DNA from: a bacterium
GTDB lineage: Bacteria > UBA8248 > JACPRG01 > G963555815
Length of the DNA: 64,000 nt
NCBI GenBank assembly: GCA_965249615.1
Contig: CBDFMI010000006.1
Location: forward strand, 444,132-508,131
Direction: 5' to 3'
Under the pieces are notes generated by a model. That model saw only the letters and a program-made list of their open reading frames with translations, was not told where the DNA came from and did no database searches. Below are positions 1 through 64,000 of the stretch, one piece after another. Made by a program: the position numbers and the translations under genes. Position 1 is the first letter of the stretch. The number at the start of each line of letters is the position of its first letter.

Positions 1-28
1 AAGGTGGTCATGGCCAGGCAGACTCCTC

Positions 29-733
29 TTGTTCACAGCCCTTTTTGTGATGGGTGTTGTGCAAGGGGGGGGATTTGCGCAAGAGCCGGATGTGACATTT
101 GAGGCGGGGCAGGAGGCGGTCCTCCAGCCGATCCCCGAAGTGAGCGACAAGTTTTTCGGCCAGAAGGTGGCTATCTTCTCTTTTGTCAACAAATCTCTCT
201 CTCGATATGCCTTTCTGGGGAACGCATCGAGCGATTTCCTCATTGAGTTCCTTCAGGACGCCGGCTTTCGGACGATAGAGGCAACGGGCCCCGAATTCGA
301 CAAGATTATGAGGGAGCTGAGACACAATGTCTCGGACCTCGTCGATGACGACACGGCCGCCCAAGTGGGAAAACACCTGGGGACGAACCTGGCCTTCATG
401 GGATCGGTGACGGACTTCAACATCGTGAAGGGAAAGGGCCGGCGGGGCATCTCGATCGGGGGGTTCGGCCTCGGCGGTAGCGGAGGGTCGATCGCCTATA
501 CTGTCCAGGTGGCGGGGCGCCTCGTGGACATCGAGACGCGGGAGATCCTGGCCTCCAAGACATCCGTCATAAAGAAAGTCTTCAAGGTGTCCGGGGGAAG
601 TTTCGTCACGCCCTGGGGGAGCTTCAGCCAGGATGCGGACGTGAACGTGGTGAACGAGACCGGCGGTAGGATCCTCCAGCAAGCGCTGAACGATATGATG
701 ATCAAGATGGTAAAACGCCTCAATAGATTCTAA
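29..733 (+). CDS. CsgG/LpoB-like envelope protein (curli production assembly/transport component CsgG family). Start uncertain: the frame is open to the window edge, and TTG at 29 is the first in-window start.
   Basis: Gly-rich core GISIGGFGLGGSGGSIAYTVQVAGRLVDIETREIL resembles the CsgG GGVG..YFGIG...VNLRVVNVSTGEIL signature; N-terminal hydrophobic signal-like segment. Confidence 0.4.
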   Translation: MFTALFVMGVVQGGGFAQEPDVTFEAGQEAVLQPIPEVSDKFFGQKVAIFSFVNKSLSRYAFLGNASSDFLIEFLQDAGFRTIEATGPEFDKIMRELRHNVSDLVDDDTAAQVGKHLGTNLAFMGSVTDFNIVKGKGRRGISIGGFGLGGSGGSIAYTVQVAGRLVDIETREILASKTSVIKKVFKVSGGSFVTPWGSFSQDADVNVVNETGGRILQQALNDMMIKMVKRLNRF

Positions 734-813
734 TCGGTTGCTTGGGGGCCTCCGTCGGAGGAGAGGAAGATAGCGCTGTTTTTCGAAGCCCGTCTTTGGA
801 ACCAGACCTCTTG

Positions 814-2259
814 ATGAAAAGAAGTTTATTTGTGCGAGGAGTCCTGAAAGGGGCCCTAGGGCTGGGGTTTGTCGCTGCCCTGGGCTTGATTCTGACACCC
901 GGGGCCTTTGGTTTGACCCTGGAGGAGGCGGCCCGACCATACCGGGGGAAGACCATCGTCCTGGGGGTGGCCTTCGCCCCTGCCATGAACGGCCTCCTGG
1001 AGCTTGTTGAGAAAGAGTTTGTCGCCCGCACCGGGATCAACGTAAAGATCGAGAAATATAGCCTTGGGCAATGGAACGAAAAGGGCGACGCTGACCTTTT
1101 TTCCCAAACTGGGCATTTCGACGTCCTTCAAATGCATCACAACCGGGCTCAGGACTGGGCCTTCAACGGCCATGTGCGCTGGATTAACGATTTCATGGAG
1201 GACCGAGAGCTCCGGGACCCGGACCTCGACCCTGAGGATTTTTTACAGCCCCTCTGGGATGACTACTGTCTCTTCGAAGACGGAAAGCGGGCCTGCTTTC
1301 CGTCGTTCAATTCTCAGGAGATCTACTGGTATCGAAATGACCTCTTCACGCACCCCGAGGAGCAGGCTGCTTTTAAGAAGAGATACGGGTATGACCTGGG
1401 GCCCGCGAAGACTTTTCAGCAGATGAAGGACATCGCTGAGTTCTTCACCCGAAAGAAGGATGAAAAACTCGCGGGGGGGATCTTGGAGGAAGATTTTTAT
1501 GGAATCGGCTTGTCAGGAGACCAGGAGCAGTCCACCGCTTGGGAGTGGTACACCGTCTTGCAGGGCTGGGGAGGAAGCCTTTTTGACAAGGAGGGGCGTC
1601 CCACCTTCGATCATCCCCGAAATATAGAGGCCATGAAGTGGTGGTTTGACATGCGAAGATTTGCCCCACCCCAGGTGGCCGAAACTGGCCGCATGGGTCT
1701 CTTCATCTGGATGACCAAAGGGAACGTTGCCCAAGCTATCCATCAAATTGACTTCTCTTTCGCTATTGACGACCCGAGGATCTCTAAGACCGTGGGGCTC
1801 TACGGCTATTCCCTTCTCCCCGTCAGGGAAGAGGGGATGGAACCGGGGGGATGGGGCGAGGCCGGGCCCTTGATCATCAGCAGATACAGCAAGAACCCCG
1901 AGGCGGCCTATCTCCTCATCCAGTGGATGAGCTCAAAAGAGGTCCAGGAGAAGTGGATTGAGGGGCCGGGAAGCGGGCTGCCGATCCGAAAATCCACGCT
2001 CAATCTTCCCTTTGTCCTAAAGCATTCGGCCTTTGCTCCTGCCATCCACAGTGCCCGGCGCGGGTGGTTTCAGCCCGGGTTCTCCGACTGGGCCACGGTA
2101 GAGCGGGTCTTTATCGTCACCCTCAGAGAGGCCGCCACCCACGAGACCCAGGTTGGAGAGGCTCTCGGTCGGGTTCAGAAGGGGGCCCTGGAAATTCACC
2201 CCGAGGGGAGCATCAATCCCGGCCAGCCCACAAGAAACGAGCTCTGGACTCACGAATAG
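814..2259 (+). CDS. ABC transporter substrate-binding protein (extracellular solute-binding family 1-like)
   Basis: ATG at 814 gives MKRSLFVRGVLKGALGLGFVAALGL, a signal/TAT-like N-terminus, then about 480 aa with the Trp/Tyr-rich pattern typical of sugar/solute-binding proteins. Confidence 0.5.
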   Translation: MKRSLFVRGVLKGALGLGFVAALGLILTPGAFGLTLEEAARPYRGKTIVLGVAFAPAMNGLLELVEKEFVARTGINVKIEKYSLGQWNEKGDADLFSQTGHFDVLQMHHNRAQDWAFNGHVRWINDFMEDRELRDPDLDPEDFLQPLWDDYCLFEDGKRACFPSFNSQEIYWYRNDLFTHPEEQAAFKKRYGYDLGPAKTFQQMKDIAEFFTRKKDEKLAGGILEEDFYGIGLSGDQEQSTAWEWYTVLQGWGGSLFDKEGRPTFDHPRNIEAMKWWFDMRRFAPPQVAETGRMGLFIWMTKGNVAQAIHQIDFSFAIDDPRISKTVGLYGYSLLPVREEGMEPGGWGEAGPLIISRYSKNPEAAYLLIQWMSSKEVQEKWIEGPGSGLPIRKSTLNLPFVLKHSAFAPAIHSARRGWFQPGFSDWATVERVFIVTLREAATHETQVGEALGRVQKGALEIHPEGSINPGQPTRNELWTHE

Positions 2260-2315
2260 ATCCTTTGGAGTGAGTTCCACCGTCTATCGATAGCCTTCAT
2301 CTTTGGAGGTGAAGG

Positions 2316-3248
2316 ATGCATCACGAGCTTCACGCTTCGCCAAAGACCGTCCATTGGGGCTTCTTTGACAGCCGGCTCAAGCCCGCTCTCTCCGTTGAGT
2401 CGGGAGACCGGGTGACCATCCATACGGTCTCGGGGGGAGGGCCGCCGGATCTCCTCAAAGACAAGATCAAGATTTTGCCGGAGCTCAAATCCATCCACGA
2501 GGAGGTGGAGCGGGGTGCCGGCCCTCACATCATGACCGGCCCCATCTGGGTGAAGGGGGCTGAGCCTGGGGATGTCCTGGAGGTTCGGATAGAAGATGTC
2601 CAGCTCCGCCAGGACTGGGGCTGGAATCTGATGCTGCCGCTAATGGGGGCCCTCTCCGAGAATTTCTGCCTTTCCCGCTATGTTGTCATCCCTCTCGATC
2701 GGGAGCGGATGGTGGCGAAAGGGCTTTCTGACACCCAGGTGCCCCTTCGGCCCTTCTTCGGGATCCTAGCGGTCGCCCCGCCTCCGGGATACGGGCGGGT
2801 CTCGAGCTTCCCGCCCAGAGAGTATGGCGGCAACATGGACAATAAGGAGCTGGTCCCCGGGACCACACTCTACCTCCCCGTCTTCAATCCGGGCGCCCTC
2901 TTTTCAGCCGGCGACGGCCACGCCGCCCAGGGGGATGGCGAGGTCAACCTGACCGCTATCGAGACGGCCATGACGGGGGTCTTCACCCTGATTGTCCGGA
3001 AAGATCTTTCGCTCAAGGTGCCCCGCGCCGAGACTCCGACCCATCACATCACGATGGGGTTTGACTCTGACCTGGATGACGCCGTGAAAGGGGCCCTTCG
3101 GGAGATGATCAAGTTTCTCGTAGAGGTCCAGGGTCTCAGCCCAGAGGATGCCTATACACTCTGCAGCATCGCTGTCGACTTTCGAGTGACCCAGCTTGTG
3201 AACAGCAATAAGGGGATCCACGCCATGCTGCCAAAGGATATCTTCTGA
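2316..3248 (+). CDS. Acetamidase/formamidase family protein (FmdA/AmdA)
   Basis: 310 aa. KTVHWGFFD...VTIHTVSGGGP...GNMDNKELVPGTTLYLPVFNPGALFSAGDGHAAQGDGEV matches the FmdA_AmdA fold motifs. Confidence 0.7.
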   Translation: MHHELHASPKTVHWGFFDSRLKPALSVESGDRVTIHTVSGGGPPDLLKDKIKILPELKSIHEEVERGAGPHIMTGPIWVKGAEPGDVLEVRIEDVQLRQDWGWNLMLPLMGALSENFCLSRYVVIPLDRERMVAKGLSDTQVPLRPFFGILAVAPPPGYGRVSSFPPREYGGNMDNKELVPGTTLYLPVFNPGALFSAGDGHAAQGDGEVNLTAIETAMTGVFTLIVRKDLSLKVPRAETPTHHITMGFDSDLDDAVKGALREMIKFLVEVQGLSPEDAYTLCSIAVDFRVTQLVNSNKGIHAMLPKDIF

Positions 3249-3337
3249 AGGTCAGAAGGCCTCCTTCGAACAAGAGTCGCTGGCTCTGATAGGGGGTTCG
3301 CTGGGAAGGTGAGGGACCCTCAGTCCCCAAAAGAAGA

Positions 3338-3372
3338 CAAAGGCCCCGGAGATTTCTCCGGGGCCTTTGTCG
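3338..3372. terminator. Bidirectional rho-independent terminator between convergent fmdA-like (+) and cspA (-)
   Basis: Perfect 10-bp GC stem GGCCCCGGAG/CTCCGGGGCC (3342-3365) with a 4-nt loop, preceded by an A-run and followed by TTTGTC. Confidence 0.55.
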
Positions 3373-3432
3373 CCATCATGAGGGCTGGAAACGGGTGTTG
3401 CCTGTTCCCTGTGCCCTTTGGCATGAACCTGG

Positions 3433-3669
3433 TTAAGGAGCCGGCTGTTCCGACTGTTCCGGCTGTTGGCCGGCCCTCACCACGTTCACGGCCCTTGGGC
3501 CTTTGGCGTCCGTCTCGATGTCGAACTCGACGGCTTCACCTTCCGAAAGGGTCCTAAAGCCATCTCCCTTTATGGACGAAAAGTGGACAAATACGTCCTT
3601 TCCGTCTTCCTGGGTGATAAAGCCAAACCCCTTCGCTTCGTTGAACCACTTCACGGTCCCACGCGCCAT
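3433..3669 (-). CDS. cspA: Cold-shock protein, CspA family
   Basis: [33 protein letters not shown]... carries the canonical CSD RNP1/RNP2 motifs; the long upstream untranslated region (3670-4037) is typical of csp genes. Confidence 0.92.
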
Positions 3670-4037
3670 TCCTCACATCACCTCCTTTCTTCCTGCGGCC
3701 AGGAGTTTCCTCTTGTCACGGCGCGTCTTCGGGTCCGGCATAAAAAAAGCGAACCCCATGTCCGGGGCTCGCGGCACACTTCCAACGCGGACGGCCTGTC
3801 AACAGCACCCTGACAACTGGCAGCGAGAATGTATTATTTTCTTCCTCTTCTGTCAACTCTTTTCTTGGTTGCCGAGAATCTTTCGAAAAGCGAAACCAAA
3901 ACGGGTGGGGGAAGGGAATATTGATGATGCAAAGACCCCCTCAAGCCCGTCTTTTTTAAGAGGCCGTCAATTCCCGTTGACATCTTCAGGGGGAACTCCT
4001 AGCCTCCCAGCCAGGAGTTTTAGAAGGAGTCTTCGCA

Positions 4038-4877
4038 TTGAGTCGTCTTTTTGGTTTGGTGCTGGCCCAGCTCGTCATCGGCGGCGTCTCGCTCCTCCTC
4101 TTGGTTCCCTTGCAGACGCTCGGCCGGCGTTTTTTTCGGACCTGCACCTGGATCTTTCTTGGGATACTCCTTTTCAGCTACTGGCTTCAGCCCCCCCCAG
4201 AGGGATATACCCGTCTCGGTTCTTTATTTAGCCAGGGCCTCTGGGCCACATGGGAGGGACGGGAGTTCGGGGGCCTTTCCCTTTATCTACTTCTCATCTT
4301 CTTACATCTTGTCTCACTCTATGCTTGGAGAGACCGGCTGGTCCGAGGTCTCCTCGGCCTGAGCGTCGCCTGTGGCGCCTTTGTGCTGTTCAGCAACTCG
4401 GCGGTCATGACGACGGTCGACATGTCGAGCCTTCAGGTGGGTCTCTTGCCTATAAATTTTTTCCTCTCGGCCTTGGCCCTTGGGACCGTTTTCACAGGGA
4501 TGCTCTTCGGTCACTGGTATCTGGTGGACCCTAGCCTCCCCTTGAGGCTTATCCACCGTTTCAGTTGGCTCCTTGTAGCGGTTCTCGTGGCCCAGGGGGT
4601 TGCGCTGATTTCCTTCGTCGTCTTCGGGTTTGAGCCGAGGCACTTTGCCGCCGTGTGGGGGGAGGGCGCCCTCTTCTCCTCCTGGGGCGTTTTTTTCTGG
4701 GGACGAGCCCTCTTCGGCCTCCTCGGGACTCTCCTCGTGGCCCTGGTCATCCTCTATAGCCTTCGGATCCACGCTACCCGGACTGCGACGGGATTTTTCT
4801 ATATTGCCATCCTCACGGTTTTTACGGGCGAGCTGATGGGGCGGTTCATTCTGTTCCTGGCGGCCGTTCCCGTCTGA
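4038..4877 (+). CDS. Hypothetical polytopic membrane protein
   Basis: 279 aa with about 7 predicted hydrophobic helices; no recognisable family. Confidence 0.4.
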   Translation: MSRLFGLVLAQLVIGGVSLLLLVPLQTLGRRFFRTCTWIFLGILLFSYWLQPPPEGYTRLGSLFSQGLWATWEGREFGGLSLYLLLIFLHLVSLYAWRDRLVRGLLGLSVACGAFVLFSNSAVMTTVDMSSLQVGLLPINFFLSALALGTVFTGMLFGHWYLVDPSLPLRLIHRFSWLLVAVLVAQGVALISFVVFGFEPRHFAAVWGEGALFSSWGVFFWGRALFGLLGTLLVALVILYSLRIHATRTATGFFYIAILTVFTGELMGRFILFLAAVPV

Positions 4878-4964
4878 GGGCCTGCACGCTCCCCCTGATC
4901 TATCCAGGACAACCTTTTTGTGGGGAGGACCCGAGGTCGGGGCGCCCCCCCCCTCAAAAAATCC

Positions 4965-5441
4965 TCAGCGCATGGTCCAGCCGATATAGAAGGCGCCGGC
5001 GGCGAGGGCCAGATTAAGGAAGGTCCCGACCTGGAGTCTCCGAAGTACCTTCATCTGCTCCTCGATCGGCATGGTGAACTCGCGGAGCTCAAGAGGGGCG
5101 TTGGCCCGGGTGAGCTTGAGGCCAACGCCAAAGAACTGGTGACTGCTGAAGAAGATGATGAGAAAGACGAGGAGAAGTTTCAGACTCAGGGATTTGTAGG
5201 TGATGGTAAAGAAATTCGCCCCAATGGCGATCTTGAGATCCGTTAGGAGGAAAGCCCCCGTCATCAACAGGAGACCAAGGAGAAAGAGGGCGTAGGGGTG
5301 GTAAAAACGGAGGATGCCGGCAACCCGCGCCATACACTCCTCGGGGGCCTTCCTTCGAAGAAGGGGAATGGCAAGAACACCCATGGCGAAGAGTGAGGCG
5401 ATGTAGATGATGGCTGCAAAAAGGTGGACCTTTAGCAACAT
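4965..5441 (-). CDS. Hypothetical small membrane protein (4 TM)
   Basis: 158 aa, four hydrophobic segments; no recognisable family. Confidence 0.4.
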   Translation of the reverse strand: MLLKVHLFAAIIYIASLFAMGVLAIPLLRRKAPEECMARVAGILRFYHPYALFLLGLLLMTGAFLLTDLKIAIGANFFTITYKSLSLKLLLVFLIIFFSSHQFFGVGLKLTRANAPLELREFTMPIEEQMKVLRRLQVGTFLNLALAAGAFYIGWTMR

Positions 5442-5769
5442 TCCCCGGGTTCCATCCTAGCGAAGACATTCGGGGTCTCAAGGACCCAGTCCGCCTATAG
5501 GGCCCTTTCCTCATTGGAGGTCAGTCTAACCTCTCTTGGACTCTCGTCCAAGGGGGTTGTTTTGCGAGGACGGCAGGTTTCTCGAAAGGGACGGCTTAAG
5601 GGTGTCCGGGCTGAAAACGGGCTGAACAAAAGAGATCTTGCTGAATTTTGGAGAGGGGAGTATACTGGCGCCACTTTTTTACTAACAGATGTTCTCATCC
5701 AATCAGCCCATTCGCATCTGCTGTTCTCTTAATATATCGGTCTTCTATCGTCTGTGGGGAGGAGAAAAG

Positions 5770-6882
5770 ATGGAGATCACGTTAAGTGTCATTAAGGCGG
5801 ACATCGGGAGTGTGGGCGGGCATATCCGCCCGAGTAAACGACTGCTTGAAACGGTGCGGGACTTTGTCTCGCGAGAAGGGGCCTCCCTCGCCATCGATAG
5901 CTATGTGGGAGCGACAGGAGACGACATCGGCATCCTCCTAACCCATACCCGAGGGGCGAGCGATGAGGCCATCCATAAACTCGGCTGGGATGCCTTCAAG
6001 GCCGGGACGGAAGTGGCCAAATCCCAGGGGCTCTACGGCGCGGGTCAGGATCTTCTGAAGGACGCCTTCTCGGGGAATATCCGGGGGCTGGGGCCCGCTG
6101 TTGCAGAGATGACCTTCGAGGAGCGCCCCAATGAGCCCTTCCTCTTCTTTCAGGCCGACAAGACAGACCCGGGGGCCTATAACCTCCCGGTCTATCTTGC
6201 CTTTTTGGACCCCATGTGGTGTCCGGGCCTGATACTGAGCCCGAAGATGAAGGAGGGCTTTAAATTTACCATCATGGACGTGGCTTCCTCCGAGGAGGAC
6301 CGCGTCATTGAGCTCAACGCCCCAGAGGAACTCTACGACATCGCCACCCTCCTTCGGGACAACTCGCGGTTCGTGGTGGAGTCGGTTCACTCCCGCATGG
6401 ATGGGGAGATAGCTGCGGTAGTGAGCACATCGCGACTCCACAACATCGCGGGGACCTATACCGGAAAAGATGACCCTGTCATGCTGATCCGCTCCCAGGG
6501 CGGTTTCCCCGCCACAGGGGAGCTCCTTGCTCCCTACAGCATCGGCCACTTGGTGGCAGGCTGCATGCGGGGAAGCCACAACATGCCCCTCATGCCGGTT
6601 CACTACGGGAGCCCCATGTCCTTCTTCGACGGGCCTCCGGGCGTGAGCTGCCTTGCCTTCTGCGTTCACGAGGGGCGCCTCACTGAGCCGGCCGACGCCT
6701 TCGATCACCCGTTCTGGGACCACATCCGGGTGGAGATCTCTAAGAAGGCCGTCGAGGTCCGCCGCCAGGGCTTCTCAGGCCCCGCCATGCTGGGGATGAA
6801 TGAGCTGGAGTACACAGGGGTCGTGGAACGCCTGTCCCAGCTGGAGGAGCGATTCAGCGTGCGGGAAGAAGTGAAGGCCTGA
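5770..6882 (+). CDS. fbp: Bifunctional fructose-1,6-bisphosphate aldolase/phosphatase (archaeal-type class V FBPase)
   Basis: ATG at 5770 preceded by GGGAGGAG. N-terminus MEITLSVIKADIGSVGGH matches the hallmark FBP aldolase/phosphatase N-terminus (MK.T.SVIKAD.GG); length 371 aa. Confidence 0.85.
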   Translation: MEITLSVIKADIGSVGGHIRPSKRLLETVRDFVSREGASLAIDSYVGATGDDIGILLTHTRGASDEAIHKLGWDAFKAGTEVAKSQGLYGAGQDLLKDAFSGNIRGLGPAVAEMTFEERPNEPFLFFQADKTDPGAYNLPVYLAFLDPMWCPGLILSPKMKEGFKFTIMDVASSEEDRVIELNAPEELYDIATLLRDNSRFVVESVHSRMDGEIAAVVSTSRLHNIAGTYTGKDDPVMLIRSQGGFPATGELLAPYSIGHLVAGCMRGSHNMPLMPVHYGSPMSFFDGPPGVSCLAFCVHEGRLTEPADAFDHPFWDHIRVEISKKAVEVRRQGFSGPAMLGMNELEYTGVVERLSQLEERFSVREEVKA

Positions 6883-7135
6883 AAGACTAAAATCCCGCCT
6901 GAGACCGCGCTAGGGTTCGCAGACTTTTCCGAGGGTCCTCCGTGAGGGTCCTTCACTCGCCCTTTCGCATCAAACCCCTTCCAATTCAGTCTTGCGTGGG
7001 CCGGGGCTCTCTGGCATCTTGGTATCCGGAGTTCTCGACGACAGGCGCAAATGACGGGCATCTGGGAAGAGATGGGGTCCATTTGTTCCTAAATGGCTTC
7101 AGGGATGGATGAGTAGGGAGGAGTCTGGCGTGGCG

Positions 7136-7525
7136 ATGAAATTTCCTGACGAGCTGAAGTACTCAAAGGAGCACGAGTGGGTCCGTGTGGACGGGAACCA
7201 CACCACGGTGGGGATCACGGAGCACGCCCAGGCGGAGCTCGGTGATGTCGTCCACGTGGAGCTTCCTGAGGTGGGAGCTGAGCTGGAGGCCAGCAATTCC
7301 TTTGGGACGGTGGAGTCTGTCAAAGCGGTTTCCGACCTCTTTGCCCCGGTCTCGGGCAAGGTGACCCAGGTTAACTCCGCTCTTGAAGAGCGGCCCGAGG
7401 TGATCAACTCCGACCCTTATGAAGATGGTTGGATGATTATTATTGAGATGTCCGACCCCGGCGAGCTGGATGGCCTGCTCTCCGCGGATGTGTACGGTAC
7501 CTACGTTGAGGAAGAGGACAGCTAA
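7136..7525 (+). CDS. gcvH: Glycine cleavage system H protein
   Basis: MKFPDELKYSKEHEWVRV...VESVKAVSDLFAPVSGKV, with the lipoyl-lysine in the ESVKA context; RBS GGGAGGAG upstream. Confidence 0.9.
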   Translation: MKFPDELKYSKEHEWVRVDGNHTTVGITEHAQAELGDVVHVELPEVGAELEASNSFGTVESVKAVSDLFAPVSGKVTQVNSALEERPEVINSDPYEDGWMIIIEMSDPGELDGLLSADVYGTYVEEEDS

Positions 7526-7673
7526 GTGCGTTTCGTCCTCCGCACCGAAGTGGATGTGGCAGCCAGCTAGGCGGCCATTGGGGCGCCTGGCCTAGAAAGC
7601 CTGCTTTCCTCCACGGCCCCGCCGACAATACCGCAGGCCTGATTCCTCTTTTTTCAAGGAGTGAAGCGCTCCC

Positions 7674-9794
7674 GTGGACGGTTTACAGTCAGATACTGGG
7701 AGCCGCTGGTCTCTTCTGTGGCGGGATTGTTTGGGGTGGCTATCGGTCTCAGCAGGTCTGGGTGTATTTGAATCGATCCTTCTGGCCTTCCAAAGACCTG
7801 AGATCAATCCCTTCGCAGTGATCGATCTTTTGGATCTCCTGAGCTCCGCCATCGTTTTAAATTCCTTGATGATTCTCCCAGTCTCAGCGGGCCATTTCCT
7901 CCTGTGTTTTCGCCTTTTGGGAGATCGCGACCGTCGGGCGCAGGGTCGAAACACGTTTTTATTCCACCTCGTTGTGTTCCTCGCGTTGGTGTTCACCATT
8001 TTTATTGGCCGAAGACTCATCTTCACGATCCCTGCAGCCATCGTGATCGCCACGGCCCTTTGGTTCGGACTGAAATATACACCCAGGCGGCTGGCCCGTA
8101 TGTTCGGGCTGGGTGTCACCGTTTTCCTGCTGGCCTTTCTTTCCTACGAATTTGCACGGCCATTTTATCCCCTAAAAAATCTCCGCGAGGTCCGGAACGA
8201 AGACAGCGCACTTCCAAATGTGCTCCTGGTGCTTGTGGATACGTTGCGGGCGGATCGGCTCTCCACATACGGCTATTCCAGGGAGACGTCCCCGTTCATT
8301 TCAAAGCTCGCGGGAGAGGGGGCGAAATTTACGAATTTCTATGCGAACGCGAGTTGGACTCCGCCGGCGACGGCAACGATTTTGACCGGCGTATTTCCCT
8401 CAATCCATGGAATAAACGGAACGTCGTTCCAAAAGAAGGCTCCGGTTAAGACGCTTTGTGAGGTTCTGCGCGGACACGGATACAACACGGCTGCGTTTGT
8501 CGCGAACCCATGGATCGGTGAGCGCAGTGGATTACTCGAAGGATGCGACTATCACAGCCCGATGTGGAACCCCTTTAGGCGAAACCACCAGAGACGTGAT
8601 GTCCCAGATCCATCCGCACCCTCTTTCCTGATCCTCGCCAGCGAGCCGATGCTGGAAAACATTTTCGTCTGGAGAAAGTTTGTTTTTTTGCCACGCATTT
8701 TCGTTTGGAATAGATTTGTTTCTTTGTCCGATAGGGTTGTAACCAGCCTTTTCATAATTGACAGGAAGAAGAGCCACCTCCTCCGCGGGGCATTTCGCCT
8801 AATTCAGGAGGTTGATGGAGATGGGAATGATAACCGAGAGGAGATAGAAAATCGCATTCCTCGTGCGGATGAGTTTACACATGGAGTCTTGAACTACGTC
8901 GATTATGTGGCATCGGTGGAAAACCATGATGGCCAAAGGACGAAATTCTTTATCTATCTGCACTATGTAGAACCGCATAGCCCGTATCAGTCACCTGGGC
9001 GCTATGGTCGCCTGTTTGATCCCCACTATCCGGATGAGCGTGTGACTGAGTATCCGGATCCGTCTGAAAATGGGACCACGCCGGAATTGCCGGATGCGCA
9101 GCTGCACAACCTTCAAGCACAATACGACGGAGAGACCCGTTACTTTGATGACAACTTCCAGTTCCTTTTCTCGAATCTAGAGGAAAGGGGGTTCGTGGAT
9201 AACACGTTGATTGTCTTTGTTTCTGACCATGGAGAGGAATTCTACGAGCATCGGGGATTTGGGCATGGGGGAACAGTCTTTGAGGAAGTGCTCAGAGTGC
9301 CTCCCATTTTATGGTACCCCGGCAGCTTGCCCGGCGGACTTGAGGTGGAGGAGCCGGGATCCCAGGTGGATCTAATGCCAACGATTATGGAGGTCCTCGG
9401 TCTTCCGGGGCCCGGGGATTTCCAGGGAAGAAGCTTGTTGCCGCTCATATATGGGGAGGAGAGCGGGGCGGCCATCTATGGAGAAAGCTCACGCGAGCCC
9501 CCTGGCCGCGAGCTTAGTTCTCATCGGTTTTTAGTTCATGGCCGATATAAATTTATCAACCAGGAAAAACCTGAGACAGAGCATGAAAAATTTCTTTTTG
9601 ACCTTCAGTTGGATCCGAACGAGCAAGAAAACATCTACGGCTCTGAAAAAAAGATAGCGGAAGAAATGGAGTTGCTACTGGAAAAATTCGTCACATTGGT
9701 CGAGAATGACCCCCGGTACTCTGAAAACCCAGAGGCCATCGGAGTTGACCCGGAACTGGAGGAGCGTCTGAAGGCTCTCGGATACGTTGAATGA
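7674..9794 (+). CDS. Membrane-anchored sulfatase-family (alkaline phosphatase superfamily; LtaS/MdoB/EptA-like) transferase/hydrolase, paralog 1
   Basis: N-terminal ~5 TM helices, then LVLVDTLRADRLSTYGYSRETSPFISKLAGEGAKFTNFYANASWTPPATATILTGVFP (PF00884-like metal-binding/nucleophile region) and DHGEEFYEHRGFGHG. Ends ...ERLKALGYVE. Confidence 0.75.
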   Translation: MDGLQSDTGSRWSLLWRDCLGWLSVSAGLGVFESILLAFQRPEINPFAVIDLLDLLSSAIVLNSLMILPVSAGHFLLCFRLLGDRDRRAQGRNTFLFHLVVFLALVFTIFIGRRLIFTIPAAIVIATALWFGLKYTPRRLARMFGLGVTVFLLAFLSYEFARPFYPLKNLREVRNEDSALPNVLLVLVDTLRADRLSTYGYSRETSPFISKLAGEGAKFTNFYANASWTPPATATILTGVFPSIHGINGTSFQKKAPVKTLCEVLRGHGYNTAAFVANPWIGERSGLLEGCDYHSPMWNPFRRNHQRRDVPDPSAPSFLILASEPMLENIFVWRKFVFLPRIFVWNRFVSLSDRVVTSLFIIDRKKSHLLRGAFRLIQEVDGDGNDNREEIENRIPRADEFTHGVLNYVDYVASVENHDGQRTKFFIYLHYVEPHSPYQSPGRYGRLFDPHYPDERVTEYPDPSENGTTPELPDAQLHNLQAQYDGETRYFDDNFQFLFSNLEERGFVDNTLIVFVSDHGEEFYEHRGFGHGGTVFEEVLRVPPILWYPGSLPGGLEVEEPGSQVDLMPTIMEVLGLPGPGDFQGRSLLPLIYGEESGAAIYGESSREPPGRELSSHRFLVHGRYKFINQEKPETEHEKFLFDLQLDPNEQENIYGSEKKIAEEMELLLEKFVTLVENDPRYSENPEAIGVDPELEERLKALGYVE

Positions 9795-9831
9795 AGGTTA
9801 AAGGGCTCGACTCGGACTTGGTGCACACAGC

Positions 9832-12039
9832 ATGAACCGCTGGTCCTTGCTTCGGCGAGATTTTTTGGGATGGCTGGCGGTTTCGGCAGGTCTGGGCGTA
9901 TTTGAATCGGTCTTGCTGGCCTTCCAAAGACCTAAGATCAACCCCTTCGCGGCCATCGATCTGGTCGCTCTTTCGATTTCTGCCGTCCTTTTCAACTCCC
10001 TGATGGTTCTACCCGTTTCACTCGGTCATTTTTTCTTGTATTGGCGGTTTTCTGGAGGCCACGACCATCAGGCGCAGGGCCGAAACGTCTTTTTATTTCA
10101 CCTCGTCGTGTTCCTCGCGGTTGCGTTCATCATTTTTATTGGCCGAAGGCTCATCCTTACGGTTCCTGCAACTATTCTGATGTCCGCGGGCCTTTGGTTC
10201 GGCCTTAGATATCTTTCGACAAGGATTGTTCGGGCATTTTCAGTAGGTGCCGGTATTTTCCTCTTGGCACTTTTTTCGTATGAGTCCCTCCGCTTGCCGC
10301 TCTATATCACAGACCCCGATTATGAACTATGGAAGTCGGAAGTTACGTTATGGGAGGAGGAAGACCCGCGATGTGAGACGCACCTGCGCTTCTCTACTCT
10401 CAACGGCGACCTGGGGTCCCTCGATTCCAGGAACTGTTCCAATTACTACCTGGAGAAGTTCAGGCAGGTAGAAGCGGAGCACCAATCACTGCCGAACGTT
10501 ATTCTGGTTCTTGTCGATACGCTTCGCCCCGATCACCTGTCCACATACGGCTATCATCGAGAGACATCGCCTTTTATTTCGAAGCTGGCGGCGGAGGGGC
10601 TAAAATTTACCAATTTCTATGCGAACGGTGCGTGGACCCCGCCGACGACTTCAACGCTTCTAACCGGCGTTTTTCCCGCAATCCATGGGATATATGAGCC
10701 TGGCGGGCAAAAGAGGGAGACAGTCAAAGTCATTTCTGAGACTCTCCGTGACTACGGCTATAACACAGCCGCCTTTATCGCGAATCCACTGATTACGAAA
10801 AGCACTGGGTTGCTGGACGGATATGATTATTTCTACCGAAAACCCAGGCCGCCGGTGTCGCGGCCGTCGTTGAGGCTCGCGAGCTTCCCCAGTCCGGAGA
10901 ACCTCCTCATATGGGTGAAGTTTCTGTCTCTGTCAGATAAGGTGGTCCAGGCGTTTCGGGGTTTTGATGGGAAGAAAAACGATCTTTTAGTTCAGATATT
11001 TCCCTTCAGCCGTGAATTAGAGCCAGAAAGACAGGAAAGGATACGGGAGGAATTCCGTTTCCCCCCCGCGGAAGTCGACATGGATAAAGAACTCGACTTC
11101 CCCCGGGCGAATGAAATGGCGAACGCGGTGCTGAATTACGTGGATTACGCCTTGGCAGGTCCTGACTTCGACGTTGTGCAAACGAAATTCTTCCTCTTTC
11201 TCCACGACATGGGTCCCCACGATCCTTATAAGTTGCCCACGCCATATGACGTCCTCTTCGACCCTGGGCGCCAGGATAGGCCGGAGGCCGAAGGGGCAGT
11301 CCGGTTTTTGGATGAGTCGCCGCCTGCGTCAGTTCGGGAGAGATTGGCCCATGATTTGCCGCTGTATGACGGAGCAATCCGTTTCTTCGATGATAATTTT
11401 CAGGTGCTCTTTTCGGAACTCAAGGAACGGGGGCTTTTGGACAATACCCTAGTGATCTTGCTGGCAGATCATGGGGAAGAATTCTATGAGCACGGTGAAA
11501 TTGGACATGGGGAGAAGGTCTTTGAGGAAATTGTCAGGATCCCCCTTGTCTTGTGGTATCCAGGGGAATTGCCCTAAGGGGTCGAGGTGAAGGAGTTCGG
11601 GTCGCAGGTGGATATAATACCCACGATCGTGGATGTTCTGGATCTGCCAGTACCAGAGGGGTTGCAGGGAAAGAGCCTCTTGCCCGCGATATCCGGGAGG
11701 GGGCTAGAGAGGGTTGTGTACGGAGAAAACTTGCGTGGTTCGCAGGATTTATCGTCGGGAGATATGTTGCGATTTTTGATCCATGGCCGATATAAACTCA
11801 TCACCATGGGGACACCTAAGACAGTGCGGGAAAAATTGCTCTTTGACCTCCAGTCGGACCCGCATGAGAAAAACAACATCTGCGGGTCTGAGAAAAAGAT
11901 AGCGGAAGAAATGGAATCGCTGCTAGAGGATTTCATCGCATTGGTGAAGAAGGACCCTAGGTATTCTGAAGACCTAGAGGCCGTTGAAGTGGACCCGGAA
12001 CTGCAGAAGCGTCTAAAGGCTCTCGGATACATTGAATGA
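9832..12039 (+). pseudogene. Tandem paralog 2 of the membrane-anchored sulfatase-family protein, interrupted by an in-frame TAA (11575-11577). N-part 9832-11577 (581 aa); C-part restarts at GTG 11587, 6 nt after a GGGG RBS-like run, and runs to 12039.
   Basis: Collinear with paralog 1 over its entire length. Paralog 1 reads WYPGSLPGGLEVEEPGSQVD where paralog 2 reads WYPGELP*GVEVKEFGSQVD; same frame before and after the stop. Ends ...KRLKALGYIE. Confidence 0.6.
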
Positions 12040-12129
12040 GGGTTAAAAAGTTCGCGTCGATCCTGGTGAAAAAGCAGGCTCACCTTTGGCCCGCGATCGG
12101 GTTTTTAGTTTGAGAGGACGTGGGTAAGA

Positions 12130-13806
12130 ATGTCCATCTCCAAGGTCGCCCTCCTGGGTCTTGACGGTGCCACCTTCTACCTCCTTCGCCCCTGGATGGA
12201 GGATGGAACGCTCCCCAATCTTGCGAACCTCCAAAAACGGGGAGCCTCTGGGGTCCTTGCCTCCACCGTTCCACCGGTGACACCGACGGCCTGGTCCACG
12301 TGCATCACGGGGGTAAACCCGGGAAAGCACGGGATATTCGATTTTCGAGATTCTCCCCTCCGTCATCCCGACCGCCCCCTTCTGAGTCTATCCTCTATCC
12401 GCGCCCCCCGGCTCTGGCAGCTCCTGAATGGGGTCGGGAAAAAGACCATCATCCTCAATGTCCCCATGACTTATCCACCTGAGGCGGTGGACGGGTGCAT
12501 GGTCTCGGGGATGATGACACCGGGGCCGGAGGCGAACTACACTTATCCCCTGGAACTCAAGGCGGAGATCCGTCGGGAGATCGGAGAGTACCTGCCGGAT
12601 ATCGACCTGCCCAAGTACGACGCCGAGCGTTATGAGGATGCCCTGGCATACCTGGACTTGATACGGAAAAGTTTTTCCCAGCGGGAAAAACTTTTCTTCC
12701 ACCTCATGGAGAACCGGCCCTGGGATTTCTTCATGGGGGTTTTCATCTTGCCCGACCGGCTCCAACACGTCTTCTGGAAATATCTGGACCCTGAGGCCGG
12801 GCTCTACGGGACCGAGATCGCCCAGCGGCTCCGAGGCTCGGTCATTGACTGCTATCGTCTGATGGATGATTTTATCGGGCGCCTCGTGGAGCGGCTTTCC
12901 TCTGATACCCTCCTTCTTATCATGTCGGACCACGGTTTTGGACCCACCCAGGCCTGGATCAACGTGAGCACCTGGCTGGAGCAGCAGGGTCTCCTCAAGA
13001 TGAGGGGCCAGATGGCCCTGCAGCGACGCCTCTTGTACCATGCTGTGGGGCTGAACGAGGTGGGCTGGCTAAAACGCCTTATCCCGCAGTCCCTTCAGGC
13101 CTTCGCCCGAAAACGGGTGCGTCAGACCAAGTCCGCCTTTCGGACCGACGTTCAGGTCACCCTGGACTGGGATCGGACCCAGGCCTTTTTTCCCAGCATT
13201 CCGGCTCAAGGGATCTACATCAATGTGGAGCGGGACGGAGCGGGGATCGTCCCCCCGGGGGAGGCCTACGAGGCCCTGCGCGCTCGGCTTCGCGATTCGT
13301 TGCTGGCCCTGAAGGACCCGGCGACAGGGGAACGGATCGTGGACGCGGTGCAGTATCGAGAAGAGGTCTACCACGGGCCCGAAACCCCCTACGCCCCGGA
13401 CCTGTTCTTCGTCGCCCGAAATTACAGCTACCTGGGCCGGCCGATGTTTGGGGGCCGAGAGGTCATCCGGTCGCGCGTCCAGGTGCCAAACGGCTTTCAC
13501 CGCCCCGACGGGATCTTCATGGCTCATGGACCTCACGTGGCCTCGGGCCGGGCGGTCACTGGCTCCCACATCGCTGACATCACCCCCACCATCCTCTATA
13601 GTCTCGGCCTCCCCGTCCCAAAAGAGATGGACGGAAAGCCTTTGTCGGAGATCTTTGAGGCGGACTTTCGGCCCGAGAAGAAGGGCCAAGAGGTGAGCGC
13701 TACTGAAAGTCCACAGCCGCCTGAGAGGACTCCCTCTGAGGCTTATCGTCCCGAGGAGGCCTCCGCCATCGAGAAACGCCTTCGGGCCCTGGGGTATGAG
13801 GACTGA
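12130..13806 (+). CDS. Alkaline phosphatase family protein (type I phosphodiesterase/nucleotide pyrophosphatase-like, PF01663-like), AP-1
   Basis: LGLDGATFYLLRPW...STVPPVTPTAWSTCITGVNPGKHGIFDF aligns to the NPP KTFPNHYS.VTG nucleophile-Thr motif; MSDHGFG metal-binding motif. Ends ...EKRLRALGYED. Confidence 0.75.
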   Translation: MSISKVALLGLDGATFYLLRPWMEDGTLPNLANLQKRGASGVLASTVPPVTPTAWSTCITGVNPGKHGIFDFRDSPLRHPDRPLLSLSSIRAPRLWQLLNGVGKKTIILNVPMTYPPEAVDGCMVSGMMTPGPEANYTYPLELKAEIRREIGEYLPDIDLPKYDAERYEDALAYLDLIRKSFSQREKLFFHLMENRPWDFFMGVFILPDRLQHVFWKYLDPEAGLYGTEIAQRLRGSVIDCYRLMDDFIGRLVERLSSDTLLLIMSDHGFGPTQAWINVSTWLEQQGLLKMRGQMALQRRLLYHAVGLNEVGWLKRLIPQSLQAFARKRVRQTKSAFRTDVQVTLDWDRTQAFFPSIPAQGIYINVERDGAGIVPPGEAYEALRARLRDSLLALKDPATGERIVDAVQYREEVYHGPETPYAPDLFFVARNYSYLGRPMFGGREVIRSRVQVPNGFHRPDGIFMAHGPHVASGRAVTGSHIADITPTILYSLGLPVPKEMDGKPLSEIFEADFRPEKKGQEVSATESPQPPERTPSEAYRPEEASAIEKRLRALGYED

Positions 13807-13807
13807 G

Positions 13808-14878
13808 ATGGCAGGTCTGATGACGAAAGTCTCCCATGCCCTTCGAGGGGGTTGGGGGACCCTTTTGAAGGTCGGGGTGAGTGGACTGCTCATCCTTGTC
13901 CTCATTTGGCAGGTGGATTTCGATCGGCTTTGGGTCGTCGTCCGGGATATGTCCCCCGCCTGGCTCCTCCTGGCGCTCTTCTTCAAGTCGGGAGGGGTAT
14001 TCTCGAGCATCCTTCGGTGGCGAGTGCTTCTGAAGGGACAGGACCTCGCCGTCCCTTTAAAAGTCCTCACCTCCTCCTTTCTCGAAGGCCGTTTCTTCGG
14101 CACCTTCACGCCGAGCACCATCGGCCTTGACGCCTATCGAACGTATGACCTGGCCAAGTATTCCGGCCGAACAGCGGCCTCGGTTTCAGTCACATTGGTG
14201 GATAAGGTGATCGGGCTGTTCTCTCTCTCCTTTCTCGTGGCGGTCACCTCATTTGCCGGCGCCCGGTTTGTTGGAGGGCAAGGGGTCTTCTCCCTTCTCC
14301 TCGTCTTCTGTGTCCCCCTCTCCCTGTCCCTGATCTTTCTCCTTTTTCCGGGGCTCCTTGGCCGACTCGTCGACATCAGGAGGTGGAAATCAGGAGGATG
14401 GGCGGAGAAGATGGGCCGTTTCGTCGAAACCGTCACCGTCTATCGCCACCACCGGATCCTCATTGTTCAGGCGGTCGGGCTCGCTATCTTGGTCCACCTT
14501 GGGACCACGCTCATGTATTACGGGACGGCCCTTTCGGTGCAAGCCCCGGTCAGCCCCTTGGACATCCTCTTCGTTGGGCCCCTGATGATCACGGCGACGG
14601 TCATCCCTCTTTCTGTGGCCGGGATCGGGGTCCGTGAGGGGACCTTTGTCTTCTTCCTCACTCGGGTGGGGATCGAGGCGGAGGCCGCCATCCTTCTCGC
14701 CTTTCTCGGGTTCCTCGTAGGCGAGGTCATCAGCCTTTTCGGAGGCTTCATCTTCCTGTTGCGCTCCCACGCGTATCATCGGCGTGAGGGGGGGGTCGCC
14801 GGGGCCGCGGAAAGCGGCCTGGGCAAAGCCGGGGGTGAGGAAGAGGCCGTGGGGACAAAGAAAGAGATTGGCTCTTGA
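13808..14878 (+). CDS. Flippase-like / lysylphosphatidylglycerol-synthase-TM-region family membrane protein (UPF0104). Alternative start ATG 13796, which would overlap the AP-1 stop.
   Basis: About 8 TM helices; N-terminal KVGVSGLLILVLIWQVDFDRLW...LALFFKSGGVFSSILRWRVLL pattern is characteristic of the TIGR00374/PF03706 family, often paired with glycosyltransferases. Confidence 0.5.
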   Translation: MAGLMTKVSHALRGGWGTLLKVGVSGLLILVLIWQVDFDRLWVVVRDMSPAWLLLALFFKSGGVFSSILRWRVLLKGQDLAVPLKVLTSSFLEGRFFGTFTPSTIGLDAYRTYDLAKYSGRTAASVSVTLVDKVIGLFSLSFLVAVTSFAGARFVGGQGVFSLLLVFCVPLSLSLIFLLFPGLLGRLVDIRRWKSGGWAEKMGRFVETVTVYRHHRILIVQAVGLAILVHLGTTLMYYGTALSVQAPVSPLDILFVGPLMITATVIPLSVAGIGVREGTFVFFLTRVGIEAEAAILLAFLGFLVGEVISLFGGFIFLLRSHAYHRREGGVAGAAESGLGKAGGEEEAVGTKKEIGS

Positions 14879-16551
14879 GACGCCTCCTCATCATCGGCGT
14901 CGACGCCGGCACCCTGGACCTCATCGAGCCGTGGGCCCGAGCGGGTGATCTCCCCCATCTGGCCCGTCTCCTCAGGGAGGGGGCCTATGGGCGAGTCCAG
15001 TCGACCCTCCCCCCCTCCACCTATCCCGCCTGGACCTCCTTCATGACCGGTCAGAACCCCGGGCGGCACGGTCTCGTGGACTTCACCTTGAGGGAGGGAG
15101 GGCGCTATGCCGTCAGATTCGCCAGCTCCCGAGACCGGCAAAGTGCTAGTTTGTGGGGGATCCTCAGTGAGGCCGGCCGAAGAGTCGCCGTCCTCGGCAT
15201 GCCCGCCACATACCCCCCTGAAGCCGTCAACGGCTGTATGGTCAGCGGATTCGACTCCCCCCTAGCATGGCGTCTCAACGAGAGCTTTTTTCATCCTCGA
15301 GGGCTCCACCGGGAGGTCATACAGGAGGCGGGACTCTTCCCGCTCTCGGCCTGCCGGGAGGATCGGATCGGAAAGGGCTGGCACGAGCGGGCCTATCGGG
15401 AGATCCTGAAATCACTGGAGCAAGAAACTCGCGTGGCGGAGTACCTCCTGGGCCGGGAAGCGTGGGATTGCTTCTGCGTCGTCTTCGGCCAGACAGATAC
15501 GGTGTGCCATCATTTCTGGAAATTCTTCGACCCATCCTCTCCCCGATATGACTCAGAGGGGGCGAGGCGCTTTGGAGACGCCATCCGTCAAGTCTATCGG
15601 CGTGTGGATTCAGCCATCGGTTCCCTGCTGCAAAAGGCGCCCGATGACGTCACGGTCCTCATCGTCTCGGACCACGGAGCGGGGGGGGCAGGAAACCAGA
15701 TTATTCATTTAAACGCTTGGCTGGCCGGGGAGGGCCATCTGACCTTTCGAAAGGGGGGGGTGGGCTACCGTGCCCTTTCAGCCCTGAAGACGCTGGGCCT
15801 CGGCTATCTCCCGAGGAGGGTTCAAGAACAGGTCTTTCGTGCGGGCGGGGGCAGGCTGGCAAATGGGCTAGAATCCCGCTTGCGTTTCGGCCAGATCGAA
15901 TGGGCGAAGACCCGGGTCTATTCCGAGGAGCTGGGTTATTTCCCCTCTCTTTGGATCAACCTTCGGGGGAGGGAGCCTCAGGGGACGGTGGAGCCCGGCA
16001 GGGAATATGAGGATCTGAGGGACGAGATCATCAGCCGCTTAGAGGTTCTCAGACACCCCGTCACGGGGAGGCGCCTCGTTGAGCGGGCCGTTCGGCGAGA
16101 GGAGGTTTATTGGGGCCCCTTTGTGGACCGGGTTCCTGACATTCTCCTGGAGCTCGCCCTCGACGAGGGCTATAGCTACTCCTGCCTTCGAAGTCCAGCC
16201 CGCTCCCAGGGCCCCTTCGTTCGCTCTCTCCAGAGAGCGGAGGGGGCCAGGGGCCAGGGGATGAACGGCTCACACCGACCAGAGGGGTTTTTCGTTCTCT
16301 CGGGTGAGGGGGTGCGCCCGGGGAAGTGCCGGTTCACCCCCCATCTCATGGACTTTGCCCCGACGCTTCTCGCCCTTTTGGGGATCACCCCTTCGGTGGG
16401 GATGGACGGTCGGGTCTTGGAAGAAGTCCTGAGCGTCCCTGAGCCTCATCCCGTCCCCGTCGCCGTGGCAGGGGAAGAGACGCCTTCGGCGGCCCAGGGG
16501 TGGGAAGGCACGGCCTTCCGGCGGCTTCGGGACCTTGGATACCTGGAATGA
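14875..16551 (+). CDS. Alkaline phosphatase family protein (type I phosphodiesterase/nucleotide pyrophosphatase-like), AP-2; TTG start overlapping the upstream stop
   Basis: IGVDAGTLDLIEPW...STLPPSTYPAWTSFMTGQNPGRHG...VSDHGAGGAG; paralogous to AP-1. Ends ...FRRLRDLGYLE. Confidence 0.72.
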   Translation: MRRLLIIGVDAGTLDLIEPWARAGDLPHLARLLREGAYGRVQSTLPPSTYPAWTSFMTGQNPGRHGLVDFTLREGGRYAVRFASSRDRQSASLWGILSEAGRRVAVLGMPATYPPEAVNGCMVSGFDSPLAWRLNESFFHPRGLHREVIQEAGLFPLSACREDRIGKGWHERAYREILKSLEQETRVAEYLLGREAWDCFCVVFGQTDTVCHHFWKFFDPSSPRYDSEGARRFGDAIRQVYRRVDSAIGSLLQKAPDDVTVLIVSDHGAGGAGNQIIHLNAWLAGEGHLTFRKGGVGYRALSALKTLGLGYLPRRVQEQVFRAGGGRLANGLESRLRFGQIEWAKTRVYSEELGYFPSLWINLRGREPQGTVEPGREYEDLRDEIISRLEVLRHPVTGRRLVERAVRREEVYWGPFVDRVPDILLELALDEGYSYSCLRSPARSQGPFVRSLQRAEGARGQGMNGSHRPEGFFVLSGEGVRPGKCRFTPHLMDFAPTLLALLGITPSVGMDGRVLEEVLSVPEPHPVPVAVAGEETPSAAQGWEGTAFRRLRDLGYLE

Positions 16552-17768
16552 GTGGAGAGAAAGGATCTCGTCGGAAGGTGGCCATGGTGGCCCCCTGTCC
16601 CTTCCCAAGCGTTCAGGGCTCCCAGATCCTGATCCAGGATCTGGCCGGGGGCCTCGAGAGGAGGGGACACGAGGTCCACGTGGTCACTTACCCCTTCGGG
16701 GGCTCCCGTCCGACCGCTTCCTTGCGGATCCACCGGGCTGCCTGTCCCCTTCGTTATGCCGTGGACCACCCGGGCCCTCATCTCTATAAACCTTTTCTGG
16801 ACCTCTTCGTCTTGAGAGAGCTCCTGCGGGTCATCCGCGGGGAGGGGATTGAGCTCCTCCACGCCCACAGCTATGAGGGGTTGCTCATCTCCCTGCTGGC
16901 CGGAAGGTGGACGGGCATTCCCGTCCTCTATCACAGCCACACCCTCCTCGAGGAGGAGCTCCCCACCTATTTTCGGGCCTCGTGGAAGCGCGCCCTGGCG
17001 CATTGGGTGGGCCGACTGCTGGACCGACAGCTTCCGCGTCGGTCAGACCATTGCATTGCCCTTTGTCAGAGAACCCTTGGGGCCTTTCGGGCCTTGGGGG
17101 TGGCGGCGGATCGCTCTTCCTGCATTCGTCCTCTGATCTTTTCCCCCGCCGATAAAACTCCTTCCAGGGTGGATGTAGAGCGCCATCCCTTCATCCTCTA
17201 TACGGGAAACCTCCACCCGTATCAGGATCTCAATCTCCTGATGGAGGGGTTCGCCGAGGTGGCCTCGAGGCTCTCAGAGGTCCGCCTGGTTATCGCCACC
17301 CATTCTGACCCTTCCCATTACGCCGCCCTGGCAAGGGCCCTGGGGCTGTCGGAGCGGGTCTCCTTTCGCGTGAAACCTCCCTTGGATGAAGAGTGGGGTT
17401 TGATGCGGAGGGCCGACCTCCTCGTCTGTCCGCGCCTTCGGTGCTCCGGCTACCCCATCAAGCTTTTGAACTACCTGGCGGCTGGAAGGCCCATCCTCGT
17501 CAGTGAGGGCTCGGCCGAGGGGATTCGCCATGGCGAGAACGGCTACGTTGTCTCTCGGCCTGAACCGAAAACCCTGGCGGAGGGGGCTATTCAAATCCTT
17601 CAGTCCCCCGCCTTGGCAAAACGGTTGGGCGAAGGGGCGGCCCGGACCTACCGGGAGGAGGTGGCGGAAGAGCGCTCCTTGTCGGCCATCGAGGCCATCT
17701 ACACGCAGTGTCTGGGGGAGGAGGGGAACGCGGCCCTCCTCGCCCACCCGAGGGAAATGGCCTCATGA
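16548..17768 (+). CDS. Glycosyltransferase family 4 (group 1)
   Basis: ATGA start/stop overlap with AP-2. N-terminal VAMVAPCPFPSVQGSQILIQDLAGGLERRGHEVHVVT (GT4 N-domain) and C-terminal ...CPRLRCSGYPIKLLNYLAAGRPILVSEGSAEGIRHGENGYVV (E-x7-E-like donor-binding region). Confidence 0.75.
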   Translation: MSGEKGSRRKVAMVAPCPFPSVQGSQILIQDLAGGLERRGHEVHVVTYPFGGSRPTASLRIHRAACPLRYAVDHPGPHLYKPFLDLFVLRELLRVIRGEGIELLHAHSYEGLLISLLAGRWTGIPVLYHSHTLLEEELPTYFRASWKRALAHWVGRLLDRQLPRRSDHCIALCQRTLGAFRALGVAADRSSCIRPLIFSPADKTPSRVDVERHPFILYTGNLHPYQDLNLLMEGFAEVASRLSEVRLVIATHSDPSHYAALARALGLSERVSFRVKPPLDEEWGLMRRADLLVCPRLRCSGYPIKLLNYLAAGRPILVSEGSAEGIRHGENGYVVSRPEPKTLAEGAIQILQSPALAKRLGEGAARTYREEVAEERSLSAIEAIYTQCLGEEGNAALLAHPREMAS

Positions 17769-19168
17769 CCAAGGTCTTGATCCTGGGCCTCGATTGCGCA
17801 GACCCTCGCCTGGTCTTTGACCGCTGGCGACAAGAACTTCCGAACCTCAGACAGCTCATGGAGGCCGGCGTCTGGGGCCCTCTTCAGAGCACCATCCCCC
17901 CCATCACGGTCCCAGCCTGGGCCTGCATGATGACGGGGCGGGACCCTGGAGAGCTAGGGATCTATGGGTTCCGAAACCGGACCTCCTATCAGTACGGGGC
18001 CCTGGGGATCACCAGCTCTCTCTCGGTCCAAGAGGAGACCCTGTGGGACATCCTGGGCCGCACCGGCCGGGAGGTGGTGGTCGTCGGGGTCCCTCCTTCA
18101 TATCCTGTGAAGCCCGTCCGGGGCAGCCTCATCTCCTGCTTTCTCACCCCGAACGCCGAGGTCCCTTTCACGCATCCCCCTGAGCTCAAGGAGGAGGTTC
18201 AGCGTCTTGCCGGCGGGTACCTGTTTGACGTGGAGGGATTCCGGACCGACGACAAGCCCCGGCTCCTCCAACAGATCCACGAGATGACAGAAAAACGCTT
18301 TAGGGTCCTGAAACACCTACTCACCCGAAAGCCGTGGGACTTTTTTATGTCGATGGAGATCGGGGTGGACCGCATGCATCACGGCTTTTGGAAATTTCAC
18401 GATGAGGGCCACATCAAGCACCCCCCGCAAAACCCCTATCAGCACGTCATTCTGGACTATTACCGCTATGTGGACAAGGAGATCGGTGAGCTGGTGGAGT
18501 CCGTCGACGAGGACACGGTCATCATCGTCCTCTCTGATCACGGGGTGAAGAGGATGGAGGGGGGGCTGTGCGTCAACGAATGGCTCATGAAGCAGAAATA
18601 TCTGAGCCTCTCCGCCTACCCCAAGGAGCTCACCTCCCTCAGCAAGCTCGATGTGAACTGGGACCGGACCATGGTCTGGGGAGAAGGGGGGTACTATGGC
18701 CGGATCTATCTCAACGTAAAGGGCCGGGAACCCCAGGGGGTCATCGCCCCAAATGACGTGGAGAAGATCCGGGCAGAGCTGAAACAGGGCATGGAAGAGC
18801 TTTCCGACGAATCAGGGCGCCCCCTCGGGACCCGCGTATTCTATCCCGAGGAGGTCTATCAGGAGGTCCGGAGGATCCCGCCCGATCTCATCGTCTATTT
18901 TGGAGACCTGGACTGGCGCTCTGTCGGGACCGTGGGCCATGGCTCGATCCACACCCGAGAGAATGACACGGGCCCTGACGACGCCAACCACGACACCCAC
19001 GGGATATTCATCATGGCGAAGAAGGCGGACCTCAAAGGGGGCGGGACCGGTCTGGGAACCCGCCTCGACGGTCTCAGCCTCTACGACGTGACCCCCACCG
19101 TCCTGGACCTCCTTGGCCTTCCCATCCCACCCTCGATGCACGGGCGAGTGATTTCTCCTAGAGCCTGA
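17765..19168 (+). CDS. Alkaline phosphatase family protein (type I phosphodiesterase/nucleotide pyrophosphatase-like), AP-3
   Basis: ATGA overlap with the GT4 stop. MTKVLILGLDCADP...STIPPITVPAWACMMTGRDPGELG...LSDHGV. Lacks the C-terminal LGY tag (ends ...HGRVISPRA). Confidence 0.75.
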   Translation: MTKVLILGLDCADPRLVFDRWRQELPNLRQLMEAGVWGPLQSTIPPITVPAWACMMTGRDPGELGIYGFRNRTSYQYGALGITSSLSVQEETLWDILGRTGREVVVVGVPPSYPVKPVRGSLISCFLTPNAEVPFTHPPELKEEVQRLAGGYLFDVEGFRTDDKPRLLQQIHEMTEKRFRVLKHLLTRKPWDFFMSMEIGVDRMHHGFWKFHDEGHIKHPPQNPYQHVILDYYRYVDKEIGELVESVDEDTVIIVLSDHGVKRMEGGLCVNEWLMKQKYLSLSAYPKELTSLSKLDVNWDRTMVWGEGGYYGRIYLNVKGREPQGVIAPNDVEKIRAELKQGMEELSDESGRPLGTRVFYPEEVYQEVRRIPPDLIVYFGDLDWRSVGTVGHGSIHTRENDTGPDDANHDTHGIFIMAKKADLKGGGTGLGTRLDGLSLYDVTPTVLDLLGLPIPPSMHGRVISPRA

Positions 19169-19202
19169 TCGGTCCGCCTGTCTGGCTGAAAGAACCGCCA
19201 GA

Positions 19203-19240
19203 AAAAGCTTGACGGGGAAAAATGGGTGTATATACTCGTT
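19203..19240 (+). promoter_or_regulatory. Sigma70-like promoter, copy A: AAAAGCTTGACGGGGAAAAATGGGTGTATATACTCGTT (TTGACG, 16-17 nt spacer, TATACT)
   Basis: Near-identical (about 34/39 nt) to the element at 35888-35930; sits about 65 nt upstream of the CDS at 19306. Confidence 0.55.
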
Positions 19241-19305
19241 GTATCGGAAGAGACTGAAGGAGACGGAATTTCAGTCCGAGAGCGGGGCCACGCAATGGAG
19301 CAGAA

Positions 19306-20034
19306 ATGGCCCAGGAGGGGGTGAACATGGGCGAGCTTTCTTCCACGGCGAAGCGTGCTGTCTCAGCCTACGGCGGGGCCGATCGCTGGCGAAACGCACG
19401 GGCCATCGAGGCTGTGGTCTCGGCCAACGGCTTGGGCTTCCGCTTGAAGTGGCGGCGTCCTGCCCCAAATGCGGACGTCCGGGTGGAGATAGCGGAACCG
19501 GTCGTCAGGATGGATCTCAAAGATAGCGAGGGGCACATCGGCGTGATGGACCGGGGAGACGTGAGGATTGAGACGTCTTCTGGTAAAGTCGTGGCCTCAC
19601 GGCCGAATCCAGAACACCTGTTTCCCTACGGGCGAAGGGCTTTTTGGTGGGATCGGCTCGACCAGATCTACTTCTCAGGGTACGCCTTGTGGAACTACAT
19701 GACGCTTCCGGCCCTGTTGCTCAGGGACGACATCCAATGGGAGGAGCTCAGAGAGGGGAGCCTTCAGGCGCGTTTTCCCAAACATCTTCCAACACATTGC
19801 GAGGTGCAGCAGTTTCATTTCGAGCCGGCCACAGGGCTCCTGCGCCAGCTCGACTACACGGCGGAGGCCTTCGGAAACTGGGCCAAGGCCGCGAACGTGG
19901 TTTTGGAGCACGGCGAATCGGAGGGGATTCCTTATCCTTCACTGCGTCGGGTTACCCCGCGCCGAGGGGACGGCAGCCCGCGCAAGGGGCCGCTCCTCGT
20001 CGGGATCGAATTCCATCGATTCCGGCTCGTCTAG
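19306..20034 (+). CDS. Hypothetical protein (242 aa), no recognised family
   Basis: ORF with coding-like composition, downstream of a strong promoter-like element; convergent with cysC. Confidence 0.4.
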   Translation: MAQEGVNMGELSSTAKRAVSAYGGADRWRNARAIEAVVSANGLGFRLKWRRPAPNADVRVEIAEPVVRMDLKDSEGHIGVMDRGDVRIETSSGKVVASRPNPEHLFPYGRRAFWWDRLDQIYFSGYALWNYMTLPALLLRDDIQWEELREGSLQARFPKHLPTHCEVQQFHFEPATGLLRQLDYTAEAFGNWAKAANVVLEHGESEGIPYPSLRRVTPRRGDGSPRKGPLLVGIEFHRFRLV

Positions 20035-20042
20035 TCCCCAAT

Positions 20043-20675
20043 CTAGTCGATATATCCCAAGCCCTTCAGTTTGGCCTGGATGGTCTGCTTCTCTTCCTCG
20101 GAATAGACGTAATCGGCGGGCTCGATGTAACCGAATTCTTCCAGCCGAGAGAGAATATGCGCGACAGATTCCTTAACCGACTCTTTGTCCGTCTCGACGG
20201 TTATCTCGGGGTTGAGGGGCTCTTCATAGGGGTCTGAGACCCCCGTAAAATTCTTAATCTCACCCTTAAAAGCTTTCGCGTACATCCCTTTCACGTCCCG
20301 TTCTGCGCAGACCTCAACAGGGCATTTGACGTAGAGCTCCACGAAGCGCCCCACCTCGGCCCTTACGGCGTCTCGGATGGCCCGGTAGGGGGCGATGACC
20401 GCCGCCATGTTGGGAACCCCGTTTCGGGTCAAGAGGTGACAGAGGTATCCCAGGCGAATGATGTGCTTATCGCGGTCCTCTTTGGAGAAGCCGAGGTCGG
20501 CGCTGAGATTGCGGCGCACTTCGTCGCCGTCGAAGACCTCGACGTTCGGAAAACCGCGCTCGTGAAGTTTCTCTCCGAGAAGAACGGCAATCGTGCTTTT
20601 CCCTGAGCAGGGAAGGCCTGTGAACCAGACCGTGAACCCTCTGGGTTTATCTTTGATCACTTTCTCTCTCCTCAA
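20043..20675 (-). CDS. cysC: Adenylylsulfate (APS) kinase with a C-terminal extension carrying the LGY tag
   Basis: RGFTVWFTGLPCSGKSTIA (P-loop), FDGDEVRRNL and the LTRNGV core of APS kinase. The C-terminus reads ...LSRLEEFGYIEPADYVYSEEEKQTIQAKLKGLGYID, i.e. two copies of an L..(F/L)GYI(E/D) element. TTG start overlaps the sat stop by 2 nt. Confidence 0.85.
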   Translation of the reverse strand: MRREKVIKDKPRGFTVWFTGLPCSGKSTIAVLLGEKLHERGFPNVEVFDGDEVRRNLSADLGFSKEDRDKHIIRLGYLCHLLTRNGVPNMAAVIAPYRAIRDAVRAEVGRFVELYVKCPVEVCAERDVKGMYAKAFKGEIKNFTGVSDPYEEPLNPEITVETDKESVKESVAHILSRLEEFGYIEPADYVYSEEEKQTIQAKLKGLGYID

Positions 20676-21850
20676 GAGCCGCCGTCAGAACCCTGTCCTG
20701 CCCGCTCGGCGTAAGCCTGGTGCAAGACCCGGGCGACTTCAGGCCGCATCACCTCCGGGGGTGGAAGCTCCCCGCGGTCTAAAATTTCCCTCACACGAGT
20801 TCCGCTCAGGAAGACGCGCTCTTTCTCCCCGTGGGGGCAGGTCTTGGCCGTTATCATGGCCTCACACCCACGGCAGTAGAAGGCGTGGTCGAAGAAGAGA
20901 GGGGTGATCCCGATCTCCGAGGCCTCGAACTCGTGGAAGATATGGTGGGCGTCATAGGAGCCGTAGTAAGACCCGACGCCGGCGTGGTCCCGGCCCACGA
21001 TGAAATGGGTACAGCCGTAGTTCTTTCGCACGATAGCGTGGAAGATGGCCTCCTTCGGCCCGGCGTAGCGCATGGCCGCCGGAAACACGGAGAGGACCGT
21101 CCGGTTCTTGGGAAAATAGCTCTCCAGGATCACCCTGTAGGAGGCCATCCGGAGGTCCGCCGCCAGGTCGCCCTCCTTGGTGGCCCCGACCAGGGGATGA
21201 AGTAGGAGGCCGTCCACACATTCTAGGGCGCACTTCTGAATGTACTCGTGGGCGCGATGAATGGGGTTTCGGGTCTGGAAGGCCACGACCGTCTTCCACC
21301 CCTTGAGCTGAAAGAGAAGGCGGGTCTCCTTGGGTTCCAGATGGAAGTTGGACCACTCGGTGGCGGCCCCTCTTCGAAGGAGTTTAATAGGCCCCCCGAT
21401 GAGGACAGGGCCTCGCTCGAAGACCTGGCGAACCCCGGGGTGGTCCGAATCTTTTGTCCCGAAGACCTGCTCCACCTCCCTCTCCTTGTCCGGCTTCCAC
21501 TGAGAGGTGACCCGAAGAAGCCCGGTCGTTTCCTTCCCGACCGTGAGGGTAATCTCGTCACCTATGGAAAGGGTCTGGGCCGTCTTCTCATCCACGCCGA
21601 GGACGATGGGAAGCGTCCAGGGAAGGCCCAAGGCGAGGCGCTGGTCTTCCACCACAGCCTGGTAGTCCTCCTCCTCCATGAATCCCCTTAGGGGGCTGTA
21701 GGCCCCCGTCGCGATGAGTTCGAGATCGGAATGCTCCTGGGCCGACAGGGCGATTTTCGGCAGCCCTTGGGCTTTTTTGTCCAAGGCGGGCCGATCCTCC
21801 TCCCGGACCATCCGGTCGACGAGGACCCCGCCGTGCGGTTTGATAGGCAC
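20672..21850 (-). CDS. sat: Sulfate adenylyltransferase (homo-oligomeric ATP sulfurylase)
   Basis: VVAFQTRNPIHRAHEYIQK contains both the QTRN and HRAH motifs; 392 aa; translationally coupled to cysC. Confidence 0.85.
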   Translation of the reverse strand: MPIKPHGGVLVDRMVREEDRPALDKKAQGLPKIALSAQEHSDLELIATGAYSPLRGFMEEEDYQAVVEDQRLALGLPWTLPIVLGVDEKTAQTLSIGDEITLTVGKETTGLLRVTSQWKPDKEREVEQVFGTKDSDHPGVRQVFERGPVLIGGPIKLLRRGAATEWSNFHLEPKETRLLFQLKGWKTVVAFQTRNPIHRAHEYIQKCALECVDGLLLHPLVGATKEGDLAADLRMASYRVILESYFPKNRTVLSVFPAAMRYAGPKEAIFHAIVRKNYGCTHFIVGRDHAGVGSYYGSYDAHHIFHEFEASEIGITPLFFDHAFYCRGCEAMITAKTCPHGEKERVFLSGTRVREILDRGELPPPEVMRPEVARVLHQAYAERAGQGSDGGS

Positions 21851-22045
21851 CTAAAAACCCTCCTCACCCCGGAGTCCCGGGGAATTGTATGGGGTGGAAA
21901 GACATCGCGCTTTTGTGTCCAAAACGCCAATTCTATCAGACAATTTCGGGTCCGTCCACCTGCCGCTGTGTTCAGGGGATCAGTTGTGGGGGGCCGGCCT
22001 TGCGGGGTTGAGGGCGGGTTTGCTCGAAGCGTCCTTCCCCGGGTC

Positions 22046-23464
22046 TTATCTCCCGGTGGCGGGCTCTAAATTCACCTCGATATAGCGCGCAATCTGGGGG
22101 TGGACTCGGGAGATCTCGTGGTAGATCTGCTGAGCCGCCCTCCGGTAGGTGAAGTGCCCCTTGGGGTCGGAGCGGAGCTTCACCACGTGCATCACCTCCC
22201 GGAGGTTCATCTGCCAGAGGAAGCGGCGGTGATGAGCGTTTAGGACAAAGTAGGGGGCCTCGTTCGGAAAATCCGCCAAAAACTTCTCAAAACACTTCTC
22301 GGCCTTGTCCACCCCTGCCAAATATTCTTGTTTCAACCCGGCGTCCTCGACGAGCTCGGGGATCGAGAACCCGTGGCGGATGGTCGGGGCCTGAGTGCTC
22401 TGGCTGCACATCCGGTGGCGCTTGAGGTCGAGGAAGGCCCCCTGGTCCACGAGACACTCGAAGGTGTAGGTCAGGTACTCCATCTCCCGGATGGGGATGT
22501 CAAAACGCTCTATTCGGCTCAGGGCCTCTTCAATGACTTTTTCCCGAGCTTCTTGGGGCATCTGTGCCACCCTCTCCCGGATGGCCTCGTAGGGGAGATG
22601 ACTGTATTTGAACAAGATGGCCGCCGCCAGGGCGACGTCGGGGTTTTCGGGGACCTGAACCAGCCGGGCATAATTTTCCTGAGGGCCGGACGCCTTTGAG
22701 ACCGGGGAGCCGTTGGTCATGGTAGAGGCGACGAGCTTCCTGAGGGCCGCCTCCGTGTCTCTCAGATAGGCGTTGTCGTCTGCATACTTGACGAGGGTTG
22801 GGGCGGCCGCCTGGCTGACCTCCTTCAGGGTGGTCCCGATCTGTTGGATTTCGGACAGGTCGTGGGAGAGCATCTTGGTGATGGCGTGCTCCAGGTGTCG
22901 GGCGTTGACGGTCATCCCCACATTGGCCAGGGCGGCGGTGGGGAGGAGAAAGCGCGAGCGGTCGAGGGCGTGGGCCCTCACGCGGACGTTGTATCCCCGA
23001 TCCGTCTCGTTCTCCCTCCTTTGGAGGACCCCCTTCTCTTTGATGAAGGCGTCCAGCTTCGTCTGGACGGCGTGGTAGTTCTCGAACATCCACTGCATGG
23101 CCTCGCGGTATTTTTGGCCGAGGGGTGAGGCGTCCACCTCGTCTGGGACATAATAGTCGTCCGGCTTGAAAACCTGATAGCGGGAGGATTTTTCGGTGTA
23201 GGAGGCGAGACGGTTCGCCTCGATGACTTCCGTTGCGTAGCGCGAAACATTCTCGATGGCGATGGAGAGGACGGCGTGCTCGGCCACCGAGGCGTGCCCA
23301 TAGCCGACGACCCATTTCTCATGGAACTCGGCCGAGGCGCTTTCGGTCAGCTCCTTGGCGATCTCGTCAAAGGCCTTTGGGGAGCGACTCGTCTTCGCGA
23401 AGGCGACGGCGACCACCTCGGGCGGGAGGTCCCGGAGGAGATAGATGCGGCGTTTTTTGTCCAT
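22046..23464 (-). CDS. thyX: FAD-dependent thymidylate synthase ThyX, long tandem-domain form
   Basis: The C-terminal half carries the canonical LKRHRMCSQS (RHR..S) motif. The N-terminal half is Thy1-like (GHASVAEHAVLSIAIENVSRYATEVIEANRLASYTEKSSRYQV) with a degenerate RHR; 472 aa is about twice a standard ThyX. Confidence 0.6.
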   Translation of the reverse strand: MDKKRRIYLLRDLPPEVVAVAFAKTSRSPKAFDEIAKELTESASAEFHEKWVVGYGHASVAEHAVLSIAIENVSRYATEVIEANRLASYTEKSSRYQVFKPDDYYVPDEVDASPLGQKYREAMQWMFENYHAVQTKLDAFIKEKGVLQRRENETDRGYNVRVRAHALDRSRFLLPTAALANVGMTVNARHLEHAITKMLSHDLSEIQQIGTTLKEVSQAAAPTLVKYADDNAYLRDTEAALRKLVASTMTNGSPVSKASGPQENYARLVQVPENPDVALAAAILFKYSHLPYEAIRERVAQMPQEAREKVIEEALSRIERFDIPIREMEYLTYTFECLVDQGAFLDLKRHRMCSQSTQAPTIRHGFSIPELVEDAGLKQEYLAGVDKAEKCFEKFLADFPNEAPYFVLNAHHRRFLWQMNLREVMHVVKLRSDPKGHFTYRRAAQQIYHEISRVHPQIARYIEVNLEPATGR

Positions 23465-23595
23465 GAGTGCCTTAGCGCAAGAGAATCCAGGGTCTGAAGA
23501 TGGACGAGAATGGCAGGGCCAGCGCTTCTTTTATACCAAAACCCCCACGTCTTTCACAATGACCTCAAAAGGCGGGAATTTTGTTCACAGGACCA

Positions 23596-25074
23596 CTATG
23601 GGACCAGGGCGATGGCCGACGCCCCTTGGAAGAAAGGGGCCGCTGAGGCCTTAACCGCGGAGAGCAGGGGGTCGGGATAGAGCCCGATCAGGAGGACTCC
23701 GACCACCATCAAGCCGAGGGCGAGACGGAGTGGGACGGAGGTGGAGATTTCGACCTTTCCGGCCGGTTCCACCATGTACATATTCACGACGACCTTGAAG
23801 TAGTAGTAGACGGAGAGGACGCTGTTCAGGACCCCGATGAGGGCCAGCCAGATATAGCCTGACTCGATGGCCGCCGAGAAGAGATAGAACTTCCCGACAA
23901 AACCCGCCGTCGGCGGGACCCCCGCCAGAGAGAGAAAGAAGACGACAAAGCCGATGCCGGCCAGGGGGTGGGCCCTCGCGAGTCCCCGAAAATCCTCCAC
24001 CCGGTCTCCTCGGAAGTTTTGGCGGCACAGGAGGATCACCATGGCGAAGGCGCCCATGTTCATGAAGATGTAGACGGCCAGGTAGAGGAGGACGCTTGCC
24101 ATCCCGATCTCGCTGCCGACGACGAGGCCGATCATGACGTAGCCGGCATGGGCCACCGAAGAGTAGGCCAGGAGCCGTTTCAGGTTGGACTGAACCATGG
24201 CGGCGATGTTGCCCCAGGTCATGCTGAAGACGGCCAGGAGCCAGAGGAGAATGGCCCACTGGTCGGCGATCCCCTCGAAGGCGACGGCGAAGATCCGGAG
24301 CAACCCCGCGAAGGCCGCCGCCTTGGTCCCCACGCTCATGAAGGCCGTGATGGAGGTGGGGGCTCCCTGGTAGGCGTCCGGGGCCCACATGTGGAAGGGG
24401 ACGAGGGCGATTTTGAAGGCGAACCCAGCCACGATCATGATGACAGAGAGGGTGAGGAGAATATTGGGGCCTGTCATCTCCCCGAAGGCGGCATGCATGG
24501 CGGCGAGGTTCGTCGTCCCCGTAATGCCGTAAGCGAGTGCGATTCCGTAGAGGATGATCCCCGAACTGAAAGCCCCCAGGAGAAAGTATTTGATCCCTCC
24601 CTCTTGGGACAAGAGATCGCGCTTCATGAAGCCGACCAGCATGTAGATGGGGATGGAGAGAAGCTCCATGCCGATGTAGATGGTCAGGAGGTCGCTCCCC
24701 CCGGCCATCACCATCATCCCGATAACGCTGAAGAGGATCAGGGCGTAGTACTCCCCCAGGTGAATCTCCTCTATCGAGAGGTATCGCAGGGAGATGAGGA
24801 CCGTGAGGACGGTGATCGCCAGAAAGATGAACTTGAAGAAGATGGCGAAGGAGTCCACCCGGTACATGTCGCTGAAGAGGCTGGCCTCCATCCCGATCAG
24901 GGGGAGGGTGAGGAGGCCCGTCACGACGACCCCGAAAAGCGTCAGGAGGCCCAAGAGCGCCTTTCGCCTCTGGGGGACAAAGAGGTCCACCAAAATCACG
25001 AGGCAAACGAGGACCGTCATGGCGATCTCCGGCATGATCGCAAAAAGGTTGACGGCGGGGAGCTTAAGCGGCAT
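23596..25074 (-). CDS. nuoN: NADH-quinone oxidoreductase subunit N
   Basis: 14-TM antiporter-like subunit; position and sequence typical of NuoN at the distal end of the operon. Confidence 0.85.
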   Translation of the reverse strand: MPLKLPAVNLFAIMPEIAMTVLVCLVILVDLFVPQRRKALLGLLTLFGVVVTGLLTLPLIGMEASLFSDMYRVDSFAIFFKFIFLAITVLTVLISLRYLSIEEIHLGEYYALILFSVIGMMVMAGGSDLLTIYIGMELLSIPIYMLVGFMKRDLLSQEGGIKYFLLGAFSSGIILYGIALAYGITGTTNLAAMHAAFGEMTGPNILLTLSVIMIVAGFAFKIALVPFHMWAPDAYQGAPTSITAFMSVGTKAAAFAGLLRIFAVAFEGIADQWAILLWLLAVFSMTWGNIAAMVQSNLKRLLAYSSVAHAGYVMIGLVVGSEIGMASVLLYLAVYIFMNMGAFAMVILLCRQNFRGDRVEDFRGLARAHPLAGIGFVVFFLSLAGVPPTAGFVGKFYLFSAAIESGYIWLALIGVLNSVLSVYYYFKVVVNMYMVEPAGKVEISTSVPLRLALGLMVVGVLLIGLYPDPLLSAVKASAAPFFQGASAIALVP

Positions 25075-25077
25075 CTC

Positions 25078-26673
25078 CTACCTGCTCCATTCTGTGGTCA
25101 GGTACTGGTGCTGTCTCAAGGCCTCAGACGCCTGGGCGGACAGGCTTTCGGGCGTCCCCCGGGCCAGCTCCACGTGCTGGATGAGGTTCTTGACGCTCGG
25201 TTCCATGATTTCGAGGAAAGGCTTGGGGTACATCCCGATCCAGAACATGAGAAGGAGGATGGGGAGCATGTAGGCGACTTCGCGGCGGTTCAAGTCCGGG
25301 AGGTTTTGGTTCTCCTCATGGGTCACGGCCCCGAACATCATCCGCTGGAAGAGCCAGAGCATATAGCCCGCCCCGAGGACGATCCCCGTGACAGCGAAGG
25401 CGGCGTACACCGTGCTCGTCTGAAAGACCCCAAGGAGGATGAGGAATTCTCCCACGAAGCCGTTGAGGCCGGGAAGCCCAATGGACGAGAACATGGCGAT
25501 GGCGAAGACCACCGTGAAGACCGGCATCACGCGCGCGAGGCCGCCGTAGTCGGCGATCATTCGGCTGTGTCTTCGCTCATAGAGGATCCCCACGATCAAG
25601 AAGAGGGCCCCGGTGGAGAGACCGTGGTTCAGGTTCTGAAGGAGGGCCCCAAGAAGACCCTGGGGGTTCAGGGCGAAGATCCCCAGCATGACGAACCCGA
25701 GATGGCTCACGGAGCTATAGGCCACCAATTTTTTAATGTCTTTCTGGGCCATGGCCACAAGGGCCCCGTAGATGATCCCGATGATGGCCAGAAGGGCGAT
25801 GAAGGGGACGAGGTTGAAACTGGCCCTGGGCAGCAGGGGGAGGCTGAAGCGGACGAAGCCGTAGGTCCCCATCTTGAGGAGCACCCCGGCCAGGATGACA
25901 CTCCCCGCCGTGGGGGCCTCCACGTGGGCGTCGGGAAGCCAGGTGTGGAAGGGGAACAAGGGGACCTTGATGGCGAAGCCCACAAAGAGGGCGAGGAAGA
26001 TCCAGAACTGAAAGTTCTCGGGCAGCTTCGGCGCCATCCGGTAGAGCTCAAGCAAATTAAAGGTGAACTCGCCGGAGCCGTAGATGGGGTCGGCGTTCAG
26101 GAAGTAAAGGGCCAGAAAACCCAGGAGGAGGAGGACGCTTCCGAAGAGTGTGTAGAGGAAAAACTTGATGGCGGCGTAGAGCTTCCGAGCCCCCCCCCAG
26201 ATGCCGATGAGGAAATACATGGGGACCAGCATGACCTCCCAGAAGACGTAGAACAGGAAAACGTCAAGGGCCATGAAGACCCCCAGCATCCCTGTCTCCA
26301 GGATGAGGAGGCTCACGTAGTACTCTTTTTGCCGCTCTCCGATGTTGCTGAAGGAGCAGAGAACCGCGACGGAGCTGAGGAGCGTGGTCAGGATGATGAG
26401 GGGGAGGCTGATCCCATCGATGCCAAAGAAGTATTGGACCCCGATGGATGGGATCCACTCCGCGCGTTCGACGAACTGCATTTGGACATTGCTCGGCTCA
26501 AAGTAGGGGATCATGAAGAGTGAGGAAAAGAGGGAGATCAGCGAGACGCCGAAGGCGAACCATTTGATGACGAGTGGTCGCTGCCTGGAGAAGAGGAGCA
26601 TGATCAAGACGGCCCCTACGATGGGGACGTAGGCCGTCATCGAAAGGACGGGGAAGCCGAGGGCGTTTGTCAT
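25078..26673 (-). CDS. nuoM: NADH-quinone oxidoreductase subunit M
   Basis: Antiporter-like subunit, 531 aa, conserved NuoM order between L and N. Confidence 0.85.
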   Translation of the reverse strand: MTNALGFPVLSMTAYVPIVGAVLIMLLFSRQRPLVIKWFAFGVSLISLFSSLFMIPYFEPSNVQMQFVERAEWIPSIGVQYFFGIDGISLPLIILTTLLSSVAVLCSFSNIGERQKEYYVSLLILETGMLGVFMALDVFLFYVFWEVMLVPMYFLIGIWGGARKLYAAIKFFLYTLFGSVLLLLGFLALYFLNADPIYGSGEFTFNLLELYRMAPKLPENFQFWIFLALFVGFAIKVPLFPFHTWLPDAHVEAPTAGSVILAGVLLKMGTYGFVRFSLPLLPRASFNLVPFIALLAIIGIIYGALVAMAQKDIKKLVAYSSVSHLGFVMLGIFALNPQGLLGALLQNLNHGLSTGALFLIVGILYERRHSRMIADYGGLARVMPVFTVVFAIAMFSSIGLPGLNGFVGEFLILLGVFQTSTVYAAFAVTGIVLGAGYMLWLFQRMMFGAVTHEENQNLPDLNRREVAYMLPILLLMFWIGMYPKPFLEIMEPSVKNLIQHVELARGTPESLSAQASEALRQHQYLTTEWSR

Positions 26674-26714
26674 AGAGGCGAAACTCCCAGTCAGGACTTA
26701 GAAGTTATCTTTCC

Positions 26715-28748
26715 TCATCCGAGAAGGAGGAAGAGGCTCACGGTGATGAAAATGCCAAGGAGCATGACCAGGGCATAGTTCTGGACGACGCCCGTCTGAA
26801 GGCGGCGAAGCCCCCGGGCCCAGTTGATGAGAATGACCCCGATCCCATTCACGGCGCCGTCCACCGTTTGAAGATCGAAAATGCCAGACAGCTTGCTGAG
26901 GGCCACCGTTCCCCATGAGACCCCGTTGACAGCCCCGTCCACACCCTTGGCGTCAGTGCCCGAACAAAGATGAGCCAGGCGTATCGAGGGCCGTATGAAG
27001 ACGGCGTGGTAGATCTCGTCCACCCAGTATTTATTGAGGAGGAGCCGGTGGACTCCACGGAATCGCTCGGCCACCTTGGCGGGGAGGTCTGGCCGCTTTC
27101 GATACATGTGGCGGGCCAGCATCCACCCCGACACCCCCACCACCACCGAAAAGACGGCGAGCCACAGCTCCAGAAGGCCGAATCTCCCTGATTTGTTTTC
27201 GGCTGAAGCCGCCACCAGCTGGATGCCGGCATGGCCCCCGTCTGGGAAGACTGGCGCCAAATGCTCGTGAAAGAAGTTCATCTGCGGGATGCCGACCCAG
27301 CCCCCCAGCAGGGCGAGGACGGCGAGGATCACCAAGGGAACCGTCATCACGGCGGGGGATTCGTGGACATGGGAGACGACGTGAGGGTCGCCCCGGGATT
27401 CTCCGTAGAAGGCGAGATAGATGAGGCGGAACATGTAGAAGGCCGTCATGAAGGCGGTGATGATCCCCAGGGCGTAGAGGAAATAGTGGCCGCCCTTAAA
27501 AGTCTCGGCCAGGATCTCGTCTTTGCTGAAGAAGCCCGCGAAGGGCGGAATCCCGGCGATGGCGAGGGCCCCCATGTAAAAGGTGATGGCCGTGACGGGG
27601 AGGCGGCGACGAAGCCCCCCCATGTAGCGAAGGTCCTGCCTCCGCCCCTCCTCCGGGTCGGAGTGCAGGGCGTGGATGACGCTCCCCGCGCCGAGGAACA
27701 TGAGGCCTTTGAAAAAGGCGTGGGTCATGAGATGAAAGATCCCGGCCCCGAAGGCCCCCACCCCAAGGGCCATAAACATGTAGCCGAGCTGGCTCACCGT
27801 GGAGTAGGCCAGGACCTTTTTGATGTCATTCTGGACGAGCGCAATGGAGGCGGCGAAGATGGCCGTGAGGGCCCCGACCAGAGCCACCACGCTCATAGAC
27901 ACGGGGGAGAGGAGATACAAGGCGTTCGAGCGGGCCACCATGTAAACCCCGGCGGTCACCATGGTGGCGGCGTGGATGAGGGCGCTGACCGAAGTGGGGC
28001 CTTCCATGGCGTCCGGAAGCCAGGTGTAGAGGGGAAGCTGGGCCGATTTCCCCACGGCCCCCACAAAGAGGAGGAGTGTAATGGCCGTCGCCGCGCCGGC
28101 GATGGCGGAGCCCGCCACCGCTGCCCCGGCCTGATCGAAGACGCCTGCGTAGTTCAGCGTCCCGAATGTCTGGAAGATGAGAAAGAGGCCGAGGAGGAAA
28201 CTCGCGTCCCCGATGCGGTTCATGATGAAGGCCTTTTTTCCCGCGTCGGCGGCTGACTTCTTGTGGTACCAAAAGCCGATGAGGAGATAAGAACAGAGCC
28301 CCACCCCCTCCCAGCCGACGAACATGAGGAGGTAGTTGTTGGCCAGGATGAGAAGGAGCATCGAGAACATGAAGAGGTTCAGGTAGGCGAAGTAGCGGGA
28401 GTAGCCCGGGTCCCCACGCATATACCCGGCCGAGTAGACGTGGATGACGAACCCCACCCCCGTTACCACGAAGAGCATCACGGCGCTGAGGGGGTCCAGA
28501 AGGAACGCCACCTCGACCAGAAGGCTCGGCACCGGGATCCACTCAAAGAGGCGCACCTCACCGCTCAGGCCCCGGAAGACCGCCTGATAGAGGAGGAGGA
28601 GGGACAGCCCCAGAGAAAGGCCGGTGGAGATAATGGCGGGCCAGTGGGCTTTCCTTCCGATGTAGCGCCCGAGGAATCCGTTCACCAAGACCCCCAGGGC
28701 CGGAAAGACGAGGACGAGAGGCAGAAGATTCAGCACTGATATCACCAC
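26715..28748 (-). CDS. nuoL: NADH-quinone oxidoreductase subunit L
   Basis: 677 aa antiporter-like subunit with long C-terminal extension (horizontal helix) typical of NuoL. Confidence 0.85.
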
Positions 28749-29044
28749 TTCAACAGGTTGATCTCGTCGACGTTTAGGGCGGCTCTTTGCCGGTTGATGG
28801 AGATGATGAGGGCGAGTCCGACGGCGGCCTCGGCCGCCGCCACCGTGATGACAAAGATGGCGAAGACCTGCCCCGTTAGGTTCCCATGGGCCCTGGAGAA
28901 GGCTATCAGGGTCAGGTTGACGGCGTTCAGCATGAGTTCGATGGACATCAGGATGATCATGATGTTTCGCCTGGTCAGGACCCCGACGGCCCCAATCAGG
29001 AAGATGATGCCCCCCAGGGCGAGGTAGTAAGGAATGGGAACCAT
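28742..29044 (-). CDS. nuoK: NADH-quinone oxidoreductase subunit K
   Basis: 100 aa, 3 [38 protein letters not shown] matches NuoK. Confidence 0.85.
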
Positions 29045-29566
29045 TTACTTAATCTCTCGCTTGGCCAGCACGATGGCCCCGATCATGGCCGCCAGGAGGA
29101 GGAGGGAGGCCACCTCAAAGGGGAAGAGGAACTGGGTGTAGAGAACGCCCCCGAAGGCCTCGGTGTTGCCTATCTCCGCGGCGGCCTTCGCCCCCTCTGC
29201 GACAACCCCCGCCGGGGGCAGCAATTCGAAGAATCCCCCCAACAGGATGACCAGGAACTCGGCGGCCAGGAGCCCACCGATGATGAAAGCGAAGGCCCGC
29301 TGGCGGTTCCACTGACGGACCCCCATCTGTTCGCGCACATTAACGAGCATAATGACGAAGACGTAGAGCATCATGATGGCCCCGGCGTAGATGAGGATCT
29401 GGATGGCAGCGAGAAACTCCGCGCCCAGCATGACGTAAAGGGCAGCCACGAAGAAGAAGCTGAGGAGGAGAGCGAGGGCGCTGTGGACCACGTTTCTCAG
29501 GCTGATGACCATCACGGAGGCGGCGATCATCCCGACCGCGAAGATGAGAAAGAATGGCCATTCCAT
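29045..29566 (-). CDS. nuoJ: NADH-quinone oxidoreductase subunit J
   Basis: 173 aa, 5 TM, conserved position between H and K. Confidence 0.8.
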   Translation of the reverse strand: MEWPFFLIFAVGMIAASVMVISLRNVVHSALALLLSFFFVAALYVMLGAEFLAAIQILIYAGAIMMLYVFVIMLVNVREQMGVRQWNRQRAFAFIIGGLLAAEFLVILLGGFFELLPPAGVVAEGAKAAAEIGNTEAFGGVLYTQFLFPFEVASLLLLAAMIGAIVLAKREIK

Positions 29567-29579
29567 CTTGGAATCCCCT

Positions 29580-30662
29580 TTAAACGAGCTGCAGGACGAT
29601 ACCGGTGATAAAAATGTTCAAGAGAGCCAGCGGGAACATCATCTTCCACCCCAGCGCCATGAGCCGGTCATAGCGAAAGCGCGGCAGGGTCCCCCTGATC
29701 CAGATGAACATGAACATCCCGAACAGCACCTTGAGGAAGAACCAGAGAGGTCCTGAGATGAGGACGGCCTTCGTCACCCCCCCGATGTTCTGGACCAGGG
29801 AGGCCAACCCCACAGAGGCGGCGCCGACGGCCGATGCCACCAGGAAGGTGACCAGGTCCACGCCGCCCGAGATGATGGTTTCCAGGAACTGGGGGATTTG
29901 CCAGCCCCCGAAGAAGAGGATCGCCCCGATGGAGCAGATCACCATCATGTTGGCGTACTCAGCCAGGAAGAAGAAGGCGAACTTCATGCCGCTGTACTCG
30001 GTGTGGAAGCCCCCCACCAGCTCTGTCTCGGCCTCGGGGAGGTCGAAGGGGAGGCGGTTGGTCTCGGCGAGCCCGGCGACGAAGTAGAGGACGAAAGCCA
30101 GGGGCTGATAGAAGATGAACCAGACGTTCTTCTGGGCCTCGACGATCTCAAGGAGGTTCAGGGACCCGGCCACCATGAGAGGGCCGATTAGGGCGAACCC
30201 CAAAAAAATCTCGTAGCTGATGAGTTGGGCCGCGCTCCGGAACCCCCCCAGCAGGGAATACTTGCTCCCCGAGGCCCAGCCCGCCATGACGATGCCGAAG
30301 ACACCGAGGGAGGAGATCCCGAGGATGTAGAGGATCCCGATGTTGATGTTGGCGATGAAGAAGTTCCCCGAGATGGGGATGACCGAGTAGACGATGAAGG
30401 CGGGGATGAGGGCGAAGAGCGGGGCCATCAGGAAGACCGGTCGATCCGCCTGGTGCGGGATGATGTCTTCCTTGAGGAAGAGTTTTAGACCGTCGGCGAT
30501 GGGCTGAAGGAGGCCGTGGTAGCCGACCCGCATGGGCCCCATGCGCACCTGAATGTGCCCGATGACCTTCCGCTCGAAGTAGACCATGTAGGCCACCAGG
30601 AACGAGACCGCCCCCCAGATAATCAGGATCTTGATGAGGGCGAAACCAACCTCAAGCCACAT
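29580..30662 (-). CDS. nuoH: NADH-quinone oxidoreductase subunit H
   Basis: 360 aa; [17 protein letters not shown] and the FDLPEAE...E motif typical of NuoH/ND1. Confidence 0.85.
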
Positions 30663-30701
30663 CTGTGTGCACCTTGCCTCCGCTAGGGGGGGTCGCTGAC
30701 C

Positions 30702-31826
30702 TCAGCGATCCACTTCCCCGAGCACAATATCGATGCTTCCGATGGCGGCGACGGCGTCCGAGATGAGGCCGCCCTGCATCATGGTGGAGATCGACTGCAG
30801 ATTCACGAAAGAGGGGGGACGGATCCTCAGCCGGTAAGCCCGGTCGGTCCCGTCACTGACTAGATAGTAGCCCAGCTCCCCCTTGGGACTCTCGATCCGG
30901 TGGTAGACTTCCCCCTTTTTTGGCTTCAACACCCGGGGAACCTTGGCCATGGTCTTTCCGGAGGGGAGGTCGGCGGCGGCCTGCTCGATGATGAAGGCGC
31001 TCTGGCGCATCTCCTCCACACGGACGAGGTAACGGTCATAGACATCGCCATTCTTTCCCACCGGGACGGTGAAGTCAAAATCCTCGTAGGCGGCGTAGGG
31101 CTCTGCACGCCGCACGTCATGGGCCACGCCGGAGGCCCTCAGGATGGGCCCACTGGCCCCGAGGTCAATGGCGTCCTCGGCGGAGAGAACGGCCACTCCG
31201 CGGGTCCTGGACTGCCAGATACGGTTCTCGGTGAGGAGGTCTTCATAATCGTAGATGGCCTTGGGGAACTCGCGGGCGAACTCCAAACACTTGTCGTAAA
31301 AAAGTTTGGGGGGGTCGTGGTAGACGCCTCCGACGCGGAAGGCATGAACCGTGAGCCTCGCCCCAAAGGCGGTCTCGAAAAGATCCAGGACCTTCTCTCG
31401 GTCCCGGAAACAATAGAGGAAGGCCGTCATGGCCCCGATGTCCAGGGCGTGGGTGGCGAGCCAGAGGAGATGACTCGCGATCCGGGTGAGTTCGGCTGTG
31501 ATGACGCGGATGTACTGGGCCCGGGCCGGAACCTCCATCTGAGCAAGCTTTTCCACCGTCTCCACATATCCCAGGTTGTTGGCTGGGGAGGCCACATAAT
31601 CCGTTCGGTCTGTGTAGGGAACGAACTGGGCGTAGGTGATGTTCTCGCCGATCTTCTCGACGCCCCGGTGGAGATAACCGATGTCCACGTCAACCCCTTG
31701 CACAATCTCCCCCTTCAGCCGAAGGATGACGCGAAGGACCCCGTGGGTGCTGGGGTGCTGGGGCCCCATGTTGAGGATGAGCTCTTCCGTCTGGGGGACG
31801 ATGGTCTCTGGGGTGACCTGGGTCAT
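30702..31826 (-). CDS. nuoD: NADH-quinone oxidoreductase subunit D (49 kDa)
   Basis: NMGPQHPSTHGVLRVILRLKGEIV...YLHRGVEKIGE is canonical NuoD. Confidence 0.85.
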   Translation of the reverse strand: MTQVTPETIVPQTEELILNMGPQHPSTHGVLRVILRLKGEIVQGVDVDIGYLHRGVEKIGENITYAQFVPYTDRTDYVASPANNLGYVETVEKLAQMEVPARAQYIRVITAELTRIASHLLWLATHALDIGAMTAFLYCFRDREKVLDLFETAFGARLTVHAFRVGGVYHDPPKLFYDKCLEFAREFPKAIYDYEDLLTENRIWQSRTRGVAVLSAEDAIDLGASGPILRASGVAHDVRRAEPYAAYEDFDFTVPVGKNGDVYDRYLVRVEEMRQSAFIIEQAAADLPSGKTMAKVPRVLKPKKGEVYHRIESPKGELGYYLVSDGTDRAYRLRIRPPSFVNLQSISTMMQGGLISDAVAAIGSIDIVLGEVDR

Positions 31827-31830
31827 AGTC

Positions 31831-32622
31831 TCACTCTCGATGGGCCATGGGCCGGGCGGCGGGCGGGATATGGCTTTCTACCCATTGGAGCCCGAACCCA
31901 TCCCCGCGAACGGGATACTCCTTTCGGAGGGGATGGCCCTCCCAGTCGTCCGGGAGGAGGATCCGTCTGAGGTCGGGGTGGCCCTCGAAATCAATCCCCA
32001 CCATGTCGTAGGCCTCTCGTTCGAGCCAGTTGGCCGTCCGCCAGATGTCAGACACGGTCGGGGCCGTCTCCGCCTCCCCAAGGCGGACCTTCAGCCGAAG
32101 GCGCCCCCTTCGCTCCAAGCCATAGAGGTGATAGACCACCTCGAAGGGGCGATCCCGGTCCGGGTAGTGGACACCGCAGAGGTCCGACAGGAAATTGAAA
32201 TGGTGTTGGTCTTTGAGGTGAAGACAAAGTGGGTGGATCTGGTCCCGCCGGACGACGACGGTGAGTTCGTCCTCTTTTCCCATGAAGGCGGAGACCTCTT
32301 CCACCCCTTCCCCTGAAAAGGCGCGAATGGCCTTCACCAGGGGGAGTTCCTCGAGATTTTCGCCGGGCTTTTTGTCCGCTTTGACCGGTGGCGGGGCCTT
32401 TTTTTGTTCCGAGGCCGGGGGTTTCTCAGCCGGAGGCGCTTTGGGCTCTTCGGATTCAGCCGTTGGAGGGGAAGCTTCGGGAGCGGCTGACTCTTCCCCC
32501 TCGGGCTTTTTGTCCGCCTTGACCGGCGGTGAGGCCTCTTTTTGTTCCGAGGCCGGGGGTTTCTCAGCCGAGGACGCTTCGGGCTCCTCGGGCTCAGCGG
32601 GGGCGGAGTTCTCTTCGGTCAC
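31831..32622 (-). CDS. nuoC: NADH-quinone oxidoreductase subunit C (30 kDa) with ~95-aa N-terminal Ala/Pro/Glu/Lys-rich tandem-repeat extension; GTG start
   Basis: C-terminal 170 aa are canonical NuoC ([31 protein letters not shown]...[24 protein letters not shown]). The N-terminus has two copies of [10 protein letters not shown](E/K)[10 protein letters not shown]. Confidence 0.8.
32340..32620. repeat. ~140-bp imperfect tandem duplication inside the 5' end of nuoC, encoding the repeated Ala/Pro/Glu/Lys-rich peptide
   Basis: The DNA run ...GGGCTTTTTGTCCGC(T/C)TTGACCGG(T/C)GG(C/T)G(G/A)GGCCT(T)TTTTTGTTCCGAGGCCGGGGGTTTCTCAGCCG... occurs twice in direct succession. Confidence 0.6.
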
Positions 32623-32742
32623 CTCGTCTCTCCTCTAGACGACGACCCATCTAACCTGTGCAAAAATTCACAAAAGGCGGCCAAAAAAAAGCTTCCCGTT
32701 GTTCCTTTGGCCTCCCTGACTCACGGTCATCGTTTCCCTGGG

Positions 32743-33219
32743 CTACTTTCGAAGAAACTTTTCCTGCTGGATCTTCTCCTGCAGCTTCAGAATTCCCCAC
32801 ATCAAGGCCTCCGGGCGGGGAGGGCAGCCCGTGAGATAGATGTCGACGGGGACCACTTGGTCCACGCCCTGGAGGGTGGAGTAGGTGTTGAAAGGTCCTC
32901 CTGCCGTCGAGCAGCTCCCCATGGAGACCACCCATCGGGGTTCTGCCATCTGGTCATAGATCTTGCGCAAAACCGGGGCCATCTTGTAGGTGACGGTCCC
33001 GGCCACGATCATCACGTCCGACTGACGCGGGCTCGCCCTGAAGATGACCCCAAAGCGGTCGAGGTCATATCGGGAGGCGCCTGTGGCCATCATCTCAATC
33101 GCGCAGCAGGCCAGGCCGAACTGCATGGGCCAAAGGGCTGATTTTCGGGCCCAATTGACCAGGTAATCGAGGGTTGTCGTGAAGATGTTCTCCTCGAAGC
33201 GGTGTTCCACTACACCCAT
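32743..33219 (-). CDS. nuoB: NADH-quinone oxidoreductase subunit B (20 kDa, N2 cluster)
   Basis: [11 protein letters not shown]...[12 protein letters not shown]...LTGCPPRPE are the four Cys motifs of NuoB. Confidence 0.85.
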
Positions 33220-33602
33220 TTAAGGGCCCCTTTGCGCCAGGCGTAGAAGTAACCGACGAGGAGGATGAGAATGAAGAGCATCATCTCGACGAGGCCAAAT
33301 AGGCCGAGCCGGCCGTAGACCACCGCCCAGGGAAACAGGAAGACCGCCTCCACGTCAAAAAGGAGGAAGAGGATGGCGACGATGTAAAACCGGATGGAAA
33401 ATTGTTCCCCCGCCCGCGTGAGGGGCGGGATCCCGCACTCATAGGGGGAGAGTTTCTCGGTGTCTGGCCGGTTGGGTCGGATGAGATAGGCCAGGAGGAG
33501 GGTCCCGATTCCGAAGGCCGCCACCACCAGGATGAAAATGAAGATTGGGACATAGGGATGGATGACAGTGTAGTCACTGAAAAACCGGTTAACCAGTTCC
33601 AC
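33210..33602 (-). CDS. nuoA: NADH-quinone oxidoreductase subunit A
   Basis: 130 aa, 3 [13 protein letters not shown] motif of NuoA; first gene of the operon. Confidence 0.8.
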
Positions 33603-33714
33603 GCCGGGCCCCCTCGAAACCCCACATCCCTACTTAGTAATTATACTTTATTAGTCCCCGGAAGCGAAGACGCAACGGGAAAAAAGGTCTCCTGATCGGT
33701 CCTTGGATTTTTCT

Positions 33715-34032
33715 TCACGGCTTGAAGAAGACCTCGGTCAGACAGGGGTCGATCTCTGGTTTCAATTCCAGATAACGCTCACTTCGCTGGAGCTGGTTGA
33801 AGAGGGCCGTCTTTCCGGCTACGCCCAGTTCTGACCAGTTGACGCAAGCCTTGGCCTCCTTAACGAGGAGGTCCAGGCGCTTCGCCCGCTCTTTCTCATC
33901 TTCCTCATCGCCCGTCTCGGCCAGGGCCCGAAGGCGCTGGATGCACCCGGAGAGGGTGTCTTCCCGGGAAGGTAGAGACTCGAAGATATAGAGATAGCCC
34001 TCTATCCGCTGACGCAGGGCCTGCGCGTCCAT
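33715..34032 (-). CDS. Hypothetical protein (about 105 aa from internal Met; the ORF is open up to 34236)
   Basis: ORF only; acidic/coiled-coil-like; no recognisable family. Confidence 0.3.
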   Translation of the reverse strand: MDAQALRQRIEGYLYIFESLPSREDTLSGCIQRLRALAETGDEEDEKERAKRLDLLVKEAKACVNWSELGVAGKTALFNQLQRSERYLELKPEIDPCLTEVFFKP

Positions 34033-34267
34033 GGCCCCCCACTTCTTCTTCTCGCTCACCAGGCAACTCCGCCGTCTTAGGGCTTTCCGCGGGCGAGGAC
34101 CGTGGTCCCCACCATCGCGGCGAACCGGATAAGGAAACGACCTCAAAAGGGCGAAAGAAGATCTCTGAAGATAAAGCGCCTTGAGCGATCCTGGTTCCTT
34201 TCCTTGATTTATAGAGCTTCGCAGGCGAAAATGCACCCTCTTTTGCTTTCACGAAAGAGGTTTCGGC

Positions 34268-34867
34268 ATGGCCTGGAAGTTTCCAGCGGAGGAGATGCAT
34301 CTCCTCATCCGTCCCACCCGCCTTCGAACCACCCCTCCTTTTAAAACCCTCCGGCGGATGGGCCTTCGCCGCGGGATGGTCGCCGTGGACCTCGGGTGTG
34401 GACCCGGCTATTTCGCCATTCCCGCTGCCAAGATCGTGGGAGAGAAGGGGCGGGTCTTCGCCTGCGACACCTCGCGGGCGATGTTGCGGGTGGCAAGGGA
34501 GCGGGCCGCTCAGGCCGGCGTCTCGAACCTTGTCCTAAAGCCGTCGACGGAATACGTCTCTTCCTTTGCCAAAGGGGCGGCCGACTTCTGCCTGCTCAGT
34601 TATGTCCTTCACGAGGTCGATGACCCCCCTCGCCTCCTTCGGGAGGCGAGGCGTCTCCTTCGCCCGGGAGGGATCTTCGCCATCATCGACTGGAAGAAGC
34701 GGCCGACCGAAACCGGACCTCCCCTCGAGGACCGGATCTCCACCGCTCGCATGGGGGCGATGCTCCGCAGGCTTGGGTTTAGCGTGGGGGGCCGGTGGAG
34801 CCCCAAGGCAGAAAACTATGTCCTCGTCGGCACCTTGTCGCCGGGGCCCACGAAAGGCTCGAAATAG
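34268..34867 (+). CDS. Class I SAM-dependent methyltransferase (type 11-like)
   Basis: VAVDLGCGPGYF (motif I) ... LLRPGGIFAIIDW (post-II/III region). Confidence 0.7.
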   Translation: MAWKFPAEEMHLLIRPTRLRTTPPFKTLRRMGLRRGMVAVDLGCGPGYFAIPAAKIVGEKGRVFACDTSRAMLRVARERAAQAGVSNLVLKPSTEYVSSFAKGAADFCLLSYVLHEVDDPPRLLREARRLLRPGGIFAIIDWKKRPTETGPPLEDRISTARMGAMLRRLGFSVGGRWSPKAENYVLVGTLSPGPTKGSK

Positions 34868-34953
34868 AAATTCACTGGGCCTGGGGGATTACGAAGAGCC
34901 AGGGGGTTTCCAGGACATTTTCTTTAAATCAGAAAGCGGGAGGGGAGCTCATC

Positions 34954-35610
34954 ATGAATCAGGCCCTCGATGTCACCTGCTATGTCTGCTACGTCTGACC
35001 CTTTGCCTATCGGGCCACGGAGTGGCTCGAACGTCTAAGGGAGAGTCGGCCCCTTCGGGTCGTCTATAAGCCCTTCATCCTGGAGCAGGTGAACTTCCAG
35101 GAGAAGCGGGGTCCGGAATGGAAGATCTGGGAGGACGACTTTTTCCCCAGCCGGGACCTTCCGCCCCTCGAGGCGGCCAGGTGCGCTGCCCTCCAGGGGG
35201 AGGAGGCTTTTGGGCGATTCCATCTCCTCCTCTTTCGAGCGAGACATCAGAAGAATTTTGACATCACGAACCAGCTCATCCTCCTCGACGTGGCCAAGGA
35301 GGCGGGGCTCGATGGAGAGCGCTTCGCCAGTGATCTCAAGAGCCGAAGCCAGTTGGAGGGGGTCGCCCGAGGGCACATGGAGGCCGTCGAGAAGCATGGG
35401 GTCTTCGGCGTCCCGACACTCATCTTCAACGGCGGGAGGCCCCTCTTCGTGAAGCTGGGGGAGGGGAAGTGGGAGGGGAAGGAAGACCAAAAACTCCTGG
35501 AACAACTTCTCAAGCTCTCGGTGGATCAGCCCTATGTCCTAGAGGTGAAACAGCCGAAATCGGCCGTCCTCGCCGAGGAGGCTGAGAAGAAATATCAGGC
35601 CTATCCCTAA
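34954..35610 (+). CDS. DsbA/FrnE-like thioredoxin-fold oxidoreductase with an in-frame TGA (34996-34998) at the active-site position; candidate selenoprotein (CxxU), alternatively a pseudogene
   Basis: ATG 34954 is preceded by GGGAGGGGAG. It gives MNQALDVTCYVCYV-TGA-PFAYRATEWLERLRES... in one frame, continuing into the annotated 35089 ORF. This aligns to the FrnE/DsbA-like IDV..D.VCP(W/F)CY...LE motif with the TGA in place of the first Cys. A stem-loop lies at 35010-35030. Confidence 0.55.
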
Positions 35611-35751
35611 GAAGGTTCTGAAGAAGTCTCAGGGGGTCGCCTGAGAATCCACGCCGTCGCTTGCCCGTCTGAGGCAGGCTGGCTATATTGGGTTTCGTTT
35701 AGAGAGGAGATGGAAGTTCTCTTCGTTTTCGCGCGGTAGGGCGGGTCAATT

Positions 35752-35853
35752 ATGGACTTGGATTTTCTCTTCGTCGTCGGCGGGATTATCATCCTGGCGG
35801 GGATGGCCTTTATTGTCCTCCTCGGCATCCTTTGGGTATTTCGCCGGGGATAA
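35752..35853 (+). CDS. Small hydrophobic peptide (33 aa, single TM): MDLDFLFVVGGIIILAGMAFIVLLGILWVFRRG
   Basis: ORF below the track length cutoff; preceded at 35710 by a 9-codon ORF MEVLFVFAR with a similar start. Speculative. Confidence 0.25.
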   Translation: MDLDFLFVVGGIIILAGMAFIVLLGILWVFRRG

Positions 35854-35887
35854 CCCTCACTTTTCCCATCCCACAGAAAAATCCCGC

Positions 35888-35930
35888 AGAAAAAACTTGA
35901 CGAGGCAAAATAGGTGTATATACTCATTTA
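35888..35930 (+). promoter_or_regulatory. Sigma70-like promoter, copy B: AAAAACTTGACGAGGCAAAATAGGTGTATATACTCATT
   Basis: Near-identical to the element at 19203-19240; about 55 nt upstream of the SDR gene. Confidence 0.55.
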
Positions 35931-35982
35931 GATAACACTGGAGACACACGAGCACCTAAACCGATGAGGAGGGGTCGTTGAA

Positions 35983-36711
35983 ATGAGACTAGAGGGGGAA
36001 AGCGTATTGGTCACCGGCGCCAATCGCGGCATAGGCGCAGCACTCGTTAACGCCTTGCTTGGCAAAGGTGTGCGAAAAGTCTATGCCGCCGCAAGGAATC
36101 CCGACAGCCTGCCGGATTTTGGAGATAGCCGTGTTGTACCTATAGCTATCGATATCACTAACACCGAGCAGGTCAAACAAGCGGCCAAGACTGCGGCCGA
36201 TGTCGAGTTACTCATCAACAACGCAGGCGTCGCCGCCTTCACGAGCCTGCTGGATGGTCCCATCGACCTGATAAAGCGAGACATGGACACCAACTACTAC
36301 GGCACTCTGGATATGGTTCGACGCTTTGTGCCCGTGTTGGAAACCAAGACCGATGCGGCAATTGTAAATGTGGTAACCATTGGCGCCTTTGTGAATTTCC
36401 CGATGTTGGGAGGCTATTGCACGTCTAAGTCGGCACTGTTCTCACTTTCCCAGGGAATCCGAATCGAACTCGCGGCTAAGAGCATTGCGATCCACACCGT
36501 TAATCCCGGGCCAATCGACACTGACATGGCCAAGGATTTTCAGGCAGAGAAAACCAGTCCGGAGGTGACCGCAGAGAACACTCTGACAGCGCTGGAAAGC
36601 GGTGAGGTCGATATTTTCCCTGACGCCGGTAGCCAGGGGATGATTAAGGTATGGAAAAGCGACTATCGTGCCCTCGAGCAAATGGTAGCCGAAATGCATA
36701 ACGCGACTTAG
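35983..36711 (+). CDS. SDR family oxidoreductase (short-chain dehydrogenase/reductase)
   Basis: VLVTGANRGIGAAL (TGxxxGxG), NNAG, and YCTSK (YxxxK catalytic); visibly lower G+C than neighbours. Confidence 0.8.
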   Translation: MRLEGESVLVTGANRGIGAALVNALLGKGVRKVYAAARNPDSLPDFGDSRVVPIAIDITNTEQVKQAAKTAADVELLINNAGVAAFTSLLDGPIDLIKRDMDTNYYGTLDMVRRFVPVLETKTDAAIVNVVTIGAFVNFPMLGGYCTSKSALFSLSQGIRIELAAKSIAIHTVNPGPIDTDMAKDFQAEKTSPEVTAENTLTALESGEVDIFPDAGSQGMIKVWKSDYRALEQMVAEMHNAT

Positions 36712-36790
36712 AAGGGAAAGGAATCGACCAGCAAAAAGGGCACCTATGGGAGACTGTTCGCTGAACGTTCTCCCATCTCCCATTGGCTCT

Positions 36791-36835
36791 GCTTTTTCAG
36801 AAAGAAAGTCCCGAGGAGCCTCGGGACTTTGAGAT
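36791..36835. terminator. Bidirectional rho-independent terminator between the convergent SDR (+) and aminotransferase (-) genes
   Basis: 11-bp stem AAAGTCCCGAG/CTCGGGACTTT with a 4-nt loop, T-run upstream (GCTTTTTC) and TTTGAG downstream. Confidence 0.55.
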
Positions 36836-36855
36836 GCAGAAGGGCCGGAAGCCTT

Positions 36856-38040
36856 TTAGCTTCCCGCCTTCGCCAGGGCCGCCGTCACCTTCCCCATCCG
36901 CTCGACCCCCTTTTCGAGATCTTCCATGGACTGGGCGTAGCAGAGGCGGATATACCCCTGCCCGTGGGGCCCAAAACCGTCTCCGGGGACTGAGGCCACC
37001 TTCCCCTTCTCCAGGAGGTGTTTGGCAAAAGTCATCGAGTCCATCCCTGTCCCTTCGATGTTGGGGAAGAGATAGAAGGCGCCCCCGGGGGTGGGGCATT
37101 TGATGCCGGGGAGCTCGTTCAGGTTCTTCGCCATGTAGTCTCGCCGAAGCAGGTAGCTTTTCACCATTTCCTGGACGGCGGATTCCGACCCGTCGTAGGC
37201 GGCAACGCAGGCCTTCTGGGCGGCCGCAGTGGGGTGGCAGTTCGCGTAGAGCTGAAGCTTTGGTATGGGGGCGATGATCTCGGCTGGACCTGCGGCAAAT
37301 CCTATCCGCCAGCCGGTCATCGCGTAGGTCTTCGAGACCGTGTTCACCGTGATGGTCCGCTCGGCCATCCCAGGGAAGGTGGCGAGGGAATGATGGACGT
37401 GAGGGTCGTAGACAATCCGCTCGTAGACCTCATCAGAGATGACGAGAAGATCCCGTTTCTTTGCCAGCTGACAGATGGCCTCCATGCCCTCTCGGTCCAG
37501 GATGGCCCCGGTCGGGTTGCTCGGCGAATTTATCAGGAGGACCTTCGTCTTCGGGGTGATGAGGGGCTCAATCAGGTGGGCCCTGGCCCGAAAGCCCTCC
37601 TTCTCCAGGAGGGGATACAAGACGGGGGTGGCCCCCGTCAGCTGGACGATGGATGCGTAAGGGGGCCAGCCGGGGTCAGGAAGAAGGACTTCTTCTCCCG
37701 GGTTGACCGTGCCCTGGATGGTGAGAAAGAGGGCGGCCGTCGCCCCTGTCGTGACGACCACCTGGGTGGCCGGGTCCACCGTCATCCCATTTTCGCGGGC
37801 GAGCTTTCGGGCGATGGCCTCCCGAAGCTCCAAGATACCGGCAGAGGAGGTGTAGTGGGTATATCCATCGTCCAGGGCGTCCTTGGCCGCTTGAATGATA
37901 TTGGCGGGGGTGTCGAAGTCCGGCTCTCCGATCTCCAGCCGGACGACATCCTCCATCTTTGCGACGATCTCGAAGATCTCGCGGATCTCAGAGAGGCGGA
38001 GACCCCGAGCCCGCTCTGAAATAAAAGACTTCATGCCCAT
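36856..38040 (-). CDS. Pyridoxal-phosphate-dependent aminotransferase, class I/II (aspartate aminotransferase-like)
   Basis: 394 aa. EIGEPDFDTP...NSPSNPTG...SKTYAMTGWRIGF (PLP-lysine region) are canonical. Confidence 0.8.
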   Translation of the reverse strand: MGMKSFISERARGLRLSEIREIFEIVAKMEDVVRLEIGEPDFDTPANIIQAAKDALDDGYTHYTSSAGILELREAIARKLARENGMTVDPATQVVVTTGATAALFLTIQGTVNPGEEVLLPDPGWPPYASIVQLTGATPVLYPLLEKEGFRARAHLIEPLITPKTKVLLINSPSNPTGAILDREGMEAICQLAKKRDLLVISDEVYERIVYDPHVHHSLATFPGMAERTITVNTVSKTYAMTGWRIGFAAGPAEIIAPIPKLQLYANCHPTAAAQKACVAAYDGSESAVQEMVKSYLLRRDYMAKNLNELPGIKCPTPGGAFYLFPNIEGTGMDSMTFAKHLLEKGKVASVPGDGFGPHGQGYIRLCYAQSMEDLEKGVERMGKVTAALAKAGS

Positions 38041-38230
38041 CTCCCCATCTCCAGAGGGAAAGCGAACGCCTTTTTGGTTGAAACCTCTTGATTCTAATGG
38101 GTTAGGCCCTGGAATGGCAAGACATATCGGAGCCCCCGAGGGTTAGAGCCTGTCAGGGGAAGAAGGAATGATTGACGATGATATGGGTGGGCAGAAGACC
38201 TTTGGCCAGTTCACCGCAGTTCAAACCGGT

Positions 38231-40297
38231 TTATTTTGGCCCTTCGACCAGCTTCTCTGGGAGTCTTTCATTGTGGTCGGGCGAGAGCCCGAGGTCCTTG
38301 AGGAGTTTGGCGCTGTAGAAGGCGAGCTCCCAAGATACCGCGGGCCTGATCTGAGAAGGCGTGAGCCCCTCAGCAAACGTCAGGTCAGCCCCCTTGAGGT
38401 TGGCCAGGAGAAGATCGGCCCCTTCGAGGTTAGCCCCGCGCAGGTCGGCCCCTTGGAGGTTGGCCTGGGTCAGTACGGCCCCTTGGAGGTTGGCCTGGAG
38501 CAGGTTGGCCCTCTGGAGGTTGGCCTGGAGCAGGTTGGCCCCCTGGAGGTTGGCGGAAAACAGGACGACTTCCTGGAGATCAGCTCCCTGGAGGTCGCTC
38601 CTCTGGAGGTCGGCCTCGTGGAGGAGGGCCCCTTGAAGTTTTGCCCCCTGCAAGTCGGCATTGACTAGGAAGGAACGAAACCCTGCGGCGTATCGCAGGT
38701 CTCTTCCCCTGAGACGGGCCCCTTTCACCAGACTAAACTCATCTTCGTTCTGTCCCGTCCAGTTTGGGGGCTTGGTTGAAACCTCCACCTCGCTGAAGTC
38801 CGCGAAGGGGCTGAGGCCAATGAGCGCGAAGGCGCCTGGCACCCATCTCCGGATGCTGATCGGTTTCAGGTCGGGGGCGATAGGCGTGGTGGCTTGCCGT
38901 ATGAAGCGAGCAGGAGGGGCAAAGTAGGCGGGGGGGACGCCGTCAATCCCCCCGAGGGCGAACAAAGAAAAGATGGCGCCGATACCGAGGGCCATTGCCA
39001 GGGGCACGTAAATCCTCCCTAAGGCCGATATGTATGGTCCCCAGACCCTCCATCTTCCCTTGAGACGAACCGGGATTAACTCCTCGCCGCGAAGCGTTCT
39101 CCTCGCGAGCTGGATGAACCAAAGGGCGCAAAAGGCTGAAAGGGCCAGAAGGGCTGAGTGAAACCAGGTCCCGGCCCATTCGTGGCGGGGGAGATATCTC
39201 GTCCAGAAGAGAAGGAGCGTTGCCGGGACGACCCACCAGCCAAGGACGAAGGAGATATGCACCTGCAGGCGAGAAAGTGGCGGGCGGTTTTTCCTCAACA
39301 GCGGGAAATGAGCCCGCGCAAGACAATTCAGGAGCCAGGGGTAGGCCCTCTTGTCGATGGGCCTCCCGTCGGGGAAGACAGCGGGAAGATCCGCCAGACC
39401 TTCCCACAGGCGAAGTAGGTGGACATGAAAATAGATGTAGTGGCCAAGAATGAGGAGGGGCACCGCTAAGTAGAACCAGACGATGGGGATCGCGGTCCCG
39501 AGGATGGGAAGGGGCGAGGAAGCGGAGTTGGTCAGGAGCCGGGTGTCTGTCGTCGTGGCGATAGTCAGCAGGGCATAGAGGCATGCCAGCAGCATCGCGA
39601 GGAAGATCTTTCGCGCGCTTTTGGACGCCTCCTCAACAATTCTCAGAGGCTCAAACCTGTGAAGGTCACCCGGGAGCGCCACTGCGTCCAGGTTGGCCCC
39701 GCCAAGCTTCACCCCTGAGAAGTTGACGACCCCCTGGAGGCTGGTCCCCTTCAGGTTTGACCCCCGGAAGTCCGTATCAGTCAGGCTGGCCCCGTGGAGG
39801 TCGGCGTGATCGAGATTGGCCTCGCGGAGGAGGGCCCCTTGAAGCTCGGCCTCGTTCAGGCTGGCCCTCTGGAGCTTGGCCCTCCTCAGACTGGCCCCTT
39901 CAAGGTTGGCCCCGGTCAGGTTGGCTTCCTTGAGGTTGACGTCCTCCAGATTCGCCCCCTTGAGGTTAGCCTTCACTAGGTTGGCCTCCTTGAGGTTGGC
40001 TTCAGACAAGCTCGCCCCTTCGAGGTTGGCCTTAAGCAGATTGGCCTCTTGAAGGTTAGCGCCACTCAGATTGGCCAGTCGGAGATCGGTGTCGGAAAGG
40101 TTGCGTCGTCGGAGGTCAGTGTTCGAGAGATCGGCTTTTTGCCCCTCCTTTTTTGATCCCTGCCACTTCCGGTGCGCCTCAAGGATTTCTGTCAGCTGCT
40201 CCTTGGTGAGCGTCCGAAGCGCGGAAATTTCTTGGGGGATCATTTCAGGTTTGTCGGTTTCCTGACTCATCTTCCCTTTACCCGTAATGGGCCGCAC
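38231..40297 (-). CDS. Pentapeptide-repeat membrane protein: N-terminal pentapeptide beta-helix domain, central multi-TM core, C-terminal pentapeptide domain
   Basis: Dozens of A(D/N)L.. pentapeptides at both ends (e.g. ANLQEANLLKANLEGASLSEANLKEANL... and ANLQGANLLQANLQRANLLQANLQGAVL). Between them lie about 8 hydrophobic helices. Confidence 0.7.
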   Translation of the reverse strand: MRPITGKGKMSQETDKPEMIPQEISALRTLTKEQLTEILEAHRKWQGSKKEGQKADLSNTDLRRRNLSDTDLRLANLSGANLQEANLLKANLEGASLSEANLKEANLVKANLKGANLEDVNLKEANLTGANLEGASLRRAKLQRASLNEAELQGALLREANLDHADLHGASLTDTDFRGSNLKGTSLQGVVNFSGVKLGGANLDAVALPGDLHRFEPLRIVEEASKSARKIFLAMLLACLYALLTIATTTDTRLLTNSASSPLPILGTAIPIVWFYLAVPLLILGHYIYFHVHLLRLWEGLADLPAVFPDGRPIDKRAYPWLLNCLARAHFPLLRKNRPPLSRLQVHISFVLGWWVVPATLLLFWTRYLPRHEWAGTWFHSALLALSAFCALWFIQLARRTLRGEELIPVRLKGRWRVWGPYISALGRIYVPLAMALGIGAIFSLFALGGIDGVPPAYFAPPARFIRQATTPIAPDLKPISIRRWVPGAFALIGLSPFADFSEVEVSTKPPNWTGQNEDEFSLVKGARLRGRDLRYAAGFRSFLVNADLQGAKLQGALLHEADLQRSDLQGADLQEVVLFSANLQGANLLQANLQRANLLQANLQGAVLTQANLQGADLRGANLEGADLLLANLKGADLTFAEGLTPSQIRPAVSWELAFYSAKLLKDLGLSPDHNERLPEKLVEGPK

Positions 40298-40432
40298 TTA
40301 GAGCCGCCAGGGATCTGTGTGGCTCAGATAGTTCTCATAATATCATATGGTTTCGGAGAATTTTGGTCCTGGGCCGTAATCGCCTGGATGCGCCCTGGAC
40401 AGACGGTCAGCCCGTGTCTATATTCTTGTTTT

Positions 40433-40750
40433 ATGGAGCCGAAAGAGCACGTCGAGATCGCATCGGTGGACAAGGAGGGCCGCATAGAACTTTCCCAAAA
40501 GGTTCTCAAGACCCTTGGCGTCGCCCCTGGGAAAGAGGTCAAGCTAAAGGTCCGGGGAAAGCAGGTGACGGTCGAACGTCACATCGCAGACCTTTTTGCG
40601 GAGTACCGCAATAGGCCGAAGGCCCCGGGCATTCAGGAGCTCGCCAAGGCCCAGAAGAAGAAAAAAGAGGAGGCCAAAGAGGAGTTCAAAAAACGTCTCA
40701 AAGAACGTCCTGAAGTCCGCCCCGAAGATCGTCCGGATTTTTGGGATTAG
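40433..40750 (+). CDS. AbrB/MazE/SpoVT-family (looped-hinge helix) DNA-binding protein with Lys/Glu-rich C-terminal tail
   Basis: VDKEGRIELSQKVLKTLGVAPGKEVKLKVRGKQVTVER resembles the SpoVT_AbrB swapped-hairpin domain; divergent from the pentapeptide gene. Confidence 0.45.
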   Translation: MEPKEHVEIASVDKEGRIELSQKVLKTLGVAPGKEVKLKVRGKQVTVERHIADLFAEYRNRPKAPGIQELAKAQKKKKEEAKEEFKKRLKERPEVRPEDRPDFWD

Positions 40751-40941
40751 AATAAAGAGATACGCAGCGAGTTCGATTGCCCGCTGGTTCCCTTTAGTCG
40801 CCGCAAAGAATTCCACGATCAGTCAAATCCCCGCTCTTCCCCTTGACGCCTCAACTTGTTTCTGTTAATTCTTGACCGCCGGTTGGAAGACCTTGTCCGG
40901 CCCCTGCCGCTTGACGAAATTCCCCTCGGAGGAATTCTGCT

Positions 40942-43317
40942 TTGATCTGGATTCGCCTCTTTCTCTTCTTCGTTTCGCTCAGCTTCCTTTTTCCTGGTCT
41001 CGGCGGGGCGCAGGATGTCTTTCCCACCCCCAAGGGTCTAGAGGCAGCTCAAAAATTTTGGATCGACATCTTCACTAAGCACGGCAGGAATCAAGTCGTT
41101 ATCCACGATGCCGATCACCTGGACGTGGTCTATGAAGTCCTCCAGCTTGATGGGCGCGGCCCCTCCGGCAAGGTCAGCCCCAAACGGCGGGAGGCCGGGA
41201 TTCGTCGAGCCAAGAGCCGCTACCGTGAGCTCATCGACTCCTGGAGGAAGAACTCGCCCGACCCCTCTCAGCTGTCGAGCTCCCATAGGCGGATCTATCT
41301 CGCGTTGACGCGCCCGGAGCGCCGCTACAGCCTGCAGGAGGCCCGAAAGAACATTCGCGGGCAACTGGGACTTAAAGAGAGGTTCCGCGAGGGCCTTATC
41401 CGGTCCGGACTTTATCTGAACCGCATGAAGGAGATCTTTCGCCAGCACGGCCTGCCGGACGATCTCATCGCCATCCCCCACGTGGAGTCCTCCTTTCAGA
41501 TCCACGCCCTCTCCAGATACGGGGCTGCGGGGATCTGGCAGTTCACGCGGGACACGGGCCGAAGGTTTCTCACCATCAATTACGCCATCGATGAGCGCCG
41601 GGACCCTATTCTCGCCACTGAAGCGGCGGCAAAACTCCTGAAGGCGAACTTTGCGGATCTGGGGAGCTGGCCCCTCGCCGTGACGGCCTATAACCATGGC
41701 CTCGGAGGGATGAGGAGAGCCGTCCGCACGGTGGGGACCAAAGACCTTCCCACCATTATCCGACGCTACAGGGGGCGGATCTTTGGCTTTGCCTCGAAGA
41801 ATTTTTACGCCGAATTTCTGGCGGCAAGAGAGGTCAACAATCACCCAGAAAAGTATTTCGGCGGGGTTCCTTTTGCGTCTCCCCTGAAGTTCGATGTTTT
41901 CGAAATTCCTGACTACATTGGGATGGAGACCGTCACCCGGCACCTTGGCCTGGGGCAGGAGGAGATCCGAGCGCTGAACCCGGCCCTTCGCCGCCCTATC
42001 CTGGATGGAAGACGGTATCTCCCGAAAGGCTATCCCCTTCGGGTGCCTCCAGGGAGTGGAGAAGAGATCGCCAGGGCCTACGCCGCCATCCCTTCCGACG
42101 AAAAGTCGAGAAGCCAACAGCGCGACCAGTGGTATCGAGTCCGGCGGGGAGATACGCTCATCAAGATCGCCCGCCTCTTCGGGACTTCCCTCAACGCCCT
42201 CGTGGCGGTCAACGATCTCCGAGACCCGGACCGCATCCGTAAAGGGGCGGTCCTCGCCATCCCCCCAGCGCGCGGGTCCAGAGAACAAGGGCGCCCCGGG
42301 TCGTATCAAGTTCAAAGGGGAGACACGCTCGGCAAGATCGCCCGCCTCTTTGGGACCTCCGTCAACGCCCTCATGGCCGCCAACAACCTTCGGAACCCGA
42401 ACCACGTTCGTAAAGGGACGGTTCTGACCGTTCCCTCGACGGAGGCGTCCATCAAGCAGGAGCGTCCTCAGTCGTATCGAGTGCGAAGGGGAGATACGCT
42501 GACCGAGATCGCCCGCCTCTTTGGGACCTCCGTCAAGGCCCTGATGGCCGCCAACGGCCTTCGGAACGCGGACCACGTCCGCAAAGGGGTGGTCCTCGCC
42601 ATCCCCGGGGTGGAGAAGACGACGCTGGCCCGCCTCGAACAGGAGGAGCCGAAACCGAGCCCTCTAAAACCTCCTGAGAAACCCGAGCAAGAGGAGATTG
42701 AGGCTGTCCAAATTGACATTGTCCAAGAGGACATCCCTGAGAAAATCCCTGACGAGGTCTTGAACGGGGAAACCGTCCCCTCAGACGGGAGCCCGGCGGC
42801 ACCCCCGGCCGAGGAAGAGGCCCCCCTTCCTTCTCCTCTCGCCATCTCCGAGGTCAGATTTCCAGAAGCCTCCAGGGACCGAGGCTGGATCATCGTTGAG
42901 CCGGCGGAGACCCTGGGCCATTTTGCCGATTGGCTTGAGGTGGAGACCCAGGCCCTCAGACACCTGAACAGGCTCAGGCGCGGGAGGGCCATTCAGGTCG
43001 GACAGCGGATCTCACTCGCCTTTCAAAAAGTGGGCGTGGAGGTGTTCGAGGCAAGACGGCTTGAGTACCACAGGGGGCTAGAAGAGGACTTCTTTGAGGT
43101 CTACCAGGTCGAGGGAACCGAGCTCCACGCCCTCCAGACCGGGGAGAATATCTGGGCCCTCGCCCGTGGACGCTATGGGGTTCCCTTCTGGCTCGTGGCC
43201 AGATATAATCCTGACAAAATCCTTTCCCGGTTGGGCACAGGGGAGCGGGTGGTCATTCCCATTGTCGGGTCCCGGGCGGCTGAACCGCTTCAAGCGGAGA
43301 CCGGTATCGAGCCCTAA
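40942..43317 (+). CDS. mltD: Membrane-bound lytic murein transglycosylase D-like: SLT domain plus three LysM repeats
   Basis: Signal peptide; SLT catalytic region AIPHVESSFQIHALSRYGAAGIWQF; three LysM units Y.V.RGDTL..IARLFGTSV.AL.A.N.LR....VRKG.VL.IP. Confidence 0.8.
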   Translation: MIWIRLFLFFVSLSFLFPGLGGAQDVFPTPKGLEAAQKFWIDIFTKHGRNQVVIHDADHLDVVYEVLQLDGRGPSGKVSPKRREAGIRRAKSRYRELIDSWRKNSPDPSQLSSSHRRIYLALTRPERRYSLQEARKNIRGQLGLKERFREGLIRSGLYLNRMKEIFRQHGLPDDLIAIPHVESSFQIHALSRYGAAGIWQFTRDTGRRFLTINYAIDERRDPILATEAAAKLLKANFADLGSWPLAVTAYNHGLGGMRRAVRTVGTKDLPTIIRRYRGRIFGFASKNFYAEFLAAREVNNHPEKYFGGVPFASPLKFDVFEIPDYIGMETVTRHLGLGQEEIRALNPALRRPILDGRRYLPKGYPLRVPPGSGEEIARAYAAIPSDEKSRSQQRDQWYRVRRGDTLIKIARLFGTSLNALVAVNDLRDPDRIRKGAVLAIPPARGSREQGRPGSYQVQRGDTLGKIARLFGTSVNALMAANNLRNPNHVRKGTVLTVPSTEASIKQERPQSYRVRRGDTLTEIARLFGTSVKALMAANGLRNADHVRKGVVLAIPGVEKTTLARLEQEEPKPSPLKPPEKPEQEEIEAVQIDIVQEDIPEKIPDEVLNGETVPSDGSPAAPPAEEEAPLPSPLAISEVRFPEASRDRGWIIVEPAETLGHFADWLEVETQALRHLNRLRRGRAIQVGQRISLAFQKVGVEVFEARRLEYHRGLEEDFFEVYQVEGTELHALQTGENIWALARGRYGVPFWLVARYNPDKILSRLGTGERVVIPIVGSRAAEPLQAETGIEP

Positions 43318-43402
43318 AGGCAACCCGCCGCTTCCCTCAAAGGGGATCTAAACCGGGCGGGCTGTCCCGTAGGTTCCAAGAGCGACAGCCTCCAGGGGAA
43401 TC

Positions 43403-44569
43403 ATGGACCTCAAGATCTCCAAAGAAGAACTTCAGAAGGCGCTCGCCCGAGTGCAGGGGATCGTCGAGACCCGCACCAGCGCCATGCCCATCCTTCAAAA
43501 CTTCCTCCTCCAGGTGCCTAAAAAAAAGAAAGAGGGCAAGGTGGTCGTCTCCGCCACTGACCTGGACATCAGCTTCCAGGGGACCTACGAGGCAGAGATC
43601 CTCTCCCCGGGCCAGATCACCCTCCCCGCCCGAAAGGTTTTTGACATCGTCAAAGAACTCCCCTCCGCCGAGGTCTCCCTCAAGTTGGAAGAGAATCAAT
43701 GGCTGCGCCTCACGTGTGCGAAAAGCGTCTTCCGGTTCCCAGGGCTTCCGGCGGAGGATTTCCCCGCGGTCCCCTCCCTGCAGGAAGGGCCCACCCTTGA
43801 CCTGAAGGCCCAGGATCTGGCGGAGATGCTCCGGAAAACCATGTTCGCCATCTCGACGGACGAGACCCGTCACGCCCTCAACGGGGTCTTCTTGGAGGGA
43901 GAAAAGGATCGCCTGAGCTTGGTGGCAACCGATGGGCACCGGCTGGCCTTCATCTCCCGGGCCTGTGAGCCCCTTCAAGAGCCGGTTGGATTCATCGTCC
44001 ACCGCAAGGCCGTCGCCGAACTCCTAAAACTTCTCTCTGAGGTGAAAGACACCGTCCGCGTACAGGTCCAGGAAAATCACGTCCTATTCGCCTTGGGTTC
44101 CTTGCTGATCGTCTCAAGGCTCATCGAGGGCCAGTTCCCCAATTACCGCCAGGTCATCCCCAGCCAGAACGAGCGAAAGGTCTCCCTTTCCCGTGCCGCC
44201 CTCTGGGGAGGGCTTCGCCGGGTGTCTCAGATGGCCGACGAGAGGTCCCGCCTGGTCAAGTTCAAGCTGGAGCCCAAGACCCTCTCCCTGCTCACCGACG
44301 CTCGGGAGCTCGGGGAAGCCCACGAGACCCTCGAGGTGGACTATGAGGGAGAGGAGGTCACCGTCGGCTTCAACGCCAGATATGTCCTGGACTTCCTGAA
44401 CGCCATTGAAACCGAGTCGGTTCAAGTCGCGCTGAATGACCCTCTGAGTCCAGGCCTTTTCCGACCCGATGGAGCCGAAGGCCAAGAGAAACCCCCCTCC
44501 GGCAAGGGGAAGAAGAAAGCACCGAGTCAAGAGGAATACCTCTGCGTTATCATGCCCATGCGGGTCTAG
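43403..44569 (+). CDS. dnaN: DNA polymerase III subunit beta (sliding clamp)
   Basis: MDLKISKEELQKALARVQGIVETRTSAMPILQNFLL, three-domain length (388 aa); no dnaA upstream. Confidence 0.85.
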   Translation: MDLKISKEELQKALARVQGIVETRTSAMPILQNFLLQVPKKKKEGKVVVSATDLDISFQGTYEAEILSPGQITLPARKVFDIVKELPSAEVSLKLEENQWLRLTCAKSVFRFPGLPAEDFPAVPSLQEGPTLDLKAQDLAEMLRKTMFAISTDETRHALNGVFLEGEKDRLSLVATDGHRLAFISRACEPLQEPVGFIVHRKAVAELLKLLSEVKDTVRVQVQENHVLFALGSLLIVSRLIEGQFPNYRQVIPSQNERKVSLSRAALWGGLRRVSQMADERSRLVKFKLEPKTLSLLTDARELGEAHETLEVDYEGEEVTVGFNARYVLDFLNAIETESVQVALNDPLSPGLFRPDGAEGQEKPPSGKGKKKAPSQEEYLCVIMPMRV

Positions 44570-44613
44570 CCCCTTCGGGCACGCAGTGCCTTTCCCCTTT
44601 TACTGGCGACGCT

Positions 44614-44994
44614 TTAGTCTTCCAGGATGACCTCGGCGAGGGCCATCTCGTCGGTGTGGGAGAGGCTCACGTGGGCCTTTCTGACGCCGAGCGAGTGGGC
44701 TCTTCGCTCGGCGGCACCGTACAGATGAAGGTCTGGACGGCCCCCCTCGGCGGGGAGGACCTCGATCTCCGTCCACGAAAGGCCACCATGGGGCCAGCCC
44801 CTGCCCAGGGCCTTAAAAGCGGCCTCTTTGGCAGCGAAGCGGGCGGCGTAGTGCGTGTACTTTCGCGGGCGGGATTCGCAATAGACGATCTCGGCGGATG
44901 TGAACACCCGGCGGAAGAACCGCGTCCCGTATCGCGTGCCCGCCGATTGAAGCCTTGCCACATCGACGAGGTCAGTCCCGATGCCGACGATCAT
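44614..44994 (-). CDS. acpS: Holo-[acyl-carrier-protein] synthase
   Basis: MIVGIGTDLVDVARL...FAAKEAAFKALG is the canonical AcpS 4'-phosphopantetheinyl transferase. Confidence 0.85.
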   Translation of the reverse strand: MIVGIGTDLVDVARLQSAGTRYGTRFFRRVFTSAEIVYCESRPRKYTHYAARFAAKEAAFKALGRGWPHGGLSWTEIEVLPAEGGRPDLHLYGAAERRAHSLGVRKAHVSLSHTDEMALAEVILED

Positions 44995-45209
44995 CCGCCA
45001 CCTCCGATGAAAAATCATCCATGGGGAAGTTTTTAGTCATTATAGACGAAGAGGGGCGGGCGTGAGAACCGACTGGCGCCTTGAAAATGTGAAAATGAAA
45101 AATTGAAAAAGTCCTACCTCTTAAAATCCCTTGTCATGGAAGACGGATGGTGTTAGTTTCCTACTTGTCCTGGGTGCTTCAGCTGATGCCTTCCGCAAGT
45201 TCTTCTTAG

Positions 45210-46664
45210 ATGAAATTTGAGCAAGACTTCCAAAGCCTGATCGAGCTCGTCAGCAATGTCACAGACGCCTTCACGGCGGGAGTTTTTCTCCCCGGCCCCG
45301 CGGAGGGAATGCTGACTCTCAGGATCTATCACACCCTCAGCGACCATCTGAGGACCGATGCCCATATTGAGCGCGGGCAGGGGCTTGTCGGCTGGGTGGC
45401 CGAACACGGCAAACCCTTGAATTCCGTAGAGTTCAAGCACGACATCTCTGCCCTCGGTCTCTACGGCGGGCCAGAGGACATCAAATCTTTCATGGCCGTC
45501 CCGATTCGCACCCCAGAGGGGACCGGCGTCCTCTGCATAGACAGCAAGCGTCAATATGTCTTCACCCCCAAGGTTCAAAAGATCCTCCTCGACTTTTCGC
45601 GGCTCATCTCCTACCTGCTGGAGAACTCTGACGTCTACCGGCAGATTGGCCGAGGGGCCATCTCTCTTTCCGATATGCGGGACTACGCAGGGGCCCTCAC
45701 CCATTCCTGCGATGAGGAGGCCTTCCTCGACTCCGCTTGCAATCTGCCAAAGAAACTCCTGGACTATGATGCCTGCCTCATCGCCCTGCGGGCCCCCGGG
45801 GAGGACCGCTTTGAAGTGGCTCGCTGTATCTGTCGCTTGGAGGACCCCCTGGAGGGACGCCCGGTCGACCTCGACCGAAGCCTCGTGGGCTGGGTCCTCT
45901 CCCGCGGGGAGGTCCTTCATCTGCAGACCCTGAACCGAGAGAGGGGCAAGAGTCACCTCATCCATCCCGAAGAGCCGGCGTGGCCCGTGGCCTCTTTCCT
46001 CGGCCTCCCTCTTCAGGTGGCAGAGGATTTCCTCGGCGTCCTCGCCTTCACCCGCTCGAGGCCGGGGGGATTTTTGGATCGGGAGCTTGCGGCGGCCGAA
46101 CTGGTCCAGCGCCTGCTGTCCCTGGGCCTCGCCAACACCAGAATGCATACCAAGTGGCGGAACCTGGCCGAGGTGGACCGCCTCACGGGCCTTCCGAACT
46201 ACCGCCGTTTTCAGGCTCATCTCAAGGCCGCGCTGGAGCGGACCACCGAGCAAAAAGGGTTTCTCGCCCTGCTGGCCGTCGAGGCCGTGGAATTTCCCGA
46301 CCCGGGTCGGGAGGCTTGGCTGGGAGATGGGCTCCTCAAGGAGCTGGCGCTTCTTCACCGGCAGTTTGCGGGGGACCCGGACTTAGTGACATGCTTTCAA
46401 GGACAGAGGTTCCTCCTCGCCTTAGAGGGGGCGAGTCCCGAAGCGGCGCGGGCCCTCGCCGAGAGGCTCCGGGAGGTTGTCGAGGAGACCATCTTTCCTT
46501 CCCAGGGCCCTCAAGTCCGCCTCAGGATCCACATCGGCCTCAGCAGCTTTCCAGAGGACGGTCGCACAGAGGGGCAGCTCGTCCTTCAAGGGCTTCGAGC
46601 GCTGGAGTGGGCCAAGGAAGAGGGGCGAAACACCATCTGTTCTTGCGCGGAGGTAATGGAGTGA
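45210..46664 (+). CDS. GAF-GAF-GGDEF-domain protein with degenerate GGDEF motif (CFQGQRF in place of RYGGEEF); probably a catalytically inactive diguanylate-cyclase-like sensor
   Basis: Two GAF-like regions (GLVGWVAEHGKPLN...; LVGWVLSRGEVLHL...), then DRLTGLPNYRRFQAHL... with a GGDEF fold but altered signature. Confidence 0.65.
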   Translation: MKFEQDFQSLIELVSNVTDAFTAGVFLPGPAEGMLTLRIYHTLSDHLRTDAHIERGQGLVGWVAEHGKPLNSVEFKHDISALGLYGGPEDIKSFMAVPIRTPEGTGVLCIDSKRQYVFTPKVQKILLDFSRLISYLLENSDVYRQIGRGAISLSDMRDYAGALTHSCDEEAFLDSACNLPKKLLDYDACLIALRAPGEDRFEVARCICRLEDPLEGRPVDLDRSLVGWVLSRGEVLHLQTLNRERGKSHLIHPEEPAWPVASFLGLPLQVAEDFLGVLAFTRSRPGGFLDRELAAAELVQRLLSLGLANTRMHTKWRNLAEVDRLTGLPNYRRFQAHLKAALERTTEQKGFLALLAVEAVEFPDPGREAWLGDGLLKELALLHRQFAGDPDLVTCFQGQRFLLALEGASPEAARALAERLREVVEETIFPSQGPQVRLRIHIGLSSFPEDGRTEGQLVLQGLRALEWAKEEGRNTICSCAEVME

Positions 46665-46666
46665 GG

Positions 46667-47692
46667 ATGCCACTGAGCTTTTTGCCCCGGCGGCTGGCCG
46701 GGGACATCGCCATCGACCTCGGTACCGCCAATACCCTCATCTACATCCCCGGGAGAGGGATCGTGTTGCAGCAACCCTCGGTCGTGGCCGTTGTCCAGGA
46801 CAATGGGGAGGTCCTCGCCGTGGGGGATGGGGCGAAGACCATGTGGGGCAAGACGCCGGACTCCATCACCATCATCCGGCCCATGAAAGATGGCGTCATC
46901 GCTGATTTTGAAGTCACCCGAACCATGATCCAGTACTTCATCCGCCAGGTCTATCAGGGCCGGCGCTACTTCAAGCCTCGAATGATGGTGTGCGTTCCCT
47001 CCGGGATCACCCAGGTGGAAAAACGCGCCGTGAAGGAGTCGGCCTTTCAGTCGGGGGCCCGAAGTGTCCATCTCATCGAGGAGCCCATGGCGGCCGCCAT
47101 CGGCAGCAAGCTGCCCGTCCACGAGGTGGGCGGGAACATGGTCGTCGACATCGGGGGTGGGACCACCGAGGTCGCCGTCATCTCCCGATATGCCACCGCC
47201 TACAGCGAGTCCATCCGAATCGCGGGGGACGAGATGGATGAGGCTATCCAGGCCCAGGTGAAGCGGGTTTACAGGCTTGCCATCGGCCCCTTTGAGGCCG
47301 AACGGGCCAAGATCGAGATCGGCTCCGCCGCCCCCCTGGACTCCCCGCTGACGACTGTCATCCGGGGCCGGGACATTGTGGAGGGGATCCCCAAGGCCAT
47401 CAATGTCGACGACACCATGATCCGTGAGGCCCTCAACGGCCCTGTGAAGGCCATTGTGGAGGCCATCCGGCGGGCCCTGGAGCGTTCCACGCCGGAGCAG
47501 GCCGCCGACATCACGCGAAAGGGCATCGTCCTGGCGGGTGGCGGATCGCTTCTGAAGGGCCTGGGAAAACGCCTGCACGAGGAGACGGGTCTTCGCATCT
47601 ATCGGGCCAAGGACCCCCTAACAGCCATCGTGCGAGGGACCGGGGAAGTCCTGGAAAACATGAAGATAATGCACAAGGTCTGCGTCACCTAG
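46667..47692 (+). CDS. mreB: Rod shape-determining protein MreB
   Basis: DIAIDLGTANTLIY...DIGGGTTEVAVIS...GIVLAGGGSLLKGL are actin-fold motifs. True start is ATG 46667, just after the upstream stop; the longer track ORF is a low-complexity artifact. Confidence 0.9.
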   Translation: MPLSFLPRRLAGDIAIDLGTANTLIYIPGRGIVLQQPSVVAVVQDNGEVLAVGDGAKTMWGKTPDSITIIRPMKDGVIADFEVTRTMIQYFIRQVYQGRRYFKPRMMVCVPSGITQVEKRAVKESAFQSGARSVHLIEEPMAAAIGSKLPVHEVGGNMVVDIGGGTTEVAVISRYATAYSESIRIAGDEMDEAIQAQVKRVYRLAIGPFEAERAKIEIGSAAPLDSPLTTVIRGRDIVEGIPKAINVDDTMIREALNGPVKAIVEAIRRALERSTPEQAADITRKGIVLAGGGSLLKGLGKRLHEETGLRIYRAKDPLTAIVRGTGEVLENMKIMHKVCVT

Positions 47693-47723
47693 GGATTCCT
47701 GAAAGCAGGAACGGGAGCCTTTC

Positions 47724-48359
47724 ATGGGAGTTCTGGATTACGTCATTCTGGGCATCCTGGGGGCCAACGCCCTCTATGGTTTCCTCAGAGGGATGGTCCG
47801 GGAGGCCCTTTCGTTGGCGGTCTGGGTGGCGAGTTATATGGTGGCGGCCCGGGTTTACGGCTTCGGGGCAGCGTACCTGGGTCGGGTTGCCGGGGACCCC
47901 ATCCTGGCGGGCGGGATCAGCTTTACCACCGTCTTCCTCGTGACCACCCTTGTGATTGGGACACTGGTGGGGTTGATTTATCGACTGACCAGCCGAGGCT
48001 CTCCCTCTTTCCCCAGCCGGTTCATCGGATCTATCTTCGGTTTCGCCCGGGGGTTCCTCGTTGTCTCGGTCCTTCTCCTCTTCTCCAACACCTTCTCCGA
48101 ACGGGCCACCCAGGGAGACCTCCTGAACAGTTCTCCCCTGGCCCCCTATTTGGACATTATGACTGAGTCCATCTCCCTGGCTTTCCCCACCGCGAACCAT
48201 GGGTCTCTGGACAACCGGCTCACCCGGGAACTCAAAGACGTCCGAAAAAATCGAGGTGAGGGGCTCCTCGGAAACCTGGCGAAGGCTATGGAAAGCCGTC
48301 AGGACCCCGAGCGGCTTAAAGAAACTGTGAAGGATTTGTCCCTCGAGGAGCTACAATAG
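47724..48359 (+). CDS. cvpA: CvpA family membrane protein (colicin V production protein)
   Basis: MGVLDYVILGILGANALYGFLRGMVREALSLAVWVASYMVA is the typical CvpA N-terminus; 4 TM. Confidence 0.7.
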   Translation: MGVLDYVILGILGANALYGFLRGMVREALSLAVWVASYMVAARVYGFGAAYLGRVAGDPILAGGISFTTVFLVTTLVIGTLVGLIYRLTSRGSPSFPSRFIGSIFGFARGFLVVSVLLLFSNTFSERATQGDLLNSSPLAPYLDIMTESISLAFPTANHGSLDNRLTRELKDVRKNRGEGLLGNLAKAMESRQDPERLKETVKDLSLEELQ

Positions 48360-48390
48360 GGGGCCTCCTCTCTTCGAGGCCCAATCATTC

Positions 48391-49262
48391 TTGACCCCAC
48401 GCCATCGCTCACGGAGACCCCCCGCCTGGATCCAGGCCCTCGCCCACGACCGGGAGAGCGGCGCGACGGTCTTGGCCCAACGGGCGGCGAAGGGCCTTCT
48501 CAAAGCCCTCAAGAGGCATCAAGGCGACAGCGAGTTCATTGAAGAGATCGCTCGCCTCGGTAGGCAGCTTCAGTTGGCCCAACCGGCCATGGCACCCCTC
48601 TTTCACCTGGCGAACGCGGCCCTTCTCGGCGCCTCGGCAAAAAGGCCTGCTGAAGGGGCCACCCGGTCTGTCGCCAAATTCCTTAAATCCCTCGAGTGGG
48701 CCAAGGGCCAGCTTCTTCGGGTTGCCCTCCCCCTCATTCCGAGGGGGGGGCGTCTTCTGACTCATTCAGCCAGCAGCGCCGTTGAGGCCCTCCTTCGGGA
48801 GGTTGAAGGGGTCTCGGTCCTGTGCACCGAGTCCAGGCCGGGCCATGAGGGCCTGGGGCTTCACCGGCGGCTCTCGCGCGCAGGGGTGCACGTTCGCCTC
48901 GTCCCCGACCTGGCGGCCTTTGAAGCTTTTAAAGAGATGGATCTCTTTCTCGTTGGTGCGGACGCCCTCACGCCCCGGGGCCTGATTCACAAGATAGGGA
49001 CGGCTCCCCTGGCGCGATGGGCGAGAGAGCATGGGGTCCCGGTCTTCACGCTGTGCACGACCCAAAAATTTCTGCCCGAGCGGATGCTGCCAGCCCCGCC
49101 TTTGAGAGTGAGGGGCTCTTTGACCGGACGCCTTGGCGGCATTTGACCTGCGTCGTTACAGAGCGAGGCCCCATGGGGAGAAAGGAGGTGCTTCAAGCGA
49201 TCGCTTCCATCCAGATTGCTCGTGCCTGGAAGACCCTCGCTCGTGAGGAGAGAGAGGGCTGA
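48391..49262 (+). CDS. eIF-2B alpha/beta/delta-like family protein (PF01008), apparently frameshifted near 49064-49090
   Basis: Frame 1 carries ...HGVPVFTLCTTQKF. The conserved C-terminal block ...SPAFESEGLFDRTPWRHLTCVVTERGP (compare NPAFDVTP..LIT.IITE.G) continues in another frame (ORF 49017-49262). The shift lies at or near an A5 run. Confidence 0.5.
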
Positions 49263-49384
49263 GGGTTGAGTGCTGTCCGATGCGCCTGACCCCATCGGGG
49301 TGGCTCCGAAGGGAGGGCCTGCGGTATACTCCCCGCGATTTTCTTAAAAATTAAAAATTCTTCTTTCAAGGAGGAAGGAGGTTC

Positions 49385-50506
49385 ATGCGCATTCTAGTGA
49401 CAGGGGGGGCCGGATTTATCGGCTCCTTCCTGGTGGATGAGCTCATCGGGCGCGGCCATGAGGTCAGAGTGTTCGACGCCCTCCTTCCCCAGGTCCACGG
49501 AGATGGGGGCCGACCCGCCTATCTCAATCCAAAGGCCGAGCTCGTTCACGGTGATGTCCGAGACCGGGAGGCCCTTGGCGCCGCCCTGGAGGGGGTGGAA
49601 TGGGTCTACCACAAGGCGGGGGCGGTGGGGGTTGGGCAGTCCCAGTACGAGATCAAGCATTATGTGGATGTCAATATCGGTGGGACTGCGAACCTCCTGG
49701 ATCTCCTGGTGAGTTCAACGAATCAAGTCCGGGGGCTGGTGGTGGCCGCCTCCATGAGCAGCTACGGGGAGGGGAGCTACCGCTGCGAGGGGCAAAAATC
49801 GTGCGGAGTCATCCGCCCCCCCCTTCGGACGCTTGAGCAGATGGCCAAGAGGGAGTGGGAACCCCTCTGTCCCCATTGTGGTGCTCACCTTCACCCCATC
49901 CCGACCGATGAGGAGGCCGCCTTTCACCCCAACTCCGTCTACGCCATCACGAAGCAGGTCCAGGAGGACCTCGTCGTGAATTTCGGAAGGACCTACGCCC
50001 TTCCGGTCGCCTCCTTTCGGTACTTCAACGTCTACGGGCCCCGCCAGTCTCTCTCCAATCCTTACACCGGGGTGGCCGCCATCTTCCTCAGCCGCTTGAA
50101 GAACGACCAGCCTCCGGTGATCTACGAGGACGGCCGCCAGACCCGGGATTTTGTCTCCGTCCATGACGTGGTTCAGGCCAATCTGAGGGCGCTGGAGCAG
50201 GACTGGAAGGGTCCCCTGGTGCTGAACATCGGAAGCGGTGAGCCCCGGAAAATCTCGGGCATCGCCGAGACCCTCGCCCAAGTGCTCGGAAAAGAAATAG
50301 CGCCCGATGTGACCCAGACCCCCAGGAAGGGTGATGTCCGCCACTGTTTTGCCGATATCAGCCGGGCCCAAAAAGCCCTCGATTTTGTCCCTCAAGTGGA
50401 TTTTGAGACGGGGATGCGAGAGCTTATTGAGTGGTCGAGGGAGGTTGAGGCGGAAGACCGGTTCGACCAGGCCGCGGGGGAACTGAAAGCCCGGGGGCTC
50501 CTATGA
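49385..50506 (+). CDS. NAD-dependent epimerase/dehydratase (extended SDR) with a 4-Cys zinc-ribbon-like insertion
   Basis: ILVTGGAGFIGS...YAITK (YxxxK). Insertion YRCEGQKSCGV...LCPHCGAHL is not present in standard GalE-like enzymes. Confidence 0.75.
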   Translation: MRILVTGGAGFIGSFLVDELIGRGHEVRVFDALLPQVHGDGGRPAYLNPKAELVHGDVRDREALGAALEGVEWVYHKAGAVGVGQSQYEIKHYVDVNIGGTANLLDLLVSSTNQVRGLVVAASMSSYGEGSYRCEGQKSCGVIRPPLRTLEQMAKREWEPLCPHCGAHLHPIPTDEEAAFHPNSVYAITKQVQEDLVVNFGRTYALPVASFRYFNVYGPRQSLSNPYTGVAAIFLSRLKNDQPPVIYEDGRQTRDFVSVHDVVQANLRALEQDWKGPLVLNIGSGEPRKISGIAETLAQVLGKEIAPDVTQTPRKGDVRHCFADISRAQKALDFVPQVDFETGMRELIEWSREVEAEDRFDQAAGELKARGLL

Positions 50507-50524
50507 GGTCTGCCTGACGAAAAG

Positions 50525-51976
50525 CTAGCGGCGGGATCGGCGTCGGCGACGGAGGGTCTGAAGCTTTAGAAGATTAGTAGGACCCCGTTCTGAGAGGGGA
50601 GACCCGCTCAGGATGGCGATGACGTCGCCCTCTTTGGCCTGCTTGTGTCGCAGGAGTCGCTCCTCCACCTGCTCGAAGACCTTTTCGGTGTGATCGCCCA
50701 GGGGCAAGAACTGGGGAGTCACCCCCCAATAGAGGGCCATCCGCTCGAGGATGCGATCATCATGCGTATAGGCCAGGATGGGCACTGCCGGCCGGTTCCT
50801 TGCGACGAAGCGCGCGGTAAGCCCTGACTGTGTAAAGGCGACGATGGCCCGGGCCTTGAGGGCCTGCACGGCATCACAAGCGGCCCGCGTCACCACACTG
50901 GCCGGGGTGACCGCTCCCTCAGGAGCGACGTCCCGCTTCCGTGCAGCGGTCTCAGCCTCCATGATGATCCGGGATATCATCTCTACGGTGTGGACAGGGT
51001 AACGACCGATGGCGGTCTCCCCGGAGAGCATGACAGCGTCCGTCCCATCCAGGATGGCATTGGCCACGTCAGAGGCCTCAGCCCGGGTCGGGCGTGGGTT
51101 TGAGATCATAGAGAAGAGCATTTGGGTGGCCGTGATAACGGGGAGAGCCCTCGCGTTGGCGGCCCGGATGATCTGCTTTTGGACGATGGGCACCTTCTCC
51201 GGGGGCATCTCAACCCCTAGGTCCCCGCGGGCCACCATGACGCCGTCGGCCGCCTCCAAGATGGCCTCCAGGTGCGAGATGGCCTGGGGTTTCTCCAGCT
51301 TGGCGATGAGGGGAATCTTTGACTTTCGGCGGGCGAGGATCCTTCTTGCCGCCTCCAGGTCCGAAGCCCCCCGCACAAAGGACAGGGCGATATAGTCCAC
51401 TTTCTGGCGGATGCCGAATTCAAGGGCCTCACGGTCTTTTCGGGTGAGCGTGGGGACGTTCACTGCGGAGGCCGGGAGGTTGATCCCCTTGTGGTCTCGA
51501 AGGATCCCTCCCTGGTCGATTCGACACCGGACGTCACCTCCGACCACCTTCTTCACCGTCATCTGAATGAGGCCGTCGTCTATCAGAATGAGGTCTCCCG
51601 GGCGCACATCTTTCGCAAGGAGAGGATGGGTGGTGGAGACTCGCTCGGCCGTCCCCAGGATGGGGCGCGGCGTGAGGACGATCTCTCTGCCCCTGATCAA
51701 TTCGACCGCCCCCTCCCGGATGCGGCGGGTGCGGACCTTGGGGCCGGGAAGGTCCTGCAGGATGGCGATAGGTTTTTGGCATTTCTTAGAGGCGGCCCGA
51801 ACCCGTCGGATGGTCTCGGTGTGCTCGGCGAAAGCCCCGTGGGAAAAATTCACTCGTGCGACGTCCATCCCCGCCAGGATGAGCCGATGGATCATCTCCT
51901 TAGAGTGGCTGGCAGGACCGAGTGTGCACACGATCTTGGCGCGCCGGCGGGTTTTGGAATTTCCTGCTGTCTTCAA
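50525..51976 (-). CDS. pyk: Pyruvate kinase
   Basis: KIVCTLGPAS...MDVARVNFSHG...MVARGDLGVE are canonical. Confidence 0.85.
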   Translation of the reverse strand: MKTAGNSKTRRRAKIVCTLGPASHSKEMIHRLILAGMDVARVNFSHGAFAEHTETIRRVRAASKKCQKPIAILQDLPGPKVRTRRIREGAVELIRGREIVLTPRPILGTAERVSTTHPLLAKDVRPGDLILIDDGLIQMTVKKVVGGDVRCRIDQGGILRDHKGINLPASAVNVPTLTRKDREALEFGIRQKVDYIALSFVRGASDLEAARRILARRKSKIPLIAKLEKPQAISHLEAILEAADGVMVARGDLGVEMPPEKVPIVQKQIIRAANARALPVITATQMLFSMISNPRPTRAEASDVANAILDGTDAVMLSGETAIGRYPVHTVEMISRIIMEAETAARKRDVAPEGAVTPASVVTRAACDAVQALKARAIVAFTQSGLTARFVARNRPAVPILAYTHDDRILERMALYWGVTPQFLPLGDHTEKVFEQVEERLLRHKQAKEGDVIAILSGSPLSERGPTNLLKLQTLRRRRRSRR

Positions 51977-52026
51977 TGATTTCCTCCGAAGGTCGGATTC
52001 ACCGCACAGGGCGAGGATAGCATAGG

Positions 52027-53285
52027 GTGGATGATCCGGGAAAACCCAGACGGGCTCAGGCGAAGCCCCCCGGGCGGTTTTTCGACGCGAAAAAGGCCCT
52101 CCCTCACGCCCATCAGATCGCTTCCCCTCGCTTGGTCGGGACGGAGGGAGAGGGGGCCGCCGCGGCCTATCTTCGGCGCACTCTCCTTGAGGCCGGGTGG
52201 CAAGTGAGGGAAGAGGCCTTTGGCCTGGGGACGACGGGCTCGGCCTTCACCTCGTGGGCGCTGGGGGGCTCCAGTCTCCTCTGTCTCGCAGCCAGGGTTT
52301 TCAGCCCCGCCCGCCCCTGGGCTTCAGCCGCCCTGGTGACCGCCTTGGGCTTTTTTGCATTGAAGGCGGGTTCTTTGTGGAGGTCCTTCGCTCGAAGGCA
52401 AGCCCTTCGCGAAGCGCCCAAGGGTCGGGGGTCGAAGAACCTAGTGGCGGAAATGGGGACGAGGGAGAAGGAAGCTCCCCGGCTCATTCTCATGGCCCAC
52501 TACGACTCGAAGGGAACAAGCCAATACCTCACGCATACGAGCCAATCCCTCACGCAACGGCTCCTCCTCTTTCTCACTCTTTCTGCCAGCTTCTTCGCCC
52601 TGTCGGTTTTTTATGTTCTCTCGGCGGTCTCCCTTATCGAGCCTGGTGGCTTGGGTGTGAACCTCCTGACGGCACTCGCACTTCTCCTCACTCTCATCCT
52701 GGCGACCGCTCGGACGGATAATTTATCGCCCGGGGGGTTGGACAACGCCTCCGGGGCCGGAGTTGTCCTCGCCCTGGCCGAGACCCTGGCCTCCAGTCCC
52801 ACCCGGGGTCTTTAGGTGGTTTTGGCCTTGACCGGTGCGGAGGAGTTGGGCCTGTGCGGGGCTTATGCCCTCCTTCGCCAACAGAGACACGAGTGGGACC
52901 CTGGAGAGACCGCTGTTATCAACATCGATACAGTGGGGATTCCGCAAAAACTTCGCCTTTTCGGAGGACCGGGGAAGAGATGGGGGGACCGGGCAAGCAC
53001 GCTCCAGGAGCTCCTTCAAGACGCGGCCCACCAAGAGGGGGTTTCTCTCCGGCGGTTCAGCCTCCTTGGCAGTCTTTTGATGGATCATGTCCCTTTCTCC
53101 GATGCGGCTACCCGGCGGTCGACTTCTCCGTCGTGGCCCGGGCGATTGGTCATGCTCACACACGGAGAGATTCTCCCGATTTGATTGAGGAGGAAGGGCT
53201 TGACGAGGTGGGCCGCGTTATTCTCAGGGCCATTTCGCTCATCGAGGAGACGGCCACAGCCACCTCATCGGCTGACGGGCGTTGA
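52027..53285 (+). pseudogene. M28-family aminopeptidase with internal TM insertion, disrupted by in-frame TAG (52813-52815) and a frameshift near 53100
   Basis: HYDSKG...DNASGAGVVLALAETLASSPTRGL-TAG-VVLALTGAEELGLCG (zinc ligands of M28) is interrupted; C-terminal conserved block ...AVDFSVVARAIGHAHTRRDSPDLIEEEGL is in a different frame. Confidence 0.5.
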
Positions 53286-53347
53286 CTTTCAAGGTCGTAG
53301 TTGGTAGCTTTTATAGGGGTTAGTGAACCTTTTAGGGTCGGTGGATC

Positions 53348-54079
53348 GTGCTTTTTTCCGTTAATCTCGGACAAGATAGCAGCGGTATATGGGGACTTGT
53401 CCTCAGTGCTGGGCCGATGGTCCAGTTCGTCCTTCTCATCCTTCTGGCTTTCTCCGTAGTCTCCTGGGCCATCATCTTTTTAAAGTATCGTCTCATCGGG
53501 AGGGCCCAGACGCAGTCAGAGGGCTTCCTTCAGGCCTTTTGGAGCAACAAGAACCTGGATTCCCTCTATGAGATTTCGTCCGGCCTCCTGGAGAGTCCTC
53601 TGGCTAAAGTGTTTCGGGCGGGCTACCGGGAATTTTCCCGGGTCAACCAGGCAGTCTCCGGCGAATCTGGCGAATCGCAGGAGAACTCCATCGCCGTGGC
53701 GACAGAGCTCTCCGGCGTTGACAATATTCGCCGGGCCCTCGTGAGGGCGCGGAGCCTGGAGTCGAACCGGCTGGAGCGGTCCCTCATCTTTCTCGCCACG
53801 ACGGGGAGCACGGCCCCCTTCGTCGGTCTCTTTGGGACGGTGTGGGGGATCATGAATGCCTTTCGGGGGATCGGTCGCACTGGGGCGGCGAGTCTGGCCG
53901 TGGTGGCCCCAGGGATCAGCGAGGCCTTGATCGCCACGGCCGCTGGCCTGGCGGCGGCCATCCCGGCGGTGGTGGCCTACAACTACTATGTGAATCGCAC
54001 CAGGGCCCTTGGGGAGGAGATGGAGAACTTTTCGTCCGAGTTCCTGAACCTGGTCGAGCGCTACTATTTACGGAGGTGA
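53348..54079 (+). CDS. tolQ: Tol-Pal system protein TolQ (MotA/TolQ/ExbB proton channel)
   Basis: 3-TM MotA/ExbB architecture; first gene of the tolQRAB-pal-cpoB cluster. Confidence 0.75.
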   Translation: MLFSVNLGQDSSGIWGLVLSAGPMVQFVLLILLAFSVVSWAIIFLKYRLIGRAQTQSEGFLQAFWSNKNLDSLYEISSGLLESPLAKVFRAGYREFSRVNQAVSGESGESQENSIAVATELSGVDNIRRALVRARSLESNRLERSLIFLATTGSTAPFVGLFGTVWGIMNAFRGIGRTGAASLAVVAPGISEALIATAAGLAAAIPAVVAYNYYVNRTRALGEEMENFSSEFLNLVERYYLRR

Positions 54080-54085
54080 GGCCTC

Positions 54086-54502
54086 TTGGCCCTCGATTCC
54101 AAACAGGGAAGCGCACTCCACGAGATCAACATGATACCCCTCGTGGACGTCATGCTGGTTCTCCTGATCATCTTTATGGTCACAGCCCCTCTCCTTCAGC
54201 AGGGGGTGGACGTGAGTCTTCCCGCTGTGAACGCCCCTGAGCTTCCCCTCCAGGAAGATCAGTTCGTGGTGACCATTACAAAGGAGCGAAAGGTCTACCT
54301 CAACCGGGCTCCGCTCACCCTCTCCCAGCTCGGGGCCAAGCTTCAGGCCCTCTATCAGGATCGATCCAGAAAAGAGGTCTTTCTCAGGTCCGATAAGGAT
54401 GTCCCCTACGGTTTCGTCGTCGAGGTGATGGGGCTGATCCGAAAGAGCGGGATCGGGCGGGTCGGCATGGTGACCGAAGCGACGACCGTAACTGAGCCAT
54501 GA
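54086..54502 (+). CDS. tolR: Tol-Pal system protein TolR (ExbD/TolR family)
   Basis: INMIPLVDVMLVLLIIFMV single TM plus periplasmic domain; 138 aa. Confidence 0.75.
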   Translation: MALDSKQGSALHEINMIPLVDVMLVLLIIFMVTAPLLQQGVDVSLPAVNAPELPLQEDQFVVTITKERKVYLNRAPLTLSQLGAKLQALYQDRSRKEVFLRSDKDVPYGFVVEVMGLIRKSGIGRVGMVTEATTVTEP

Positions 54503-55335
54503 ATTCTATAGAGATCTCCTCGCGCCAGGCTGGATGGGCCCCCGTGGTAGTCGTCTCAGTGCTGGTTCATGCGGCTATTCTGGGGGGGATCTTGACCCTG
54601 AGCCCATCGTCGGACAAACCCCGGAATTTCTACGCGCCGGCCATGACCGTGAATCTCGTTGGGCCGGGGCCTGCCAGGCCCGCTGCACCGTCCTCCCCTA
54701 GAAAGGTTGAGGCGGCACCGAGGCCTGCCCCTAAGGTGGAACCCAAGAGGACACCTCCACCGAAAGAGACACCAGCGGTTAAGGCGACGCCTGCGCCCAA
54801 GGTGAAAGCTGTGCCCAAGGTGGTGCCCGCACCCAAGCCGAAGCCCCCGGCTGAGGCGAAGGTGGTCGAGCCTACGAAGCCTAAGGAGGAACCTCCTGCC
54901 AAGCAGGAGAGTGTCCCCGAGCCCGAGGAGGCTGAGGTGAAGGCCGGCCTGGAAGAGATCCGGGAGCGGCTTGCCAAGGCGCGGGCCGGAGAGGGAGTAG
55001 AGGGTCCCGGAGGCCCACCCAAGGGGGGTGTCTCCTCGGTCGCCCTGGACCTTCGCCACAGGGCTTATTACAATCAGGTTTGGCAAATCCTCGAGGAGGC
55101 CTGGGTCCTGCCGGGTTCCGCTCGTGCAGAGACCCTTCAGGCGGTTGTCTCCATCGGGCTCGATCCGGCAGGGAAAATTATCGAAGTCAAATTTGAGCGT
55201 CGTTCAGGGAATCGTTATTTCGACGAGTCTGTGGAGCGGGCCCTGGCCAAGGTCGCTCAGTTTCCCACTCCCCCTGAGGCCGCTTCGGGTAGCATCTTTC
55301 GTGTAGGATTGCGCTTCATGCCGAGGGTTCAGTGA
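54499..55335 (+). CDS. tolA: TolA/TonB-family protein (N-terminal TM, Pro/Lys/Ala-rich linker, C-terminal TonB-like domain)
   Basis: ATGA overlap with tolR; domain organisation and cluster context. Confidence 0.6.
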   Translation: MNSIEISSRQAGWAPVVVVSVLVHAAILGGILTLSPSSDKPRNFYAPAMTVNLVGPGPARPAAPSSPRKVEAAPRPAPKVEPKRTPPPKETPAVKATPAPKVKAVPKVVPAPKPKPPAEAKVVEPTKPKEEPPAKQESVPEPEEAEVKAGLEEIRERLAKARAGEGVEGPGGPPKGGVSSVALDLRHRAYYNQVWQILEEAWVLPGSARAETLQAVVSIGLDPAGKIIEVKFERRSGNRYFDESVERALAKVAQFPTPPEAASGSIFRVGLRFMPRVQ

Positions 55336-55384
55336 ATCACATCTCCAGACCCTCGGCTTAATTTCAGACGAAGGGCCAACAGGA

Positions 55385-56707
55385 ATGAAGAATCTCAAAA
55401 TATCCAAGTGGACCCTTTGCCTTGCGGTAGGGGTCTTGCTTGTTTTCGCGGCGGTCCCCTCTCATTCCCAGCCCAAGGTCTATCTGGACATCGGCCCCGG
55501 GGGGGGCAGACAGTTGCCCATCGCCATTCCCCCCTTTAAAAACCTCACCCCCGAGAGTGGAGATGAGGCCCTGGGCTGGAAGCTCGGACAGGTCCTTGCG
55601 GACGACCTCGGGGTCACAGGCCTCTTTCGGATCCTTGATCCGGTCACCTTTCTTGAGGATCCCCTTCAGGGGGGGCTGGAACCCGAGGACATCGACTTTC
55701 GGGATTGGACGGCCATTGGGGCGGAGGCCCTGATTAAGGGGGGATTCCGGGTCGAGGGGGAACAGCTAGAGATAGAGGCCAGGCTCTTTGTGGTGGTCCA
55801 GGGGGCCATGGCGGTCGGAAAAAAGTACACCGTCAAGCTCGACGACTATCGCCAGGTCTCCCACAACTTCGCCAATGAGGTGCTGAAAAGCCTGTCCGGC
55901 GAGTCCGGGATCTTCGACACGCAGATCGCCTTTATCTCGTCCCGCCGGGGAAACAAAGAGATCTTTGTGATGGACTACGACGGTTTTAACGTGAGGCAGC
56001 TGACGCGAAACGGCTCGACCAACCTCAAGCCCGCTTGGTCGCCGGATGGGGCGAGACTCTCCTTCACTTCTTTTCAGCAAGGACAGCCGAGTCTCTACAT
56101 GCTGGAGCTGGCCCAGGCCAAGGTGCAGTCCTTTGGCCTCTCGGCTGAGGTGGCAACCGGCGGCGTCTGGTCGCCGGACGGCTCTCTCATGACAGCCGTC
56201 CTCAGCCGTGCTGGAAACGCAGATCTCTATCTTCTTGACCCCGACGGCCAGATCCTTCGCCGGCTCACCGATCACTTCGCTATTGACGTAGACCCGGCCT
56301 GGTCGCCCGACGGAGAATCCATCGCCTTCACTTCCAACCGTTCGGGCTCCCCCCAGGTCCACCTCATGAAGGTCTCGGGCCAAGAGGTCCAGAGGCTCAC
56401 CTTTGAAGGCAATTACAATTCGGGACCCGCCTGGTCTCCGCGGGGAGACCAGATCGTCTTCTCCAGCCTGGCGAATGGACGTTTTGACATCTTCCTCATC
56501 CATCCCGATGGCAGCGGTCTGCTCCAGCTGACCCGAAATGCTGGCGACAATACGGACCCTGTCTGGTCTCCCGACGGGCGCCTTATCGCTTTTACCTCGA
56601 CTCGGAGCGGGAGAGAGGCCATCTACGTCATGAACACCGTGGGCCAGTTTGTCCGCCGCCTTCAGCCCGGGGAGACGCCCGCCTGGTCCCCTCGAAAAAA
56701 GAGATGA
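55385..56707 (+). CDS. tolB: Tol-Pal system beta-propeller protein TolB
   Basis: Signal peptide plus repeated PAWSPDG beta-propeller blades. Confidence 0.85.
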   Translation: MKNLKISKWTLCLAVGVLLVFAAVPSHSQPKVYLDIGPGGGRQLPIAIPPFKNLTPESGDEALGWKLGQVLADDLGVTGLFRILDPVTFLEDPLQGGLEPEDIDFRDWTAIGAEALIKGGFRVEGEQLEIEARLFVVVQGAMAVGKKYTVKLDDYRQVSHNFANEVLKSLSGESGIFDTQIAFISSRRGNKEIFVMDYDGFNVRQLTRNGSTNLKPAWSPDGARLSFTSFQQGQPSLYMLELAQAKVQSFGLSAEVATGGVWSPDGSLMTAVLSRAGNADLYLLDPDGQILRRLTDHFAIDVDPAWSPDGESIAFTSNRSGSPQVHLMKVSGQEVQRLTFEGNYNSGPAWSPRGDQIVFSSLANGRFDIFLIHPDGSGLLQLTRNAGDNTDPVWSPDGRLIAFTSTRSGREAIYVMNTVGQFVRRLQPGETPAWSPRKKR

Positions 56708-56809
56708 ACATGGAGGGCCGAATAGGATATATTGGGGCGCACCTTTTTTAGGCGATAGATTCGCTGCGGGGGCCTCGAGGGGGTCTTGTGAGAAAGAGGA
56801 GGAAGATAG

Positions 56810-57394
56810 ATGTCCAGAACTTGGCGTAGTCGTGTCCCACTTCTGTCTGTTATTGGTCTGGCTGTCCTTGTGATAGGGTGCCCCAAGGCGCCTCCCGAAG
56901 CGACGCCACCGCCGGCTCATACCCCGCCGCCGAGTGAAGAGGTCCGTCGCCCGGAGCCGCATCGGCCTCCGGTACTGTCCCGGGTCGTTCCGGAAGAGGA
57001 TCGACGGAGGTTGGATCAGGCCCGAAGGGAGCGGGAGTTCCAGCTGGCCCTGTCGAACTTCGAGCGAACGCTCATCCAGTTTGACTTCGACCGATCTGAG
57101 ATCAAAGAGCGGTACAAGGGTGTCCTTCAGCAGAAAGCTGACTTTCTCAGGGCCCATCCCAATATCCGGGTTCAGATTGAAGGGCATGCCGATGAGCGCG
57201 GAACGGTCCAGTACAACCTGGCCCTGGGGGATCGGCGGGCAGAGAGCGCCAAGGCCTTTTTGGCGGCCCTGGGCATCGACGCCAACCGGCTCTCGACCAT
57301 CAGCTTTGGCGAGGAGCGGCCCCTTGACCCGTCTAAGAACGACGTGGCCTACACCAAGAACCGAAGGGCACGCCTTCTCGTGATTGGGCAGTAA
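56810..57394 (+). CDS. pal: Peptidoglycan-associated lipoprotein Pal (OmpA-like)
   Basis: Lipobox (VLVIGC) and OmpA-domain FDFDRSEI...RVQIEGHADERGT.QYNLALGDRRAESAK...NRRARL. Confidence 0.85.
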   Translation: MSRTWRSRVPLLSVIGLAVLVIGCPKAPPEATPPPAHTPPPSEEVRRPEPHRPPVLSRVVPEEDRRRLDQARREREFQLALSNFERTLIQFDFDRSEIKERYKGVLQQKADFLRAHPNIRVQIEGHADERGTVQYNLALGDRRAESAKAFLAALGIDANRLSTISFGEERPLDPSKNDVAYTKNRRARLLVIGQ

Positions 57395-57436
57395 GAGAAG
57401 GGCGTTTTTCGAGCAGACACCGCCGCTGAGGCTTGA

Positions 57437-58348
57437 ATGGTTCGCGCAACTTCATGGCGTCTGGCAGGTGCAGGCTTCTTCCTCCTGCTTGCCGGCTGCA
57501 TACCAATCGAAGAGGCTGAGGTCTTGCAGCGCGATATCAGGCGCCTTCAGGCGGACGTTGCGACCCTGAAGGACACTGAGGGCACAGAGGGGGGAAAGCG
57601 GACGGCCTCGCAAGAGGTGGAGACACTTCAAACGGAACTAAAGCGGTTGCAAGAAACTCAGGCCGATTTGGAGGCAAGGCTTCAGAGCGCGCTTCAGTCG
57701 ACGGCGACAGCCACCGGGGATGTCGAGGAGACCCAGTTCCTGGCCACCAAAACGGCCAGGGAGCTTGAGGAATTGAAGGGGGGCCTGCAAGGGCGTCTGG
57801 AAGCCCTGGAGAGGGACCTCCTCCTGGTCAAGAATAACCTAGGCTTCAGGTCGAGCGTCCCTCCCACAACACCAGCGGAGTCCCTGCCGTTTCCCCCTGT
57901 GGAGGGAGTCCCGCCCATTCTCCGCCTTGTTCCCGATTCGGGTCCAGCGGCTGTTGCCCCGATCCCGCCTCACATGTCTGAAGAAAGACGCCTTTATGAC
58001 GATGCCCTCGAACTGGCCCTGGGGGGCAACCTCTCCGAGGCGCGAAGGGAGCTTGAGGGCTTCCTGAGGCTCTTCCCGAAGTCTGAGTTCGCGGATGACG
58101 CCCAGTACTCCATCGGGGAGACTTACTTCACCGAGAGACGCTACGAAAAAGCGATCCTGGAATTTGACAAGGTCGTCATCAATTATGATACGGGAGACAG
58201 GCTCGCAAGCGCTCTACTCAAGCAGGGTTATGCCTTCCTCGCCCTGGGGGATGAGACCTCCGCAAGGCAACTGCTGACGCAGGTCATCGATCAACATCCT
58301 GACTCCTCCGAGGCGGAAGAGGCTCTGTCAAAGCTGGAAGACCTGTGA
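57437..58348 (+). CDS. cpoB: Tol-Pal system protein YbgF/CpoB (coiled coil plus TPR)
   Basis: N-terminal coiled coil (LQADVATLKD...), C-terminal TPR-like ...AQYSIGETYFTERRYEKAILEFDKVV... Confidence 0.75.
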   Translation: MVRATSWRLAGAGFFLLLAGCIPIEEAEVLQRDIRRLQADVATLKDTEGTEGGKRTASQEVETLQTELKRLQETQADLEARLQSALQSTATATGDVEETQFLATKTARELEELKGGLQGRLEALERDLLLVKNNLGFRSSVPPTTPAESLPFPPVEGVPPILRLVPDSGPAAVAPIPPHMSEERRLYDDALELALGGNLSEARRELEGFLRLFPKSEFADDAQYSIGETYFTERRYEKAILEFDKVVINYDTGDRLASALLKQGYAFLALGDETSARQLLTQVIDQHPDSSEAEEALSKLEDL

Positions 58349-58421
58349 TCCCCGGGGGCTCTTGGGTCTTCGCGCCCCCGGCGGCCCGGGAAATACCGCC
58401 TCTTCCCCGCTAAGGACTGCC

Positions 58422-61181
58422 ATGTGGCGCGCCAGACGCAAGCCACGCTGGGGACGGCGACTGGCCGCCGCCTTTGGGCTGCTGGTTGTTCTCCTAGTCG
58501 TCCTTCTTTTTGCCCTTCCCGTTATCCTCCGCTTGGATGCCCTGCGTAACCGAATCGTTCAGGAGTTGAGCCAACAGCTTGCGCGACCGGTGAACGCCGA
58601 GGCTATGCGGTTCAGGATCTTCCCCTCCGCCCGGTTGGAACTGGAGGGGGTGAGCCTCCTGGACCCACCCGACTTCGGCGGCCAACCGGCCCTGACAGCA
58701 CGAAGCCTAGGCGCCCACCTTCGGCTCTTTCCTTTATTGCAACGTCGGCTGGAGATCACAAGCATCGATCTGAGGAAGCCGGTGATCACCCTTCGCCGCG
58801 TTCCGGGTGGGGGGTACAACCTTTTCGGGCCGGCCCCCGCAGGGGAAGAGGTGCCGCCTGGGGGAGGGGAGGAGTCGCCTCCCGCCGGACCCGGCCTCAC
58901 TCCCACCGAACCCGAGTCCCCCCTAGTCTCGCCTCTGGCGGGCCTCCTGATTGCCCGCCTCGGAGTGCGCGATGGGGAATTTCGCCTGGAGCCCGAGATC
59001 GGGAGGACTGAGGCCTTCGCGCTCAAGGGGGTTGATATTGACTTCAGCCAGCCAGCCTTGGGTTCAACGGTAGAGTTCCGCATGAGGGTCCGAGAGCCAA
59101 ACCTCCAATTCACCGCTGAGGCAGGGCCCTTTGAGGACTTTTCGACCTTCCCCACGACCTTCCCCGCGGAGGGAGAACTTCAAATCGGGGGGTTGAGTGT
59201 CGAGACCCTTCAGCCCCTCCTCGCGCGGACCTTTCGAAGGGCCCCCTTTGTCCCGACGGCGGGGAAGGTGGAAGGTGCCCTGCGCTTTATGGGAAACCCC
59301 TCTGAGACCCTTACCCTCCAGGGAGAGCTCTTTCTCTCCGGCCTCCAAGCCTCTTTCCTGGGGAAGCCGGTTCAACAGGCAAGGGGCGAAGAGTTCCGCA
59401 TCCTTCCCAGAATAGAGCTTCAAATTTCGGAGAGTCCAAGCTTGAACGCCGAGGTAGACCTCTTTCCCAAGGCGGGCCGGTTGAAGCTCAGGGCCAAGGC
59501 CGAGGGTATTCACAGAAGCAGCCATTGGCAGGGGTCTCTGGATGGCCCGCAACTTATTCTGACCGAGCTCCTCCCCCTCCTTAAAGCCCTTGCGAGTCCT
59601 TCTTTGGATTCCCTCGAGGCGGATGGGTTCTCCTCTCTGAAGGCCTCCTTTGAGCGCTCGCAGACGGTCTCTACCTTTCACCTGGAGTGGGACGCCCTGG
59701 CGTCGGAGATCCGGTTCGGAGACTTTTTTGGAAAGGGCCGCGGAGTTCCCATGCGCCTTACGGCCGACGCCGTGCGAAAGGAGAACAGCCTGGAGGTCAA
59801 CCCGTTGAGGCTAAAGCTTCGACAGCTGGAGCTCGAGGGATCGCTGATCGCCGAAGCTTTTGGGTCGGGCCCATTACGCCTCAATGCCTCTTCGGGGAAT
59901 TTCCCCCTGGAGGGCCTCGATGAGCTGGTGCCGTTGCTCAAGGCCTATGCCCCGGCGGGCGAGGCCCGGCTGACGATTGCCGCCGTGGGTACCGCCGAAG
60001 AGATTGCCTCGGGAAGGCATCAGGCGGAGATCCTTCTGGAAAAGGCCGCCTTCAGTCTCCCGGGGTTCCCACACCGGGTCAGGGACCTGGAGGGGTTGAT
60101 CCTCGCATCCCTCGGATCTCTTCAACTCTCTGGACTGAAGGCGCTGATCGGGGAATCGGCCCTTGAGATCGAGGCCCAGCTGACGGATTGGAATTCGCCC
60201 CGACTGACTTTCGACGTGCGGGCCCCGCGATTCATCCTGGATGATCTTTTGCCGCCTAAGGGACCCCCCAGGGCGGTTTCGCGCCCTCCCCTCATCCAAA
60301 AGGCCGCCTGGTCTCTCTTCGCGCAGGCCCCGGAAGAAGTCCAGGAGCAGTCCTCCAAATCTTTTCCTCTACTGGCTCGGGCGGAGGCTGAGGGTTCCAT
60401 CCAGGTAGATGAGGGCGCAGCCTTTGGGACAATCTTCCAGAACCTCAAGTCCTCCGTTCAGCTTTCTGAAGGGGTGCTTCGGGCCGACGGGCTGAGGGCG
60501 GAGATCTACGGAGGGACCCTAGAGGGAGAGGGGGAGATGGAAGTGGGAGTTGACCGCCCCGCCTACAAGGCCCGAATTCAAGTTGACGACGCCCGGGTCG
60601 AGGCGCTTCTCGCAGCCTTCGGTGCCTCCAAGGCGCCTCTCGCGGGGCAATTTCGTCTCCAGGGAGATTTCGAGGGCCTGGGTTTCGGCAAAGAGGACAT
60701 AACGAACGGGCTTTCGGGCATGGGAGAGATCTCCCTGACTGATGGGGAGCTCTCCGGCGTTGGATTCCTGGAAGAATTGGAGGCGCTCCTCCAGGTGTCC
60801 GGCCTCTTCTCTGAAGAGGCCGGAAGGATTCGCTTTCGTTCACTTCAAGGCCCCTTCCATTTGGAAGAGGGGCGGCTTTCCTTGCCGGATATCGAGCTCG
60901 TGGCGGACAAGGTGACTCTCCGTGGCGAGGGCCACGTCGGCCTGGACGGGACAGTGGACCTTGAAGTGAGGGCCCTTTTCTCCGACTCGATGAGCCGTCG
61001 GCTCATCCGGGGGATACTGGGGCCCTTGTTCCCGGAGGGAGAGCGGGTCGAGGTGCCTTTCCGGGTGAAAGGCCCCCTTGACTCTCCTGCTGTGCGCCTG
61101 GACCCGGACTTCCTGAAAGAGCGTCTGGGGGAAGACCCCACGCGGGTGCTGGGTGACGTCCTGAAGAGGCTCCTTCGTTGA
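58422..61181 (+). CDS. AsmA-family outer-membrane assembly protein (alternative start 58362)
   Basis: N-terminal TM anchor then a long beta-rich periplasmic domain; the AsmA-like N-terminus ...ALPVILRLDALRNRIVQELSQQLARPV is a typical family start. Confidence 0.6.
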   Translation: MWRARRKPRWGRRLAAAFGLLVVLLVVLLFALPVILRLDALRNRIVQELSQQLARPVNAEAMRFRIFPSARLELEGVSLLDPPDFGGQPALTARSLGAHLRLFPLLQRRLEITSIDLRKPVITLRRVPGGGYNLFGPAPAGEEVPPGGGEESPPAGPGLTPTEPESPLVSPLAGLLIARLGVRDGEFRLEPEIGRTEAFALKGVDIDFSQPALGSTVEFRMRVREPNLQFTAEAGPFEDFSTFPTTFPAEGELQIGGLSVETLQPLLARTFRRAPFVPTAGKVEGALRFMGNPSETLTLQGELFLSGLQASFLGKPVQQARGEEFRILPRIELQISESPSLNAEVDLFPKAGRLKLRAKAEGIHRSSHWQGSLDGPQLILTELLPLLKALASPSLDSLEADGFSSLKASFERSQTVSTFHLEWDALASEIRFGDFFGKGRGVPMRLTADAVRKENSLEVNPLRLKLRQLELEGSLIAEAFGSGPLRLNASSGNFPLEGLDELVPLLKAYAPAGEARLTIAAVGTAEEIASGRHQAEILLEKAAFSLPGFPHRVRDLEGLILASLGSLQLSGLKALIGESALEIEAQLTDWNSPRLTFDVRAPRFILDDLLPPKGPPRAVSRPPLIQKAAWSLFAQAPEEVQEQSSKSFPLLARAEAEGSIQVDEGAAFGTIFQNLKSSVQLSEGVLRADGLRAEIYGGTLEGEGEMEVGVDRPAYKARIQVDDARVEALLAAFGASKAPLAGQFRLQGDFEGLGFGKEDITNGLSGMGEISLTDGELSGVGFLEELEALLQVSGLFSEEAGRIRFRSLQGPFHLEEGRLSLPDIELVADKVTLRGEGHVGLDGTVDLEVRALFSDSMSRRLIRGILGPLFPEGERVEVPFRVKGPLDSPAVRLDPDFLKERLGEDPTRVLGDVLKRLLR

Positions 61182-61194
61182 GAACGAGATCTTT

Positions 61195-62424
61195 TTGGAG
61201 GGGTGGCTGAGAGTGACTCAGATCAAGCTCCCCGACGCCTTGGTGGTTAGCCAGACGTCCAAGATCGTCTTTCTCATCCTGGACGGGCTTGGGGACCTCC
61301 CCGATGGGCCTTCCGCGAAGACCCCTCTTGAGGCCGCCTGGACGCCGCACCTGGACGACCTTTGCGCCGCTGGTGTCTGCGGTCTCCTGGACCCTGTCTC
61401 ACCCGGTATCACACCCGGGAGCGGACCGGGCCATCTCGCCCTCTTTGGCTACGATCCGCTGGCTCATCAGGTGGGCCGGGGGGTCCTCTCCGCCCTGGGT
61501 CTTGATTTTCGTCTGGGGCCGGGGGATCTGGCCGCTCGCATGAATTTTGCGACGCTGGATAAGGCCGGAAATATCACGGACCGACGTGCCGGACGGATCG
61601 ACGACGACTTGAACCGGCGTCTGACCGACCTCCTCAACCAGGGAATCAAATTGGGAGAGGGGGTGCAGTGCTTTGTCCAGACGGAGAGGGAGCATCGGGC
61701 CCTGGTGGTCATTCGGGGGGATGGCCTCTCGGCCGAGGTGTCGGACACTGATCCCCAAAGGACCGGGGTGCCGCCCAGCCCCGCCCGGGCTAGCGGTTCC
61801 TCCGGGACCCGTTCGGCGGAGCTCGTCAACGCCTTTGTGGCCCAGGCAACTGAGCTCCTGCGGGAGCAACCCCGGGCGAACGGAGTCCTTTTGCGGGGGT
61901 TCGACACGCTGAGGCAGCTTCCCTCTATGAAGGAGAGATATGACCTTCGCTGCCTTGCCATCGCGGGATATCCCATGTACCGGGGCCTCGCCCGCCTGGT
62001 GGGCATGGAGGCTCACCCCGGTTCGTCAGACCTTGAGGAACAGATAAAAATTCTGGCTCAGAATTTTAAGGCCTTTGATTTCTTCTATCTCCACGTCAAG
62101 GCCACCGACCTCTTTGGAGAGGACGGAAATTTTGAAGGAAAGAGGCAAGCCATTGAAGCAGTAGATCGGGTGGTTCCACAGATTGTCGATCTCCGCCCAG
62201 ACGTCCTCGTCGTGACCGGGGACCACTCGACCCCGGCCTCCATGCGGGCTCATAGCTGGCACCCGGTCCCCGTCCTGCTCTGGGCAGCGAGATGCCGGCC
62301 CGATGAACTAAAGACCTTTGGAGAGCGGGCCTGTCTTCGGGGGGGGCTTGGCCGCCAACTCATGCGCCATCTCATGGCCCTTGCCCTCGCCCACGGGGGC
62401 CGCTTGGCCAAGTATGGGGCCTGA
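61195..62424 (+). CDS. apgM: Cofactor-independent phosphoglycerate mutase, archaeal type (ApgM family)
   Basis: KIVFLILDGLGDLP...TPHLDDL...VTGDHSTP are metalloenzyme-superfamily motifs of archaeal-type iPGM; 409 aa. Start may be GTG 61213. Confidence 0.75.
   Translation: MEGWLRVTQIKLPDALVVSQTSKIVFLILDGLGDLPDGPSAKTPLEAAWTPHLDDLCAAGVCGLLDPVSPGITPGSGPGHLALFGYDPLAHQVGRGVLSALGLDFRLGPGDLAARMNFATLDKAGNITDRRAGRIDDDLNRRLTDLLNQGIKLGEGVQCFVQTEREHRALVVIRGDGLSAEVSDTDPQRTGVPPSPARASGSSGTRSAELVNAFVAQATELLREQPRANGVLLRGFDTLRQLPSMKERYDLRCLAIAGYPMYRGLARLVGMEAHPGSSDLEEQIKILAQNFKAFDFFYLHVKATDLFGEDGNFEGKRQAIEAVDRVVPQIVDLRPDVLVVTGDHSTPASMRAHSWHPVPVLLWAARCRPDELKTFGERACLRGGLGRQLMRHLMALALAHGGRLAKYGA

Positions 62425-64000
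<1,576 letters not shown>

Follow-up and report, generated by a model that had tools for sequence, protein, structure and literature searches.

Catalogues of selenoproteins have included DsbA-like members since 2005. Nine sequences carrying a UxxC motif were found in the Sargasso Sea data (PMC1088965). The GOS survey described DsbA 1 and DsbA 2, which are UxxC proteins, and DsbA 3, a pfam01323 protein with a UxxV motif (PMC2398784). A 2016 survey listed DsbA-like selenoproteins in 41 organisms (PMC5029168), and a 2026 review of the prokaryotic selenoproteome recognizes form 1, with UxxC, and form 2 (PF01323), with DxxUP (PMC13188914). On the side of cysteine-containing proteins, DR_2335 of Deinococcus radiodurans is on record as DsbA-like, predicted to be cytoplasmic and having one conserved Cys only; its function is unreported (PMC8945050). 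Other cytoplasmic enzymes with a DsbA fold use a low-molecular-weight thiol. These include Rv2466c (mycoredoxin-2, a mycothiol-dependent reductase), DsbM, and kappa-GST/HCCA isomerase.

The locus considered here lies in a stretch of 64,000 nucleotides from a bacterium of the UBA8248 lineage; this whole 64-kb stretch is called the window. Positions 34954-35610 very probably correspond to a genuine selenoprotein gene, which would be an added member, possibly a motif variant, of the known DsbA-like selenoprotein class. Like GOS DsbA 3 and form 2, its product has the PF01323 fold, a Pro directly after Sec, and a residue other than Cys at position +3. The published UxxV and DxxUP motifs are exactly those seen in two branches of the family described below, Dehalococcoidia and Desulfobacterales. 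In the clade of the window protein, however, a Cys replaces the Asp at position -3 (C-Y-V-U-P-F-A) and a conserved Cys77 is found. As judged from these motifs, the window protein is a sister subgroup to form 2, beside which it is set by motif with MDP6049977.1 as the published reference. The resemblance to form 1 or DsbA 1 (UxxC, COG2761 FrnE-like) concerns the DsbA fold, the Sec in place of the N-terminal Cys and a bSECIS directly downstream, but form 1 has its resolving Cys at +3, where the window protein has Ala. FrnE structures themselves are distant matches (profile E = 1e-7; Foldseek TM ~0.57). DR2335 (7dk9) is nearer. It has the single-nucleophile motif D-F-L-C-P-Y-A-W-R, shares the LEQxN, RARH, and FGVPT motifs and is also predicted to be cytoplasmic; it differs by a Cys instead of Sec, by Asp at -3 and by Ala at the position of Cys77. 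As for the enzymes using low-molecular-weight thiols, Rv2466c and DsbM have a CxxC site whereas kappa-GST and HCCA isomerase use Ser, and sequence similarity of the window protein to the group is marginal. Finally, in SelW-like and AhpD-like CxxU proteins, Sec stands for the C-terminal Cys of CxxC, whereas the Sec of the window protein aligns with the N-terminal nucleophilic Cys. The CxxU of the window protein, with Cys12 in the loop between β1 and α1, resembles that of SelW-like and AhpD-like proteins by analogy only.

The features of the locus are as follows.

34938..34947, + strand: Shine-Dalgarno-like sequence GGGAGGGGAG, read from the sequence, with a 6-nt spacer to ATG 34954
34954..35610, + strand: full coding sequence of the DsbA-like selenoprotein (very probable), 218 codons including Sec15, stop TAA at 35608-35610
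34978..34980, + strand: TGC codon of Cys9, present only in the window subclade (window and loci L009-L012), giving C-x-x-C-x-x-U
34987..34989, + strand: TGC codon of Cys12, at -3 from Sec, candidate resolving Cys of a CxxU couple as suggested by the sequence
34996..34998, + strand: in-frame TGA, very probable selenocysteine codon (Sec15) at the catalytic nucleophile position, TGA in 74 of 80 related loci and TGC in 6
35010..35030, + strand: bacterial SECIS-type hairpin with a 9-bp stem, conserved core 35012-35018 with 35022-35028
35089..35610, + strand: truncated 173-aa open reading frame with a GTG start, an annotation artefact devoid of β1, active site and α1
35182..35184, + strand: TGC codon of Cys77 in the helical insertion, clade-specific and found together with Cys12
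35413..35415, + strand: Pro154 in the invariant F-G-V-P-T, the cis-Pro loop of thioredoxin folds, an invariant alignment column

From ATG 34954 the frame reads MNQALDVTCYVCYV-TGA(34996-34998)-PFAYRATEWLERLRES. After the TGA comes PFAYRATEWLERL, and the frame then stays open through GTG 35089 up to TAA 35610. The preliminary description had proposed this ATG with its ribosome binding site, a frame running into 35089-35610, a UGA at the nucleophilic Cys, an Ala at the second Cys and a Cys at -3. All of this is correct by direct reading and translation; the active-site motif is U-P-F-A, with Ala at +3 from Sec15. The start position also matches that of the orthologs, whose open reading frames begin at the equivalent Met, and ortholog alignments cover residues 1-217 of the window protein.

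This N-terminal part is missing from the gene calls at the locus. The mechanical list of open reading frames contains only GTG 35089-35610 (173 aa) at this locus, and the public protein (P0001) is exactly the 173-aa truncated product. The same holds for the relatives. In a protein search, all those having more than 50% identity are annotated as N-terminally truncated proteins, and the DNA located 5′ of the truncated calls still encodes the absent N-terminal part in frame, beyond a stop, for instance MAETLDVTCYVCYV*PYAYRAMEWL (six independent contigs). Public records therefore mis-annotate the gene and dozens of its orthologs as a truncated "DsbA family protein" without an active site. These truncations arise because NCBIfam has no model for the DsbA-like Sec family.

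If the TGA is translated as Cys, residues 7-186 of the window protein match the DSBA profile of Pfam (PF01323) with 55.5 bits, for a cutoff of 25.6, and profile positions 2-190 of 191 are covered. The match spans the TGA, so the domain runs across the stop codon. A three-dimensional view was obtained from an AlphaFold2 model of the ortholog P0018, which belongs to the UBA8248/Nitrospinota-type clade (hereafter clade A) and stands in for the window protein (pLDDT 85, pTM 0.83). The model shows strand β1 at residues 5-11 with Cys12 directly after it, the Sec site at 15, helix α1 at 16-29 and a helical insert at 45-147. Sec15, as positioned in this predicted structure, is the residue just before α1, that is the canonical nucleophile position of the thioredoxin fold. 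Because the sequence begins directly with β1, the protein has no signal peptide. With the same model, Foldseek returned DR2335 (7dk9) and its C24S mutant (7dka) as best matches, with TM values of 0.7-0.8, followed by Rv2466c, FrnE, YjbH, DsbM, and kappa-GST, all of which are DsbA-fold proteins. Sequence searches also give the 7dk9/7dka pair as the closest solved structure (phmmer E = 1e-12; profile E = 3e-29), with no more than distant matches to FrnE, classical DsbA, HCCA isomerase and kappa-GST; for the group formed by Rv2466c, DsbM, kappa-GST and HCCA isomerase, structural matches have TM values of 0.55-0.72 and the PF22234 match is weak (E = 0.036).

A CxxC dithiol active site is absent from the window protein, as Ala occupies position +3. 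UxxC is likewise absent from clade A, where +3 is Ala throughout; in the wider family, only two loci (L054 and L072) have U-P-Y-C. We infer that the family consists of single-nucleophile (U/C-P-x-A/V) cytoplasmic oxidoreductases of DsbA fold, distinct from the CxxC DsbA/FrnE type, and that its members would use as substrates either disulfides or the mixed disulfides formed with a low-molecular-weight thiol.

A locus scan using one genome per species returned 80 related loci. At the active site, the codon is TGA in 74 of them and TGC in the other six. The TGA loci belong to UBA8248/Nitrospinota, Tectomicrobia, Deltaproteobacteria/Thermodesulfobacteriota, Desulfobacterales, one Planctomycetia MAG and Dehalococcoidia; the six TGC (Cys) loci are from Thermomicrobiales and other Chloroflexota. 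Within the window subclade, protein identity is 97% with L009 and 62-64% with L010-L012. The MAGs labelled UBA8248, Nitrospinota or Tectomicrobia share the motif W-N-C-Y-V-U-P-Y-A-Y-R. The motif is D-Y-L-U-P-Y-A in Desulfobacterales and D-F-R-U-P-Y-V-Y-N in Dehalococcoidia. In these last two groups, full-length homologs with 35-44% identity were recovered with the profile of the window protein. Relatives at about 35% identity have D-[FY]-x-C-P-[FWY]-A-Y-R, with the Cys exactly at the TGA column, and a Cys at this column is found in proteins P0028-P0046 and in DR2335 (Cys24). Cys-containing orthologs at the UGA site, which the preliminary description had suggested looking for, are therefore available in the form of a Sec/Cys pair (the six TGC loci and Cys24 of DR2335). 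Its view that Sec takes the place of the nucleophilic Cys in a selenoprotein of thioredoxin fold agrees with the DSBA match across the TGA and with the conservation of the TGA and of its flanking peptide in 74 loci.

A 9-bp stem with a GG loop, compatible with a bacterial SECIS, had also been put forward. The stem UCGGGCCAC/GUGGCUCGA (35010-35018 with 35022-35030) does fold as predicted, at the positions proposed and with the apical loop GGA at 35019-35021, but only its inner 7 bp are kept in relatives. It begins 11 nt past the UGA, and the loop begins 20 nt past the UGA, which is 23 nt from the U. In the published bSECIS model, the stem has 4-16 bp and the loop 3-9 nt with a G among its first two nucleotides; the loop lies 16-37 nt from the UGA, and the MFE is at most -7.5 kcal/mol (PMC13188914). 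The window hairpin agrees with this model on every count (9 bp, GGA, 20 nt, -13.5 kcal/mol). When the window sequence was shuffled among synonymous codons, however, 48% of the shuffles also satisfied the SECIS model and 18% were equally stable. In this GC-rich window, the hairpin is not significant by itself. Support for a SECIS comes from the covariation seen in the family (see below). The folding energy of the whole region from +6 to +54 was also considered as an indicator of a SECIS and was discarded; it is no better than that of synonymous shuffles, and Cys forms fold about as well. Across the window, no Rfam family was found at gathering thresholds, and a permissive Rfam scan of 34940-35120 gave only spurious matches of snoRNA type. 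As compared with the fdhF-type SECIS of E. coli, the window hairpin is likewise a stem-loop located inside the coding sequence just 3′ of the UGA, with a small apical loop starting with G. It has no sequence similarity with the fdhF element, and its loop is only 3 nt long (GGA).

Comparison of the hairpin region across the family is more informative. A strict SECIS test, consisting of the contiguous-stem version of the published model, was applied to 72 distinct Sec sequences and to the six Cys loci. The strict model is satisfied by 47 of the 72 Sec sequences (in 42 of these the spacing is again exactly 20 nt), by none of the six Cys loci and by about 14% of shuffles. Around one third of the Sec loci fail it, mostly those of Dehalococcoidia and L010-L012. 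In an alignment of 41 clade A sequences, 278 of the 280 cells for the inner 7 bp are paired. At the closing position, 16 sequences have C-G, 14 U-G and 10 U-A, and none is unpaired; the outer 2 bp, which complete the 9-bp stem, occur only in the window and L009. The covariation score of clade A was attained by 0 of 500 shuffles, a figure to be read as a count and not as a probability, because the sequences are related. Sliding the 3′ arm by 1-3 nt as a control lowers pairing to 31-46%, versus 80%. Codon usage in the stem is restricted too. Ala at +6 is encoded by GCC in 45 of 45 sequences, which is the lowest codon entropy among the 42 conserved degenerate columns of the gene. Arg at +5 is limited to CGG, AGG and AGA (never CGY) and Leu at +10 to CTN, while three to five codons are in use in neighbouring Pro, Ala and Arg columns.

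In Dehalococcoidia, the amino acids at the stem site are different (Y-N-A-A-x-W-L-A), and a bulged stem, CGCNGCC/GGC-U-NGCG, is found at the same distance from the UGA. This stem is paired at 88.8%, versus 20-47% when slid. Six pair types occur at one of its positions and a G-C to A-U exchange at another. Frozen codons are also observed, namely AAC for Asn at +5, GCC for Ala at +7 and GCG for Ala at +11. Stems that are not homologous are thus maintained in two clades at an equal distance from the UGA, as a functional SECIS predicts.

TGA is an ordinary stop codon in this genome. As the preliminary description had pointed out for sat and apgM, TGA is used as a normal stop elsewhere in the window, where it ends 29 of the 55 mapped open reading frames. 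Examples are sat (ATP sulfurylase, 20672-21850), apgM (61195-62424), nuoD (ending ...GEVDR) and the class-3 fructose-bisphosphatase gene (5689-6882); the Pfam domains of such genes end near their stops. The TGA at 34996-34998 is therefore a special case. Three scans of the window for a second TGA-interrupted gene gave no convincing candidate, but only antisense open reading frames or adjacent genes in the same frame. Pfam searches found no selA, selB or selD among the genes of the 64-kb window, a tRNA search of the window found no tRNA gene of any kind, and loci L009-L068 gave no tRNA-Sec.

It may be imagined from this last observation that the TGA is read through without Sec. Residue 15 would then be Trp or Cys, inserted by a near-cognate tRNA-Trp or tRNA-Cys or through another kind of recoding, and the hairpin would do no more than delay termination. 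The lack of individual significance of the hairpin goes in the same direction, as does the public gene call P0018, which has a W at the site. This W is, however, not reproduced under the standard code and points to the code chosen by the gene caller. Moreover, the residue occupies the catalytic nucleophile position, where only Cys or Sec would be functional and where homologs have Cys. The normal use of TGA as a stop also argues against unspecific reading, and the hairpin is like a bSECIS in its spacing and in a loop beginning with G, and it covaries in two clades. Besides, the lineages carrying the gene are documented heavy users of Sec. One ortholog locus (L018) belongs to the MAG FO_M_Nitrospinota_01 of the GTDB phylum UBA8248, for which BSepDB lists 54 selenoprotein genes; this places it among the ten richest bacteria (PMC13326102). 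Two Dehalococcoidia MAGs figure in the same top ten, and BSepDB admits only species with at least two genes of the Sec pathway (PMC13326102). Readthrough without Sec is thus improbable, and decoding of the UGA as Sec is by far preferred.

Still less probable is the idea that the gene is a truncated one or a pseudogene. A nonsense mutation would have turned TGC into TGA, and the locus would yield no protein at all or just the 173-aa product starting at GTG 35089. It is true that gene callers give this 173-aa frame only, that a Cys codon becomes TGA by a single base change and that one related locus (L073) has an additional in-frame TAA in the gene. However, the same TGA is found in the 74 loci, from several phyla, with frames intact, and the peptide is kept on both sides of it, with synonymous variation before as well as after the TGA. 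In codons -7 to -1, the 46 unique sequences of clade A differ synonymously while the amino acids are conserved; for instance, Tyr is encoded by TAC in 37 and by TAT in 9. The Cys12 codon is TGC in 40 sequences and TGT in 6, a synonymous variation which implies that the codon is translated. Over codons 1-14, to which the counts were restricted in an ungapped comparison because of an indel with respect to L010-L012 beyond about codon 30, the window differs from L009 by two synonymous and no non-synonymous changes. With respect to L010/L011, there are about six synonymous and four non-synonymous changes, the latter all in residues 2-4. This pattern indicates that the peptide located 5′ of the TGA is translated and under purifying selection. 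Downstream of the TGA, the 30 codons leading to 35089 are conserved at the protein level in orthologs although the window has no start codon there. Furthermore, a 173-aa product would, as judged from the structural model, be devoid of β1, of the active site and of α1. The comparative sequence data effectively refute the pseudogene reading. As to a sequencing or assembly error at 34996-34998 masking a true TGC or TGT, a single-base error is conceivable in a metagenome-type assembly, but the probability is negligible given that the same TGA occurs in L001 (98.4% DNA identity) and L009 (about 93%), from the same or a sister species, and at this codon in more than 70 further genomes.

Coming back to the selenoprotein, the following decoding and chemistry may be proposed. 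The hairpin 35010-35030, the GGA loop of which lies 20 nt past the UGA, would act as a bacterial SECIS and bring SelB, loaded with Sec-tRNA(Sec), to the ribosome. The UGA at 34996-34998 would then be read as selenocysteine instead of stop, within one cytoplasmic DsbA-fold oxidoreductase of 218 residues. In the protein, Sec15 would be the attacking group, and its target a disulfide or else a disulfide mixed with a low-molecular-weight thiol. In clade A, Cys12 (CxxU) would then resolve the selenenylsulfide so formed, possibly with a relay via Cys77 or Cys9.

The distribution of the two conserved cysteines is clear-cut. Every one of the 46 clade A sequences has Cys at -3, whereas the 35 others, Sec and Cys forms alike, all have Asp there. 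Residue 77 is Cys in 45 of the 46 clade A sequences; outside the clade it is Ala in 32 of 35, the others being one Cys, one Ser and one gap. The preliminary description had called the protein a CxxU selenoprotein. The C-x-x-U is indeed present, but it is specific to this clade, other clades having D-x-x-U. Cys12 and Cys77 are, from their conservation, candidates for catalytic roles. It may be tentatively envisaged, although this is rather doubtful at present, that the UBA8248/Nitrospinota-type clade has rewired the DsbA active site, with Asp at -3 becoming Cys and Ala becoming Cys77. The resolving thiol would then be upstream (C-x-x-U) or in the helical domain, and not at +3.

The genomic neighbourhood is that of an ordinary chromosomal core. 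The gene is flanked by a UbiE-like methyltransferase gene and an SDR gene, and the nuo operon adjoins. In 27-35 loci, all from the Nitrospinota-like clade, the order DUF4202 - gene - DUF971 (GBBH-like_N, CPCxxC) is found. The conserved neighbours were not retained as a clue to function, this synteny being absent from the window and not kept across clades.

The present data do not overturn the current understanding of DsbA-like selenoproteins; they mainly correct an annotation, with one modest twist. Corrected gene calls add a selenoprotein to UBA8248/Nitrospinota and to Dehalococcoidia, which are among the most selenoprotein-rich bacteria, and without an NCBIfam model the family will go on being mis-called. 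The occurrence of the Sec form in 74 of the 80 recovered relatives argues for a demanding redox chemistry performed by a single nucleophile. If the rewiring of the active site were true, clade A would possess a selenenylsulfide redox centre of its own, of a type not described among DsbA-like proteins, which the window subclade would extend to C-x-x-C-x-x-U. In this context, the Cys12/Cys77 pair offers a testable idea on how a monothiol DsbA fold may be recycled.

The hairpin that lies 3′ of the Sec codon (SECIS hairpin, 35010-35030) in the DsbA-like selenoprotein gene, hereafter the Sec gene, is enclosed by a lower helix, CCCUU/AAGGG, in which positions 34999-35003 of the window face positions 35037-35041. 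The first base of this helix is immediately 3′ of the UGA. The helix was found in the window and in L009, a locus of the window's own subclade, and is not conserved in the other loci.

At the level of gene organization, the Nitrospinota-like loci (L013-L052 and L079) display a conserved order on the same strand, where a DUF4202 gene is followed by the Sec gene and then by a small GBBH-like_N/DUF971 protein bearing a CPCxxC motif. The DUF4202 and DUF971 neighbours, counted in 27 and 35 loci, respectively, are located at about -0.5 kb and +0.8 kb relative to the Sec codon, and a tetrapyrrole methylase is found farther upstream. The window's subclade lacks this synteny.

Elsewhere in the window, five clustered paralogs of the alkaline-phosphatase superfamily (Sulfatase/Phosphodiest) occupy 7674-19168 (+). 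They share the C-terminal ending ...RL[KR][AD]LGY[VILE][ED], followed in each case by TGA. Within this interval, a sulfatase-family gene at 9832-12039 (+) is apparently interrupted by a single in-frame TAA (11575-11577), which leaves two ORFs in the same frame; two other genes are interspersed in the cluster:

9832-11577, + strand, Sulfatase-domain ORF, upstream part of the apparently split gene
11587-12039, + strand, SGSH_C-domain ORF
13796-14878, LPG_synthase_TM protein
16500-17768, GT4 glycosyltransferase

In the adjacent paralog (7674-9794, +), the Sulfatase and SGSH_C domains are contained within a single ORF. The split gene may be a nonsense pseudogene or may reflect an assembly error. 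Two further genes deserve mention. A 472-aa protein (22046-23464, -), about twice the usual length, carries a tandem pair of Thy1 (ThyX, flavin-dependent thymidylate synthase) domains. The longest ORF for MreB (45980-47692, +) shares about 680 nt with the GAF-GGDEF gene before it; since the MreB domain starts only at residue 242, translation probably begins close to 46,700.

Several peculiarities were noticed among the related loci. In the public gene call of P0018, the clade A ortholog encoded at L008 (374-1075), the Sec TGA is rendered as Trp and the protein continues into an implausible C-terminal tail; it was apparently called under a genetic code where TGA is a sense codon. In the Dehalococcoidia locus L057, ARAGORN called an unusual 'tRNA-???' whose anticodon field holds two bases (1692-1761, -), immediately adjoining a tRNA-Trp gene. 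The Dehalococcoidia ortholog L073 has an extra in-frame TAA about 23 codons past the Sec TGA (…KKSYG*EILIDW…), and may be a true pseudogene or result from an assembly error in this MAG. Finally, two Dehalococcoidia members, L054 (3022-3069) and L072 (3031-3078), carry U-P-Y-C, a UxxC motif, whereas their relatives have U-P-Y-V. Thus, the +3 resolving Cys has been gained or lost within the Sec-gene family.
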